In this document: piece by piece, positions 1 through 64,000 of the stretch
Numbering within the stretch: position 1 is the stretch's first letter
How the letters are laid out: every line of letters starts with the position of its first letter
Assembly (NCBI GenBank): GCA_963575745.1
Contig: CAUYUJ010000002.1
Location: 868,001 to 932,000 of the forward strand
DNA: 64,000 bases
Direction: 5' to 3'
From: Prorocentrum cordatum
Lineage: Eukaryota
The notes under the pieces: generated by a model
What the model was told of the DNA's origin: nothing
Database searches by the model: none
What the model saw: the letters and a program-made list of their open reading frames with translations, nothing else
Program-made: the position numbers and the translations under genes

Positions 1-302
1 ACCATCCAGATTACGACCCCGACGAGGGTTCAAGATGGATTAAACAGTCAGATGACTGCCGTGTATATTGTTGGACATCGGAGCTGCTGGTGGATTCGCC
101 GATGATCAAGATGAAACAGATCATCGAGATACACAGTGGCGCAGACAGAATTGTAATGGACAAAACACAGTCGCATTTACAATTAGAGATTCGATTTGGA
201 TCGAAAGCATGGAATGCAGAATCATACCAATTGAACTACGATCATACCCACAAATGGGCACGTGACTGACCAAATTGCAGCGCAGATCATTTCTTCAAAA
301 AG

Positions 303-2138
303 TTGATACATTACCTCGACCCAGAGACTATCGAGGAGTCGGCCACAGGCATCTTTCAATGGATCTCCAAAGTATACCAGAACATCTTGAAAGATAGTAT
401 TGCGGAGCTTCCAGATTTCACCAAAGAGGCCATCCATGAGAAACATCCTGCACTCCAGGCATTGCGTGACCTATTCAAAAATTGTACTGAGACATACGGT
501 AATCCAGACTTTCCTGTATGGGAAGAGCCGGTGGAAACACCTGCTGCGCCTCGTGGGCAAGGCGCTGAGCAGGATATTCCCCAGGATCCAGGCAGCGTTG
601 CGTCTGCAGCTCCTGATCAGGAAACCATGGTACGTATCTTGGCCGAGCAGACGGGACTCAAGCGCGAGGAGGGCGACAACGAGGCCACCTTGCAGGAGAA
701 AGCTCGCCGTCTTCGTGAAGAGAACGCATGCCATGGCGGTGCCGAGGATACGGACAACACCAAGATAGAGTACAAAGGACTGCAAGGGGAAAGATTGTCT
801 AGGATCGAGATCGAGGGTTTAAGTAGATCAATCGCTTCCCGACCGAACACCGAGACCAATCGTGAGGCGATCAATCAGATCGGCCAGAGCCTCGCTCGCG
901 GTCAGGACACCCGCTGGGGATCCCGCGATCACCTCACTTCGGAAGGGGCCCCCGAGACGATATTGCATCCCATGCCGCTCTGTGAGAATTGCGGTCGAGA
1001 TCTGTCCCTCGGGATTGTCACAGGTGACGGCACATTTTGTGATATCTGTTGGCAGTATACCGTGGCCGTAGGCGCCACGGGTAAGAGCACCGCTACACAG
1101 AGCGATCTCGCGTACCTCCAGAAGATGACGAACTGGATCAAGAAGACACTCTCGGAGGACCACATCGCGAGATACATGAAGGACGGCGCGCACGTCATTA
1201 TGACGGGTGCGCGATCGCACGCAGGCAACGAGAAAGATCAGTTGCGGAGATTGGTCAATGCGCCCAGAAAGAGGCATCAGAAGTGGGTCGAATCAGGTAG
1301 CCCTCCTGCACACGAGCGCAGACTGATGGGCGAATCCGAGGACGACCGACCTCTGTACTACCCATTCGCCAATCTCGTACAACGCTTTCTCAACGACCTC
1401 AAGTTCCACCACCAAATGACAGGCGCCCGCGTGAACATCGGCAAGAAGCCCTGGACCGTGGAGGACATGCGCGATGCGTGGGACATCCTCGACGTCAGTA
1501 TTAGGACAGGACAGGCTGGTCGGAGGAAATGGTGGCTGAACGAGGGGCGCCTCGACAGGCAGACGCGGCAGGCCCGCGGACTGGTCACGGTTTCTCTACC
1601 TAGAAGAGACGGAACCCGTGAACAGTTCACTCAGCGTAAGCTTGCCGCGATTGCCAATGAGTTGTTAGGCTCCCTCGATCCGGCACATACCGACCAGAGG
1701 GGGGTTGATACAGGGATGAGAACCGATCCCGATGCACAATCCCACCAGTCCGATGATGCCATGGAGCCGCGCCATCCGCGGCCGCCGCCGCGCCCTGCTC
1801 CTGGCGACGCTGCTGCGCCCAGCGCCTCAGGCGCGACGGACTACGCGCCCGCGGGGCCGCGTACCAAGAGAGCGCGTACATCAGATTACGCCGCGTACTG
1901 GCGCGATGACCTCGAGGACAGCTACCGGGGGCTTAGGTACTGGAGTTACTACATCAACTGTTGGATCTACATCGCGATCAACAACGATGAGTACGTATAC
2001 ATCCAGGACGTCACGTACAATGATTGGTTTCGCAACTGGATCCCGAGATCGGCTTGGGAGACATTCGCGACGAGCTACGTGACGTACAACGGCCAGAGGA
2101 TGTGGGACCGCAGGTTCTACAAGAACGGCAACGCGTAG
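303..2138 (+). CDS. Orphan intronless 611-aa ORF of unknown function; CxxC-x15-CxxC putative zinc ribbon and W/Y-rich C-terminal domain; start codon uncertain
   Basis: Long non-repetitive ORF; CENC...CDIC at about 980-1050; TTG start, in-frame TGA at 267-269, so it may be the 3' part of a longer disrupted frame. Confidence 0.5.
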   Translation: MIHYLDPETIEESATGIFQWISKVYQNILKDSIAELPDFTKEAIHEKHPALQALRDLFKNCTETYGNPDFPVWEEPVETPAAPRGQGAEQDIPQDPGSVASAAPDQETMVRILAEQTGLKREEGDNEATLQEKARRLREENACHGGAEDTDNTKIEYKGLQGERLSRIEIEGLSRSIASRPNTETNREAINQIGQSLARGQDTRWGSRDHLTSEGAPETILHPMPLCENCGRDLSLGIVTGDGTFCDICWQYTVAVGATGKSTATQSDLAYLQKMTNWIKKTLSEDHIARYMKDGAHVIMTGARSHAGNEKDQLRRLVNAPRKRHQKWVESGSPPAHERRLMGESEDDRPLYYPFANLVQRFLNDLKFHHQMTGARVNIGKKPWTVEDMRDAWDILDVSIRTGQAGRRKWWLNEGRLDRQTRQARGLVTVSLPRRDGTREQFTQRKLAAIANELLGSLDPAHTDQRGVDTGMRTDPDAQSHQSDDAMEPRHPRPPPRPAPGDAAAPSASGATDYAPAGPRTKRARTSDYAAYWRDDLEDSYRGLRYWSYYINCWIYIAINNDEYVYIQDVTYNDWFRNWIPRSAWETFATSYVTYNGQRMWDRRFYKNGNA

Positions 2139-2144
2139 TGAGTC

Positions 2145-2276
2145 GGCCGCAAGGCCCACCGCTCAAAGGCACGAACTTCAATATAACCAAAGTTCGCCTT
2201 GAGCGGTGGCTATTGCTTTTTTGTTGCCACTTCATTATATAACACAAGTGGCCACACACACACACACGCACACACA
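2145..2276 (+). other. Stem-loops directly after the ORF stop, then a T-tract and a (CA)n microsatellite
   Basis: GGCC-GCAA-GGCC at 2145-2156; CCACCGCTCAAAGGCACGAACTT pairs with AAGTTCGCCTTGAGCGGTGG (2156-2209); T-run at about 2216-2222; CA repeat at about 2251-2276. Confidence 0.6.
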
Positions 2277-3592
2277 AATACCTTTTGCGATAACCGAGGC
2301 AGCCTCCTAAGGAGCAACGCCAACGGGAGTCGCCAAACAGAATTTATACACATGAGTTTTCGTCTTCATCAACACGACATTCCGTCTGGCCAGACATTTG
2401 TTTTTACACGAAGATGTGTTTCATTTCAAGATCGTGTTCGCCAGCGCGATCTTAGTATGCATATTTCAACAGTTTAAACCTGATTGCGTCGAGAATAATT
2501 TGATAGTTGGTGGCAACACCTGCCTCGCAGAAGCGAGACACAGTTTGCATGTTGCTTTAACGCTCAGATCTTCTTTCTCCGCCCACCCTTGTCTCATTTT
2601 TGTCCGCCCACGAGTGCCGAAGCGTTTTGGGGGGCGCACCGAGGGGGCACCAAAGTGTGCCTGGCGAAGAAAGGGGGACTCAGGGTGCTCCTTCTAACTT
2701 CACTTTGCAGCTGTGGCTTCGCTGATTTTAAGCCCAGCTGCCTACTGACTTAAGGACTAAAGGAGTTCAGAGGTTACGGATTCCCTTCCTCTGTTCCCGA
2801 GTCCTGCCTTCACGGGCGGGATTCGGGACGGGGGGTGTGAATGGAACCCGTGTAATACCATCATATATACTCCTTATCCTTACCTCTCCTGCGCCTGGCC
2901 GTTTGGGTTCAGGTATTGAGATAGATCGATCAGACCTTGATCGTGCGGGAGCGAAAGATATCCATCTATCCCTTCTCCTCTCTACCCACGGATCAGGTGT
3001 TCTGTGCCTTGGTTTTTCAATCCCATACACTACACAATTTTAACAGGAAACTGTGTTCAAACGGGACGGAAAGCTTAAAGACGAAACCGCTTGCAAGTCT
3101 AAAGTTTGTTTTTGTGGGAAAGCCGGTTTGGTGAGTCGGCCTTAGCGGGACATGCAAAATGGTGATGTATGTCGGGAATCCGTTTATGGATTAGCGGTGA
3201 AATCCGGTTTTGTCTTATTTGTATTGCATTGATTTTGTATTCGCCCGGATTGTAATAATATGTATTTCTTTCGATTGCGTAATCGTAAATGGCACGCGTT
3301 AACCGGATTGCAAACATTGCCGTAACCACACGGAAAAGCCTATAATATTCCTGACATTCTTCCGCATTGTTTCAAGAACCGAACCCGCGATCATAATGAT
3401 TATTCCGTTTGTCATATGCGGGCTTCCTGCAGCCAATTTAACGGCACTACATTTCGACGACGACTTGTCGATGACAACGATTTTTTTTTTTTGTTCCCTT
3501 GACATCCCAGCATCGGACCAGGTGACATCAAGGCGCATTCGAAAACCAAGTGCGGGTGAAACGGCGCCGCGAACACGCTAAGCAGCGTCACA

Positions 3593-3730
3593 GGAGGAGG
3601 AGGAGGAGGAGGAGGAGGAGGAGGAGGAGGAGGAGGAGGAGGAGGAGGAGGAGGAGGAAAAAGAGGAGGAGGAGAAAGAGGAGGAGGAGAAAGAGGAGGA
3701 GGAGAAAGAGGAGGACGAGGAGGAGGAGGA
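3593..3730. repeat. (GGA)n/(TCC)n microsatellite in the 3' UTR of the CRE-like element
   Basis: Direct inspection. Confidence 0.95.
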
Positions 3731-4376
3731 CTAGAGCACGTCCAGGTCAGCTAACGGACAGGGAGGCTCTTGAGGCGTAAAGGGCAGGTCTCCTCCCGGC
3801 CCCAAAACCGTCCTAGCGACGGCACGCTGTAAGGCGAGCCCCAAAATGCCCCACCACCTGTGCTGCAGACTTAGTGCGGCCCCTCTTCTGACTCGCGCGT
3901 GAAGGTCCCGAGTACGCTCTTGAGCTAAAGTGGGCACGAGGGAGATACTTTGTTCTCCCCACCTGCCGTAAACTTCGGCCCCTAAGCATTGGAGACTACC
4001 TAGGCCGCTGCTAATGACCTCAGCATAGGTGCTGTCGTTCTCTTGTTGCGCCCTCTCCAGCAATCTTCCTCCTCTGTTGCTCGTCCCCCCTCTCGGCTGA
4101 CCTCTCCCAGTTATGGGGTTCACCACCGTGACGTCGCAGAAGAGTGGAAGTCCTCTGGCCGCATTCGTGCACGTTACCACGATATCTAATCGGCGCATGT
4201 CCCCCTGAGGTATTGGTATGTTGGTAGTGTTTAGGTGCCGCTCCAAATTACGGTCAGGTACTTGTCCGCCAGCCTCCTTGAAGACTTGCCTCCAGGCGGC
4301 CATCAGTTCACTATGTCGGTTTTGCCACCCTCCGCCCGTCCCGTCTGCCAGGCGTCTGTGGCCATGCACATCCGGC

Positions 4377-4580
4377 CGTCGTGGACGCAGGTAATTCCGA
4401 ATCGACGTCGCACCGCACATACAAAATACGTATCGGCAATTTTGAGAATATCCGTAGTCGGGCATACAAGTAACATTCCGGCTCGTCGTGGACGCAGGTA
4501 ATTCCGAATCGACGTCGCACCGCACATACAAAATACGTATCGGCAATTTTGAGAATATCCGTAGTCGGGCATACAAGTAA
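4377..4580. repeat. Internal tandem duplication of about 97 bp disrupting the CRE-like ORF
   Basis: CGTCGTGGACGCAGG...GGGCATACAAGTAA at 4377-4473 and again at 4484-4580. Confidence 0.9.
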
Positions 4581-5685
4581 TCATTCCAAAGCAAACCGTC
4601 CCATAGTTGAATGCACCCGTGCCTTGCCTGTGGATATTGCATTCGCTCGTTGATTAGGTAGTGCTAAGTCTCGGAGTAGGTCGGCATGGGCTGCAGATTC
4701 GAAGTTGTACGAAGCATGGTATTACCATCCATGTTGCCACTCCCCCAAGATAATCTGCATGTTGTCTGGTGTCGGTGGTCGTTCTCCAGCTGCGACGTTT
4801 GCCCACGTAGGTCGTTCAGCCCACCCTGCTGTGACACATCGTCGTCCCGCTACTTCCGCGGCGATAACACAACGTGGTGCGTTAGTTGCATTGGGGTTCG
4901 CAGTAGTTCCCGCCATATTGAGATAGTACAGCGCCCTGTGTCCTATAGCAGGGAATCTGGCGATCAGATCCGGGAGGGCGTCTGCCCAACTAGCCCAATA
5001 TGCTGCATGGGACGTGCGGGCGGAGTCCCTGAGGCCCATCCCAGCGAGTCTGAGCGGTAACTTACTTCGAGAATTTCATGGCGACGACCTGTTAGACGAT
5101 AACGACATTTCCTTGGCCGACCTCTTGCACGTGATCTTTCTTCCTCTTCACCCTCTTCCTCATTCGGACCTCACAGAGCAATTATGGCCACACGAAACGG
5201 CCATGCCGACTTCCCAACGGCCGCTAAGTCAGAACGCGGCCGCGGTCGCGATACTTTTCGTTCGGCAGCTGTAAAGAGAAATCTCGACGACCTGCTAGGC
5301 GATTACGAAATTTTCCCTTTAGCCTTCTTCGACCTCCTCCTCTTGGACCTTCTCTTTTGCTCTTCTTCTTCGTTCTTCTCTTCATGCTCCTCGCCCTTTC
5401 TTTTTCATTCGCTTACTCCTCGATTTTTTTCTTTTCCGATTTCTTTCCCCAATCAGAGTTTGCCGCCGTTAGGCTCCAAATAGATTTATATGATAGAGTA
5501 CGAAGCCCCGTCGTGGATTTCGGTGGCCGGGCCCGGGAACCCAAGTGTCAGGGGACGCCCGGGCGCAGTGCAAATTCAAAACCATCTTCAATGCTATTCA
5601 CACAGGTGTGGGAGCAGGTTTCGTCTCGCTGGGCTTCGTTTTCGGGGATGCGCATGTAGTTGCGAGTTTCGTTTTCCAGGTGCGA

Positions 5686-5846
5686 GCCCCGTCATTGCCA
5701 GTTGGCGGTCCCGTTGTTGCCAGTTGCCAGTTCCGTTGTTGCCAGTTGCAAGTCCCGTTGTTGCCAGTTGCGTGTCCCGTTGTTGCCGGTTGCGAGTCCC
5801 GTTGTTGCAGCTGCGAGTTCCGTTGTTCAGTTGCGAGTCCCGTTGC
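5686..5846. repeat. Minisatellite with a unit of about 21-22 bp (CCCGTTGTTGCCAGTTGCGAGT)
   Basis: About 7 degenerate tandem copies. Confidence 0.85.
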
Positions 5847-5859
5847 CCTTCACGGTGTT

Positions 5860-6839
5860 GCGTGCATTGGGCGGTGGGCCGCATGCCCGGGCGAATGCAG
5901 CGACGGCAGGAAAAGCACGGCTACGATCATGTATGGGTCCTTATGCGGCAATTTGGCTCGCAGTATGTCCAACCACAGATAGTTTAACCATGGACAATGC
6001 AACTACATCTTGCGCTAAGCGACGACGACTCGGAATTTGGACCCGCACGGCCATTCTCGAATGTCGGATAACACGTATAGTCGCCTCAATTCTCGACATA
6101 CGTGGATGGTCACAGGTTGGCGCCAGGTCTTTACAAAGGGCGGGGGGCTCATACCTGATCGGAACATAGAGCGCACCCTAAGCACGACGCATGTTCCGGT
6201 GCCCGCAGGAGACTCGAGACGACTCGACCTCATCGTCCCTTGCACGAATGTGGCACGAGGCTTACCGCTGTTTTGTGATATCACAGTGGTTTCCTCAATT
6301 CAAAGGACGGGAGCCGCTTGGACGGGCACAAGCAACCAGAGTGATGGGCTACTAGAAAGGGCTGAAAACGAAAACAACAACACATACAGGGAAGTGGTGG
6401 ACTCAGGACTTGGGGGCTCTACTGTGCTTGGGATCAGAGGTGTATGGACGATGGGGCAACCAATGTATTCAAATCGTTCCCGCTCTGGCCAGAGAAAGGT
6501 GCCGATTTTTCCCAGCAAGGGTACGGCGTGGGACTGAATTAGGCTTGCTTCATCGTTGGTAGGGGTTACTTGGCATTGCCCTGCAACGATCAGTGGCGCA
6601 CATGGTCCTACATGACCCCGGAGACCTACCAACGACCTCACTTGAGCCGGCCCCCGGCCTGGCTGATTTGGAGGTCCTCCTCCTCCTCCTCCGCCTCCTC
6701 CTCCTCTTTAGCTGCTTAGCCGCCGCGCTGCCGCCGCGCTGCTGCCGCCCTTCGTCTTAGACGTTTTTCGGGCGTCGCTGCTCTGTCTCACCCGCCGCCT
6801 TCGTCGTCACTTGTTGCTGCCTGGGGTGATAAAAAAAAA
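5860..6839 (+). mobile_element. Second CRE-like non-LTR 3' fragment (RLE domain), frameshifted
   Basis: WRQVFTKGGGLIPDRNIER..RRLDLIV..LFCDITVV, clearly homologous to 3731-4642; ends LADLEVL, then (TCC)n, then poly(A) at 6831-6839. Confidence 0.8.
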
Positions 6840-6879
6840 TCTTGCACGGAGACGGTGGCAAACAAACCGATGCATTTAT

Positions 6880-7900
6880 GCCAACTCTGATCTGTTTCGC
6901 ATTACAACCGGCGCTGGCCCACGCCAAAAAATTCTGCCTCCCGGGACCGAGATCGTTGCGTAATTAGACTACATGTACGTGGTGTGCGAGCCGGAAAATT
7001 GCGCAAATTTATTAAACAATTGGATCGAAAATATCATGGGACATGTGTCGTATCAGTGCTAATTTGAGCAATCTTGTGGTTTGGGGACAATGTTGCACCG
7101 TGCCCTCCTGACTTCCTGACGCACGCGGCGGATGCATGGTGTTCTAACAAGCCCCTACCAGAACGCGGAATGAAAACATTAGGGGCACCATTTGGGAGCG
7201 CCGAATACGTAAATAATTTCGGAACCAGCATGAACGCAAAAAGGCCGAAGCTGCTTGACTACCTTCCTTAGCCCACCTCGACGCAAAATGCGTGGCTCCT
7301 CTTGTATTTCTGCGCAGTCTCCCGGATGAATCACATCTTGCAGACCACGCCCCCTTCACTCGCACGTTTGCTTGTACCATCATCGATATTGTCGGCATCT
7401 CATCGGGCACAACATGGGATCCTGATATACATGGGATACAATACGACTCTTGGGTGCAACAAGCGAGATTACCTCTACGATTTGCGGGTGCAGGCTTACG
7501 AGATGCATGCCGAACAAGCCCGGCTGCGTATTGGGCAAGCTGGGCCGATGCTTTGCCCGAGCTGCTCCAACGTTTCCCTACAGTCGGGAACCATATCCTG
7601 TTCCACCTCAGCGCGCTCTCTTCCAACAGCGACAACATGACACTAGTCCCGCATGCGTGGTCGCAACGGACACTGCGGGCCAGCATTGCGTCAATATGGG
7701 ATGGGAGGACCGCCCAAGTTGGACGGCGTTGGCCGACGGTCTCCAATCATCAGTGGTGTCAGAACACACTGAACTTGGCGAGTGGAAACATGGGTGGCAA
7801 TATCATGCATCGAACGCTGTGGAACTCGCTGCCCACCGCAAGTTGCTCCAGAGCTTCGTTGGCCCTGGTGCGCACTCAAATCGTACACGGACATGCTGAG
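6880..7900 (+). pseudogene. Degenerate RT/thumb region of a CRE-like element
   Basis: CFALQPAL..IVA*LDYMYVVC (decayed YLDD motif), GMKTLGAPFGS, ARLPLRFAGAGLRDA..AAYWASWADALP, GEWKHGWQYHAS across several frames. Confidence 0.7.
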
Positions 7901-7912
7901 AGCAGGATCCGG

Positions 7913-8700
7913 CCGACACAATCCCACCAGCTTTCTGGGCGTCGGTGGTTTAGGGCGTTTCCTCTTCCACCCCTCCCTCTTCCCCTTCGGGGAGGAGTTT
8001 ACCCCTCCCCCTACGCCCTCCCCGCTGACCTGGACAAAAGGAGCGGGGAGCGGTCAGAGCGTTCAAAACAGCCTCGGCGAGGAAGCCAAAATCATTGATT
8101 TTAGTAAGGTTTTGGCCCCATTTTGGCCTCCTGGGGGGGCAGCGCTAAGTGAAGCTCAGCTCTTCTTTGATAGATCTCCTCCAAGATGGCACGAAGAAGC
8201 GCCCAGGAGGCCCCAAGAGGTCCCAAGATGGCCCCAAGATGGCCCCAAGAGGCCCCCAGAAGGCCCCCAAGAAGACCCTCAGAGGCGCCAAAAGGCTCCC
8301 CCCCCGAGGCACCCAAGACCCCGAAAAGCCCCCCAGGATTGCCAAGAGACCCCCAAGACGTCTCACTCCAAGAGGCTCCTAGAGACATCCAAGAGACCTC
8401 TGGCCCTTGTGCTTGCCCTCCTCCTCCTCCTCCTGTTCCTCCTTGCTGCTCCTACTCCTTCTTTTCCTCCTCCTCCTCCTCCTCCTCCTCCTCCTCCTCC
8501 GCCTCCTCCTCATCCTATTCATCCTCCGTCTTCCCACTCCCTCATCCATCCATCCATCCATCCACCTCCTCCTTCTCCTCCTCACTCCTTTGCACGGTTC
8601 GGCCGTCCTCTTCTTTGCTGCCGCACTTCCCTGATCACCTCAACTCGCCTGGACATCGTTTCGGGATGGGCTGGTGGGGATAAGCGAAGCGTCTAGAATT
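7913..8700. repeat. Non-coding interspersed repeat family (CCAAGATGGCCCCAAG-rich body plus CCT tract)
   Basis: Related motif-rich tracts at about 12780-12845, 14845-14875, 56765-57430 and 63750-64000; the head ACAATCCCACCAGC is shared with 56768. Confidence 0.6.
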
Positions 8701-9847
8701 TGGGTTCACACCAAAACGCAGCACGATAGACGCTATTTCAATCGCTCGCCGTATGATCGACGCCGCGATTTGCACTCAAGAGCATGGGTTAATAGCTGTA
8801 TTTCTGGATTGGGCAGAAGCGTTCGTTAGAGTTAAACACGATGTATTGCTCCAAACTTTGAAAAAGTCTGGCATTCCAAAACCCATGTTGGCACTTTTCG
8901 GAACAATTTATGCGGAACGCTCATTTCTCTTGAAAAATCCCGCCGGCGACTCCAGCGTCAGGCAACAACGCACAGGCATTGTTCAAGGTTGCCCTCTTTC
9001 ACCATACCTGTTCATCATCCTTCAGACGGTCATGTTCTACGACGTCGACGAGACCTTCAACATTATGGCGGTTGATTGGCAAGAGCCATATGATGTTGTA
9101 TGCAATGATATATTATGTGCCGACGACACAATGCTTGTAAGTGCCAACAAATCCAAGCTCAAAATGCTGCTGGATTTGACAATCGAAATGGGGAGTCAAT
9201 ATGGTCTTGATGTGAACTGGGACAAAAACAGTGGTGATGCAAATCAACAATCATAAGATGATTTACGATTTCTTTTCAAAGCCGCTCAACATTGTACAGC
9301 AGGCAATGTATTTGGGGGGACTGTTACACAGTGCTACCGCAAACAAGCCCGAAGTCACAAGACGCTTGGGAGAAGCACAACAAATTTCCAGAGCACTGGC
9401 AACATGCTGGAACCATACGGGTATCAGCAAACAACGAAAATTACGCCTCTTCGACGCCATCATAACCCCAACACTTTTGTACAATTTGGATTCTTCATGG
9501 ATATTACAGCAGACCGGGATCGATTGGATAGTTCTCAAGTTGGTTGCCTGCGGAATATTCCGAACATCCAGCACGCATATGATTCGAGCGTTTCCAACGC
9601 AGAGGTTCTTTCTTCAGCACAGGCAAAGCTTCTCAACGAGACCCTACAGAAAAGACACATTCAAACCTATGTCAAGATATCGGAAGCGCCAGAAGACAAC
9701 CCTCTCAAAGCACTTGTTTGTGAACCAGGTGGCGCCGCCCCGAGGCAATGGAAATGTGTTCGAAAGAAGGGTCGCCCAAAATTGCAGTGGGCAAGTTGCA
9801 TGTACACATTGCTTCAAAAAGATCAGGAGGAATCGCAATACCTGTGA
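8701..9847 (+). pseudogene. 5'-truncated RTE-like LINE reverse transcriptase fragment with frameshifts
   Basis: VFLDWAEAF, TGIVQGCPLSPYLF, LCADDTMLV, YLGG and terminal RKKGRP..W motifs across ORFs 8753-9256, 9231-9851 and 9404-9847. Confidence 0.85.
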
Positions 9848-11527
9848 ATGAGCGCCCCCAAGGAAAAAACTTCATCTTCCTCGTCGTTCTCCTCTCTCCT
9901 CCCTCCGCTGGCGCGTCCTGCATGCGTTTGGCATGTTATGTAGTATTTTTGCACGCGTTTGGCGTGTCTGCTTCGTTCTGCCGAAGCGCCGTGCCATAGT
10001 CTGGCGCATGGCTTCTGTCTGTCTGTTCCTGGGCTCGGCATTGCTCACGGATTGCCATTGTTTTGTGACGTTCTTGTGTAGTCCTGCCTTGCCCGTGCTC
10101 AAAGCGTGCGGCCTGGCACCAACAACAGAGCGGGCAATGATTTGGCAAGGGCCGAAAAAGAGACACACATGTGAATTACCACGATCATTGCATCAAAGCT
10201 GGGTCACTAGTCTGGGGGCTGACGTGATTGAAAACTTGGGCAAACAATCCGTGCGGTTACTGCTAGCCCTGGCCATGGAACGGTGCAAGTACCTACACGT
10301 GCGGGTACGGCGGAGTGCTAAGATGGTTTTTTTTACACAGATGGTGGTTTTTTTCGGAATTACCTTCCAAAGGTTCATAGGCCACATGGTCTTGGAAAAA
10401 TGGTCGGGCATTCCCACTCTGAGGTTTGAGGCTGCCTGCCCGCTGGATGGGCTTGCTGCTTTGTAGGCTGCTGGTGGTGTTTTTCATCTCCTCCTCCTCC
10501 TTTTCCTCCTGCTCCTCCTCTTCCTCCTCTCCCTCCTCCTCCTCCTCCTCCTCCTCCTCCTCCACCCCCTCCTCCTTTGAACCTGCTTCGCCCGGCGTTG
10601 AGGCTTCGCAAATGCGCTGTTTCACCCTTCTGGTTTTCAGGGCGGAGGCCTGCTGATATAACTCCGTGCTTTTTATGATGAAAAACCTGGAGCCTCATTG
10701 TAGAAACCCGTGGTCGTTAACGTGGAACCCCGTAGGCCTTACAAGAAACATGAACATGTGGGTCTCGCCCGTTTCAAGTGCAATTCATTTGTTTCAAGTT
10801 GAAATTCATTTGATGATTCCGCCCCGTACGGTTTTCAGCGCAATTTCATTTTTTGGTTCGTAGACGGACGAACTACTCAAGACAGAACCCGATGTGTTTC
10901 CATACCTATTATAACATCCTGGAATTTGTGGCACACCAGTCCAATCTTCAAATTGTTCCCTGGATACATGCCAGTTTCTAAGTCGATCTGTGTGTGTGCG
11001 TTTATGCGGATATGTTGTGGGAAATCCATTGCGTCGATGTGCCCCCTCACGAATGAACAAGCCGAACAATGCCCGGGCGTTCGCTTTCCTGAATTCGAGT
11101 TGCGCGCCGGGTTATTTTGCGGGACAGGGCGTGGGAAATTAGGCAAGTCGCCCAATATTCGTTGTTCACATGCATACCAAAAAGCCGTTCCGAAAAAAAA
11201 TGCCCACAGTGCTCGCAACATGCATTCTTCTATGGATTTCAACATGCTTACAACATTCCCCCTTTGTGGGATGCTGGCGCTCCACGTGGGCCCTCCGTTG
11301 TCGCCCCAAGACAACCCGATTACAACTCCAAAGAGGGCTCCCAAACGCTACGTTTCGCGGGTTTTCGCTCGGAGAAATGTGCTTCCCCCCCCTTGGAAAT
11401 TCCGGGGGAGGAGGAGAGGGGGTAAACTCTCTGAACTCTCCTTCACGTCCTGCTCCTGATTCCAAAATCGGAAGGCGGGGGGGTGGTTTACTTTTCTCTC
11501 CGTCCACAAGGGGAAATACGCAGAAAG

Positions 11528-11672
11528 CATCTATACAACACCACCCTGCCTGGCCGGGGCCATCCTGGGCCCTGGCATGGTGCATACGCCTCCTGGCCGA
11601 GGCAAGAAAGGTCTATACACCATCGTGGAGCCCAGGGTGGCCCTGGCCAGGCACGGTGGTGGTGTATAGATG
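11528..11672. repeat. 145-bp foldback (MITE-like) with 43-bp inverted arms
   Basis: 11528-11570 matches the reverse complement of 11630-11672 at 39/43. Confidence 0.7.
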
Positions 11673-11699
11673 GCATCTCAAGGAAAGGCAGGGGCGGCA

Positions 11700-11703
11700 G
11701 CGG

Positions 11704-11734
<31 letters not shown>

Positions 11735-12665
11735 AGCAATGGACGGCGACGGCGACGTTGCCGTTGCCGATGCCGACCACGCGAGCACGAGCACGAACAC
11801 GACACCGACGCTGAGCACGACGCGCGAGCACGGGGCGCGAGCACTGACGCTGAGCACGATGCCAACGACGTCGACGACAAGCCGGTGATGACAACGACGA
11901 CGACACCCAGCGCCGGCGACGACGACGATGCCGACGCCGACGATGTCGACGCCGACGCCGTTGACGACGACGCCAACGCCGACGCCGATATCGAGCACTA
12001 CGCCGACGCCGATCCCGACGCTGGCGACGACGATGATGCCGAACACGAACGCCGACGCCAATCCCGGCTCTGGCGACGACGATGATGCCGAATACGACGC
12101 CGAACATGATACCGACGACGCCGACGCCAGCAACAATGCCGAGGCAACCGACGAAGAGCAAGACGCCGAGCACAATGCCTACGGCGACGCCGACGACGAC
12201 GCCGTCGCAGTCGTGACGACAACAACGCCGCTCAGAGGATGACGACGACGAGCACGACGCGAAGGAGAAGGACAATGACGCCGAGCACGTCGCCGAACAC
12301 GACACCGAGCACGACTGACGCCGTCGCCGACGCCAACGCCGAGGCCGACGATAATAATGATACTAAGTGCAACGCCGAGCACGACGCCGACGCCGACAAC
12401 GACGCTGTCGCCGACCTCGCGGGACACGCCGCTGAGCGAGCACGACAATGACGCCCACGCTGGCGCCGACGCCAATGCCGACGACGACGTCGACGCCCGG
12501 CGTCGACACCGACACCGCCGCCGACGCCGACGCTGACTTCGACGCCGTTGTCGACACCGCCGACGACGCCGCCGCCGACGACGGCGACGCCAACAACGAG
12601 CCGAACACGACGCCGAAGTCGACGCTGGCGACGACGATCACGACGCCGTCGTCGTCGTCGTCGTC
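11700..12665. repeat. Low-complexity GAC/GCC (GACGCCGACGAC-type) tract
   Basis: Direct inspection; it generates spurious D/A/T/R-rich ORFs. Confidence 0.85.
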
Positions 12666-15600
12666 CACCCCCCTCATGGGTTCGAACCCGCGGGGTGGGC
12701 ATCTCCCAACCTCCCCACTTCCCCGGACTCCGAACCGAGGGTGCCGACCACGGAAAAGGTCTTGTCCGCATCAGAAGCACGACCCAGAGGGCTTCAAGTC
12801 GGCCCAAGACGGCCCCACGATAAGCCTGGGAGGAGCCCAAGAGGGGGAACACGAACTTCTCTTTAACCATCGAAATCGTAAGCAGGCTCTCGCGAAGCAC
12901 CCAGTCAGAAATAGGTCCCCAGCAGGTATGTAATTGCCAGAAAAACCTCAGTGAGATGTCCCCGAAACGATGCCGAAAGGCACGACTCAAACACGGTGGC
13001 GCGATGGGCCGACGCCCATTCGATGTTTGGCGGAATAAGAATGGCAAAACGCTGGCACAAATATGACGTACTATGTAAGCTGTCACCATGTGCGACCAAT
13101 GAATTGGCCACGGCAACAAATTCTCACCACCACCGTGACGAACGCACGAGCTCCCGCCATTGTCGGAATCCTTGCCGAAACGCTCCAAATGTTTGGAAAT
13201 TCCGTCCCCCATTTCCTCGCCAAGTGTGCTCTCTATGCCAATGCTGTCCGTCCATCTCACTTAAGGGGTGCCATTCTGCCGACCCCCGCAGTGTATTTCA
13301 AGCTGCACGGTTTGCCAGAACAGGAAAAAAGCGTAGGGAGGCGACGAAGAACGATACTATGTCCGAGGGAGCAAATAAGCAAGAAGCTGACGTACGTACT
13401 CGTTCATACGTTGCTGGCGTACTACGTCGTTGCAAGCTGCAAAAAATGCTCTATTAGAAACAACTGCGACACATGTGATCAATCGATGAGGGTAATGACT
13501 CGGTGGCGTAGTGGTCGCAAACTTGCATCGCTTCCATGGGCTATCACATTTACGATATACCACGTGAGACTGAAATCATACCAATGCTGCAATGCAATCA
13601 AACTTCGGTCATGACTGGTCGTCTGGGTGACGGTGGTACGTGTACCCACCATTTCGTAAGCATATGAACGTCTCGATTGCGAATGACCTTTGGAAGAGTT
13701 CTGACTGTCCAAATCCCGAAGACGACCCTGAAATATAATCCGATAAGCATCAAATAATTGCGCCCGTTCGGACATCTTCCGGATGAACTCATGCAATTCA
13801 CTTCGAAAGGGACGTGAAACGTGAAACGGCATTGGTGATGATAAAGATAGTTGCGCCGAAGTGTTCAAGAGCCTGGGGGATCGAGGGAGAGGTTGCTCCT
13901 TCGCGAGGCATGGGGGCATTGGATCGCGTCATGGGACGGGTTCGGTGCGTGCGGTGGGGCCAGAAGGGGCCGTCGAGCGGGTTGCCGCCCATATTGTATA
14001 AGCATGTTTGAAGGGAAACTGGAACACACACAATAAATACACACAAATAAAAGGATCCCCCATATTTTCCCATATTTTCTTGGCTTTTGTCTTCCCCCCC
14101 CACTTCCCATATTTTCCCATATTTTCTGGGGAATCGACGATTAATTGCGTCTGTGTGTTTTTCCCCTCCTGAATGTTGGAGTACCAGCACGTGCGCACGA
14201 ACAGAGATGCTGCCGAGCCTCAGCTGGGAGGACGCCCGCCGACGCGGCGCTGCGCGAGGGTGGGCGGCGAAGCTCTGGTCGAGAGGGGGAGGGGGACCGA
14301 GGCAAGGGAGGCAGAAGGGAGGCGGGAGGAGGGAGCGTGGGACAATCAGCTGCTGCATAACACGGGCCTGTTGTGCAACGCCGTGCGCATGGCATACGAC
14401 AAACAGACATGTGTCACAAGAAACCCTTCCGAGGTTGTCCCGCGAACGAATTTTATGCCCATGACCACTTCCAGCAACTTCTTCCGAATACTGTGTATGC
14501 GAAGCGCTTGATATAATTTCTCGAATGCCTGACGAACGAGATGCAAAACTATTTGATTCTGAGTCGTCGTCAGAATCGATCACCGTGTGCCCGTCGCTGA
14601 GAAATCGCAGAGACACTTACCAAGTCCTATCGGATGGGGCGAGGCCGAACGCAGCAAACAAAAATGGATTACCAAACGGGCCTGGTTCGAACTGGAATGC
14701 AAACGGCCTGAATGCAGTATCGGCCCCGTCCTGCGAAACTAAGTGCTCAACGATGGAAGGTTGAAGAGCGTTGGGGTAGATCGCCAGAGGCCCAATCAAT
14801 GACCACTCAGCGATTCTTGAACGTGTTGGCTCCCGATGGGCGGCCTCAAGATGGCCCCAACACGGCCCTGAGAGGGGGCCAGCGGTGGTTCAGAACGAAG
14901 TGAGACGGGAAGTCGCCCACCAGGAAATCGGTCTCGGTTCGTGTCGTGCGTGCGGGCCAGGCGACGCCGTGTTGGCGGTAGGCATCGACGGAAAGGCCGA
15001 CTGGTCTGCCCGGGCGTCCTCTCTCATGGACCCTGATCCCACTGCTCCCGCGGAGCCTTCACCCCTTCCCTGGAGAGATTCCCACACTTGTACGGTCTCC
15101 CGCCTTCATTGGTCCCAGGCTCCTCCCGCCCTGGAGACGGTCAACGAGCGACGACGTGGCCGTGAGCTTAACGAACGACTATGGCGACGTGGCCATGGGC
15201 TCGACGGGCAACAACGACGTGGCCGTAGCTCACCCATCTTCGCGTCTCGTAGGCGCAACGAACGACAACAACGGTACTTTGAGACCGCCTCTCTCTTCCG
15301 TTTGATCGCCATCCAGGTCCTCCCGGCAATGGTAAGGCCCACCCCGAACGCTCTCGCTGAGCTCCGCGTGAAGTCCTGCCAGCCCACGCGTACTCGGCTG
15401 TTGCGTGCTCCCTGCCAAAACTTGGCCTCTTATGGCGCCGGCCTCTGGCCGCACCTCGCGTGAGGCCGTTTGTAAGCTCAGGTTGTCAATTTGGGCGTCC
15501 GCGTGCTCAGATTGCTGCTCGGGGCGCGTGCGTGCTCAGGTTGCCGATCGAGGCGCCTCCGTGCTCAATTTGCCGACTGGGTCCGCCTGCTCGGACAGAT

Positions 15601-17149
15601 GGGGACGGACGCCGTCTCCATCGGGTCTTGCAATGACCATCTCCACCTAGTGGGCACGGCCGCTGGGAAAGCTACAATCTAATCATAGCCGAAGCACCGT
15701 GGCCAGGCAATGAGCCCCTGCCCACGGACGGAAAGCCCCCTCGAGAATATCCGAATCGAGCAGCATTCCAAGGAAGAGAGCCCACACGCGAGAAAGATGA
15801 GGCACAACCCTGGTGCCTTCTGCAACCAAGGCGAAGCTAACGAGAATGATGATGCATTCGGATGAATCTACATACGACCTTCGAGAACCAGCGGGTCTGG
15901 AGGACGAAGTGGGCGCCGTTGCCTTTCCAGAGCGCCCCAGAACGCACTGTGAACACCCAAGGAAGCTCTGAGAACGATGTACCCTCATCCCAGGCCTGCC
16001 CGAAAACCCGCATGCCGCTCGTCTCGGTCGGGGCCAGGATGGTCTGACGACGATGATGTGCCGATCCTGTAGCTCCTCGGGGCCTGGATCGGCCTCCGGC
16101 CAGGACCCCGCGCAAGCGGACGACTGGCGCCCCCCGAGAGGGGGAGGCATTGCGAGGAACTGCTGGCCAGCATGCCCTACCTACCGGCATCTATAAAACA
16201 AAAACAGGCTTCTGCCGGAACTGGCCCTCCATCGCCTCGCTCCACGAGAGAAAATGATACGCGGGGAAAAAGGGAAAGAGGGGATGAGCTTGCGGGGGAG
16301 GCGAAGAGAGGAGAAGGGATGATGAGAAGGGAAGAGGTGGGGAGGAGAAGGGAGGAAGACAAGGACAACGACATGCGCCCCAAAAAACCTCTGATCGACT
16401 AAACTACCACGATCTACTCTAGGTTCGGAAGAAAATCCCCCAAGGGAGTTGAAAGCGGGGCGAGGTGGACTCTCGGAGCATCGCCGAAAGCTAGCGTCCC
16501 GCCCCGAGGACCGCCAGGGGCACGCGTTACCCAAAACGGGGCCCAGCGAAGAGTAGGGAGGACAATGCGACAAAGACAGGGGGACGACTAAGGCCCCAGG
16601 GCCACAGGAGGACTCGGAGGACGGGGAAGGGGGTCGACTCTTCGCTCGAATTCATCCCTCGCGAGTCGTACAATATGAGCGCTACGAGACAGTTTCTCAA
16701 AGATGGGGTCCCCTGGACAACTCTGGCGGTTTTTAAGCTATTCTCTAACACAGACTGAGTCAGGGGCTTCCCAACGTCCACCGCTCCATTCAGAAGGTTC
16801 GGGGGGCCTAGACCTCGAAGTTCGAGGCGGCCTTGGGGTCGAGGAGAGAGGTGCCGAAGCCGTTTGGCGGCGGTGGCACTCCCGCCGTCAGCCTCGAAAC
16901 AGAAGAGGCGAGCGGACTCGTAGTCGGAAGCCTCGGAGCGGTAGGGCTCGAGACTGTAACGCCCATCTCCACGAGGGAAGTCCGAGCCGAGGGCGATTCG
17001 GGAAGCGTGAAGTTCGCTTCCGTCACTCCATAGCTCTGCACCAACAAAAATATCGCCGATTCCATGCCCATTCGCTGCGCTCTCCCTGCCCTCTGTCTGC
17101 GCCGCACTCTGGTGGCTGAGTGGGCGCGTGGCGGCATGGGGAAGACGAC

Positions 17150-17829
17150 TTACTCTTTCGTGAAGACTCCCAGCCGGTCCTGAAACTCGCGCTCGAATGT
17201 GGCTGACTGGCGCACGCCCCTGCTTCCACATCGCCCCCGTCTGAACCATGGAGTCGATGATGCGCTGGCGGGTCTCTGGGTGCAGGTTGAGCATGAGCTT
17301 GCGTTTGTTGACGTCGTAGTATCGGTCCATTTTTGCAGAACTTGATCATGCCGCATTTCTTTGCCATGTCCCAGGTCTCGATGACCTGCCTCATCTCCAT
17401 GATAATATTGGCGTTGGCGGCTCTTACTGCGTCGCTGTGTTAGAGTAGCGCCGTGAGGAGGCCGCCAAACACCCACAAGTGTGGGGGGCCGTGGGCGTGC
17501 TCTTTGCCCGACGCGGTGGCGGCTTCGCTGTTCTTCAACCCTTGCGCGCCCATCTGGATGGCTTCCTGGCCGGTGCCGTCGAGGATCAGACAGTCGAACG
17601 CCACGCCCTCGATGTTGCGCTTGGATTGACCAAGCTGGAGTATGGACTTCAACATCAGCACTTGCAGGGCCTTCTGGGCGCCCTCGAAGCCAAGGTCGGA
17701 CTTGGCGTGCTGGCCGTCGCTCTTGGCCTTCACTCTCCGCGGCAGCTGGGCCATCGTCTCTGGTGCGGCCCCGCCCCCGGCGGGAGACTTCTCGGTCCCG
17801 TCTCGCTGGGGCCCCCGTCCGAGGGTCAC
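17150..17829 (-). pseudogene. LINE-associated accessory (ORF1-like) reading frame, frameshifted
   Basis: Protein-like segments LMLKSILQ..GPPHLWVFGGLLTALL (17440-17829), MIKFCK, MDRYYD..KQGRAP (to about 17200); abuts the LINE ORF2 stop. Confidence 0.45.
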
Positions 17830-18333
17830 TGCGCCCCTCTCCTCGCGCTCGAGGAAGAGACTGCAGCGGGCTGGGGGCGGAAAAGGTGATGTGAAGTGAC
17901 GTGCTCGTTATACTCGTCAATCGTGTCGAATATGATATCGCAGCACAGGCGTCGATTCTCACTCGGGGGTGTAAGAGGCCATCGAAACGAAGCTCGGCCC
18001 ATTCGGCGTGCTCGACTACCCCACGCGCTTCGGACATGTTGGCGAGCGCTGTCTTTAGTAGAGAATGTTTGTTTGCACCATGGGCACATGTTACACGTGG
18101 CGCGTGTGCAGAGTGGGTTACGTTGTCCATGTTCGCCTCCTCGAGACTGGTACATGTGTGATGTGGGGGCTCCAGGGAGCGAAAAGGATTGTGAGCATAT
18201 CAGTCCGCGCCCGTCCGGATGCGCGCGCGCAAATGCGGTGAGACCCTCCTCCGTCGGAGGTTCCATTGCCCGAGCTGGCCCTCGGAGGCGGCGAAAGTAT
18301 GCGGTCTCTCCCTCGGTGAGGATGGCTGCCTTC
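17826..18333 (-). mobile_element. 3' end of a LINE ORF2 (C-terminal zinc fingers), the distal part of the LINE interrupted by the DNA transposon
   Basis: CPWCKQTFSTKDSARQH and CDIIFDTIDEYNEHVTSHH; joins in frame with the 30213+ segment once the insertion is removed (VDPAALK-AAILTEGE). Confidence 0.75.
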
Positions 18334-18625
18334 GAGAGAGCGTGATCCACCGCCGCTTTACTGTGGAAAATTGCTAACTTTTTTCCTCCGGAACCCGGGG
18401 GTCGCCCCCCCCCCCCCCCCCCCTCCGAAAATCCCCCCCCCTGCTGGAACCCCTCCCCCCCCCCCCCCTCCTCCCCGGCAAAACCACCCCCTCCCCTAAC
18501 CCCTCCCCCCCCCCCCCCCTCCCCGCTCGAAAACCGGGAGGGGGTCACTACCGGTTCGAACCCCTCCCCCCCCCCCCCCCTCCGGATTCGGAAAACCGGG
18601 GGGGTCACTACCGTTCGAACCCCCG
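18334..18625 (+). repeat. Left TIR plus subterminal GGGGTCACTACCGGTTCGAACCCC repeats
   Basis: Motif at about 18541 and 18601; inverted copies at about 29975-30185. Confidence 0.85.
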
Positions 18626-19205
18626 CCCCCCCCCTCCCCTCCCCCCCCGTATGAACCTTGATCCCGGACCATTTGGCCAATGAGATCCGCCTAGGCCACC
18701 TAGGCGATCCAGGGATCTATGTTATCTGGGGGGGGGGGAGAGGGAGAGGAGAAGGAGGGAGGAGGAGGAGGAGGAGGAGGAGGAGGAAAAGGATGGGAAG
18801 GAGGAGGTGGATTAGGTGGGGGAGGAGGGTGGGTTAGTCGGAGGAGGAAGGGAAGGAGGAGGAGTAGGAGGAGGAAGACGACGACGACGATGACATCGGA
18901 GGAGTGGGAGCATTCTTGGGACATCAAGACCTGGGGTTGCTTAGATGTGTGGGCCACTTTGAAGATCTGCCGGGCTCCTCTGTGCCGCTCTGAAGCCCGA
19001 TGCGTTACAGTCGGATTTTATTCGTAGGTCGACCCTGCCAGATGAAGGGTGCCCTTATGTCCTGTCTATCCCGTCCCACGTCCTCTGCGCGTCTTCTGGT
19101 TGTTCAGGGCCGCGTTGTCCTCGGAAGAGTCTTGTGTCCTCTCGGGTGTCCTGTCCAATTAACTTCGACTGTATGTTTGCCAGCATCGTCGTCATCATCG
19201 TTACC

Positions 19206-19227
19206 TCCGTCTCCATTTTGGCTCAAG
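19206..19227 (+). other. Relic dinoflagellate spliced leader upstream of the cargo gene
   Basis: TCCGTCTCCATTTTGGCTCAAG vs DinoSL DCCGTAGCCATTTTGGCTCAAG, 20/22; 54 nt before ATG 19282. Confidence 0.8.
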
Positions 19228-19281
19228 CGGTTTCTTACTACTGGGAACAACATCCTCGATGCACTTTGCAAGTGGTGCGCC

Positions 19282-20412
19282 ATGTCGACCTTTCGCTGTT
19301 CAGGGATTCTCGGTGTGGCGCGACTGTTTGCTGCCAGGCATTCTGTGGCGCTGCAAGAGGTTAGCGGCCGCCGCGCCCAAGCAGCGTATTATGATTGCCT
19401 GGAAGAACACAATCTGTTGCAAGATGTGTATGTGAAATATCATGTTATGAATCAGCAGGGTGAGGCTCACGATGTAAGGGTTCGCAGGTCCGCAGCTGCA
19501 ATCCTTACGAACTGCAAGATAAACGAGGAATACACAGACCCTCAGACGGTCCTCTGTCTCCGCATCATAGACAAAGTCAGGGCGAAGTCATTCGAACGAC
19601 GGATGGCCGCCGCAGTGTGTGCCACGATCAACGGCCGTGTCTTTCTGAAGGAATTGTTAAAGAAACTGCCGGGCGACGGTTGGACAGGCGATCAGTTTTG
19701 GGAAGCTGCTCATACTTTAGTGAACAAGATTGACCCCGAAGAGCTTTTCACCGGCGCCTTCAACCGGCAGGCGTTCAATTCGTGGACCAAACGTGATCTG
19801 GCGAACAAGCGCATGCACAGAATCAGAGACAAGTTGAGTGGTGATATCAATTTTGACAACGCATCGCGCCTGGAAGTGTCATTAGACCTTGTAAGAGCGT
19901 GCGGCAAGTTCTTGGGCAAGAACGCCTTTTCCTTGTTGGAGCAGTCCTACGCGAACAACTATCGCCGCCCCGGGTGGTGCTCGCAACACGGGTCGCTCAT
20001 GGGGCCCGGCGCCTTGGCGGGCGTCAACATCATCAACGGGACATGGAAGCAGAGCGGGACGGGCAGCACGCAGCTCGGGGATGTGTTGCAGCAGTTCGAC
20101 GACTCCCACGCTAATATGCAGAAGCTGCGCCGCTTGTTCCGGGAAGATTTGCAGTCTCTCCAGGTGTTGGTCAAGAAGACACGCGGCGCGAAGCGGGCCC
20201 TGGCTAGGGAGCTATGCGAAGCCGTGGAACACATTCTTGGTATGTCTGACACGGGCTTGCAGTTCGTGTACTGCGAGATAGCCAAGGTCGTCACGTTCCA
20301 CTACAACCTCCACAAGCGGTACTGGCGCCTGCGCAAGCTGCGCGGCGACGCGGGCAATGCGGCTGGCAGCGACGCCGAGGACGGCGACCACGGGAGCGAC
20401 AACGACGACTGA
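19282..20412 (+). CDS. Cargo ORF-A, 376 aa; putative aGPT-Pplase1 / amino-acid:DNA transferase-like (HhH glycosylase fold, 5-hmdU modification family)
   Basis: Ordered motifs LFTGAFN, CGKFLGKN, MGPGALAGV and LQFVYCEIAK resemble the family pattern F.GAY / G.G.F.A / GPGA..GL / LCE..K; intact in both copies; start chosen from the SL relic. Confidence 0.55.
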   Translation: MSTFRCSGILGVARLFAARHSVALQEVSGRRAQAAYYDCLEEHNLLQDVYVKYHVMNQQGEAHDVRVRRSAAAILTNCKINEEYTDPQTVLCLRIIDKVRAKSFERRMAAAVCATINGRVFLKELLKKLPGDGWTGDQFWEAAHTLVNKIDPEELFTGAFNRQAFNSWTKRDLANKRMHRIRDKLSGDINFDNASRLEVSLDLVRACGKFLGKNAFSLLEQSYANNYRRPGWCSQHGSLMGPGALAGVNIINGTWKQSGTGSTQLGDVLQQFDDSHANMQKLRRLFREDLQSLQVLVKKTRGAKRALARELCEAVEHILGMSDTGLQFVYCEIAKVVTFHYNLHKRYWRLRKLRGDAGNAAGSDAEDGDHGSDNDD

Positions 20413-20580
20413 GCTCGTGGCGCGCACATGGCGGGCAGGCGCATCGGTACCACGATGGAGCTTGGAAGCGCACCGCCACGATGAACGTCCAGCGATGTCT
20501 GTCAAGCAGCCGCTGCGCCTGGAGGGCGGAGTGGCCCTGGCGGGAGCGATCCTTCTTCGCATGAGAGTGCTTTGCACGCA

Positions 20581-21480
20581 GAAAAACAGTTCCTGCCCGC
20601 TATAGCTTTTGGGGGGCCAGAAACCTGGTAGCAGGCAAAAGCGTTTCGGAGTGTTTGGGTTTTTACCAGTGTCCTTCGAGGCCCGACTGACGGCCGTTGC
20701 GATTGATTATCGCGGCCACAGAAAACGACGACTTTGCGAAGATAAAGCTTATGGGGCCCTGCCCAAAAGCACAAAAAAACGCTCTTGCCCACTAGGGCTT
20801 TTTTGGGGTCGGAAACTTGATAGTGGGTAAGAGCGTTTTGGCTCGTTTTGGCATCGCCCAATGTCAGTCGAGGCCCGACTGACTGCCGCGGCGATTAAGT
20901 AGCACGACCATAGCAAACAATAACTTTGCCGAAAGAAAGCCCAGGGGCCCAGCCCAAAAAACACCCAAAAAACGCTCTTGCCCACTAAGTCTTTTTTGGG
21001 GTCAGAAACCTGATAGTGGGCAAGAGCGTTTTGGCTCGTTTTGGCATCGCCCAATGTCAGTCGAGGCCCGACTGACTGCCGCGGCGATTAAGTAGCACGA
21101 CCATAGCAAACAATAACTTTGCCGAAAGAAAGCCCAGGGGCCCAGCCCAAAAACACCCCAAAAACGCTCTTGCCCACTAAGTCTTTTTTGGGGTCAGAAA
21201 CCTGATAGTGGGCAAGAGCGTTTCGGCTTGTTTTGGCCACGCCCAATGTTTCTCGAGGCCCGATTGACTGCCGCGGCGATTAATTAGCGCGACCATAGCA
21301 AACAAAAAGTTTGCCGAAAGAAAGCCCAGGGGCCCAGCCCAAAAACACCCAAAAAACGGTCTTGCCCACTAAGCCTTTTTCGGGGTCAGAAACCTGCTAG
21401 TGGGCAAGAGCGTTTCTGTTTGGTTTGCGTGTCTTTTGATTGTTCGAGGCCCGACAGACGGCCGCGGCCCCCGAGATGCA
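20581..21480. repeat. Tandem array of about 193-bp units, each with a hairpin CTCTTGCCCACTA-N26-TAGTGGGCAAGAG
   Basis: Hairpins at about 20583, 20776, 20969, 21161 and 21353; one unit fewer in copy 2. Confidence 0.9.
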
Positions 21481-21619
21481 CCTATATCATCGTCATCGTC
21501 GCTACCATCACTGCAACCGCTGCGGCTCGACGGCAGAGTGGCCCCAGAGCGTGCTCGTCGCGCCCTTCGGGGAGGGAGAGCGAGCGCCCGCCGCTCGCGG
21601 TGCCAGCTAGCGTTCGGGG

Positions 21620-22655
21620 ATGTCCTGGGACGAGGGAGATCGGGGTCGGAGCCGCAGCCCGCGGCCGAGCCCGCGGTCGACTCCCGCGCCCACTCCATCC
21701 GCAGTGTTCTCTCCGGGCAAGTACAAGGAGAGCGTCTTCCAGAAGTTCGGCCGAAGTTCAAGCGCTTTCGCGGACCGCTTCACGGCGGTGGCCGACGACG
21801 TCGACATGGGCGACGACAATATGTCGTTGAACGATCAGGTCGCGAAGACGCACGCTGCCGTGAAGAAGCTGGTGGAAAGGAACGCGGAGCGCCTCGGGGA
21901 CAAGTATGACGAGCTATGCGTCGTGAAGACCCAGGTCGACGAGATGGAACGGGGCGGCGCCCGCGTCCACGACCTCTTCCTCCTGCGCGTGTTCATGGCT
22001 GTCTTCGGCGGGCCGAGGAGCCCGTGGCGCGCGCATGACGGGCAGGCGCATCGGTACCACAACGGAGCATTTCGGTACACCGCCGCGATGAACGTCCAGC
22101 AGGCCCTACGCCTGGAGCACGCGGTGAACCGAGCGGACGCGATCCTCCTTCGCATGAGCAAGGACAACAACGTGAAGCGACCGTCTTGGGACGAGGGGTG
22201 GCTCCTTGACTACACGAGCCCTGCCGCGGCGACGCAGGCCGACGTGGGCGACGACCCCGATGAGAGCTTCTCGATCGCGCGCAAGATGCTCCGGGAAAGT
22301 TTGAACAGGTTTCTCACTACTGGGAACAACGTCAACATCCTCAAGACATTCTGCAAGTGGTGCGACCAGCCGAAGCAAGCGGAGCCCACGTTGGCGTTCA
22401 AGGACAAGTGCTTGAAGATCCAGCCTGGCCAGGCAGCAAGGGAGATCAAGAAAGCCCCCGAGGTCAACTGCTACGCGTACATGGACTTATCCATCAAGTA
22501 CAAGCCGCCCGCGGCCGACGTGGACAGGTACGACCTCATGATGGCCACCCTGTACGGGGACGACGTCGAATCAAAGGAGATCGAAGTCCTTGGCGAGGCG
22601 CTGGCCCTCATGCACAAGCGGCAGCCACCTCGCGTGCGGGTTCGGAAGGGAAAAG
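21620..22655 (+). CDS. Polyprotein ORF-B exon 1 (N-terminal region, D5_N-like, first half of Walker A)
   Basis: Open frame ending ..RVRKGK-G at donor AG/GTAAGG; LAFKDKCL..CYAYMDLSIKY resembles the pre-helicase D5_N region. Confidence 0.75.
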
Positions 22656-23843
22656 GTAAGGCGCTCAGGACCGCGATCCAGCGATCTGGGGATCTAGGGC
22701 GCCTGGGGGGCCTAGATATGCGATCTATGCGATCTATGCGATCTATGCGATCTAGGTCGCCACCTGTGCGATCTATGCGATCTATGCGGTCTATGCGATC
22801 TATGCGACCTATGCGATCTATGCGACCTATGCGATCTATGTGACCTATGCGATCTATGCGATCTATGCGGCCTATGTCGCCACCTATGCGACCTATGCGA
22901 TCTATGCGACCTATGCGACCTATGCGATCTATGCGACCTATGCGATCTATGCGATCTATGCGATCTATGCGATCTATGCGACCTAGGTCGCCTAGGTCGC
23001 CGCCTGTGCGATCTATGCGACCTATGCGGTCTATGCGATCTATGCGACCTAGGTCGCCGCCTGTGCGATCTATGCGACCTATGCGATCTATGCGATCTAT
23101 GCGACCTAGGTCGCCATCTGGGCCTAGGTCGCATAGATCGCATAGATCGCATAGATCGCACAGGCGGCGACCTAGGTCGCATAGATCGCATAGATCGCAT
23201 AGGTCGCATAGGTCGCATAGGTGGCGACCTAGGTCGGCACCTATGCGACCTACCTATGCGATCTATGCGATCTATGCGACCTAGGCCGTCACCTATGCGA
23301 CCTATGCCTATGCGATCTATGCGATCTATGCGATCTATGCGACCTAGGCCCAGATGGCGACCTAGGTCGCATAGATCGCATAGATCGCATAGGTCGCATA
23401 GATCGCACAGGCGGCGACCTAGGTCGCATAGATCGCATAGATCGCATAGGTCGCATAGATCGCACAGGCGGCGACCTAGATCGCATAGATCGCATAGATC
23501 GCATAGGTCGCAAAGATCGCACAGGTGGCGACCTAGGTCGCACAGATAGCATAGATTGCTTAGATCGCATAGGTCGCATAGATCGCATAGGTCGCACAGG
23601 TGGCGACCTAGGTCGCATAGATAGCATAGGTCGCATAGATCGCATAGACCGCATAGATCGCATAGGTCGCAAAGATCGCCCAGATGGCGACCTAGGTCGC
23701 ATAGATCGCCTAGGTCGCATAGATCGCGTAGATCGCATAGGTCGCATAGATCGCATAGAGCGCATAGATCGCATAGATCGCATAGGTCGCATACATCGCA
23801 TGGGTTGCATATACCGCATAGATCATGTGGTCGCCTCCCTCAG
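22656..23843 (+). other. 1188-nt phase-1 GT-AG intron made of palindromically arranged 9-bp repeats (GCGAYCTAT)
   Basis: Donor GTAAGG, acceptor CTCCCTCAG; splicing yields the Walker A GKGGNGKS. Confidence 0.85.
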
Positions 23844-26800
23844 GTGGCAACGGGAAGTCGCTGCGGTCGAAGCTGACCTTGGCTGCGCTCGGCGAGACCA
23901 TGGTGCAGTTTGCCAGCACGTACCTCCTCACCAGAGACAGGGAGTTCCAGGTCTCCGCAAAGCGTCTCATCGGCGCCATGGCCGTCATCTTCCAGGAGGT
24001 GCAGAAGGGCGAGAAGATCCAGGAGGTCGTGGCTAAGAATTTGTTCGCCAGGGCAGAGCTGCTCGTTCGTGAGAATCATGGGAAATCAGAGGACGAGCGC
24101 CATTACGCGTGGACGTTCGCGGACTTCGTCATCGAGTTGAATCACGCTTTCCGCATCGAGTGCGACGATGATGCGCTTCACGCCTGGCGGCGCCGTCTGC
24201 TGCTGATCGCCTTCGAGGGCGACTTCACTCGCAACACGGCCTTGGTCTCGGTTGAGCATGGCCTCTTCTTGGCTGACCCCGAACTGGAGGACTGGGCCTC
24301 ATCTGGCGTGGCGGGCTTCATCCACATGACCCGAGGCATCCTGCCTCTCATCGAGAAGTACTCGGCGTCCGCGGCCTACGACAAGCTGGACAATCCCTCA
24401 CCAGCGCGCGCTGCAATGAACGAAGAGTTCCTGAACGACATCAGGGCGTCGGACGGCCGCGACGGAGCTGGCCTGGCTGGCGGGCTTCGTGGCCACGGCG
24501 ACCAGGCGGACGCCGCGTCGGATCCACTCTCTCGGGCTTCCACGCTCCTTGCCGTCATGCATCTCGACGAGGACACCTGCGTGACGGACAGCCAGCGAGA
24601 GCGCGCGAAGGCGGGGGCTTGCATCAAGGGGGGGCGGCAGTCTGACAAGAAGGATGCCTGGGACCGCATGAAGGCCGCGGCCATGTGGAAACCCGTAGTG
24701 CGACAATGGGGCCGCAAGGTCCCCTACTACTATCCAGCCTTGTGCGCCGACGCCGACCTCAGCGCACTGTTCCCGGACATTGACAACCTCGCGATTCCCA
24801 TCGGGGCCGTCTTCCCCGAGAAATTCAATTTGGACCGCCTGAAGGACTACGTGAGGTGCCCGGAGAGGAAGCGCAACCACCATGCGCTGATCAAGCATCT
24901 TGAGGCAGCGCAAGCAGGGGCGGCGGGCGTCAGAAAGCAAAGCAGGTCTTCGCAAGATGACCTGGAATAATTTCAGGCGAGGTCGCGACACGAGCAGTCG
25001 CTCAAGTCAACCTGGGCGGCGGCTAACCAGTTGCTCGAGGAACGTGAGGGCGGCGATGGGGCTCTCCAGGTCAAGTACCACTTCCCAGCCATCGGGGACT
25101 TGCGCGTGCGCAGCAGGAGACGCGCAGAGGGCACGGCGTCGCAGAGCCTGAGCAAGCAGATCCAGACTATTGTGCAGCCAGACGTCGTGAAGTTGGACTG
25201 GCGCAAATGTTTCCTGACCCTCGCGCCCCAGGTCATGAAGCGCATGAAGATAAATCTGAACGGCCACTCCTCGGAGCAAGGGCGCGCCATCGAGGCCGTT
25301 GCCGCATGGCCCGACATCGACGCCAAGAAGACCCTGGCGCTCAGCGTCCTGTTTGGCAAAAAGAATGCAGGCGACCAGTGCCAGGCCATGGAGCGGGACG
25401 CGAGAGTGCTCCGCTGGGCGGCATCGTCTGCACTGCCCGACGTTTTCAAGGCCGCCGTCGAGGACGAGAGGGGCAACCCCGAGCTCACGTGCGTGTCGAG
25501 GCTCCTCGAAGGGGCGGAGGACGCCTACACCGAGGCGTTGGTGAAGTTCGTTCAGGAGAAGCGGGGCAGCGCGGTGTCCCACCTCGCTTGGGAATTCGAC
25601 GGCATCGGGGTGAACGTCGGCGTGCTCGATGACGCGCACGCTTTCATCACCGATGCTGAGAACTACGTCCACAAGGCGACGGGTTACAAGATGCACCTCG
25701 CTGCGAGAAGGAGCGCTCGTTGCTTGAGACACTTGCGGCGAGCGGACAGCAGCTGCCCGTCGACGACGGGCCTGGGGGCCCCGACCAGATGGCGTCGTAC
25801 TTCGCCGATGGCAATTGCATCCAGGCCGCAGTGGTCGCATCCTGCGGGTGCGGCAAGCCACCCCTTCCAGCCCCAGAGGCAAACTCGCGCTCCTATCGCG
25901 AGGTCGCCCAGCACTTCGATATCAGGCTCCACGGCGCCTGCGTCCTGGACGTGCTCTTCCAGCTCGCATCGGGCCGCGCCCTGGATGCAGGCGACTACCT
26001 CTTGCACAGCGAGCCTGGCGGGGAGGCTCATTGCGTGCTTCTCCGCGCGTCGGCAGTGGTTCAGGGGGAGAACGGACCAGAGCAGACGTTCGATCTGATC
26101 GGCACCCATTGTGGTCACGAGGAACGGCGGTCCAAGTGCAGGGTTAGCGCGGTCGAATTTTGCAGGGCGATCGGGGGCGCGGCCGATAAACGCCTGGCCG
26201 TGCTCTTCCGCATTAACGGCAGCATGGCCCGCTCCACGGATGCTTTGATGGACCTGCAAGCAGGCGCCTCTGCGAGTCCGCCAGTCGATGTGCAGCTGCC
26301 GATCGCCGCCGCAGAACCAGGCGGAGTCGACGTGGGGTTGCCGTCCGACTGCGAGGAGGACGCCGACGAACCCGACGAGCCCTCATTCATGGAGATGTTC
26401 TGCAACGTGCTTGGAAAGGAGGCCGCGGACTACCAGGTCGAGGTCGGTGGATGTCGATCCCGCGTTCAATGCCGCTGTCTCCTGTGCCCTTGGCGATCGT
26501 TCAGCCGCCGCGAGCACCTCATCGAACACCAGAAGCACCACAGGCCGCCGAAGTTCGTCGCGTCTCGGGAGGACGATGCCCTCTTCAAGGTCGCTATGTC
26601 GCTGTACAGGTTCGACCGCGTCTGCTCGGTGTTGAACCGCGCGGCTCAGAAAGACGGCGGCTACCTGGCCCGCGCTGCCGGTCTGCTTCGAGAATGGAAT
26701 CGCGACGCTCCAGCGGAAGCGCTGGAGGCTGCGCGCCACTCCAACGAAGCCCACCTCGTCTTCGTCTTCACAGAGGCGGGCCCGCGGTACTGGTTGCGCG

Positions 26801-28302
26801 CCAAGTGCATTGACTGCGTCCGCATTAACGCCAAGATCTCGTACACCAAAGGCTTCGAGGATTCCCTGATCAGCCTGGCCTTGGTCTCGCACGGGGCGAT
26901 GAATGGCGTGATGGGCCATCTCCACAGGCAGTGGTCCCGCGACGGCACGTCGCCTTTCCTGGCCTGCCGCCCCCAGCTCTTGCGGGAGATCATGGACCAC
27001 GTGTTCCGCCGCCCCGACGGCCTGGCGCAGCTGTCGGTGCGACGGCTCATGGGCGAGGAAGTGGCCCGCGGCGAGTTCACGGCACTGACCCACGATGGCA
27101 CCTTCAAGTTCTTGTTCTCGGTCATCGGCCAGAAGAAAATGGACCAGAAGAAAGGCGGGATCTACGTCGGCCACACTCTGATGGGGATGACAGGAGCTTG
27201 CCCTGGATTCAGCGTCCAGCCCGATGAGAGCACGGAGAGCTTCGGTGCAGCGGTCAGGGAGCGGCTGACCCCCGCTGCGGTCGAGCAGGTGCGGATGCTT
27301 TACTCCGACGCCCCGAGCGAGAAGATGTTGGAGCATCTGCCGAGGTGTCTCGGCGTGGCACAGGACAGACTGCACATTGCCTTGCGGGCCGAGCAGTGCA
27401 CGGACGGGAAGAGGACGGCTTGCTCATTTGAGTTGCTGCAGCTCACGAGGAAGTTTTCCCGTCCTCTCGGCGTGCCCGAGGAGTACTTGACGAGGGAGAT
27501 CTACCATGGCCTCCCGATGCCCGAGGTGGTCTGGGGTGACGCGCAGCCCGCGCGCGAGCGTGCCGACAAGGACTGGGCGGATTTCTGCAACGAGCCTTTC
27601 GTCTCGCACGCGGAGTGCGTGGCCGAGTTGAGGCGCATAGTCCAGAAGCACGAGAAGATCATGGACAGGAAGAATTCCAAAGGCGTGCCGCTCCGAAAAG
27701 TTTTGGAGAGCGCGAGCTCCACGAATAACTACTACTACTTGCGCAACAATTCGGTGTTCGCCCAGCTCTCTCGCGGGCAATTGGTCGTCCAGGGCGCGCC
27801 CCAGAACGAGGCCGAGCACGGGAACATGAAGCGCTGGGCGTGGTGCGTGTGGCAGCAGCACGAAGACCGCGTCCACGTGCTCAAGGAGGTCTACGCCCTC
27901 TACCGCATGCTCGTCCATGCCGCCCAGCACGAGTCGCTCGGCACGCGGCTTCCGCCCTTGCGGCTCGCAGAGATGTTGGCCGGCCAGATCGCTGCTGGCG
28001 GTCTCAGGGACGGCATCGGGCCAGACGGATCGCTGCCTATCGGAGAGGATGGCCCGAGCGTATCTGTGCCCAACGGAAATGGGCCCAACCGCGGCGCACT
28101 CAGGAAGTCCCTCGTCAAGGTGGACGTCGGCTTGGCCGCGAAACAGAAAGAGGGAAAGAACAAGAGGGCAGCCGCGTGGAGCAAGGCTATGCCTGCAAAG
28201 AAGAAGCCGTGGGGGCACAGGAAGAGGGCGACGTCGACGAGGAAGTCCGCACCCTCCACCGTGCACGCCGTGGTCGAGGAGGTCGCGGGGATCCAGGCCT
28301 GA
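23844..28302 (+). pseudogene. ORF-B exon 2 (SF3 helicase, PolA-like, OTU-like, C2H2, DDE transposase); this copy has a stop at 24968-24970 and a 1-nt deletion near 25706
   Basis: GNGKS, VIFQE, ELNH, AWRRRLLLIAF; KLDW, KTLALSVLFG, WEFDGI; DGNC..AHC; CLLC..H..HH; DGTFK, YSD, DRLH, NEAEH; both lesions are absent in copy 2. Confidence 0.8.
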
Positions 28303-28749
28303 GGCGCAGTTCCCTGAATCTTGCGCTTCGAGGCGCGAAGCGCCGTAAGATTGCCCTGCTCTTGCGCCGCTATTAGGCATCGCCGCCGCACGCCTCTGTG
28401 ACTGCACTGTTCAGTCGGGAGACAGTAAGACTGGGCGTGATAAGGAGAGCACGGTGATTTATGACCACTCTGCTCGGCCGCTAGCATTTTGCACGGCCAC
28501 CGCAGGTATCATTTACTATCTTAGTACAGTCAGGAGGTTGCACGACTGGGGCTGCGAAAGAAAATGAAACCATGCATCGGGAATGTCGTACTTCTCATTG
28601 TTATTACCAGAAGTTTTGCACAATGCCCGTGGTCAGTGGTGAAGCTCGGATGCGTACCCCAGTATGCCATAAAGGCAAGCACCCAGATCTTCATACGTTG
28701 GACTGTTCTTGTGGCGGTCCCGGCGACCCCCAAAACAACCGAAAAACAT

Positions 28750-28801
28750 CTCTTGCCCACTAAAGCTTTTTGAGTGCCAGAAACCTGGTAGTGGGCAAGA
28801 G
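28750..28801. repeat. Solo copy of the 193-bp-array hairpin downstream of ORF-B
   Basis: CTCTTGCCCACTA (28750-28762) pairs with TAGTGGGCAAGAG (28789-28801). Confidence 0.85.
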
Positions 28802-29129
28802 CCTTTTTGGTGCTTCTGTGCAGCTAAATGTTTCTCGAGACCCGACATGCGGCCATTACGATTAATCCGCGAAGCCGGTGGAACCACAAACTTATCACAG
28901 GGAAGACCCAATGATCTTGCCCAGAACAAGACAAACACAAACATGAGCTTTGCCCCTAGGGTCTTTCGGGATCGAGAAAGCTGATATTGAGCACGAGGGT
29001 ATGTAGTTTAGTTTGCTTCGAGCCTACCCTTCGACGTTGATTGGATGCGCATTCAGGCCACCTAGATCTTTAGATCTCTAGGTGGCCTAGATGGGGCTCC
29101 TAGGCCGAATGGTCTGGGATGAGGCCTTT

Positions 29130-29162
29130 CCCCCCCCCCCCTCCCCCCCCCCCCCCCCCCCC

Positions 29163-29209
<47 letters not shown>

Positions 29210-29219
29210 ACCCCCCCCC

Positions 29220-29311
<92 letters not shown>

Positions 29312-29950
29312 ACCCCCCACACCGCCAGCAAACGACTCCCGGTCCCCACCACCGTCCGCATCACATCCCCCACTGGTGTTCCCAGCACCACTGTCCTCAC
29401 CACCGCTGTCCCCACTGGTTCCACCACCGCCCCTACTGTCCCCACCAGTGGCCCCACCACTGTCGCACTGTCCCCGCTGTCCCCAGAACTGTTCCCACCA
29501 CGGTTCCACTCTCCCCACTGTCTCCACGGCCCCAACCACTGCCCGACTATCCCCACTGTCCCCACTGTCCCACTGACTCCTCCGCTGTCCCACTGAGCTG
29601 TCCCACTGTTCCCACCACTGTCCCCACTGTCCCCACCACTGTCCCCGCTGTACCTCTGTCCCATTGTCCCACCGCCGTCCTCGCCACCGCCTTCACCGCT
29701 GTCCCCACCACCATTGTACCCTCCACTGTCCCACTGTTTCCACCTCATTCCCATTGTCCCCACACCACTGTCCCCACCACCACCGTCACCACCACTGTCC
29801 ACTGCCCCCCCCTGTTCCCACCATTGTCCCCACCACTGTCCCCACCACTACGTCCCCACCACTGTCCCCTGTCCCACTGTCCCACCACTGTCCTCGCTAT
29901 CCCCTCAACACTGTCCCCGCAACACCCACCCCCACACTGTCCGCACCCCC
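29130..29950. repeat. Poly-C run followed by an ACTGTCCCC(ACC) minisatellite inside the element's right arm
   Basis: Direct inspection; the C-run is about 190 nt here and about 30 nt in copy 2. Confidence 0.85.
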
Positions 29951-29974
29951 ACTCGGTTTTCGAGGGGGGGGGGG

Positions 29975-30212
29975 GCTCGAAACCGGCAGTGACCCCACCC
30001 GGTTTCCGGATCCGGAGGGAGGTGGGGGGGGGTTCGAAACCGGTAGTGACCCCCCCCCCCCCCCCTTTTCATGATGAGCAGGGGGGGGGGGGGGGGGAGG
30101 GGTTCGAACCGGTAGTGACCCCCCCCGGTTTTCCGGAGGGGGGGGGGGAGGGGTTCGAACCGGTAGTGACCCCCCCCGGTTTTCCGCCAGCAGCGGTAGA
30201 ACACGCTCTTTC
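29975..30212 (-). repeat. Right subterminal repeats and right TIR
   Basis: About four copies of GGGGTTCGAACCGGTAGTGACCCC, then AGCAGCGGTAGAACACGCTCTTTC. Confidence 0.85.
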
Positions 30213-33200
30213 CTGCCTTCAAAGCCGCGGGGTCCACCGGCAGTAGTGCTTCGCGCACTTCGTCGTTATGGAAAAGAGCAACATATGAGTGGCCCCAACC
30301 CCTCCTCACGGGAATCCGCCGTCCTACTAATACCAGCAAAACTCCGCATATCTATCTCTACCTGGCGCGTAAGAGGTGGGGCTCGTCGAGCAAGGTGCCC
30401 TCGGGGACCCAGGGAAGGCGGGCCGTTGTCCAAGGGCCCCCAGAGGGCAGCAATGACCTGGGCGGGGGCCTCGGGGTCACGGACCATCTTCTGGGCCCAG
30501 GCGAACCTTCGGGAGGCCTGCGCGCACCTAGTAGGGATGGCCTCCGCTGTCTACGAAGAGCAGAATGAGGCAAGCTCGCAGGGTGCGCCCCCGTCCAGTC
30601 GGCAGCTTTCTCTCGCTCGAGCGTGCGCAAATACTTGGCAATGATGCTGTCAATCTGGTCAGTCATCTCTGCCGTGAAAGCGTAGGGCTCATTCGCCGAT
30701 AAGCCTGCTTCGATCGCGTGCCCTTGAAACGATGGGATCTTGAGCTTACTCGATATTTTGCTTCTTCAAAACTTTCTCTATTTAGCCCATCCAGTTTTCA
30801 TTGCCGATCTCCTATATTGACATTCTCCCATAGTAGCTAGATTCCAAGCGCGGCGGCCTCAAAGATACCGAGCCCTCGCTAGTACTTCGCCCTCCGTGGT
30901 TAGTTCTCCGAATCGTTGTGTCTCTTGTTTGTTGTGAAAACTAGGCACGATGTTCCTCTTCTCCTTGTTGTGTAATAACTCCACTTCTCGAAGGGCGACG
31001 CCGAGATGTGCGTCGCTCTGGTTCGTGAGAAGGCGGGCCTCTCCGGCCTCTCCACCCGGCGCCGGTAGCTCATCGGAAATATCGTCAGCGATTACGCTAG
31101 CACCTCCTTCGAGTTCCCTCGCGAAGATGCCGCGCTTCAGAGTAAAGCTGAGATGCGGCGGTCGGGCATTTCCCCACATCTCGAACGGTCGTTGCATGAT
31201 CTTCGCGAAGGCAACTGGTTCTTCACTCGATCCCATCAGTCCCCCGCACCCGTGTCGCACTACCAGGTTCCTTTCATCTTCCCATGGCTCGCCCCCTCCT
31301 TCCGCGAAGCTCATGAAGATGGCTGCGCGCGCGCAGCTCGATGCAGAAAGAATGGAACGTCCTGCTCGCTAACTAGCTCTTGTGCTGCCTGCTGCCGTGC
31401 CTGCGGGGTGGTGGAGGCGAATGCATTCGACGCGTCGCGGAGGTTGTCGAGGTGGCCGAGATTCCTTCGGCGAGGACGAGCGCCCGCGCCAAGCTGGACT
31501 GCGAGGGCGTCTTCGCGCCGTCGCCCTGGTAAAAAAACCGCGGAGCTCTGCAGGCCAACTCGGGGTCCGTGACCTCGATCCCCTCCTCTCAGTGGTGCTC
31601 CGAAAAAAGCTGTTCCAGCGCGGGCAAAATGCGTGAATGAGTCTTTCCCCGCCAGGCCCCTGCATTCCATTCGGCTTGTTCAGAGGATGGCCCCACGAGA
31701 GGTGCCCAAGCTTGGGGGTTCTCTTGAGGCCCCGAGACTACCAATGAATAGCTCCGAGATGCTCGCTCGCCAGAGAAGGGGGTAGTTCGCCTACTCGTTC
31801 AGCGCCCAGCCCGAGTCTCGGCTCGTCGGCCTTCGAAACATAGCTGGCGTCTGCCGCCATCAGGAATATCTCCGATGACAAACTCCAGGGGGGGGGGGGG
31901 GGGGCGCGACGTTTTGGGCGCTTCTTGAAGAACTTCAATGTCTGCTGCGTGTCTTTTTTTTGGCCCAGTGCTCGTGCCGCTCAAGATCTTCGGGGCTGAG
32001 ATCGCCGATGGGTTAGGCGAGGGCTCGAGCTCTGCCGCAAAGTCGATCGCCAGGGCATCCATTCCGCCATTCTGCGGAAATTCTTCTAGGACATGTAGCC
32101 ACTCCTCTCTGTCAGAGCGCGGCTGCGGGATGCCATGCTCGCGCTTGCGAGGGCCGCCGCAGCGCTCAGCGAGCAAGAGAAAAACAAACCAAAACGATGC
32201 GCTTCGGCAAATCGGCGGAGTCGGGCGACCGCGTGCATGTCAATTTCGATTCGTCTCCGTCGGTCGGCACGTTCTTGTCGCATGAGTCGTCGGAGCTCCA
32301 GTCGGATCTCTCGAAGTTCGCTGTATTCGGGAAATCCGATCGAGTTGGATCTCAAAATCTCGGCACATTCGTAGCCCTGCCCCCGAAGTCGATCCCGAGC
32401 TACCGCTCGTAGTCGTGCGAGTTCGTCTCGCCGGGCACGCGTGCGGCTGACCTCCGGATGAGCTTCCTTGGGCCTAGCCAGAAAAACCACGCCGTGTCTC
32501 TAACCAGCGTGGTCCACCACTGCCGGCAGGCGTCCAAATCTCCACTTTGCCTATGTCGGTCTAACTCTTGGCGCTCCCGAAATTTGTTCCCAAGGCCTCC
32601 CGGAACTCGAGTCGATTGGCTCCTTCTTGCAGAGCAAGCGCGATCCTGTCACGGCCCCGACGCTGTTGGGTGGTCTCCGGGGCCATGTGTTAGTAAGCAG
32701 CGAATTCCAGGATAATGGGGGCGTGCTCGCGTGGTCTAGCATCGGGCATGACTTGCAGCCGCCTGGCCGCCTTCCAACGAATCGGACACCTCCGAACTTG
32801 GTCCAATCGGCCCATGGGGATCAGGATGTGGTCCACCGTGCTCGCGGCCCCGTCGAGGCCAAAGTAGGTAGGGCCCGCCTGAGGGTAGAAGGAACCCACG
32901 TCCATGACGTCATGGGGAATAACCAGCTCATCCCAGATCATGTCCCCGACGAGGGACTGAATGCCAAGATGGTGCTCGCCTGCATTCGGGATCTTCTCGG
33001 AGCGCCTCAGACTCAAGGTTCCCGAGGATATCGGAACCCGTTGCGGTACCCGAAGCCATAGTTTAAATCCCCAGGGGCGATGGGTGTAGAGCGTGACGGC
33101 GTCTGTTTGGAACGATCAATAATGATTGTTGCGAACTCCCTCGATCCCTTCTCTGATTCTTTCATTTTTTTCGCATGTTCGTCCTTGATCGGTGGCAGGT

Positions 33201-33570
33201 ATGCCAACATGAAGGTGAGGTCGGACGATCCTTTGGCAACTCTGACGGCGAGACCACGTCCCTTGGCACACGAAGGTGGCGCATGAATCTCACGTGCGCG
33301 TTTCCGTTCGAATCTTTTCCCAACCATCAACATGCATCCAACTGCTCTGTTACTGAACGGTGCAATCTCCCATCCTGCAAAAATAGAGGATCCTCGCTCC
33401 TGTGCGACTTCTTGAACAGGTCGGTCTGCCTGTGCCCTGACTGAGTCTAGTACCGGGCAACGCTACGATATCCAGATTCAACTCCTTCCATCTCTGTTGT
33501 GTCCTGCCTACTTCAATCAAGGACAACGGGTTGTACAACGCACGTCTGACAAAGGATGGCACCATAGGCC
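30213..33570 (-). mobile_element. Decayed LINE ORF2 (APE endonuclease plus RT), the proximal part of the interrupted LINE
   Basis: YNPLSL..DIVALPGTR, AYLPP, GDLN, PTYFG..TVDHILIP, REHAPI (APE); GCGGLMGSSEEP and neighbouring RT-like segments; many frameshifts. Confidence 0.7.
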
Positions 33571-35210
33571 CTTGTGGGCGAGCGCGGGCCCCTGGCTCCT
33601 CGCCCCGAAGAGCTCTGGGTGGGCCCAGAAATTCACGAAGTGTGTAAGGTCATGGTGCAGTGCGTGGATGCCGCGCGCGGAAAGGGGTGATTCCTGAAGC
33701 GGCTAGAAGGGAGGAGGGGGAAGAGGGTGGTTTCGAATTTGTCTTTGACAGCGGTTGATCACTCAGGAACGATGGGCCGCGGTTAGTTGGAATGTGATAG
33801 CGGGCCCAATGTAGACATTGCAGGCGCGTGTCGCTCAACGACTCCGCCGTCTAGGAACAATGATATTGTGGAACGACCAACCGTGGTCCGTAACTCCAGG
33901 GGAACCAACCGTGGTCGGGATCTCCAGGAGACCGTGCACCAAGCCCCCGGCTGGTTTTCCGCGCGAGATCACTTCACCGCTCCCGCATGAATCCGTTGTC
34001 AGCATCACTCAATAACTGAGGCAAATCATCATCCACTGGGAAGGGAAACCACGGCTGGACAATGAGGCAGGGAGCGCGCACGCTTGCTTGAACTATGTGA
34101 AGATCGCACTCGGTCAATCAAGGGTGTCGGATACAGTCGGGCGGGTGCTAATGGGGGGTGGCCCAAATGGGGGGTGAACTTGTGGGGTCAAAGGCCCGGA
34201 TAGCAGGGCGCAAAAAGGACGTGGAAAGACCTGTCGAAGAACTCTGGAAAGAGATTCCGAAAGACCTTCTGAAGAACTTCCAGGCACCCGTATTGGGAAA
34301 CGCTTAGAAAAAAACCTCTCGGGACCCGCTGAATGCTCAAGCAAGTCGCGCCGATGCTTTTTCACGGAAGACAAAACGACCTCCGGGGCTATCCTGCGGC
34401 TCTGGCTTCTTAATATGGAGCCTTCTTCTTACGATCCATCCAGGAAGAAGTGGGCCCTAAAGGGACCCCTTCGGGCCCCTTCTGGAACCAGCAAGTGCCC
34501 GAAAAGGCCCCTTTGGGGCTCTTTCCTTCACCCCCAATTAGCGTCACCCCCCATAGCGATGAGCCGAGGTCGGTAGTCGGTTGGCCATCTCCCACGAATG
34601 ACAGGCCACAGTTGTGAGTCAGGGGGGGCCGCCTTCTGGGCCGCCACAAGTTACTTCGACGGAGACACACACTGGGTACAATGGCTGGCATGGGCCCCAT
34701 GGGCTGCATCTTCTTTTGAATCGCCAACAGCGGCTGGCTACTCCCAAGGAGCGGCCGACCGCAATTCTTTTTTTTAAACCGTCCCGTGGTGTTGGGTCCT
34801 TGTTTTGGGAAAGCGGTCCCCGCGTTCCTTCCCTCCCTCCTCCCTTCTTTCCTCCCCCCCCTCCTCCCTCCTCCCATCCCTGCCTTGCTTGCGCATGTTC
34901 CTCGTCGTCGTTTCGTGCCCCAGAAGGAGCTCCACCGAAGGCCCCAGTTGCGGTGCCCAATGCATGCGCAATGCGTTGCCCCCATCTGCATTATGAATTC
35001 GTGGCCCCATAAGGAACTCCACCTGATGCCCCCCTGGCGGTGTGCACACGCGTTTCCCCCACCCAGCACAACGCTTCGGGGCCCCAGAGGGAGCTCCACC
35101 TATGGCCAAAATGGCGGTGTCCTCATTCGTTCGCCCCACCCAGCACGGCGCTTCGTGGCCCCATAGGGAACCCCACCTAAGGCCCCAGTGGCGGTGTGCA
35201 CAGGCGTCTC

Positions 35211-35310
35211 NNNNNNNNNNNNNNNNNNNNNNNNNNNNNNNNNNNNNNNNNNNNNNNNNNNNNNNNNNNNNNNNNNNNNNNNNNNNNNNNNNNNNNNNNN
35301 NNNNNNNNNN
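35211..35310. other. Assembly gap (100 N)
   Basis: N run. Confidence 1.
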
Positions 35311-35690
35311 GTTTTCCGATACCCTCCTCGCTCAGGCGGGGCCTCCCTGCAGGGGTGGGAGGGGCACGAAACAATGTAAATAGTATGGTTTTCTGATACC
35401 CTCCTCGCTCAGGCGGGGCCTCCGTGGAGGTGTGGGAGGGGCACGAAACCATCTAAATAGTATGGTTTTCCGATACCCTCCTCGCTCAGGCTGGGCCTCC
35501 CTGCAGGGGTGGGAGGGGCACGAAACCATGTAAATAGTATGGTTTCCGATACGCTCCTCGCTCAGGCGGTGCCTCCCTGGAGGGGTGGGAGGGGCACGAA
35601 ACCATGTAAATAGTATTGTTTTCCGATACCCTCCTCGTTCAGGCAGGGCCTCCCTGGAGGGGTGGGAGGGGCACGAAACCATGTAAGTAG
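35311..35690. repeat. About 5 tandem copies of a 77-bp unit
   Basis: GTTTTCCGATACCCTCCTCGCTCAGG...GGGGCACGAAACCATGTAAATAGTATG repeated. Confidence 0.9.
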
Positions 35691-35699
35691 TATGGCTTT

Positions 35700-37432
<1,733 letters not shown>

Positions 37433-37607
37433 CAAGTGGCACGCGTGCCCTGGCTCTTGCACCAAGGAGCTGCGAGGGACAGGAGGCGTTCGCATCCTTC
37501 CCCCAGGAGTTTCCTTCTGTGGCCGGGGGGGGACGAACGGCGAATGACGAACGAACGACGAACGAGAATAAAGAGGTCCGAGCTCTAGAACACAGCTGTG
37601 CAAGAGA

Positions 37608-38049
37608 ATAAAATGGTCGGGGCGGAGGGGGCGCTGGGCGGGCGCTGGAGCCGCGGGGGCGCTGAGACGGCGCGGGGGAGGGGGCGGGGCGGGGGGGGGT
37701 GCGGTGCCGAAATAAAGTGGTCGGGGCGGAGGGGGCACTGGGCGAGCGCAGGAGCCGCGCGGGGGCGCTGAGACGGCGCGGAGGAGGGGGCGGAGCGGGG
37801 GGGGGCGCGGTGCCGAAATAAAAGTGTCGGGGCGGAGGGGGCACTGGGCGGGCGCTGGAGCCGCGCGGGGGCGCTGAGACGGCGCGGGGGAGGTGGCGCT
37901 GAGACGGCGCGGGGGAAGGGGCGGAGCAAGGGGGGGTGGTGCGGTGCCGAAATAAAGTGGTCGGGGCGGAGGGGGCACTGGGCGGGCGCCGGAGCCGCGC
38001 GGGGGCGCTGAGACGGCGCGGGGGAGGGGGCGGAGCGGGGAGGGGGGGT
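37608..38049. repeat. GC-rich tandem repeat with units of about 100-135 bp containing CCGAAATAAA
   Basis: About four copies of GTCGGGGCGGAGGGGGCACTGGGCG..GCGCTGAGACGGCGCGG. Confidence 0.85.
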
Positions 38050-38681
38050 GTATGAACCTTGATCCCGGACCATTTGGCCAATGAGATCCGCCTAGGCCAC
38101 CTAGGCGATCCAGGGATCTATGTTATCTGGGGGGGGGGAGAGGGAGAGGAGAAGGAGGGAGGAGGAGGAGGAGGAGGAGGAGGAGGAAAAGGATGGGAAG
38201 GAGGAGGTGGATTAGGTGGGGGAGGAGGGTGGGTTAGTCGGAGGAGGAAGGGAAGGAGGAGGAATAGGAGGAGGAAGACGACGACGACGATGACATCGGA
38301 GGAGTAGGAGCATTCTTGGGACATCAAGACCTGGGGTTGCTTAGATGTGTGGGCCACTTTGAAGATCTGCCGGGCTCCTCTGTGCCGCTCTGAAGCCCGA
38401 TGCGTTACAGTCGGATTTTATTAATAGGTCGACCCTGCCAGATGAAGGGTGCCCTTGTGTCCTGTCTATCCCGTCCCACGTCCTCTGCGCGTCTTCTGGT
38501 TGTTCAGGGCCGCGTTGTCCTCGGAAGAGTCTTGTGTCCTCTCGGGTGTCCTGTCCAATCAACTTCGACTGTATGTTTGCCAGCATCGTCGTCATCATCG
38601 TTACCTCCGTCTCCATTTTGGCGCAAGCGGTTTCTTACTACTGGGAACAACATCCTCGATACATTTTGCAAGTGGTGCGCC

Positions 38682-39812
38682 ATGTCGACCTTTCGCTGTT
38701 CAGGGATTCTCGGTGTGGCGCGACTGTTTGCTGCCAGGCATTCTGTGGCGCTGCAAGAGGTTAGCGGCCGCCGCGCCCAAGCAGCGTTTTATGATAGCCT
38801 GGAAGAACACAATCTGTTGCAAGATGTGTATGTGAAATATCATGTGATGAATCAGCAGGGTGAGGCTCACGATGTAAGGGTTCGCAGGTCCGCAGCTGCA
38901 ATCCTTACGAACTGCAAGATAAACGAGGAATACACAGACCCTCAGACGGTCCTCTGTCTCCGCATCATAGACAAAGTCAGGGCGAAGTCATTCGAACGAC
39001 GGATGGCCGCCGCAGTGTGTGCCACGATCAACGGCCGTGTCTTTCTGAAGGAATTGTTAAAGAAACTGCCGGGCGACGGTTGGACAGGCGATCAGTTTTG
39101 GGAAGCTGCTCATACTTTAGTGAACAAGATTGACCCCGAAGAGCTTTTCACCGGCGCCTTCAACCGGCAGGCGTTCAATTCGTGGACCAAACGTGATCTG
39201 GCGAACAAGCGCATGCACAGAATCAGAGACAAGTTGAGTGGTGATATCAATTTTGACAACGCATCGCGCCTGGAAGTGTCATTAGACCTTGTAAGAGCGT
39301 GCGGCAAGTTCTTGGGCAAGAACGCCTTTTCCTTGTTGGAGCAGTCCTACGCGAACAACTATCGCCGCCCCGGGTGGTGCTCGCAACACGGGTCGCTCAT
39401 GGGGCCCGGCGCCTTGGCGGGCGTCAACATCATCAACGGGACATGGAAGCAGAGCGGGACGGGCAGCACGCAGCTCGGGGATGTGTTGCAGCAGTTCGAC
39501 GACTCCCACGCTAATATGCAGAAGCTGCGCCGCTTGTTCCGGGAAGATTTGCAGTCTCTCCAGGTGTTGGTCAAGAAGGCACGCGGCGCGAAGCGAGCCC
39601 TGGCTAGGGAGCTATGCGAAGCCGTGGAACACATTCTTGGTATGTCTGACACGGGCTTGCAGTTCGTGTACTGCGAGATAGCCAAGGTCGTCACGTTCCA
39701 CTACAACCTCCACAAGCGGTACTGGCGCCTGCGCAAGCTGCGCGGCGACGCGGGCAATGCGGCTGGCAGCGACGCCGAGGACGGCGACCACGGGAGCGAC
39801 AACGACGACTGA
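38682..39812 (+). CDS. Cargo ORF-A, copy 2 (aGPT-Pplase1-like), intact
   Basis: Near-identical to 19282-20412; SL relic at 38606-38627 (19/22). Confidence 0.55.
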   Translation: MSTFRCSGILGVARLFAARHSVALQEVSGRRAQAAFYDSLEEHNLLQDVYVKYHVMNQQGEAHDVRVRRSAAAILTNCKINEEYTDPQTVLCLRIIDKVRAKSFERRMAAAVCATINGRVFLKELLKKLPGDGWTGDQFWEAAHTLVNKIDPEELFTGAFNRQAFNSWTKRDLANKRMHRIRDKLSGDINFDNASRLEVSLDLVRACGKFLGKNAFSLLEQSYANNYRRPGWCSQHGSLMGPGALAGVNIINGTWKQSGTGSTQLGDVLQQFDDSHANMQKLRRLFREDLQSLQVLVKKARGAKRALARELCEAVEHILGMSDTGLQFVYCEIAKVVTFHYNLHKRYWRLRKLRGDAGNAAGSDAEDGDHGSDNDD

Positions 39813-40830
39813 GCTCGTGGCGCGCACATGGCGGGCAGGCGCATCGGTACCATGATGGAGCTTGGAAGCGCACCGCCACGATGAACGTCCAGCGATGTCT
39901 GTCAAGCAGCCGCTGCGCCTGGAGGGCGGAGTGGCCCTGGCGGGAGCGATCCTTCTTCGCATGAGAGTGCTTTGCACGCAGAAAAACAGTTCCTGCCCGC
40001 TATAGCTTTTGGGGGGCCAGAAACCTGGTAGCAGGCAAAAGCGTTTCGGAGTGTTTGGGTTTTTACCAGTGTCCTTCGAGGCCCGACTGACGGCCGTTGC
40101 GATTGATTATCGCGGCCACAGAAAACGACGACTTTGCGAGGATAAAGCTTATGGGGCCCTGCCCAAAAGCACAAAAAAACGCTCTTGCCCACTAGGGCTT
40201 TTTTGGGGTCGGAAACTTGATAGTGGGTAAGAGCGTTTTGGCTCGTTTTGGCATCGCCCAATGTCAGTCGAGGCCCGACTGACTGCCGCGGCGATTAAGT
40301 AGCACGACCATAGCAAACAATAACTTTGCCGAAAGAAAGCCCAGGGGCCCAGCCCAAAAACACCCCAAAAACGCTCTTGCCCACTAAGTCTTTTTTGGGG
40401 TCAGAAACCTGATAGTGGGCAAGAGCGTTTCGGCTTGTTTCGGCCACGCCCAATGTTTCTCGAGGCCCGATTGACTGCCGCGGCGATTAATTAGCGCGAC
40501 CATAGCAAACAATAACTTTGCCGAAAGAAAGCCCAGGGGCCCAGCCCAAAAACACCCAAAAAACGGTCTTGCCCACTAAGCCTTTTTCGGGGTCAGAAAC
40601 CTGATAGTGGGCAAGAGCGTTTCTGTTTGGTTTGCGTGTCTTTTGATTGTTCGAGGCCCGACAGACGGCCGCGGCCCCCGAGATGCACCTATATCATCGT
40701 CATCGTCGCTACCATCACTGCAACCGCTGCGGCTCGACGGCAGAGTGGCCCCAGAGCGTGCTCGTCGCGCCCTTCGGGGAGGGAGAGCGAGCGCCCGCCG
40801 CTCGCGGTGCCAGCTAGAACGCGTTCGGGG

Positions 40831-41866
40831 ATGTCCTGGGACGAGGGAGATCGGGGTCGGAGCCGCAGCCCGCGGCCGAGCCCGCGGTCGACTCCCGCGC
40901 CCACTCCATCCGCAGTGTTCTCTCCGGGCAAGTACAAGGAGAGCGTCTTCCAGAAGTTCGGCCGAAGTTCAAGCGCTTTCGCGGACCGCTTCACGGCGGT
41001 GGCCGACGACGTCGACATGGGCGACGACAATATGTCGTTGAACGATCAGGTCGCGAAGACGCACGCTGCCGTGAAGAAGCTGGTGGAAAGGAACGCGGAG
41101 CGCCTCGGGGACAAGTATGACGAGCTATGCGTCGTGAAGACCCAGGTCGACGAGATGGAACGGGGCGGCGCCCGCGTCCACGACCTCTTCCTCCTGCGCG
41201 TGTTCATGGCTGTCTTCGGCGGGCCGAGGAGCCCGTGGCGCGCGCATGACGGGCAGGCGCATCGGTACCACAACGGAGCATTTCGGTACACCGCCGCGAT
41301 GAACGTCCAGCAGGCCCTACGCCTGGAGCACGCGGTGAACCGAGCGGACGCGATCCTCCTTCGCATGAGCAAGGACAAAAACGTGAAGCGACCGTCTTGG
41401 GACGAGGGGTGGCTCCTTGACTACACGAGCCCTGCCGCGGCGACGCAGGCCGACGTGGACGACGACCCCGATGAGAGCTTCTCGATCGCGCGCAAGATGC
41501 TCCGGGAAAGTTTGAACAGGTTTCTCACTACTGGGAACAACGTCAACATCCTCAAGACATTCTGCAAGTGGTGCGACCAGCCGAAGCAAGCGGAGCCCAC
41601 GTTGGCGTTCAAGGACAAGTGCTTGAAGATCCAGCCTGGCCAGGCAGCAAGGGAGATCAAGAAAGCCCCCGAGGTCAACTGCTACGCGTACATGGACTTA
41701 TCCATCAAGTACAAGCCGCCCGCGGCCGACGTGGACAGGTACGACCTCATGATGGCCACCCTGTACGGGGACGACGTCGAATCAAAGGAGATCGAAGTCC
41801 TTGGCGAGGCGCTGGCCCTCATGCACAAGCGGCAGCCACCTCGCGTGCGGGTTCGGAAGGGAAAAG
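40831..41866 (+). CDS. ORF-B exon 1, copy 2
   Basis: Same frame and donor site as copy 1. Confidence 0.75.
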
Positions 41867-43102
41867 GTAAGGCGCTCAGGACCGCGATCCAGCGATCTGG
41901 GGATCTAGGGCGCCTGGGGGGCCTAGATATGCGATCTATGCGATCTATGCGATCTATGCGATCTAGGTCGCCACCTGTGCGATCTATGCGATCTATGCGG
42001 TCTATGCGATCTATGCGACCTATGCGATCTATGCGACCTATGCGATCTATGTGACCTATGCGATCTATGCGATCTATGCGGCCTATGTCGCCACCTATGC
42101 GGCCTATGCGATCTATGCGACCTATGCGACCTATGCGATCTATGCGACCTATGCGATCTATGCGATCTATGCGATCTATGCGATCTATGCGACCTAGGTC
42201 GCCTAGGTCGCCGCCTGTGCGATCTATGCGACCTATGCGGTCTATGCGATCTATGCGACCTAGGTCGCCGCCTGTGCGATCTATGCGACCTATGCGATCT
42301 ATGCGATCTATGCGACCTAGGTCGCCATCTGGGCCTAGGTCGCATAGATAGATCGCATAGAGATAGATCGCACAGGCGGCGACCTAGGTCGCATAGATCG
42401 CATAGATCGCATAGGTCGCATAGGTCGCATAGGTGGCGACCTAGGTCGGCACCTATGCGACCTATGCGACCTATGCGATCTATGCGACCTAGGCCGTCAC
42501 CTATGCGACCTATGCGATCTATGCGATCTATGCGATCTATGCGATCTATGCGACCTAGGCCCAGATGGCGACCTAGGTCGCATAGATCGCATAGATCGCA
42601 TAGGTCGCATAGATCGCACAGGCGGCGACCTAGGTCGCATAGATCGCATAGATCGCATAGGTCGCATAGATCGCACAGGCGGCGACCTAGGTCGCATAGA
42701 TCGCATAGATCGCATAGATCGCATAGATCGCACAGGCGGCGACCTAGATCGCATAGATCGCATAGATCACATAGGTCGCAAAGATCGCACAGGTGGCGAC
42801 CTAGGTCGCACAGATAGCATAGATTGCTTAGATCGCATAGGTCGCATAGATCGCATAGGTCGCACAGGTGGCGACCTAGGTCGCATAGATAGCATAGGTC
42901 GCATAGATCGCATAGACCGCATAGATCGCATAGGTCGCAAAGATCGCCCAGATGGCGACCTAGGTCGCATAGATCGCCTAGGTCGCATAGATCGCGTAGA
43001 TCGCATAGGTCGCATAGATCGCATAGATCGCATAGATCGCATAGGTCGCATACATCGCATGGGTTGCATATACCGCATAGATCATGTGGTCGCCTCCCTC
43101 AG
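41867..43102 (+). other. Palindromic-satellite intron, copy 2 (1236 nt)
   Basis: GTAAGG..CTCCCTCAG conserved; repeat count differs from copy 1. Confidence 0.85.
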
Positions 43103-46100
43103 GTGGCAACGGGAAGTCGCTGCGGTCGAAGCTGACCTTGGCTGCGCTCGGCGAGACCATGGTGAAGTTTGCCAGCACGTACCTCCTCACCAGAGACAGG
43201 GAGTTCCAGGTCTCCGCAAAGCGTCTCATCGGCGCCATGGCCGTCATCTTCCAGGAGGTGCAGAAGGGCGAGAAGATCCAGGAGGTCGTGGCTAAGAATT
43301 TGTTCGCCAGGGCAGAGCTGCTCGTTCGTGAGAATCATGGGAAATCAGAGGACGAGCGCCATTACGCGTGGACGTTCGCGGACTTCGTCATCGAGTTGAA
43401 TCACGCTTTCCGCATCGAGTGCGACGATGATGCGCTTCACGCCTGGCGGCGCCGTCTGCTGCTGATCGCCTTCGAGGGCGACTTCACTCGCAACACGGCC
43501 TTGGTCTCGGTTGAGCATGGCCTCTTCTTGGCTGACCCCGAACTGGAGGACTGGGCCTCATCTGGCGTGGCGGGCTTCATCCACATGACCCGAGGCATCC
43601 TGCCTCTCATCGAGAAGTACTCGGCGTCCGCGGCCTACGACAAGCTGGACAATCCCTCACCAGCGCGCGCTGCAATGAACGAAGAGTTCCTGAACGACAT
43701 CAGGGCGTCGGACGGCCGCGACGGAGCTGGCCTGGCTGGCGGGCTTCGTGGCCACGGCGACCAGGCGGACGCCGCGTCGGATCCACTCTCTCGGGCTTCC
43801 ACGCTCCTTGCCGTCATGCATCTCGACGAGGACACCTGCATGACGGACAGCCAGCGAGAGCGCGCGAAGGCGGGGGCTTGCATCAAGGGGGGGCGGCAGT
43901 CTGACAAGAAGGATGCCTGGGACCGCATGAAGGCCGCGGCCATGTGGAAACCCGTAGTGCGACAATGGGGCCGCAAGGTCCCCTACTACTATCCAGCCTT
44001 GTGCGCCGACGCCGACCTCAGCGCACTGTTCCCGGACATTGACAACCTCGCGATTCCCATCGGGGCCGTCTTCCCCGAGAAATTCAATTTGGACCGCCTG
44101 AAGGACTACGTGAGGTGCCCGGAGAGGAAGCGCAACCACCATGCGCTGATCAAGCATCTTGAGGCAGCGCAAGCAGGGGCGGCGGGCGTCAGAAAGCAAA
44201 GCAGGTCTTCGCAAGATGACCTGGAAGTATTTCAGGCGTGGTCGCGACACGAGCAGTCGCTCAAGTCAACCTGGGCGGCGGCTAACCAGTTGCTCGAGGA
44301 ACGTGAGGGCGGCGATGGGGCTCTCCAGGTCAAGTACCACTTCTCAGCCATCGGGGACTTGCGCGTGCGCAGCAGGAGACGCGCAGAGGGCACGGCGTCG
44401 CAGAGCCTGAGCAAGCAGATCCAGACTATTGTGCAGCCAGACGTCGTGAAGTTGGACTGGCGCAAATGTTTCCTGACCCTCGCGCCCCAGGTCATGAAGC
44501 GCATGAAGATAAATCTGAACGGCCACTCCTCGGAGCAAGGGCGCGCCATCGAGGCCGTTGCCGCATGGCCCGACATCGACGCCAAGAAGACCCTGGCGCT
44601 CAGCGTCCTGTTTGGCAAAAAGAATGCAGGCGACCAGTGCCAGGCCATGGAGCGGGACGCGAGAGTGCTCCGCTGGGCGGCATCGTCTGCACTGCCCGAC
44701 GTTTTCAAGGCCGCCGTCGAGGACGAGAGGGGCAACCCCGAGCTCACGTGCGTGTCGAGGCTCCTCGAAGGGGCGGAGGACGCCTACACCGAGGCGTTGG
44801 TGAAGTTCGTTCAGGAGAAGCGGGGCAGCGCGGTGTCCCACCTCGCTTGGGAATTCGACGGCATCGGGGTGAACGTCGGCGTGCTCGATGACGCGCACGC
44901 TTTCATCACCGATGCTGAGAACTACGTCCACAAGGCGACGGGTTACAAGATGCACCTCGCTGCGAAGAAGGAGCGCTCGTTGCTTGAGACACTTGCGGCG
45001 AGCGGACAGCAGCTGCCCGTCGACGACGGGCCTGGGGGCCCCGACCAGATGGCGTCGTACTTCACCGATGGCAATTGCATCCAGGCCGCAGTGGTCGCAT
45101 CCTGCGGGTGCGGCAAGCCACCCCTTCCAGCCCCAGAGGCAAACTCGCGCTCCTATCGCGAGGTCGCCCAGCACTTCGAGATCAGGCTCCACGGCGCCTG
45201 CGTCCTGGACGTGCTCTTCCAGCTCGCATCGGGCCGCGCCCTGGATGCAGGCGACTACCTCTTGCACAGCGAGCCTGGCGGGGAGGCTCATTGCGTGCTT
45301 CTCCGCGCGTCGGCAGTGGTTCAGGGGGAGAACGGACCAGAGCAGACGTTCGATCTGATCGGCACCCATTGTGGTCACGAGGAACGGCGGTCCAAGTGCA
45401 GGGTTAGCGCGGTCGAATTTTGCAGGGCGATCGGGGGCGCGGCCGATAAACGCCTGGCCGTGCTCTTCCGCATTAACGGCAGCATGGCCCGCTCCACGGA
45501 TGCTTTGATGGACCTGCAAGCAGGCGCCTCTGCGAGTCCGCCAGTCGATGTGCAGCTGCCGATCGCCGCCGCAGAACCAGGCGGAGTCGACGTGGGGTTG
45601 CCGTCCGACTGCGAGGAGGACGCCGACGAACCCGACGAGCCCTCATTCATGGAGATGTTCTGCAACGTGCTTGGAAAGGAGGCCGCGGACTACCAGGTCG
45701 AGGTCGGTGGATGTCGATCCCGCGTTCAATGCCGCTGTCTCCTGTGCCCTTGGCGATCGTTCAGCCGCCGCGAGCACCTCATCGAGCACCAGAAGCACCA
45801 CAGGCCGCCGAAGTTCGTCGCGTCTCGGGAGGACGATGCCCTCTTCAAGGTCGCTATGTCGCTGTACAGGTTCGACCGCGTCTGCTCGGTGTTGAACCGC
45901 GCGGCTCAGAAAGACGGCGGCTACCTGGCCCGCGCTGCCGGTCTGCTTCGAGAATGGAATCGCGACGCTCCAGCGGAAGCGCTGGAGGCTGCGCGCCACT
46001 CCAACGAAGCCCACCTCGTCTTCGTCTTCACAGAGGCGGGCCCGCGGTACTGGTTGCGCGCCAAGTGCATTGACTGCGTCCGCATTAACGCCAAGATCTC

Positions 46101-47566
46101 GTACACCAAAGGCTTCGAGGATTCCCTGATCAGCCTGGCCTTGGTCTCGCACGGGGCGATGAATGGCGTGATGGGCCATCTCCACAGGCAGTGGTCCCGC
46201 GACGGCACGTCGCCTTTCCTGGCCTGCCGCCCCCAGCTCTTGCGGGAGATCATGGACCACGTGTTCCGCCGCCCCGACGGCCTGGCGCAGCTGTCGGTGC
46301 GACGGCTCATGGGCGAGGAAGTGGCCCGCGGCGAGTTCACGGCACTGACCCACGATGGCACCTTCAAGTTCTTGTTCTCGGTCATCGGCCAGAAGAAAAT
46401 GGACCAGAAGAAAGGCGGGATCTACGTCGGCCACACTCTGATGGGGATGACAGGAGCTTGCCCTGGATTCAGCGTCCAGCCCGATGAGAGCACGGAGAGC
46501 TTCGGTGCAGCGGTCAGGGAGCGGCTGACCCCCGCTGCGGTCGAGCAGGTGCGGATGCTTTACTCCGACGCCCCGAGCGAGAATATGTTGGAGCATCTGC
46601 CGAGGTGTCTCGGCGTGGCACAGGACAGACTGCACATTGCCTTGCGGGCCGAGCAGTGCACGGACGTGAAGAGGACGGCTTGCTCATTTGAGTTGCTGCA
46701 GCTCACGAGGAAGTTGTCCCGTCCTCTCGGCGTGCCCGAGGAGTAAGTACTTGACGAGGGAGATCTACCATGGCCTCCCGATGCCCGAGGTGGTCTGGGG
46801 TGACGCGCAGCCCGCGCGCGAGCGTGCCGACAAGGACTGGGCGGATTTCTGCAACGAGCCTTTCGTCTCGCACGCGGAGTACGTGGCCGAGTTGAGGCGC
46901 ATAGTCCAGAAGCACGAGAAGATCATGGACAGGAAGAATTCCAAAGGCGTGCCGCTCCGAAAAGTTTTGGAGAGCGCGAGCTCCACGAAGAACTACTACT
47001 ACTTGCGCAACAATTCGGTGTTCGCCCAGCTCTCTCGCGGGCAATTGGTCGCCCAGGGCACGCCCCAGAACGAGGCCGAGCACAGGAACATGAAGCGCTG
47101 GGCGTGGTGCGTGTGGCAGCAGCACGAAGACCGCGTCCACGTGCTCAAGGAGGTCTACGCCCTCTACCGCATGCTCGTCCATGCCGCCCAGCACGAGTCG
47201 CTCGGCACGCGGCTTCCGCCCTTGCGGCTCGCAGAGATGTTGGCCGGCCAGATCGCTGCTGGCGGTCTCAGGGACGGCATCGGGCCAGACGGATCGCTGC
47301 CTATCGGAGAGGATGGCCCGAGCGGTTCTGTGCCCAACGGAAATGGGCCCAACCGCGGCGCACTCAGGAAGTCCCTCGTCAAGGTGGACGTCGGCTTGGC
47401 CGCGAAACAGAAAGAGGGAAAGAACAAGAGGGCAGCCGCGTGGAGCAAGGCTATGCCTGCAAAGAAGAAGCCGTGGGGGCACAGGAAGAGGGCGACGTCG
47501 ACGAGGAAGTCCGCACCCTCCACCGTGCACGCCGTGGTCGAGGAGGTCGCGGGGATCCAGGCCTGA
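43103..47566 (+). pseudogene. ORF-B exon 2, copy 2; open for over 1200 codons, then a 4-nt insertion near 46744
   Basis: ORF 43084-46746 continues in ORF 46688-47566; GAGTAAGTAC here vs GAGTAC in copy 1. Confidence 0.8.
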
Positions 47567-48399
47567 GGCGCAGTTCCCTGAATCTTGCGCTTCGAGGCGC
47601 GAAGCGCCGTAAGATTGCCCTGCTCTTGCGCCGCTATTAGGCATCGCCGCCGCACGCCTCTGTGACTGCACTGTTCAGTCGGGAGACAGTAAGACTGGGC
47701 GTGATAAGGAGAGCACGGTGATTTATGACCACTCTGCTCGGCCGCTAGCATTTTGCACGGCCACCGCAGGTATCATTTACTATCTTAGTACAGTCAGGAG
47801 GTTGCACGACTGGGGCTGCGAAAGAAAATGAAACCATGCATCGGGAATGTCGTACTTCTCATTGTTATTACCAGAAGTTTTGCACAATGCCCGTGGTCAG
47901 TGGTGAAGCTCGGATGCGTACCCCAGTATGCCATAAAGGTAAGCACCCAGATCTTCATACGTTGGAATGTTCTTGTGGCGGTCCCGGCGACCCCCAAAAC
48001 AACCGAAAAACATCTCTTGCCCACTAAAGCTTTTTGAGTGCCAGAAACCTGGTAGTGGGCAAGAGCCTTTTTGGTGCTTCTGTGCAGCTAAATGTTTCTC
48101 GAGACCCGACATGCGGCCATTACGATTAATCCGCGAAGCCGGTGGAACCACAAACTTATCACAGGGAAGACCCAATGATCTTGCCCAGAACAAGACAAAC
48201 ACAAACATGAGCTTTGCCCCTAGGGTCTTTCGGGATCGAGAAAGCTGATATTGAGCACGAGGGTATGTAGTTTAGTTTGCTTCGAGCCTACCCTTCGACG
48301 TTGATTGGATGCGCATTCAGGCCACCTAGATCTTTAGATCTCTAGGTGGCCTAGATGGGGCTCCTAGGCCGAATGGTCTGGGATGAGGCCTTTCAACCG

Positions 48400-48431
<32 letters not shown>

Positions 48432-49077
48432 TACTCACCGCCAGCAAACGACTCCCGGTCCCCACCACCGTCCGCATCACATCCCCCACTGGTGTTCCCA
48501 GCACCACTGTCCTCACCACCGCTGTCCCCACTGGTTCCACCACCGCCCCTACTGTCCCCACCAGTGGCCCCACCACTGTCGCACTGTCCCCGCTGTCCCC
48601 AGAACTGTTCCCACCACGGTTCCACTCTCCCCACTGTCTCCACGGCCCCAACCACTGCCCGACTATCCCCACTGTCCCCACTGTCCCACTGACTCCTCCG
48701 CTGTCCCACTGAGCTGTCCCACTGTCCCCACTGTCCCCACCACTGTCCCCGCTGTACCTCTGTCCCATTGTCCCACCGCCGTCCTCGCCACCGCCTTCAC
48801 CACTGTCCCCACCACCATTGTACCCTCCACTGTCCCACTGTTTCCACCTCATTCCCATTGTCCCCACACCACTGTCCCCACCACCACCGTCACCACCACT
48901 GTCCACTGTCCCCCCCTGTTCCCACCATTGTCCCCACCACTGTCCCCACCACTACCGTCCCCACCACTGTCCCACTGTCCCACTGTCCCCACCACTGTCC
49001 CGCTATCCCCTCACCACTGTCCCCACCAACACCGTCCCCACCACTGTCCGCACCCCCACTCGGTTTTCGAGGGAGGG

Positions 49078-49311
49078 GGGGGTTCGAACCGGTAGTGACC
49101 CCCCCCGGTTTTCCGGATCCGGAGGGGGGGGGAGGGGTTCGAACCGGTAGTGACCCCCCCCCCTTTTCATTATGAGCAGGGGGGGGGGGGGGGAGGGGTT
49201 CGAACCGGTAGGACCCCCCCCGGTTTCCGGATGGGGGTGGGGGGGGGGGGAGGGTCGACCGGTAGTGACCCCCCCCGGTTTTCCGCCAGCAGCGGTAGAA
49301 CACGCTCTTTC
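49078..49311 (-). repeat. Right subterminal repeats and TIR of copy 2
   Basis: TIR at 49288-49311 followed by CTGCCTTC at 49312-49319. Confidence 0.85.
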
Positions 49312-52300
49312 CTGCCTTCAAAGCCGCGGGGTCCACCGGCAGTAGTGCTTCGCGCACTTCGTCGTTATGGAAAAGAGCAACATATGAGTGGCCCCAACCC
49401 CTCCTCACGGGAATCCGCCGTCCTACTAATACCAGCAAAACTCCGCATATCTATCTCTACCTGGCGCGTAAGAGGTGGGGCTCGTCGAGCAAGGTGCCCT
49501 CGGGGACCCAGGGAAGGCGGGCCGTTGTCCAAGGGCCCCCAGAGGGCAGCAATGACCTGGGCGGGGGCCTCGGGGTCACGGACCATCTTCTGGGCCCAGG
49601 CGAACCTTCGGGAGGCCTGCGCGCACCTAGTAGGGATGGCCTCCGCTGTCTACGAAGAGCAGAATGAGGCAAGCTCGCAGGGTGCGCCCCCGTCCAGTCG
49701 GCAGCTTTCTCTCGCTCGAGCGTGCGCAAATACTTGGCAATGATGCTGTCAATCTGGTCAGTCATCTCTGCCGTGAAAGCGTAGGGCTCATTCGCCGATA
49801 AGCCTGCTTCGATCGCGTGCCCTTGAAACGATGGGATCTTGAGCTTACTCGATATTTTGCTTCTTCAAAACTTTCTCTATTTAGCCCATCCAGTTTTCAT
49901 TGCCGATCTCCTATATTGACATTCTCCCATAGTAGCTAGATTCCAAGCGCGGCGGCCTCAAAGATACCGAGCCCTCGCTAGTACTTCGCCCTCCGTGGTT
50001 AGTTCTCCGAATCGTTGTGTCTCTTGTTTGTTGTGAAAACTAGGCACGATGTTCCTCTTCTCCTTGTTGTGTAATAACTCCACTTCTCGAAGGGCGACGC
50101 CGAGATGTGCGTCGCTCTGGTTCGTGAGAAGGCGGGCCTCTCCGGCCTCTCCACCCGGCGCCGGTAGCTCATCGGAAATATCGTCAGCGATTACGCTAGC
50201 ACCTCCTTCGAGTTCCCTCGCGAAGATGCCGCGCTTCAGAGTAAAGCTGAGATGCGGCGGTCGGGCATTTCCCCACATCTCGAACGGTCGTTGCATGATC
50301 TTCGCGAAGGCAACTGGTTCTTCACTCGATCCCATCAGTCCCCCGCACCCGTGTCGCACTACCAGGTTCCTTTCATCTTCCCATGGCTCGCCCCCTCCTT
50401 CCGCGAAGCTCATGAAGATGGCTGCGCGCGCGCAGCTCGATGCAGAAAGAATGGAACGTCCTGCTCGCTAACTAGCTCTTGTGCTGCCTGCTGCCGTGCC
50501 TGCGGGGTGGTGGAGGCGAATGCATTCGACGCGTCGCGGAGGTTGTCGAGGTGGCCGAGATTCCTTCGGCGAGGACGAGCGCCCGCGCCAAGCTGGACTG
50601 CGAGGGCGTCTTCGCGCCGTCGCCCTGGTAAAAAAACCGCGGAGCTCTGCAGGCCAACTCGGGGTCCGTGACCTCGATCCCCTCCTCTCAGTGGTGCTCC
50701 GAAAAAAGCTGTTCCAGCGCGGGCAAAATGCGTGAATGAGTCTTTCCCCGCCAGGCCCCTGCATTCCATTCGGCTTGTTCAGAGGATGGCCCCACGAGAG
50801 GTGCCCAAGCTTGGGGGTTCTCTTGAGGCCCCGAGACTACCAATGAATAGCTCCGAGATGCTCGCTCGCCAGAGAAGGGGGTAGTTCGCCTACTCGTTCA
50901 GCGCCCAGCCCGAGTCTCGGCTCGTCGGCCTTCGAAACATAGCTGGCGTCTGCCGCCATCAGGAATATCTCCGATGACAAACTCCAGGGGGGGGGGGGGG
51001 GGGCGCGACGTTTTGGGCGCTTCTTGAAGAACTTCAATGTCTGCTGCGTGTCTTTTTTTTGGCCCAGTGCTCGTGCCGCTCAAGATCTTCGGGGCTGAGA
51101 TCGCCGATGGGTTAGGCGAGGGCTCGAGCTCTGCCGCAAAGTCGATCGCCAGGGCATCCATTCCGCCATTCTGCGGAAATTCTTCTAGGACATGTAGCCA
51201 CTCCTCTCTGTCAGAGCGCGGCTGCGGGATGCCATGCTCGCGCTTGCGAGGGCCGCCGCAGCGCTCAGCGAGCAAGAGAAAAACAAACCAAAACGATGCG
51301 CTTCGGCAAATCGGCGGAGTCGGGCGACCGCGTGCATGTCAATTTCGATTCGTCTCCGTCGGTCGGCACGTTCTTGTCGCATGAGTCGTCGGAGCTCCAG
51401 TCGGATCTCTCGAAGTTCGCTGTATTCGGGAAATCCGATCGAGTTGGATCTCAAAATCTCGGCACATTCGTAGCCCTGCCCCCGAAGTCGATCCCGAGCT
51501 ACCGCTCGTAGTCGTGCGAGTTCGTCTCGCCGGGCACGCGTGCGGCTGACCTCCGGATGAGCTTCCTTGGGCCTAGCCAGAAAAACCACGCCGTGTCTCT
51601 AACCAGCGTGGTCCACCACTGCCGGCAGGCGTCCAAATCTCCACTTTGCCTATGTCGGTCTAACTCTTGGCGCTCCCGAAATTTGTTCCCAAGGCCTCCC
51701 GGAACTCGAGTCGATTGGCTCCTTCTTGCAGAGCAAGCGCGATCCTGTCACGGCCCCGACGCTGTTGGGTGGTCTCCGGGGCCATGTGTTAGTAAGCAGC
51801 GAATTCCAGGATAATGGGGGCGTGCTCGCGTGGTCTAGCATCGGGCATGACTTGCAGCCGCCTGGCCGCCTTCCAACGAATCGGACACCTCCGAACTTGG
51901 TCCAATCGGCCCATGGGGATCAGGATGTGGTCCACCGTGCTCGCGGCCCCGTCGAGGCCAAAGTAGGTAGGGCCCGCCTGAGGGTAGAAGGAACCCACGT
52001 CCATGACGTCATGGGGAATAACCAGCTCATCCCAGATCATGTCCCCGACGAGGGACTGAATGCCAAGATGGTGCTCGCCTGCATTCGGGATCTTCTCGGA
52101 GCGCCTCAGACTCAAGGTTCCCGAGGATATCGGAACCCGTTGCGGTACCCGAAGCCATAGTTTAAATCCCCAGGGGCGATGGGTGTAGAGCGTGACGGCG
52201 TCTGTTTGGAACGATCAATAATGATTGTTGCGAACTCCCTCGATCCCTTCTCTGATTCTTTCATTTTTTTCGCATGTTCGTCCTTGATCGGTGGCAGGTA

Positions 52301-52670
52301 TGCCAACATGAAGGTGAGGTCGGACGATCCTTTGGCAACTCTGACGGCGAGACCACGTCCCTTGGCACACGAAGGTGGCGCATGAATCTCACGTGCGCGT
52401 TTCCGTTCGAATCTTTTCCCAACCATCAACATGCATCCAACTGCTCTGTTACTGAACGGTGCAATCTCCCATCCTGCAAAAATAGAGGATCCTCGCTCCT
52501 GTGCGACTTCTTGAACAGGTCGGTCTGCCTGTGCCCTGACTGAGTCTAGTACCGGGCAACGCTACGATATCCAGATTCAACTCCTTCCATCTCTGTTGTG
52601 TCCTGCCTACTTCAATCAAGGACAACGGGTTGTACAACGCACGTCTGACAAAGGATGGCACCATAGGCCC
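49312..52670 (-). mobile_element. Duplicate of the decayed LINE ORF2 segment
   Basis: ORF translations identical to those of 30213-33570 at offset 19099. Confidence 0.7.
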
Positions 52671-54009
52671 TTGTGGGCGAGCGCGGGCCCCTGGCTCCTC
52701 GCCCCGAAGAGCTCTGGGTGGGCCCAGAAATTCACGAAGTGTGTAAGGTCATGGTGCAGTGCGTGGATGCCGCGCGCGGAAAGGGGTGATTCCTGAAGCG
52801 GCTAGAAGGGAGGAGGGGGAAGAGGGTGGTTTCGAATTTGTCTTTGACAGCGGTTGATCACTCAGGAACGATGGGCCGCGGTTAGTTGGAATGTGATAGC
52901 GGGCCCAATGTAGACATTGCAGGCGCGTGTCGCTCAACGACTCCGCCGTCTAGGAACAATGATATTGTGGAACGACCAACCGTGGTCCGTAACTCCAGGG
53001 GAACCAACCGTGGTCGGGATCTCCAGGAGACCGTGCACCAAGCCCCCGGCTGGTTTTCCGCGCGAGATCACTTCACCGCTCCCGCATGAATCCGTTGTCA
53101 GCATCACTCAATAACTGAGGCAAATCATCATCCACTGGGAAGGGAAACCACGGCTGGACAATGAGGCAGGGAGCGCGCACGCTTGCTTGAACTATGTGAA
53201 GATCGCACTCGGTCAATCAAGGGTGTCGGATACAGTCGGGCGGGTGCTAATGGGGGGTGGCCCAAATGGGGGGTGAACTTGTGGGGTCAAAGGCCCGGAT
53301 AGCAGGGCGCAAAAAGGACGTGGAAAGACCTGTCGAAGAACTCTGGAAAGAGATTCCGAAAGACCTTCTGAAGAACTTCCAGGCACCCGTATTGGGAAAC
53401 GCTTAGAAAAAAACCTCTCGGGACCCGCTGAATGCTCAAGCAAGTCGCGCCGATGCTTTTTCACGGAAGACAAAACGACCTCCGGGGCTATCCTGCGGCT
53501 CTGGCTTCTTAATATGGAGCCTTCTTCTTACGATCCATCCAGGAAGAAGTGGGCCCTAAAGGGACCCCTTCGGGCCCCTTCTGGAACCAGCAAGTGCCCG
53601 AAAAGGCCCCTTTGGGGCTCTTTCCTTCACCCCCAATTAGCGTCACCCCCCATAGCGATGAGCCGAGGTCGGTAGTCGGTTGGCCATCTCCCACGAATGA
53701 CAGGCCACAGTTGTGAGTCAGGGGGGGCCGCCTTCTGGGCCGCCACAAGTTACTTCGACGGAGACACACACTGGGTACAATGGCTGGCATGGGCCCCATG
53801 GGCTGCATCTTCTTTTGAATCGCCAACAGCGGCTGGCTACTCCCAAGGAGCGGCCGACCGCAATTCTTTTTTTTAAACCGTCCCGTGGTGTTGGGTCCTT
53901 GTTTTGGGAAAGCGGTCCCCGCGTTCCTTCCCTCCCTCCTCCCTTCTTTCCTCCCCCCCCTCCTCCCTCCTCCCATCCCTGCCTCTGCTCTGCGCATGTC
54001 CTCGTCGTC

Positions 54010-56645
54010 GTTCGTGGCCCCAGAAGGAGCTCCACCGAAGGCCCCAGTGGCGGTGCCCACATGCGTTTCCCCCATCATGCACGGCGCTTCGTGGCCCCAT
54101 AAGGAACTCCACCTGATGCCCCCCTGGCGGTGTGCACACGCGTTTCCCCCACCCAGCACAACGCTTCGGGGCCCCAGAGGGAGCTCCACCTATGGCCAAA
54201 ATGGCGGTGTCCTCATTCGTTCGCCCCACCCAGCACGGCGCTTCGTGGCCCCATAGGGAACCCCACCTAAGGCCCCAGTGGCGGTGTGCACAGGCGTCTC
54301 CCCCACCCAGCACAACGTTTCGTGGCCCCATACGGAGCTCCACCGAAGGTCCCAGTCGCGGTTTCCCCCACCCAGCGCAACGTTTCGTGGCTCCATAAGG
54401 AGCTACCGAAGGCCCCAGTGGCGGTGTCCACATGCGTTTCCCCCACCCAAAACAGCGCTTCGTGGCCCCATAGGGAGCTCCATCGAAAGCCCCACTGGCG
54501 GTGTCCACATGCGCTCCCCCATTTAGCACGGCGTTGCGTGGCCCCAGAAGCTCCGCCTAAGGCCCCAGTGGCGATGTCCACATGCGTCTCCCCCACCCAG
54601 CACAGCGGTTCGTGTCCCTATATGGAGCTCCACCGAAGGCCCCAATGGCGGTGTTCGTATGCGTTTCCCCCACCCAAAACAGCGCTTCGTGGCCCCAGAG
54701 GGAGCTCCACCTAATGCCCCAGTGGCGGTGTCCACATGCGTCTCCCCCACCCAACACAGCATTTCGTGGCCCTGTAGGGAACTCCACCAATGTCGCAATG
54801 GCGCAGTCCACATGCGTTTCCCCCACCCAGCACAACGCTTCGTGGCCCCAGGGAGCTCCACCGAAGGTCCCTGTGGCGGTGTCCACATGCGTCTCCCCCA
54901 CCCGGCATTGCGTTTCGTGGCCCCATAGAGAGCTCCACTGGAGGCCGCAATGGACCCGTTCACATGCGTTTCCCCCGCCCAGTACAGCGCTTCGTGGCCC
55001 CATAGGGAGCTCCACCGGAGGCCTCAATGGCACCGTCCACATGCGTTTCCCCCACCCGGCACTGCGTTTCGTGGCCCCGTAAGAAGCTCCACCTAAGGCC
55101 CCAGTGGCGGTGTCCGCATGCGTCTTCCCCACCCAAGAAAACGTTTCGTAGCCCATACGGAGCTCCACCGAAGGCCCCAATAGAACCGTTCGCATGCGTC
55201 TTCCCCGCCGCGTTTCGTGGCCCCATAAGGAGCTCCACCGAAGGCCCCAATGGACCCGTTCACGTGCGTTCCCCCCACACAGGACAACGTTTCGTGGCCT
55301 CAACAGGACTTCGACCAAAAGCCGCAGTGGCCCACCCAGTACAACGTTTCGTGGCCCCACATCGAGCTCCACCTACAGGCCCAATGGCAGTGTTCGTATG
55401 CGTCTCCCCCGCCCAAAACAACGTTTCGTCGCCCCATAGGGAGCTCCACTTGAAGCCCCAGGTGGCGGTGTTCGCATGCGTCTCCCCCACACAGCACAAC
55501 GTTTCGTGGCCCCACACGGAGTTCCACCCAAGGCCCCCGTGGCGGTGTTCGCATGAGTCTCCCTTGCGCAGCACAGCGTTTCGTGGCCCCACAAGGTGCT
55601 CCACTCCAGGCCTCAGTGGCAGTGTTCGCATGCGTCTCCCCCTCCCAAGACAACGTTTCGTGGCCCCACATCGAGCTCCTCCTCAGGCCCGAATGGTGGT
55701 GTTCACATGCGGTCCCTCCGCCCAAGACGACGCTTCGTGGCCCCATAGGGAGCTCCTCCGGAGGCCCCAGTGGCGGTGTTCGTATGCGACTCCCCCCTCC
55801 AGAACAGCGTTTCGTGGCCCCACAGGGAGCTCCACCGGAGGCCCCAGTGGCGGTGTTCGTATGCGTCTCCCCCACCCAGAACAGCGCTTCGTGGCCCCAT
55901 AGGGAGCTCCACCCAAGGCCCCAGTGGCGGTGTCCACATGCGTTTCCCCCACCCAGAACAGCGCTTCGTGGCCCCATAGGGAGCTCCACTTGAAGCCCCA
56001 GGTGGCGGTGTTCGCATGCGTCTCCCCCACACAGCACAACGTTTCGTGGCCCCACAGGGAGTTCCACCCAAGGCCCCCGTGGCGGTGTTCGCATGAGTCT
56101 CCCTTGCACAGCACAGCGTTTCGTGGCCCCACAAGGTGCTCCACTCCAGGCCTCAGTGGCGGTGTTCGCATGCGTCTCCCCCTCCCAAGACAACGTTTCG
56201 TGGCCCCACATCGAGCTCCTCCTCAGGCCCGAATGGTGGCGTTCACATGCGTTCCCTCCGCCCAAGACAGCGTTTCGTGGCCCCTTAGGGAGCTCCACCA
56301 GAGGCCCCAGTGGCGGTGTTCGTATGCGACTCCCCGCTCCAGAACAGCGTTTCGTGGCCCCACAGGGAGCTCCACCGGAGGCCCCAGTGGCGGTGTTCGT
56401 ATGCGTCTCCCCCACCCAGAACAGCGCTTCGTGGCCCCATAGGGAGCTCCACCCAAGGCTCCAGTGGCGGTGTCCACATGCATCTCCCCCGCTGAGGACG
56501 GCGTTTCGACGCCCCGCAGGGAGTTCCACTTGAGGCCCCAGTGGCGGTGTCCGCATGCGTCTCCTCCACCCAGGACAACGATTGGCGGCCCCACAGGGAG
56601 CTCCACCTGGGTGGAGCGACCTGCGGAGCCGCCTCGTGGCCCACA
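54010..56645. repeat. Satellite with a unit of about 77 bp (TTCGTGGCCCCATAGGGAGCTCCACC..GGCCCCAGTGGCGGTGT..ATGCG) and a 540-bp higher-order repeat
   Basis: Over 30 degenerate units; 55432-55971 closely matches 55972-56510. Confidence 0.9.
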
Positions 56646-57435
56646 GAGGGAGACACCCTCACACATTTCGCGGCCCCCCCCAACGAAGATTAGACACGCG
56701 ATCGCGGTACCTACAGCTGAATATGGTTGGGTCCTTCGCCAAGCTAATTTTCACCCGGGGGGCCCCGACAATCCCACCAGCCCTTTGGGCTAAGGTGGTC
56801 TAGCGAGTTCTTCCGTTCCTCTGCCAAAAACCATCCTCTCCCCCTCCCCCTCCCTGAGGCTTTTTGCGGGGCGCGGGGTGTGAGGGCGCCCAAGATGGCT
56901 CCAAGAGGGCGTCCGATGCTCCAGCATGGCTTCCAAAATAGCCGACGATGGTTCAACATAGCTCCCGACATGCCTCCAAGAGGCCCGACGAGGGCCTCAA
57001 GACGGTTCCAGGTGCCCTCGGAAATTTTGATGGCCTCATGGGGGGGGCGCAAACTTGGCCCCCCTTTTAATCGGGTGGCTCCAAAGAGGCTCCAAAGAGG
57101 CCCTCGGGAGGCTCCCAGGAGGCCCCAACAGGGCCCCAAGAAACCTTTTCCTCCTCGTCCTCATTTTAGGCTCCCCAGAGACCCTCGGGAGGCTCCCAGG
57201 AGGTTCAACAGGACCTCAAGAAACCTTTTCCTCCTCGTCCTCATTTTCTCCTTCGTTCTCTCCCTGTCCTCCTCCTCCTCCTCCTCGTCCTCCTCGTCCT
57301 CCTCCTCCTCCTCCTCCTCCTCCTCCTCGTCCCCCTCCTCCCCCTCCTCCTCCTCCTCCTCCTCCTCCTCCTCCTCTTCCTCCTCCTCCTCATCAATCCT
57401 CCTCCTCTTCCCCCTCCTCCTCCTCCTGCCCGTCG

Positions 57436-57457
57436 TCCGTAGCCATTCTGGCTCAAG
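57436..57457 (+). other. Dinoflagellate spliced-leader sequence at the 5' end of a LINE
   Basis: TCCGTAGCCATTCTGGCTCAAG, 21/22 to DinoSL. Confidence 0.9.
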
Positions 57458-57600
57458 ACTCTTGCACTTGGGGGCTCCGCGCATCCGTGCCTGACTGGAA
57501 GCTGCTAGTCCGCAGCCGTGCCAAGGCGCTTGCGCTCGACAGTGTTTCAGCCAGTACCGCAGGGGCTCTCTGGCGGCCCAGTTTTGTTCAAGACGACGCC

Positions 57601-58683
57601 ATGGTGCCTGCGCCGTGGTCCAAGGAGCAGTCCAAGGCAGAGTGGATGTGCAAGTTCTGTACGTTTCGTCGCACTGGCAACTACGGTGCCAATGAGAAAT
57701 GTTACACGTGCAAGGTGCACAAGGGAGCAGCTTTCAAATGCAACGTGCCAGCTGACCTCCCCAGCCGCAACAAACGTCGTGCTGAGCCAGGGCCAGGGTC
57801 CGACACAGGTTCAGCATCAGCCATGGCCAAGCTGGAGAAGCGTCTGCAGCTTCTGGAGGCCGAGAATGTGCGGCTCAAGGCAGGAGGCGGTCCCGCTGAT
57901 CCTGCCACCGAGTCCAATGAGTCAGAGGAGCTACGTGAGGAGATCGACGGGCTGGTCAAGCATGTGCAGTGGCTGGAGTCCCTACGCCAATCATGGACAG
58001 CTTAGCCATTACAGCAAGCTCGTGAGCAGCTGGAGGCAGCTCGTCGCAAGCTATATGATGGAAAGCCCCTTCCAGCGAAGCTTACGGCACTTTCGCGCAG
58101 AGCTGAGCAAGCCCGCAGCAGGTTGCAAAAGGCTGAGCAGGAGAAAGCAGAGGCAGACAAGGTGGTGGCAAAGGCCCTTGAGGCCGCAGCCGCTGCCAGC
58201 AGGTTGGTGGAAGAACGCACGAAGGCGGTCGAGGATCTCGACCAGGAGTTGCGAGCGCTCTCTGCACAGCCTGCACCAGAGCCGCAGGCTATGGACCTCA
58301 CGGGGCCTGCGTTCAACGTCGACGGGTCGAAGCTGCTGGCGGAGCTGCGCGGCGTGGGCGGTGTCCCAGACGCCGCTGCGCTGGCGCCCAAGCTGGCGGA
58401 GGCGCTCAATGCTCGTGCTGCTGAGTTCCTGGAGGAGCCACCTGAGAAGAAGGCCCGCCTCCAGGAAGACGCTGCTGATCCTAATGGGGAGAAGACCGTC
58501 TGGAAGCCTGGCGACATGGAGGTGGAGGCCTTGCGCGCTGACATCGGCGAGCTGGCCCCCACGAGCGCGGAAGAGGCTGATCTACGTGCTCAGGCGAAAT
58601 TATTGACAGCAAATGGTTTCCTTCCTAGGCGTTTTCACAATCCGATAGAGTGGCGGCCCCCTCGTGTACTCGTACGCGGCTAA
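57601..58683 (+). pseudogene. LINE ORF1-like protein: RanBP2-type zinc finger plus coiled coil, frameshifted near 57990
   Basis: WMCKFC..N..KCYTC followed by heptad-rich EKRLQLLEAEN.. and AEQEKAEADK.. segments. Confidence 0.65.
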
Positions 58684-58979
58684 AGGGGGCTTTCACAATC
58701 ATCGAAAGAATACCATTACATACGGCGGCTTGGCGCTTCCCGACTACAACTGCCTCAACCTCTGCGAATATTTGAACGGGGACGTAGCCGACGAGTCGCC
58801 AGCGTCACCCGTGCACTTCGTCAGTCTCGCAGGAGAAGAACGTCAAGATCTACACAACCATGGTGTTGCTGATGAGCCCGTTTCTGCTCTCGTTCCAGCA
58901 GCACGAGGAAGCAGTTCTGCAGCTATTGCTAGGTTGCGTTGGGCTGGTGACACGCAACCGATTCAATTGTTTGGTGTGA

Positions 58980-61900
58980 GTTCGGATTTCACCGTCATCA
59001 GCTACAACGCTAATTCGTGGGCCACGGCCCAATCGTTCACGGGGTGGCGCGTCCTAGATCAGAAGTTGCAGGCCGATACTTTCATTCTGCAGGAGCTTCG
59101 CCTTGCAACAAGTGAGTATATACGCAGAGGGCAAGCTTGGGCGAGGAACCGCGGCTACCGCTTGGAGGCCTCGCCGTGCGCCATCACTGGGGTCTCGGCG
59201 CTGTCCACCTCCAGCGGGGTAGGCCTGTGCACGCGAGCGCGCGCTCCAGTTGCTGAACACAACCCAGCGTATTCGCATTCCAAGAATAGGTTGAAGTTTC
59301 AGCGTGCTGTCCTCGGCGATATGCAAATTCTCGACGGTTCTGTCTACGGGGGGGTGGGGGGTGGGCCTTGGAGGCAACGCGGAGCTCATGGGAGCTCTTG
59401 TCGAGGCTGTTAGAGCCTCCTGTCTGCCTTTCATTATCGCTGGGGATTGGAACCTGGAAGCCGAACTATTTGGCACAGGCAATTTGTAAGGTTGGGTGTT
59501 CTTAACTTGCTGCACGCCGAAGTAGCGCATGCTGGTCAGCCCACGTGCAACAACTCATGTATCGACTTTTTCGTCGTCGGTGACGTGCTGATCCGTTTTG
59601 TCAGGGAAGACTGTCTTCGGGAGGACACCCCTGTAGGGCCCCACAAGGCGCTCGTCCTTCGTTCGTCTGGGGTGGGCAGCCACAATTTCATATGCAGGCG
59701 AATTCGGCTGCAGGCGTTTCGGCTTCCCAAGAAGAAGGACGCGTTCGTCCCTGGAGATGTCTCTGGCTGGCCAGCTTTCGATTTGCTTGACGGGGAATCG
59801 GTGGATGTCCTTGCGCGTAGGCGGTTCTCATCTGCTGAGCGTTTCTTGTGCATGTATACTGCGCTCCCTGCGCACGACTGGCCGAGGCCTTGTGGTAGAG
59901 CTGAAGGTTGCCGCCTGGGAAAAAGTGCCTCTCTCGTGCGCCTGGGGGAAAAGTGTTCGGCGCAAGGCCAGTGCTGAGACTCAGAAGTGCCTCGCTCTAC
60001 GGAGGGTCACGATGCAGTGGCTTAGGGCGCAGGGCTCCACCGCCCCCGACAAGCAAGCTGCGATCAGCAACGCTGTTGCACGCATGGAGGAGGTCGGGAG
60101 TGTTTGGACGGGTTCGGAGGAGGAGGAGGAAGACGACAGCTGTTGTGCTAATAGGTCGTCTGCCTCGCACGCCGCCTTCCTTGCTCGTCTGGAGGATCCC
60201 GCTACCAAGGTTGAGGTTTGTGACGTTGTCCAGGAGCGTGTGCAGCAGCAGACGAGGAAGGATGCGTCGGCAGCTAGGCAGAACTGGAAGGAATTTTCGG
60301 AGCTGGCGTTCCAAAGAGGGGGAGGTGTTGCTCACAAGTATTCCCGCGGACCCCAGGGTAATTCCCAACCAGTGCTTGCTGATTCCTTGCCTGTTGTGGG
60401 GCACGAGGCCCTGAAGGCCATGCTGGGCACCTGGGTCTCGCTGTGGAAGTTGCCGTCCGAGATTGTGAATCCCACCCCCTCTCGCGGGATGTTTCAGGTG
60501 CTGCTCCCCTTCCCGCTTTGGAACCAGAAGCCGTCGAGGCAGCCCTCCTATCCTTCGAGCCCAACGCTGGGCTAAGCTGGGGCTTATTTCACCCCAGGTG
60601 GATCGAGAGTCTGCCCGGGTCTTTGACAGCGGCCTTGGTAATGATTCTCCATCGGTGGGAGGCTGAGCCTGAGCTCACTGACATTTGGCTCGTCCTCATT
60701 GTATTTCTCCCCGAACCCCAGGGGGGGCGGCCTATCGGCCTTCTACCGCTTTTCGCTAGGATCTGGTCTAGGCTCAGACAGAAGGAGGTTGCTAAATGGG
60801 AGCCCAAGTTGCCCGACAGGTTTCTCTGGGTCCACAACACCCTCGCCGCTGTGGCTCCCCAGTTAGGCTTTGCCAGTTTCAGCGCCATTGTTGATCTTAG
60901 GACGTTTTATGACATGGTTAGCTATGCCGAACTCCTGTGTGCAGCTAGGAACACAGATTTCCCCCTAGCCCTCTTGAGACCTCTTTGCGCCCTGTATCGA
61001 GGTCCCAGGCGGGCCGTGTATCAGCAGTCGGTTTCGCATGTGATACATGCCAAAGGGTCTATCATAGCTGGATGTTCTTGTGCAACGGGGCTCGCTAAGT
61101 TGATGACGATTACCACGTTGAGGAGCAACGGTGTCAAATGCAATTTGATTAGGATAAAGAACCTCATAGACGATATCAGCCTCCACGTCATAGGTGGGTC
61201 CATTCAGGTGGCCGAACAAGCGATCACTGGGTTGACAATGCTCCTTGAGGGCATGCAGGGCCGCAAGTTACCGATCTCTTGGGATAAGTGTGGGGTGCTG
61301 TGTAGCGATGAGGCCGTTGTCAAACAGGTGCGGGCCTACGTTCGAGATCTATGGCCTGATGATACTCCCTTTCCTGTCAGAGGAGCCTATCATCGTGATC
61401 TGGGAGGTGATGCTATTGATGGGAGGATGAAGAGAATTACCACTCAGGTTTCGAGGATCTCGGAAGCCCTTCAGCGCGGGGTTCGTGTGAAAGCTCTCCA
61501 AGGCTTGGGTCGGCAAATGTCTGCCGTGCATCGTGCTGGAATCTTAGCCAAGTCACTCTGGGGTTCCAGCGTCCATGGGGTGGCCAGCTCCAGGATTTCA
61601 ACCCTTAGGATGTCGTACTTGAACGTTGGCAAGTACAAGCCAGGTGCGTCTGTCGGTCTTTCCTTGCTCACGGCAGAGAGTGGTTGGCAGTAGGACCCCC
61701 TGGTGATTGCGACGGTGGACGCCGTCCACACCTTTGCAGTGGCCGTGGATTCGCAGGCTGTCACATGGATGGTCGTGGAAAAGCTGCTCAAAGAGGCGAG
61801 ACAGTTGCTCTTGGATCCACAACGCTGGGCTAAGTGCAAAAACCCGTTCGCGGCCCTCCTCCTCTCGCCCCGCAGAATTGGGTGGTCATGGGAGGACGTT

Positions 61901-63500
61901 CGCAAGATCAGGGACGATGACGAGCAATTGTGGGATTTCAGGGTCACGTCGCCAGCGCGCCTCAGCCAGTTGGTCAAGCACGGGGTTAGGAGATACATCG
62001 ACAGGGAAGCTCTGCACAAACTCTCTGATGGTGACCACAGAATCCCTCAGGGCCCCCTACCGTGGATACCCATGAACGAGGTCCTCCACTCCAAGCGCAG
62101 CAGACTTCCTCCACGACAGAGAAGGTCTCTTCGGGGACTTTGCTCGGGGGCTCATTGGTGCCACTACAAGGTGTCGAGGGCCTTCCCGGGAGAGCCTCAT
62201 ATCTGCTTGCGTTGTCAAGGGAGTCCAGGGGCGTTGTATCATATATTCTTCGAGTGCGATGCGATCTACTTCTTCAGGCAGGAACGGCCCCCGTTGGAGC
62301 TCAGGAACTCTGTGAAAAAGATGAAATCAGAGCCAGAGGTTCTGCAATCGTTCTTCTGTCGTGGCCTTCTCCCTGACCCTGTTCAAGCCTTTGCGTGTCC
62401 CAGCAGAGATCCAGCACGCCACTTCTATGATATGGACCATAAAGGTGATGTTCATGTGGATGATTGGTTTGTTTTCACTGACGGCAGTGGTTTCTACGCG
62501 GGCATTCCCTGCATGAGGGCTGGGTGGGCAGTGGTGGTCTACGACAGTGAACGCAGGAGAATTGCGCGCTACTACGGCGCGGTGCCGCTGGACATGTGCC
62601 CGCAGCAGGTTTCAAAGCGTGGTGAAGACTACGCGATGCTTATGGTGAGTCGACTGGTGGCTGGCAGTTACACGGTGCTATCGGACTGCAAAGGTACGTT
62701 GTCCCATTGCAGAAGGCCAGCCCATGCTGTGGGGGCTGGCAACACCAGAGCCAATGCCTGGCAGCAGGTTGCGAGGCATGAGGAATTCCACAAGCAGCAG
62801 TTCAAGCATGTCAAGGGGCATGCGACTTCAGCGGGCGTCATCGAGGGAGTGCTCTCGGACTTCGAGCGTGCAGGCAACTCGACGGCGGATGCCCTTGCGA
62901 AGAAAGGGGCGGCCGTCAACATGCCAGAGGATGAGCACGTAGAGTTCGTCAGGGGTTGTCGACGCCTTCGCAAGCTGCTGCTGCAATGCTTGGGCAATTT
63001 TCAAGCATGGCTCTATGACTCCAGCACGGATGGCTTGGACTACCATTTCCCGCTTAAGGATGATGCTGAACTCCCACCATCTGCGCCAGCTGAGCCTATG
63101 GGGGCTACAGGCGAGCCGTTGGTGGAATTGGTCCTTGAAGATGAGTTGGATGGATTCCTGGAGCCGTGGAAGGTAGCGGGGCGCACTTTGGTTGAGTATC
63201 CGAAGATGGGCTCGCCGCATTTTATTTTGTTCTGTTCGACATGCTGCCAATACTTCTGCTCCGACTCCAGGAACCACAGAGGGTTGGCGCAGAAATGCAA
63301 AGGTAAGCACGGTGAAGTCGAGAACAAGAGCCACTATGATAATCTGAGGCGCCCTCAGACCAGTCGTGCTGATGTTCGGTTGGAGTCACCGAGATCCCCA
63401 TCGGGAACCGCAAGAGATGTTGTTCGTGCTGCCAAGCGTTGGGGGCTTGATGTGAAGAATTATTCGTCGCAAGGTCCACAGAAGAAGCAGAGACTCTTAG
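58980..63500 (+). mobile_element. Decayed LINE ORF2: APE endonuclease, RT and RNase H
   Basis: SYNANSW, LQELR, AGDWN, IDFF, PHKAL (APE); RPIGLL, DLRTFYD, IIAGCSCA, LIDDI (RT); FTDGSG, SDCKG, HVKGH, GNSTADALAK (RNase H, 62474-62905, in a frame open to the window end and so missing from the ORF track); 3' end not defined. Confidence 0.85.
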
Positions 63501-64000
63501 ACACAGCAAATATTATCCGAGCGCGCGGTCTTGAATATCAAGAGGCCGTAGCCTCTGGGGGGGTTGCCGGGGTGGCTCTGCCGGGGAAGGGGGGATGGGG
63601 GGGGGGTGCGAGTTTCCGGCGGATGCGGGGCGCTGCTTTTACAGAAGGCTCTAATCTCGAGGATGCGCTGGAAGGGTGGCCGCGGCCGCAAAAGTCTCTC
63701 AGGACGGTCTACGAAAGTCCCGAGACCCCGAAGGATCGCCCGAACACGCCTAAGATGGCCCCAAGACGGCCCAAGAGCCTTCCACGACGTCTGAAGAGGC
63801 CTCCAAGAGGCCTCCCACGATGGCCCCCAGAGGCAAAAATAGTTGATTCCCATTGTTTTTTTTTCAATGTTTTTGGGGTTGTCGCTTTTTTCGGCTTTCA
63901 GACGCTCCAAGACGGCCCAAGATGCCCCCAAGACCGCTCGAAGACGGCCCAGGAGGCCCCCAGACAGTCCCAAGACGGCCCAAGAGGGCCCCAAGGCGGC

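Follow-up and report, generated by a model that had tools for sequence, protein, structure and literature searches.

The region at 18334-30212 (11.9 kb) of the 64,000-nucleotide stretch of Prorocentrum cordatum DNA analysed here (the window) very probably represents one copy of a DNA transposon family of dinoflagellates; it has short inverted ends, an 8-bp target duplication and a single large multidomain gene. In the same assignment, the product of this gene starts with an N-terminal domain, followed in order by a D5-type SF3 helicase, a family-A polymerase, a papain-fold Cys/His domain, a C2H2 zinc finger and an IS256/Mutator-like DDE transposase (Table 1). A transposon family with replicase and DDE enzyme in one chain, working as proposed below, is probably the best explanation of the whole. 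We could not find an earlier description of a single protein that unites a transposase with a virus-type helicase and DNA polymerase and with a protease-like domain, and a literature search returned no description of this helicase-polymerase-transposase architecture.

Table 1. Features of the element and of its second copy (window coordinates).
Feature	Position	Strand	Details
Target-site duplication, left copy	18326..18333	.	8 bp, CTGCCTTC
Left terminal inverted repeat	18334..18357	+	24 nt
Left sub-terminal repeats	18498..18644	+	61-nt period, GGGGTCACTACCGGTTCGAACC motif
Open frame, 5' part	18994..20412	+	472 aa; no family match; degenerate fragment of N-terminal domain inside
Tandem repeat	20582..21427	+	192-nt unit, 4.4 copies, upstream of gene
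Exon 1	21620..22655	+	Start codon, 345 codons and first base of split Gly codon
Intron	22656..23843	+	1188 nt, GT..AG; 9-nt TATGCGATC-type arrays, both orientations
D5-type SF3 helicase core (copy 1)	23844..24451	+	P-loop GKGGNGKS across splice, Walker B E, motif C N, RR finger
Family-A (TV-Pol-like) polymerase, copy 1	24752..25716	+	Broken by stop at 24968-24970 and 1-nt deletion at 25706
Papain-fold Cys/His domain	25744..26220	+	Conserved GNC...H...HC
C2H2 zinc finger	26470..26541	+	
IS256/Mutator-like DDE transposase domain	26851..28299	+	Stop codon 28300-28302
Putative catalytic codons, DDE domain	27094-27096, 27307-27309, 27364-27375, 27808-27810	+	D, D, DxxH and E, respectively
C run, 3' non-coding part	29130..29318	+	189 nt
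Right sub-terminal repeats	29964..30186	-	Inverted relative to left set
Right terminal inverted repeat	30189..30212	-	24 nt
Target-site duplication, right copy	30213..30220	.	8 bp, CTGCCTTC
Second copy	38050..49311	+	Lacks left terminus; part of segmental duplication
Family-A polymerase, copy 2	44011-44976		Intact version

The inverted ends and the 8-bp duplication reported in the initial annotation are both present: the left terminal repeat matches the reverse complement of the right one at 20 of 24 positions. Pairs of an identical 8-mer with inverted ends matching at no fewer than 20 of 24 positions were absent from all 40 block-shuffled windows, versus 39 such pairs in the real window. In two of these 39, the left end of the element is paired with a right end, once that of the first copy and once that of the second, and the remaining pairs fall in the sub-terminal repeats or in the intron microsatellite. 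The sub-terminal repeats (50-61 nt, with GGTTCGAACCGGTAGTGACCCC) have opposite orientations on the two sides, and the left set is likely to represent candidate transposase binding sites. In three contigs of a metagenome run (X3), the match stops exactly at 30212 and is followed by sequence unlike the window (agreement 0.62), as would be expected from other insertion sites. The clean empty site that had also been claimed was not found in the window: a 20-nt junction probe gave no matches at up to three mismatches, the flanks of the element have no other occurrence there except for the duplicated right flank, and the joint 18333 to 30221 is absent among the 15 listed of 89 joints. These statements concern the one insertion for which both ends were examined.

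When the lesions of both window copies are set aside, the gene encodes 1831 aa (345+1214+272), a count that was reproduced from the open reading frames and the alignment of the copies. Exon 1 encodes the conserved N-terminal domain, which abuts the helicase in the relatives. The donor site is G/GTAAGG at 22655/22656 and the acceptor CCTCCCTCAG ends at 23843; the spliced product reads KGKG-GNGKS, and the chain is uninterrupted through the P-loop in 22 of 22 distant relatives holding both flanking domains, in agreement with the intron proposed earlier. Both window copies are broken, the second by a 4-nt insertion at 46742. The stop and the frameshifts are private to the window copies, contigs of 3-4 other runs being free of them. 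It should be noted that the two copies are not independent insertions and belong to one segmental duplication with a period of ~19.4 kb (18649-35210 matches 38050-54300 at ~98%), which extends 5 kb past the right end of the element, a flank common to both copies, into an N gap (35211-35310). The second copy lacks the left 315 nt, and a 106-nt tandem array stands there instead. Because of the gap and the near-identical duplication, the assembly is imperfect in this window.

Searches of Pfam, PHROGs and PDB sequences recognised no domain beyond a weak C2H2, and Pfam MULE and Transposase_mut gave no match at E<=1 for the window frames or at E<=5 for 17 relatives; domain assignments therefore rest on predicted folds and conserved residues. 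The AF2 models were confident (pLDDT 85.8 with pTM 0.72 and pLDDT 85.5 with pTM 0.83), and the putative catalytic residues hardly vary among relatives sharing 20-30% identity. The D5-type helicase assignment agrees with the structural matches, i.e., ASFV PrimPol helicase (Z 13.6, rmsd 2.6, 185 aligned, 20% identity), SaPI5 primase-helicase (Z 12.2) and vaccinia D5 (Z 11.5), whereas SF3 helicases of other types reach only about Z 6.

The Klenow fragment matches the polymerase model with Z 12.8-12.9 over 298 aligned residues (model 311-632 corresponds to Klenow 519-927), with thumb, palm and fingers covered, and Foldseek returned 94 matches at E<=1e-3, with Klenow, Bst and Taq leading. The top viral matches in BFVD were virophage replication proteins (Zamilon, E 4e-7; Qinghai Lake virophage, E 1e-5), and giant-virus D5 primase-helicases were also among the top viral structural matches. 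In the model, two long antiparallel helices (347-371 and 378-408) are followed by a hairpin with R432. Conservation among relatives is 44/44 for R432, 47/48 for D459, 53/54 for K503 and 60/61 for D593. TV-Pols carry an RxxxK motif in the fingers that is not matched here: K503 is conserved, but position 499 is I, L or V. The predicted structure thus supports a minimal, TV-Pol-like family-A polymerase without exonuclease, as the earlier PolA-like reading had it, and the modelled layout matches the TV-Pol core as outlined in the accessible text of PMC2579912.

The papain-fold domain (Z 6.2-7.3 to C39 peptidases, Josephin-2 and tegument-like deubiquitinases) and the C2H2 finger, both missing from the initial annotation, separate the polymerase from the transposase. 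The predicted structure of the latter supports an RNase-H-fold DDE enzyme in which an all-helical segment is inserted between the second D and the E. ISCth4 (IS256 family) ranks first of 48,161 chains (Z 11.8-12.3; 287 of 401 residues aligned) and is the best and longest match and the only one to span the whole catalytic region; Hermes (Z 8.8-9.9) and the P element transposase (Z 6.6) match more weakly. Among relatives, D1092 is conserved in 90/91, D1163 in 85/85, D1182 in 80/81, H1185 in 77/81 and the E in 43/43.

Relatives comprise 404 cluster representatives at E<=1e-3. Prorocentrum copies have 95, 80 and 51% identity, further relatives 93, 80, 66, 50 and 42%, and each of the six named relatives is a protein from a dinoflagellate (Prorocentrum, Polarella or Symbiodinium). 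Every full-length relative is one protein, 1,850-2,770 aa long, on a contig of 6-10 kb. Helicase, polymerase and transposase occur together, always in that order, in at least 23 relatives at 20-36% identity; therefore, the fusion is not a nested insertion. The same order is present in a metagenome locus of 32% identity, at which no convincing inverted ends were found.

The element shares with the IS256/Mutator (MULE) superfamily the DDE core with its helical insertion, the best whole-domain structural match (ISCth4), a zinc finger upstream of the catalytic domain, and inverted ends with an 8-bp duplication, that of IS256 being 8-9 bp. It differs in having DxxH, where MULEs typically have CxxH, and in being fused to helicase, polymerase and protease-like domains that add up to ~1,200 aa; we found no report of such a fusion for this superfamily, and two Mutator/DDE surveys mention no dinoflagellate, helicase or polymerase. 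Plant MULEs can contain an embedded ULP1 protease. Helentrons carry an OTU-like protease within a very long transposon protein, according to the available part of PMC6431247, but with an HUH nuclease and an SF1 helicase; the protease-like domain described here lies between polymerase and DDE, and its nearest folds (C39, Josephin, tegument-like deubiquitinases) reach only Z 6-7. The PolA-SF3 replicases encoded by virophages and polinton-like viruses (Sputnik V13 type; Iyer et al. 2008, PMC2579912, as far as its accessible text goes) likewise link a minimal family-A core that lacks an exonuclease to a D5-type helicase, with the thumb, Arg hairpin, two Asp and finger Lys seen here. However, in the accessible parts of PMC2579912 and a 2026 preprint the viral order is reversed (in the present protein the helicase precedes the polymerase), and the viral replicases go with tyrosine recombinases (same preprint), whereas the present one is covalently joined to a DDE enzyme and lacks capsid or packaging genes. 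Polintons/Mavericks and casposons share the concept of an own integrase with an own DNA polymerase; as described in the portions available of PMC6431247 and the preprint, theirs are a protein-primed family-B polymerase and an rve integrase or Cas1 in separate genes, with capsid genes in Polintons, in contrast to a family-A polymerase, SF3 helicase and IS256-like DDE in one chain. Bacterial TV-Pol mobile elements (SCCmec-type and others), for which a nature as replicative transposons has been proposed, link TV-Pol to a helicase and a resolvase, integrase or RNase-H-fold transposase, but in separate genes and with IS630 or IS605 type transposases named; the accessible text of PMC2579912, the source for these elements, describes neither a eukaryotic nuclear example nor a fusion.

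In the proposed mechanism, the zinc finger and the DDE domain would bind the ends and sub-terminal repeats and then cut and join DNA, resulting in the 8-bp duplication, and the helicase-polymerase module would make DNA copying the element. By analogy with the IS256 relatives closest to the transposase, we tentatively regard copy-out/paste-in as the most likely of the routes, at less than even confidence: one strand would be nicked and joined into a loop, the element's own helicase and primase-polymerase, not the host replisome, would copy out a double-stranded circle, and this circle would then be integrated. It is doubtful, but conceivable, that the protease-like domain cuts the chain into replicase and transposase. 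A somewhat unlikely alternative is an ordinary cut-and-paste Mutator-like element, in which the helicase-polymerase replicates an excised linear or circular episome or fills the donor gap, outside the strand-transfer pathway. To our knowledge, eukaryotic Mutator elements move by cut-and-paste, as do those Mutator, hAT and P-type enzymes of eukaryotes that have a [C/D]xxH motif; the DxxH of the present enzyme is conserved (80/81 and 77/81), Hermes and the P element transposase match too, and the replicase is similar to those of small viruses replicating as free genomes. Conversely, IS256 and ISCth4, the latter the sole match to the whole catalytic region, use copy-out/paste-in, and no origin-like feature or episome was seen. 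We consider copy-out/paste-in likelier than the replication of an excised form suggested in the initial annotation.

The viral matches noted above, together with ~2,500 polinton-like elements reported in Polarella (PMC12721341, in its accessible part), could also point to a remnant of an integrated polinton-like or virophage-type virus or plasmid, not primarily a transposon, that used the DDE for integration and had its capsid genes lost or supplied in trans. We consider this improbable: the 11.9 kb hold one large gene, the sole other long frame (472 aa) matching nothing, the relatives' contigs and proteins leave no room for capsid genes, the domain order is the reverse of the viral one (PMC2579912 and the 2026 preprint, accessible parts), and in those viruses the preprint, as far as available, pairs PolA replicases with tyrosine recombinases and DDE enzymes with PolB. 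Catalytic residues kept over deep divergence, and the fact that three dinoflagellate genomes have the relatives annotated as ordinary proteins, would suit an immobile host gene family (a domesticated transposase-replicase) with coincidental ends and duplication; this is very improbable given the absence of such ends from the shuffles, the inverted sub-terminal repeats at both ends, the contigs elsewhere breaking exactly at the element end, the near-identical copies with private lesions and the hundreds of diverged clusters. The imperfect assembly might suggest that a helicase-polymerase element had inserted into an unrelated transposase gene, or had been placed beside one during assembly. Such an artefact is hardly credible, since the second copy has one uninterrupted frame of 1221 codons from helicase through DDE (43081-46746), a protein of 1190 aa from a different source, with 95% identity, spans the same domains unbroken, and the order is kept in the relatives.

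Thus, we favor a transposon family with replicase and transposase in one chain. The Walker A lysine is replaced by glutamine in 16 of 22 relatives, GKS being kept in the window's lineage; the helicase in most of the family may therefore not be a normal ATPase. There are 19 transposase-only proteins beginning with M, and the window's lineage falls among them in a quick tree; therefore, judging from these sequences, the transposase can apparently exist without the replicase. The combination of domains suggests that the element copies itself during movement, and we lean slightly toward a self-synthesizing element, because the helicase-polymerase module would supply the DNA synthesis that copies it.

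We found that the 11.9-kb element belongs to a conserved, real family of Mutator/IS256-like transposons, in which a virus-type helicase-polymerase and a protease-like domain are carried in one chain with the transposase; this fusion family is apparently undescribed. The ends, the target duplication, the predicted domain folds, the conserved domain order and the conserved putative catalytic residues are directly supported.

Coordinates (nt, window numbering) of the element, its gene and the neighbouring repeats
Feature	Coordinates	Remarks
Element, copy 1	18334-30212	11.9 kb
Element, copy 2	38050-49311	inside duplicated block
Copy-2 frame	43081-46746	1221 codons, helicase through DDE
Target duplication CTGCCTTC	18326-18333 and 30213-30220	both sides of element
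Exon 1	21620-22655	ends G, followed by GTAAGG
Intron	22656-23843	1188 nt, filled with 9-nt arrays, ends CCTCCCTCAG
Exon 2	starts 23844	
C run	29130-29318	about 189 nt, 94% pure, 3' non-coding part of element
77-nt satellite A	54011-56607	2.6-kb array after copy 2; also a stub before the gap, 34998-35207
77-nt satellite B, different from A	35311-35700	5 copies, 91% alike, just after the gap
(TAC)74 microsatellite and AT-rich ATAATA array	36378-36600 and 37189-37432	between duplicated blocks

The window is GC-rich eukaryotic DNA. Directly inside the 8-bp duplication lie inverted terminal repeats that agree at 20/24 positions, and inverted sub-terminal repeats, 50-61 nt long and built around a GGTTCGAACCGGTAGTGACCCC core, are found just inside both ends. 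The terminal repeats and the duplication had been reported in the initial annotation and are both present; in this one insertion, they fit Mutator/IS256-like transposons, which usually have target duplications of 8-11 bp. An 8-mer duplication combined with inverted ends agreeing at 20/24 or more positions occurred in 0/40 block-shuffled windows, versus 39 pairs in the real window. Two of these pairs join the left end of the element to the right end of either copy, and all others fall within sub-terminal repeats or within the microsatellite of the intron. We compared contigs of four public sequencing runs with the element region: in three contigs of the marine metagenome run X3 the match stops exactly at 30212, and beyond this position the three contigs differ from one another (agreement 0.62), as would be expected from other insertion sites. 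The clean empty site proposed in the same annotation was not recovered; a junction probe had 0 matches, and none of the 15 listed of 89 contig joints spans the element. The flanks of the element are unique in the window apart from the duplicated right flank, and a degenerate 23-nt end pattern had 0 matches in metagenome contigs. Joints in contigs of the run X2 link the two sub-terminal repeat blocks; these joints are in G/C-rich repeats, and we did not adopt their reading as circle junctions. In the run X1, word depth is higher in the element interior (25-37) than in the flanks (1.8-5.9), depth not being equivalent to copy number. Purine-rich, GGGAGA-like short repeat blocks occur on both strands at 3592-3731, 8414-8589, 10481-10576, 18728-18910 and 57224-57431, including just inside the left part of the element.

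Self-comparison of the window revealed that 18649-35210 and 38050-54300 are approximately 98% identical over approximately 16.5 kb, with a period of approximately 19.4 kb. This single segmental duplication covers the element, extends 5 kb past its right end, and ends at a 100-N gap (35211-35310). Therefore, the two copies described earlier are paralogous, but they are not independent insertions. Either a genuine tandem duplication or the serial placement of two haplotypes by the assembler could account for this arrangement. Copy 2 is without the left 315 nt, and a 106-nt tandem array stands in that place. Satellite DNA and a scaffold gap mark the end of the duplicated block, the region with the (TAC)74 and ATAATA arrays is a low-GC island (40% GC), and contigs of the other runs break at the C run.

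With exon 2 beginning at its assigned position, the spliced chain reads KGKG-GNGKS, and in 22/22 distant relatives that have the domains on either side, the chain continues across the P-loop without a break. No RNA run was among the sequencing runs listed for the sequence, and the X2 contigs read through the acceptor site, as DNA would; thus, the intron is predicted from splice signals and relatives only. In two X1 contigs, C replaces the T of the GT donor (position 22657), giving a GC-AG intron in other copies; GC donors are common in dinoflagellates. The intron arrays consist of TATGCGATC-type 9-nt units (22717-23824; 41928-43083 in copy 2) that switch orientation several times, so that the intron is a long imperfect palindrome, and their length differs between the copies by indels of 3-57 nt. 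Over 6.7 kb, 25 substitutions separate the two copies. In addition, copy 1 carries a stop codon (24968-24970), a 1-nt deletion at 25706 and one of 4 nt at 21610, and copy 2 carries an insertion of 4 nt at 46742. Contigs of all four other runs have non-stop letters at 24968/24969, and contigs of three runs have an extra base after 25705; consequently, the stop codon and the 1-nt deletion are private to copy 1. Once the lesions of both copies are set aside, the chain of 345+1214+272 = 1831 residues reconstructed in the initial annotation is reproduced. A single frame also covers helicase through transposase in a 95%-identical protein of 1190 aa that comes from another source. In the 5' part of the element (18994-20412 and 20409-20552), there is an open frame of 472 aa that includes a degenerate piece of the N-terminal domain of the element itself. 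Pieces of this 5' part are joined to a proteasome ATPase in the chimeric Prorocentrum gene model P0011, which suggests that such elements are mis-annotated as host genes.

Sequence family searches were of little help in assigning the domains. For the four long frames of the window, no useful family was returned by Pfam (E<=1) or PHROGs; Pfam was equally uninformative for 35 long relatives (E<=0.01) and 17 relatives (E<=5), and MULE/Transposase_mut had no match in any of these Pfam searches. Searches of PDB sequences by phmmer and with a profile of 17 members gave a weak C2H2 and nothing else. The assignments below come from AF2 models built with relatives for residues 1-830 of the copy-2 frame (pLDDT 85.8) and for the last 631 residues of copy 1 (pLDDT 85.5).

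By predicted structure, residues 1-210 are a D5-type SF3 helicase, with P-loop, Walker B, motif C and arginine finger. The model matches the ASFV PrimPol helicase (Z 13.6, rmsd 2.6, 185 aligned, 20% identity), the SaPI5 primase-helicase (Z 12.2) and vaccinia D5 (Z 11.5), and AAV Rep, papillomavirus E1 and SV40 T-antigen at approximately Z 6 only. The Walker B glutamate (E59, 22/22), the motif C asparagine (N107, 23/23) and the arginines R124 and R125 (27/27) are kept among relatives.

Residues 311-632 of the model align with Klenow 519-927, the whole family-A polymerase domain (Z 12.8-12.9, approximately 295-298 aligned), and have the predicted fold of a minimal family-A, TV-Pol-like polymerase without an exonuclease domain. 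Pol theta, Bst, Taq and T7 polymerases have Z of 12-13.6, T7-like RNA polymerases 8-10, and family-B polymerases approximately 7, over the palm only. Searched against viral predicted structures, the model is closest to replication proteins of virophages (Zamilon, Qinghai Lake virophage), with giant-virus D5 primase-helicases coming next. According to the relevant passages of PMC2579912 (Iyer et al. 2008), the thumb of the minimal TV-Pol core consists of two antiparallel helices, an invariant Arg sits in a hairpin, the palm has two conserved Asp, and the fingers carry a conserved Asp and an RxxxK motif. The core layout is present here (H347-371/H378-408, E414-435), with R432 kept in 44/44, D459 in 47/48 and D593 in 60/61 relatives; in the fingers, K503 is kept (53/54), position 499 is I/L/V and not R, and the acidic residues E566 (55/56) and D567 (53/56) are conserved.

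The next domain, residues 642-800, is absent from the initial annotation. About ten papain-fold proteins match it (Z 6.2-7.3), including C39 peptidase domains (6.2-7.0), Josephin-2 (6.9), tegument-like deubiquitinases (6.5) and PeiR (6.3), and C666 (59/61), H729 (56/57) and H737 (55/57) are kept. Since these scores are middling and the domain was modelled within a larger chain, not alone, we call this candidate papain-fold Cys/His domain protease-like only provisionally. It is followed by a C2H2 finger (C886 and C889, 81/82; H903, 81/84; H907, 83/86).

For the C-terminal model, the IS256-family transposase of ISCth4 is the best match: it ranks first in Foldseek and first of 48,161 chains in a wide search (Z 11.8, 287/401 residues aligned), with Z 12.3 over 284 residues in a second-look alignment. 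Retroviral integrase cores reach Z of approximately 10 over approximately 130 residues, followed by Hermes (8.8-9.9), P element (6.6), Transib (5.9), RAG1 (4.8) and piggyBac (4.4-4.6). The putative catalytic residues D1092 (90/91), D1163 (85/85) and the E of the NEAEH motif (43/43) are kept, and a helical insertion (helices 323-454 of the model) lies between the second D and the E. The insertion domain of Mutator/IS256-like transposases carries a [C/D]xxH motif, and the corresponding pair is kept here (D1182, 80/81; H1185, 77/81). The predicted RNase-H-fold D, D, E core with this insertion is therefore Mutator/IS256-like. All three enzymes proposed in the initial annotation, i.e., a D5-type SF3 helicase, a PolA-like polymerase and a DDE transposase, thus agree with the predicted structures.

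An exhaustive HMMER search that used residues 1-1200 of the copy-2 frame as query yielded 404 cluster representatives at E<=1e-3. In iterated profiles of the stored hits, at least 23 proteins (20-36% identity) have helicase, polymerase region and transposase in that order, and the fullest relatives also have the conserved N-terminal domain upstream of the helicase. A 32%-identical relative on a 17.8-kb metagenome contig, L001, has the same order and several introns (4357-11700, 47% GC); no convincing inverted ends or duplication were found in the 16.7 kb examined. A nested insertion or an assembly chimera is ruled out by this shared order in one chain; helicase and transposase as separate nested insertions, which the initial annotation had named as grounds for giving up the fusion, are contradicted by the same relatives. 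Full-length relatives have 1,850-2,770 aa and lie on contigs of 6-10 kb. The six named hits are all dinoflagellate entries titled "unnamed protein product" (three from Prorocentrum cordatum, two from Polarella glacialis, one from Symbiodinium sp.), the closest being the Prorocentrum cordatum proteins (up to 95% identity). N-terminal extensions of approximately 460-1,340 residues without family match, absent from the element of the window, are found in P0161-P0165, P0068 and P0107; the extensions of approximately 1,000 aa in long relatives have no match to the 5' part of the element. P0103, another of the long relatives, has a weak PD-(D/E)XK nuclease match (E 1.5e-4), which the element of the window likewise lacks.

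DDE transposons are normally thought to depend on host replication or repair, and the known self-synthesizing elements (Polintons, casposons) have family-B polymerases on separate genes. Polinton/Maverick, defined by a protein-primed family-B polymerase, an rve integrase and capsid genes, was rejected, as the polymerase is A-type by fold and the whole-domain transposase match is IS256-type; outside the large gene, the one further long frame matched no family. Helitron/Helentron was rejected, as the helicase is SF3 and not SF1 (Pif1), and inverted ends and a duplication, which Helitrons lack, are present; no HUH domain was found in family or structure searches. The polinton-like virus reading was dropped because in viral TV-Pol-helicase fusions the polymerase is N-terminal to the D5-like helicase, whereas in the present element, and in all stored relatives that have the two domains, the helicase comes before the polymerase. 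According to the relevant passages of 10.64898/2026.10.13.758929, small eukaryotic DNA viruses combine PolA replicases with tyrosine recombinases and DDE with PolB, and place the polymerase N-terminal to the helicase; compared to the viruses as described there, the dinoflagellate family breaks both the pairing and the order. Relevant passages were also found in PMC2579912, PMC6431247, PMC12130899 and PMC12721341; a term look-up in PMC6446971 and 10.1101/2021.09.26.461848 found no mention of dinoflagellate, helicase, polymerase or Symbiodinium. Full-text searches, a scope outside of which lie Repbase Reports and subscription journals, gave no account of any eukaryotic DDE transposon that carries a family-A polymerase or a D5 helicase.

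How such an element moves can be considered in terms of its predicted domains. The DDE domain and the finger would bind the ends and the sub-terminal repeats and make the 8-bp duplication, and the helicase-polymerase would copy the element. The IS256/ISCth4 family moves by copy-out/paste-in through a replicated circle. Given this mechanism, the primase role predicted for TV-Pol-type enzymes in the relevant passages of PMC2579912, and the titles of PMC7581432 and PMC10061031, which point the same way, we favour a copy-out step that would be run by the element's own replisome. The excised form could also be what is replicated, as suggested in the initial annotation, or the element could move by plain cut-and-paste, with the replicase filling gaps.

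Self-replication by the element is a plausible hypothesis. Two observations from the relatives count against the interpretation. One is the Walker A motif, which is GKS in the window's lineage and GQS (GGVGQS, where Gln replaces the lysine of Walker A) in 16/22 relatives (P0103, P0107, P0122, P0141 and P0161-P0172), where the Walker B E, the motif C N and the RR finger are invariant; judging from this motif, the largest clade may have a helicase that binds ATP without hydrolysing it in the usual way. The other is a set of 19 transposase-only proteins, a label that rests on predicted proteins starting with M. In a quick, midpoint-rooted tree, from which no order of events was drawn, the window's lineage is among these proteins, and most fused forms make up one clade. 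The fused/alone label changes 5 times compared to 15.6 in shuffles (0/500 shuffles as low), and at least three changes are forced by well-supported branches. The widest reading is a third independent eukaryotic self-synthesizing class, with a Mutator/IS256 transposase and its own helicase/primase-polymerase in one chain, copy-out/paste-in without the host replisome, and a protease separating the halves. We put this forward tentatively, as a possibility that is somewhat more likely to be wrong than right.

A 2019 review, in its relevant passages, speculated that a nucleic-acid-primed polymerase and a primase, together with a suitable integrase, could give rise to new transposon kinds (PMC6431247), and the dinoflagellate family looks like the type envisaged there. 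The family gives an identity to a large set of dinoflagellate "unnamed protein product" entries, and its compact helicase-primase-polymerase may have practical use. If the widest reading is true, cut-and-join DDE transposons would be connected, through this family as a missing link, to the PolA-helicase replicons found in virophages and in polinton-like viruses, and the family would contribute to the very large genomes of dinoflagellates.
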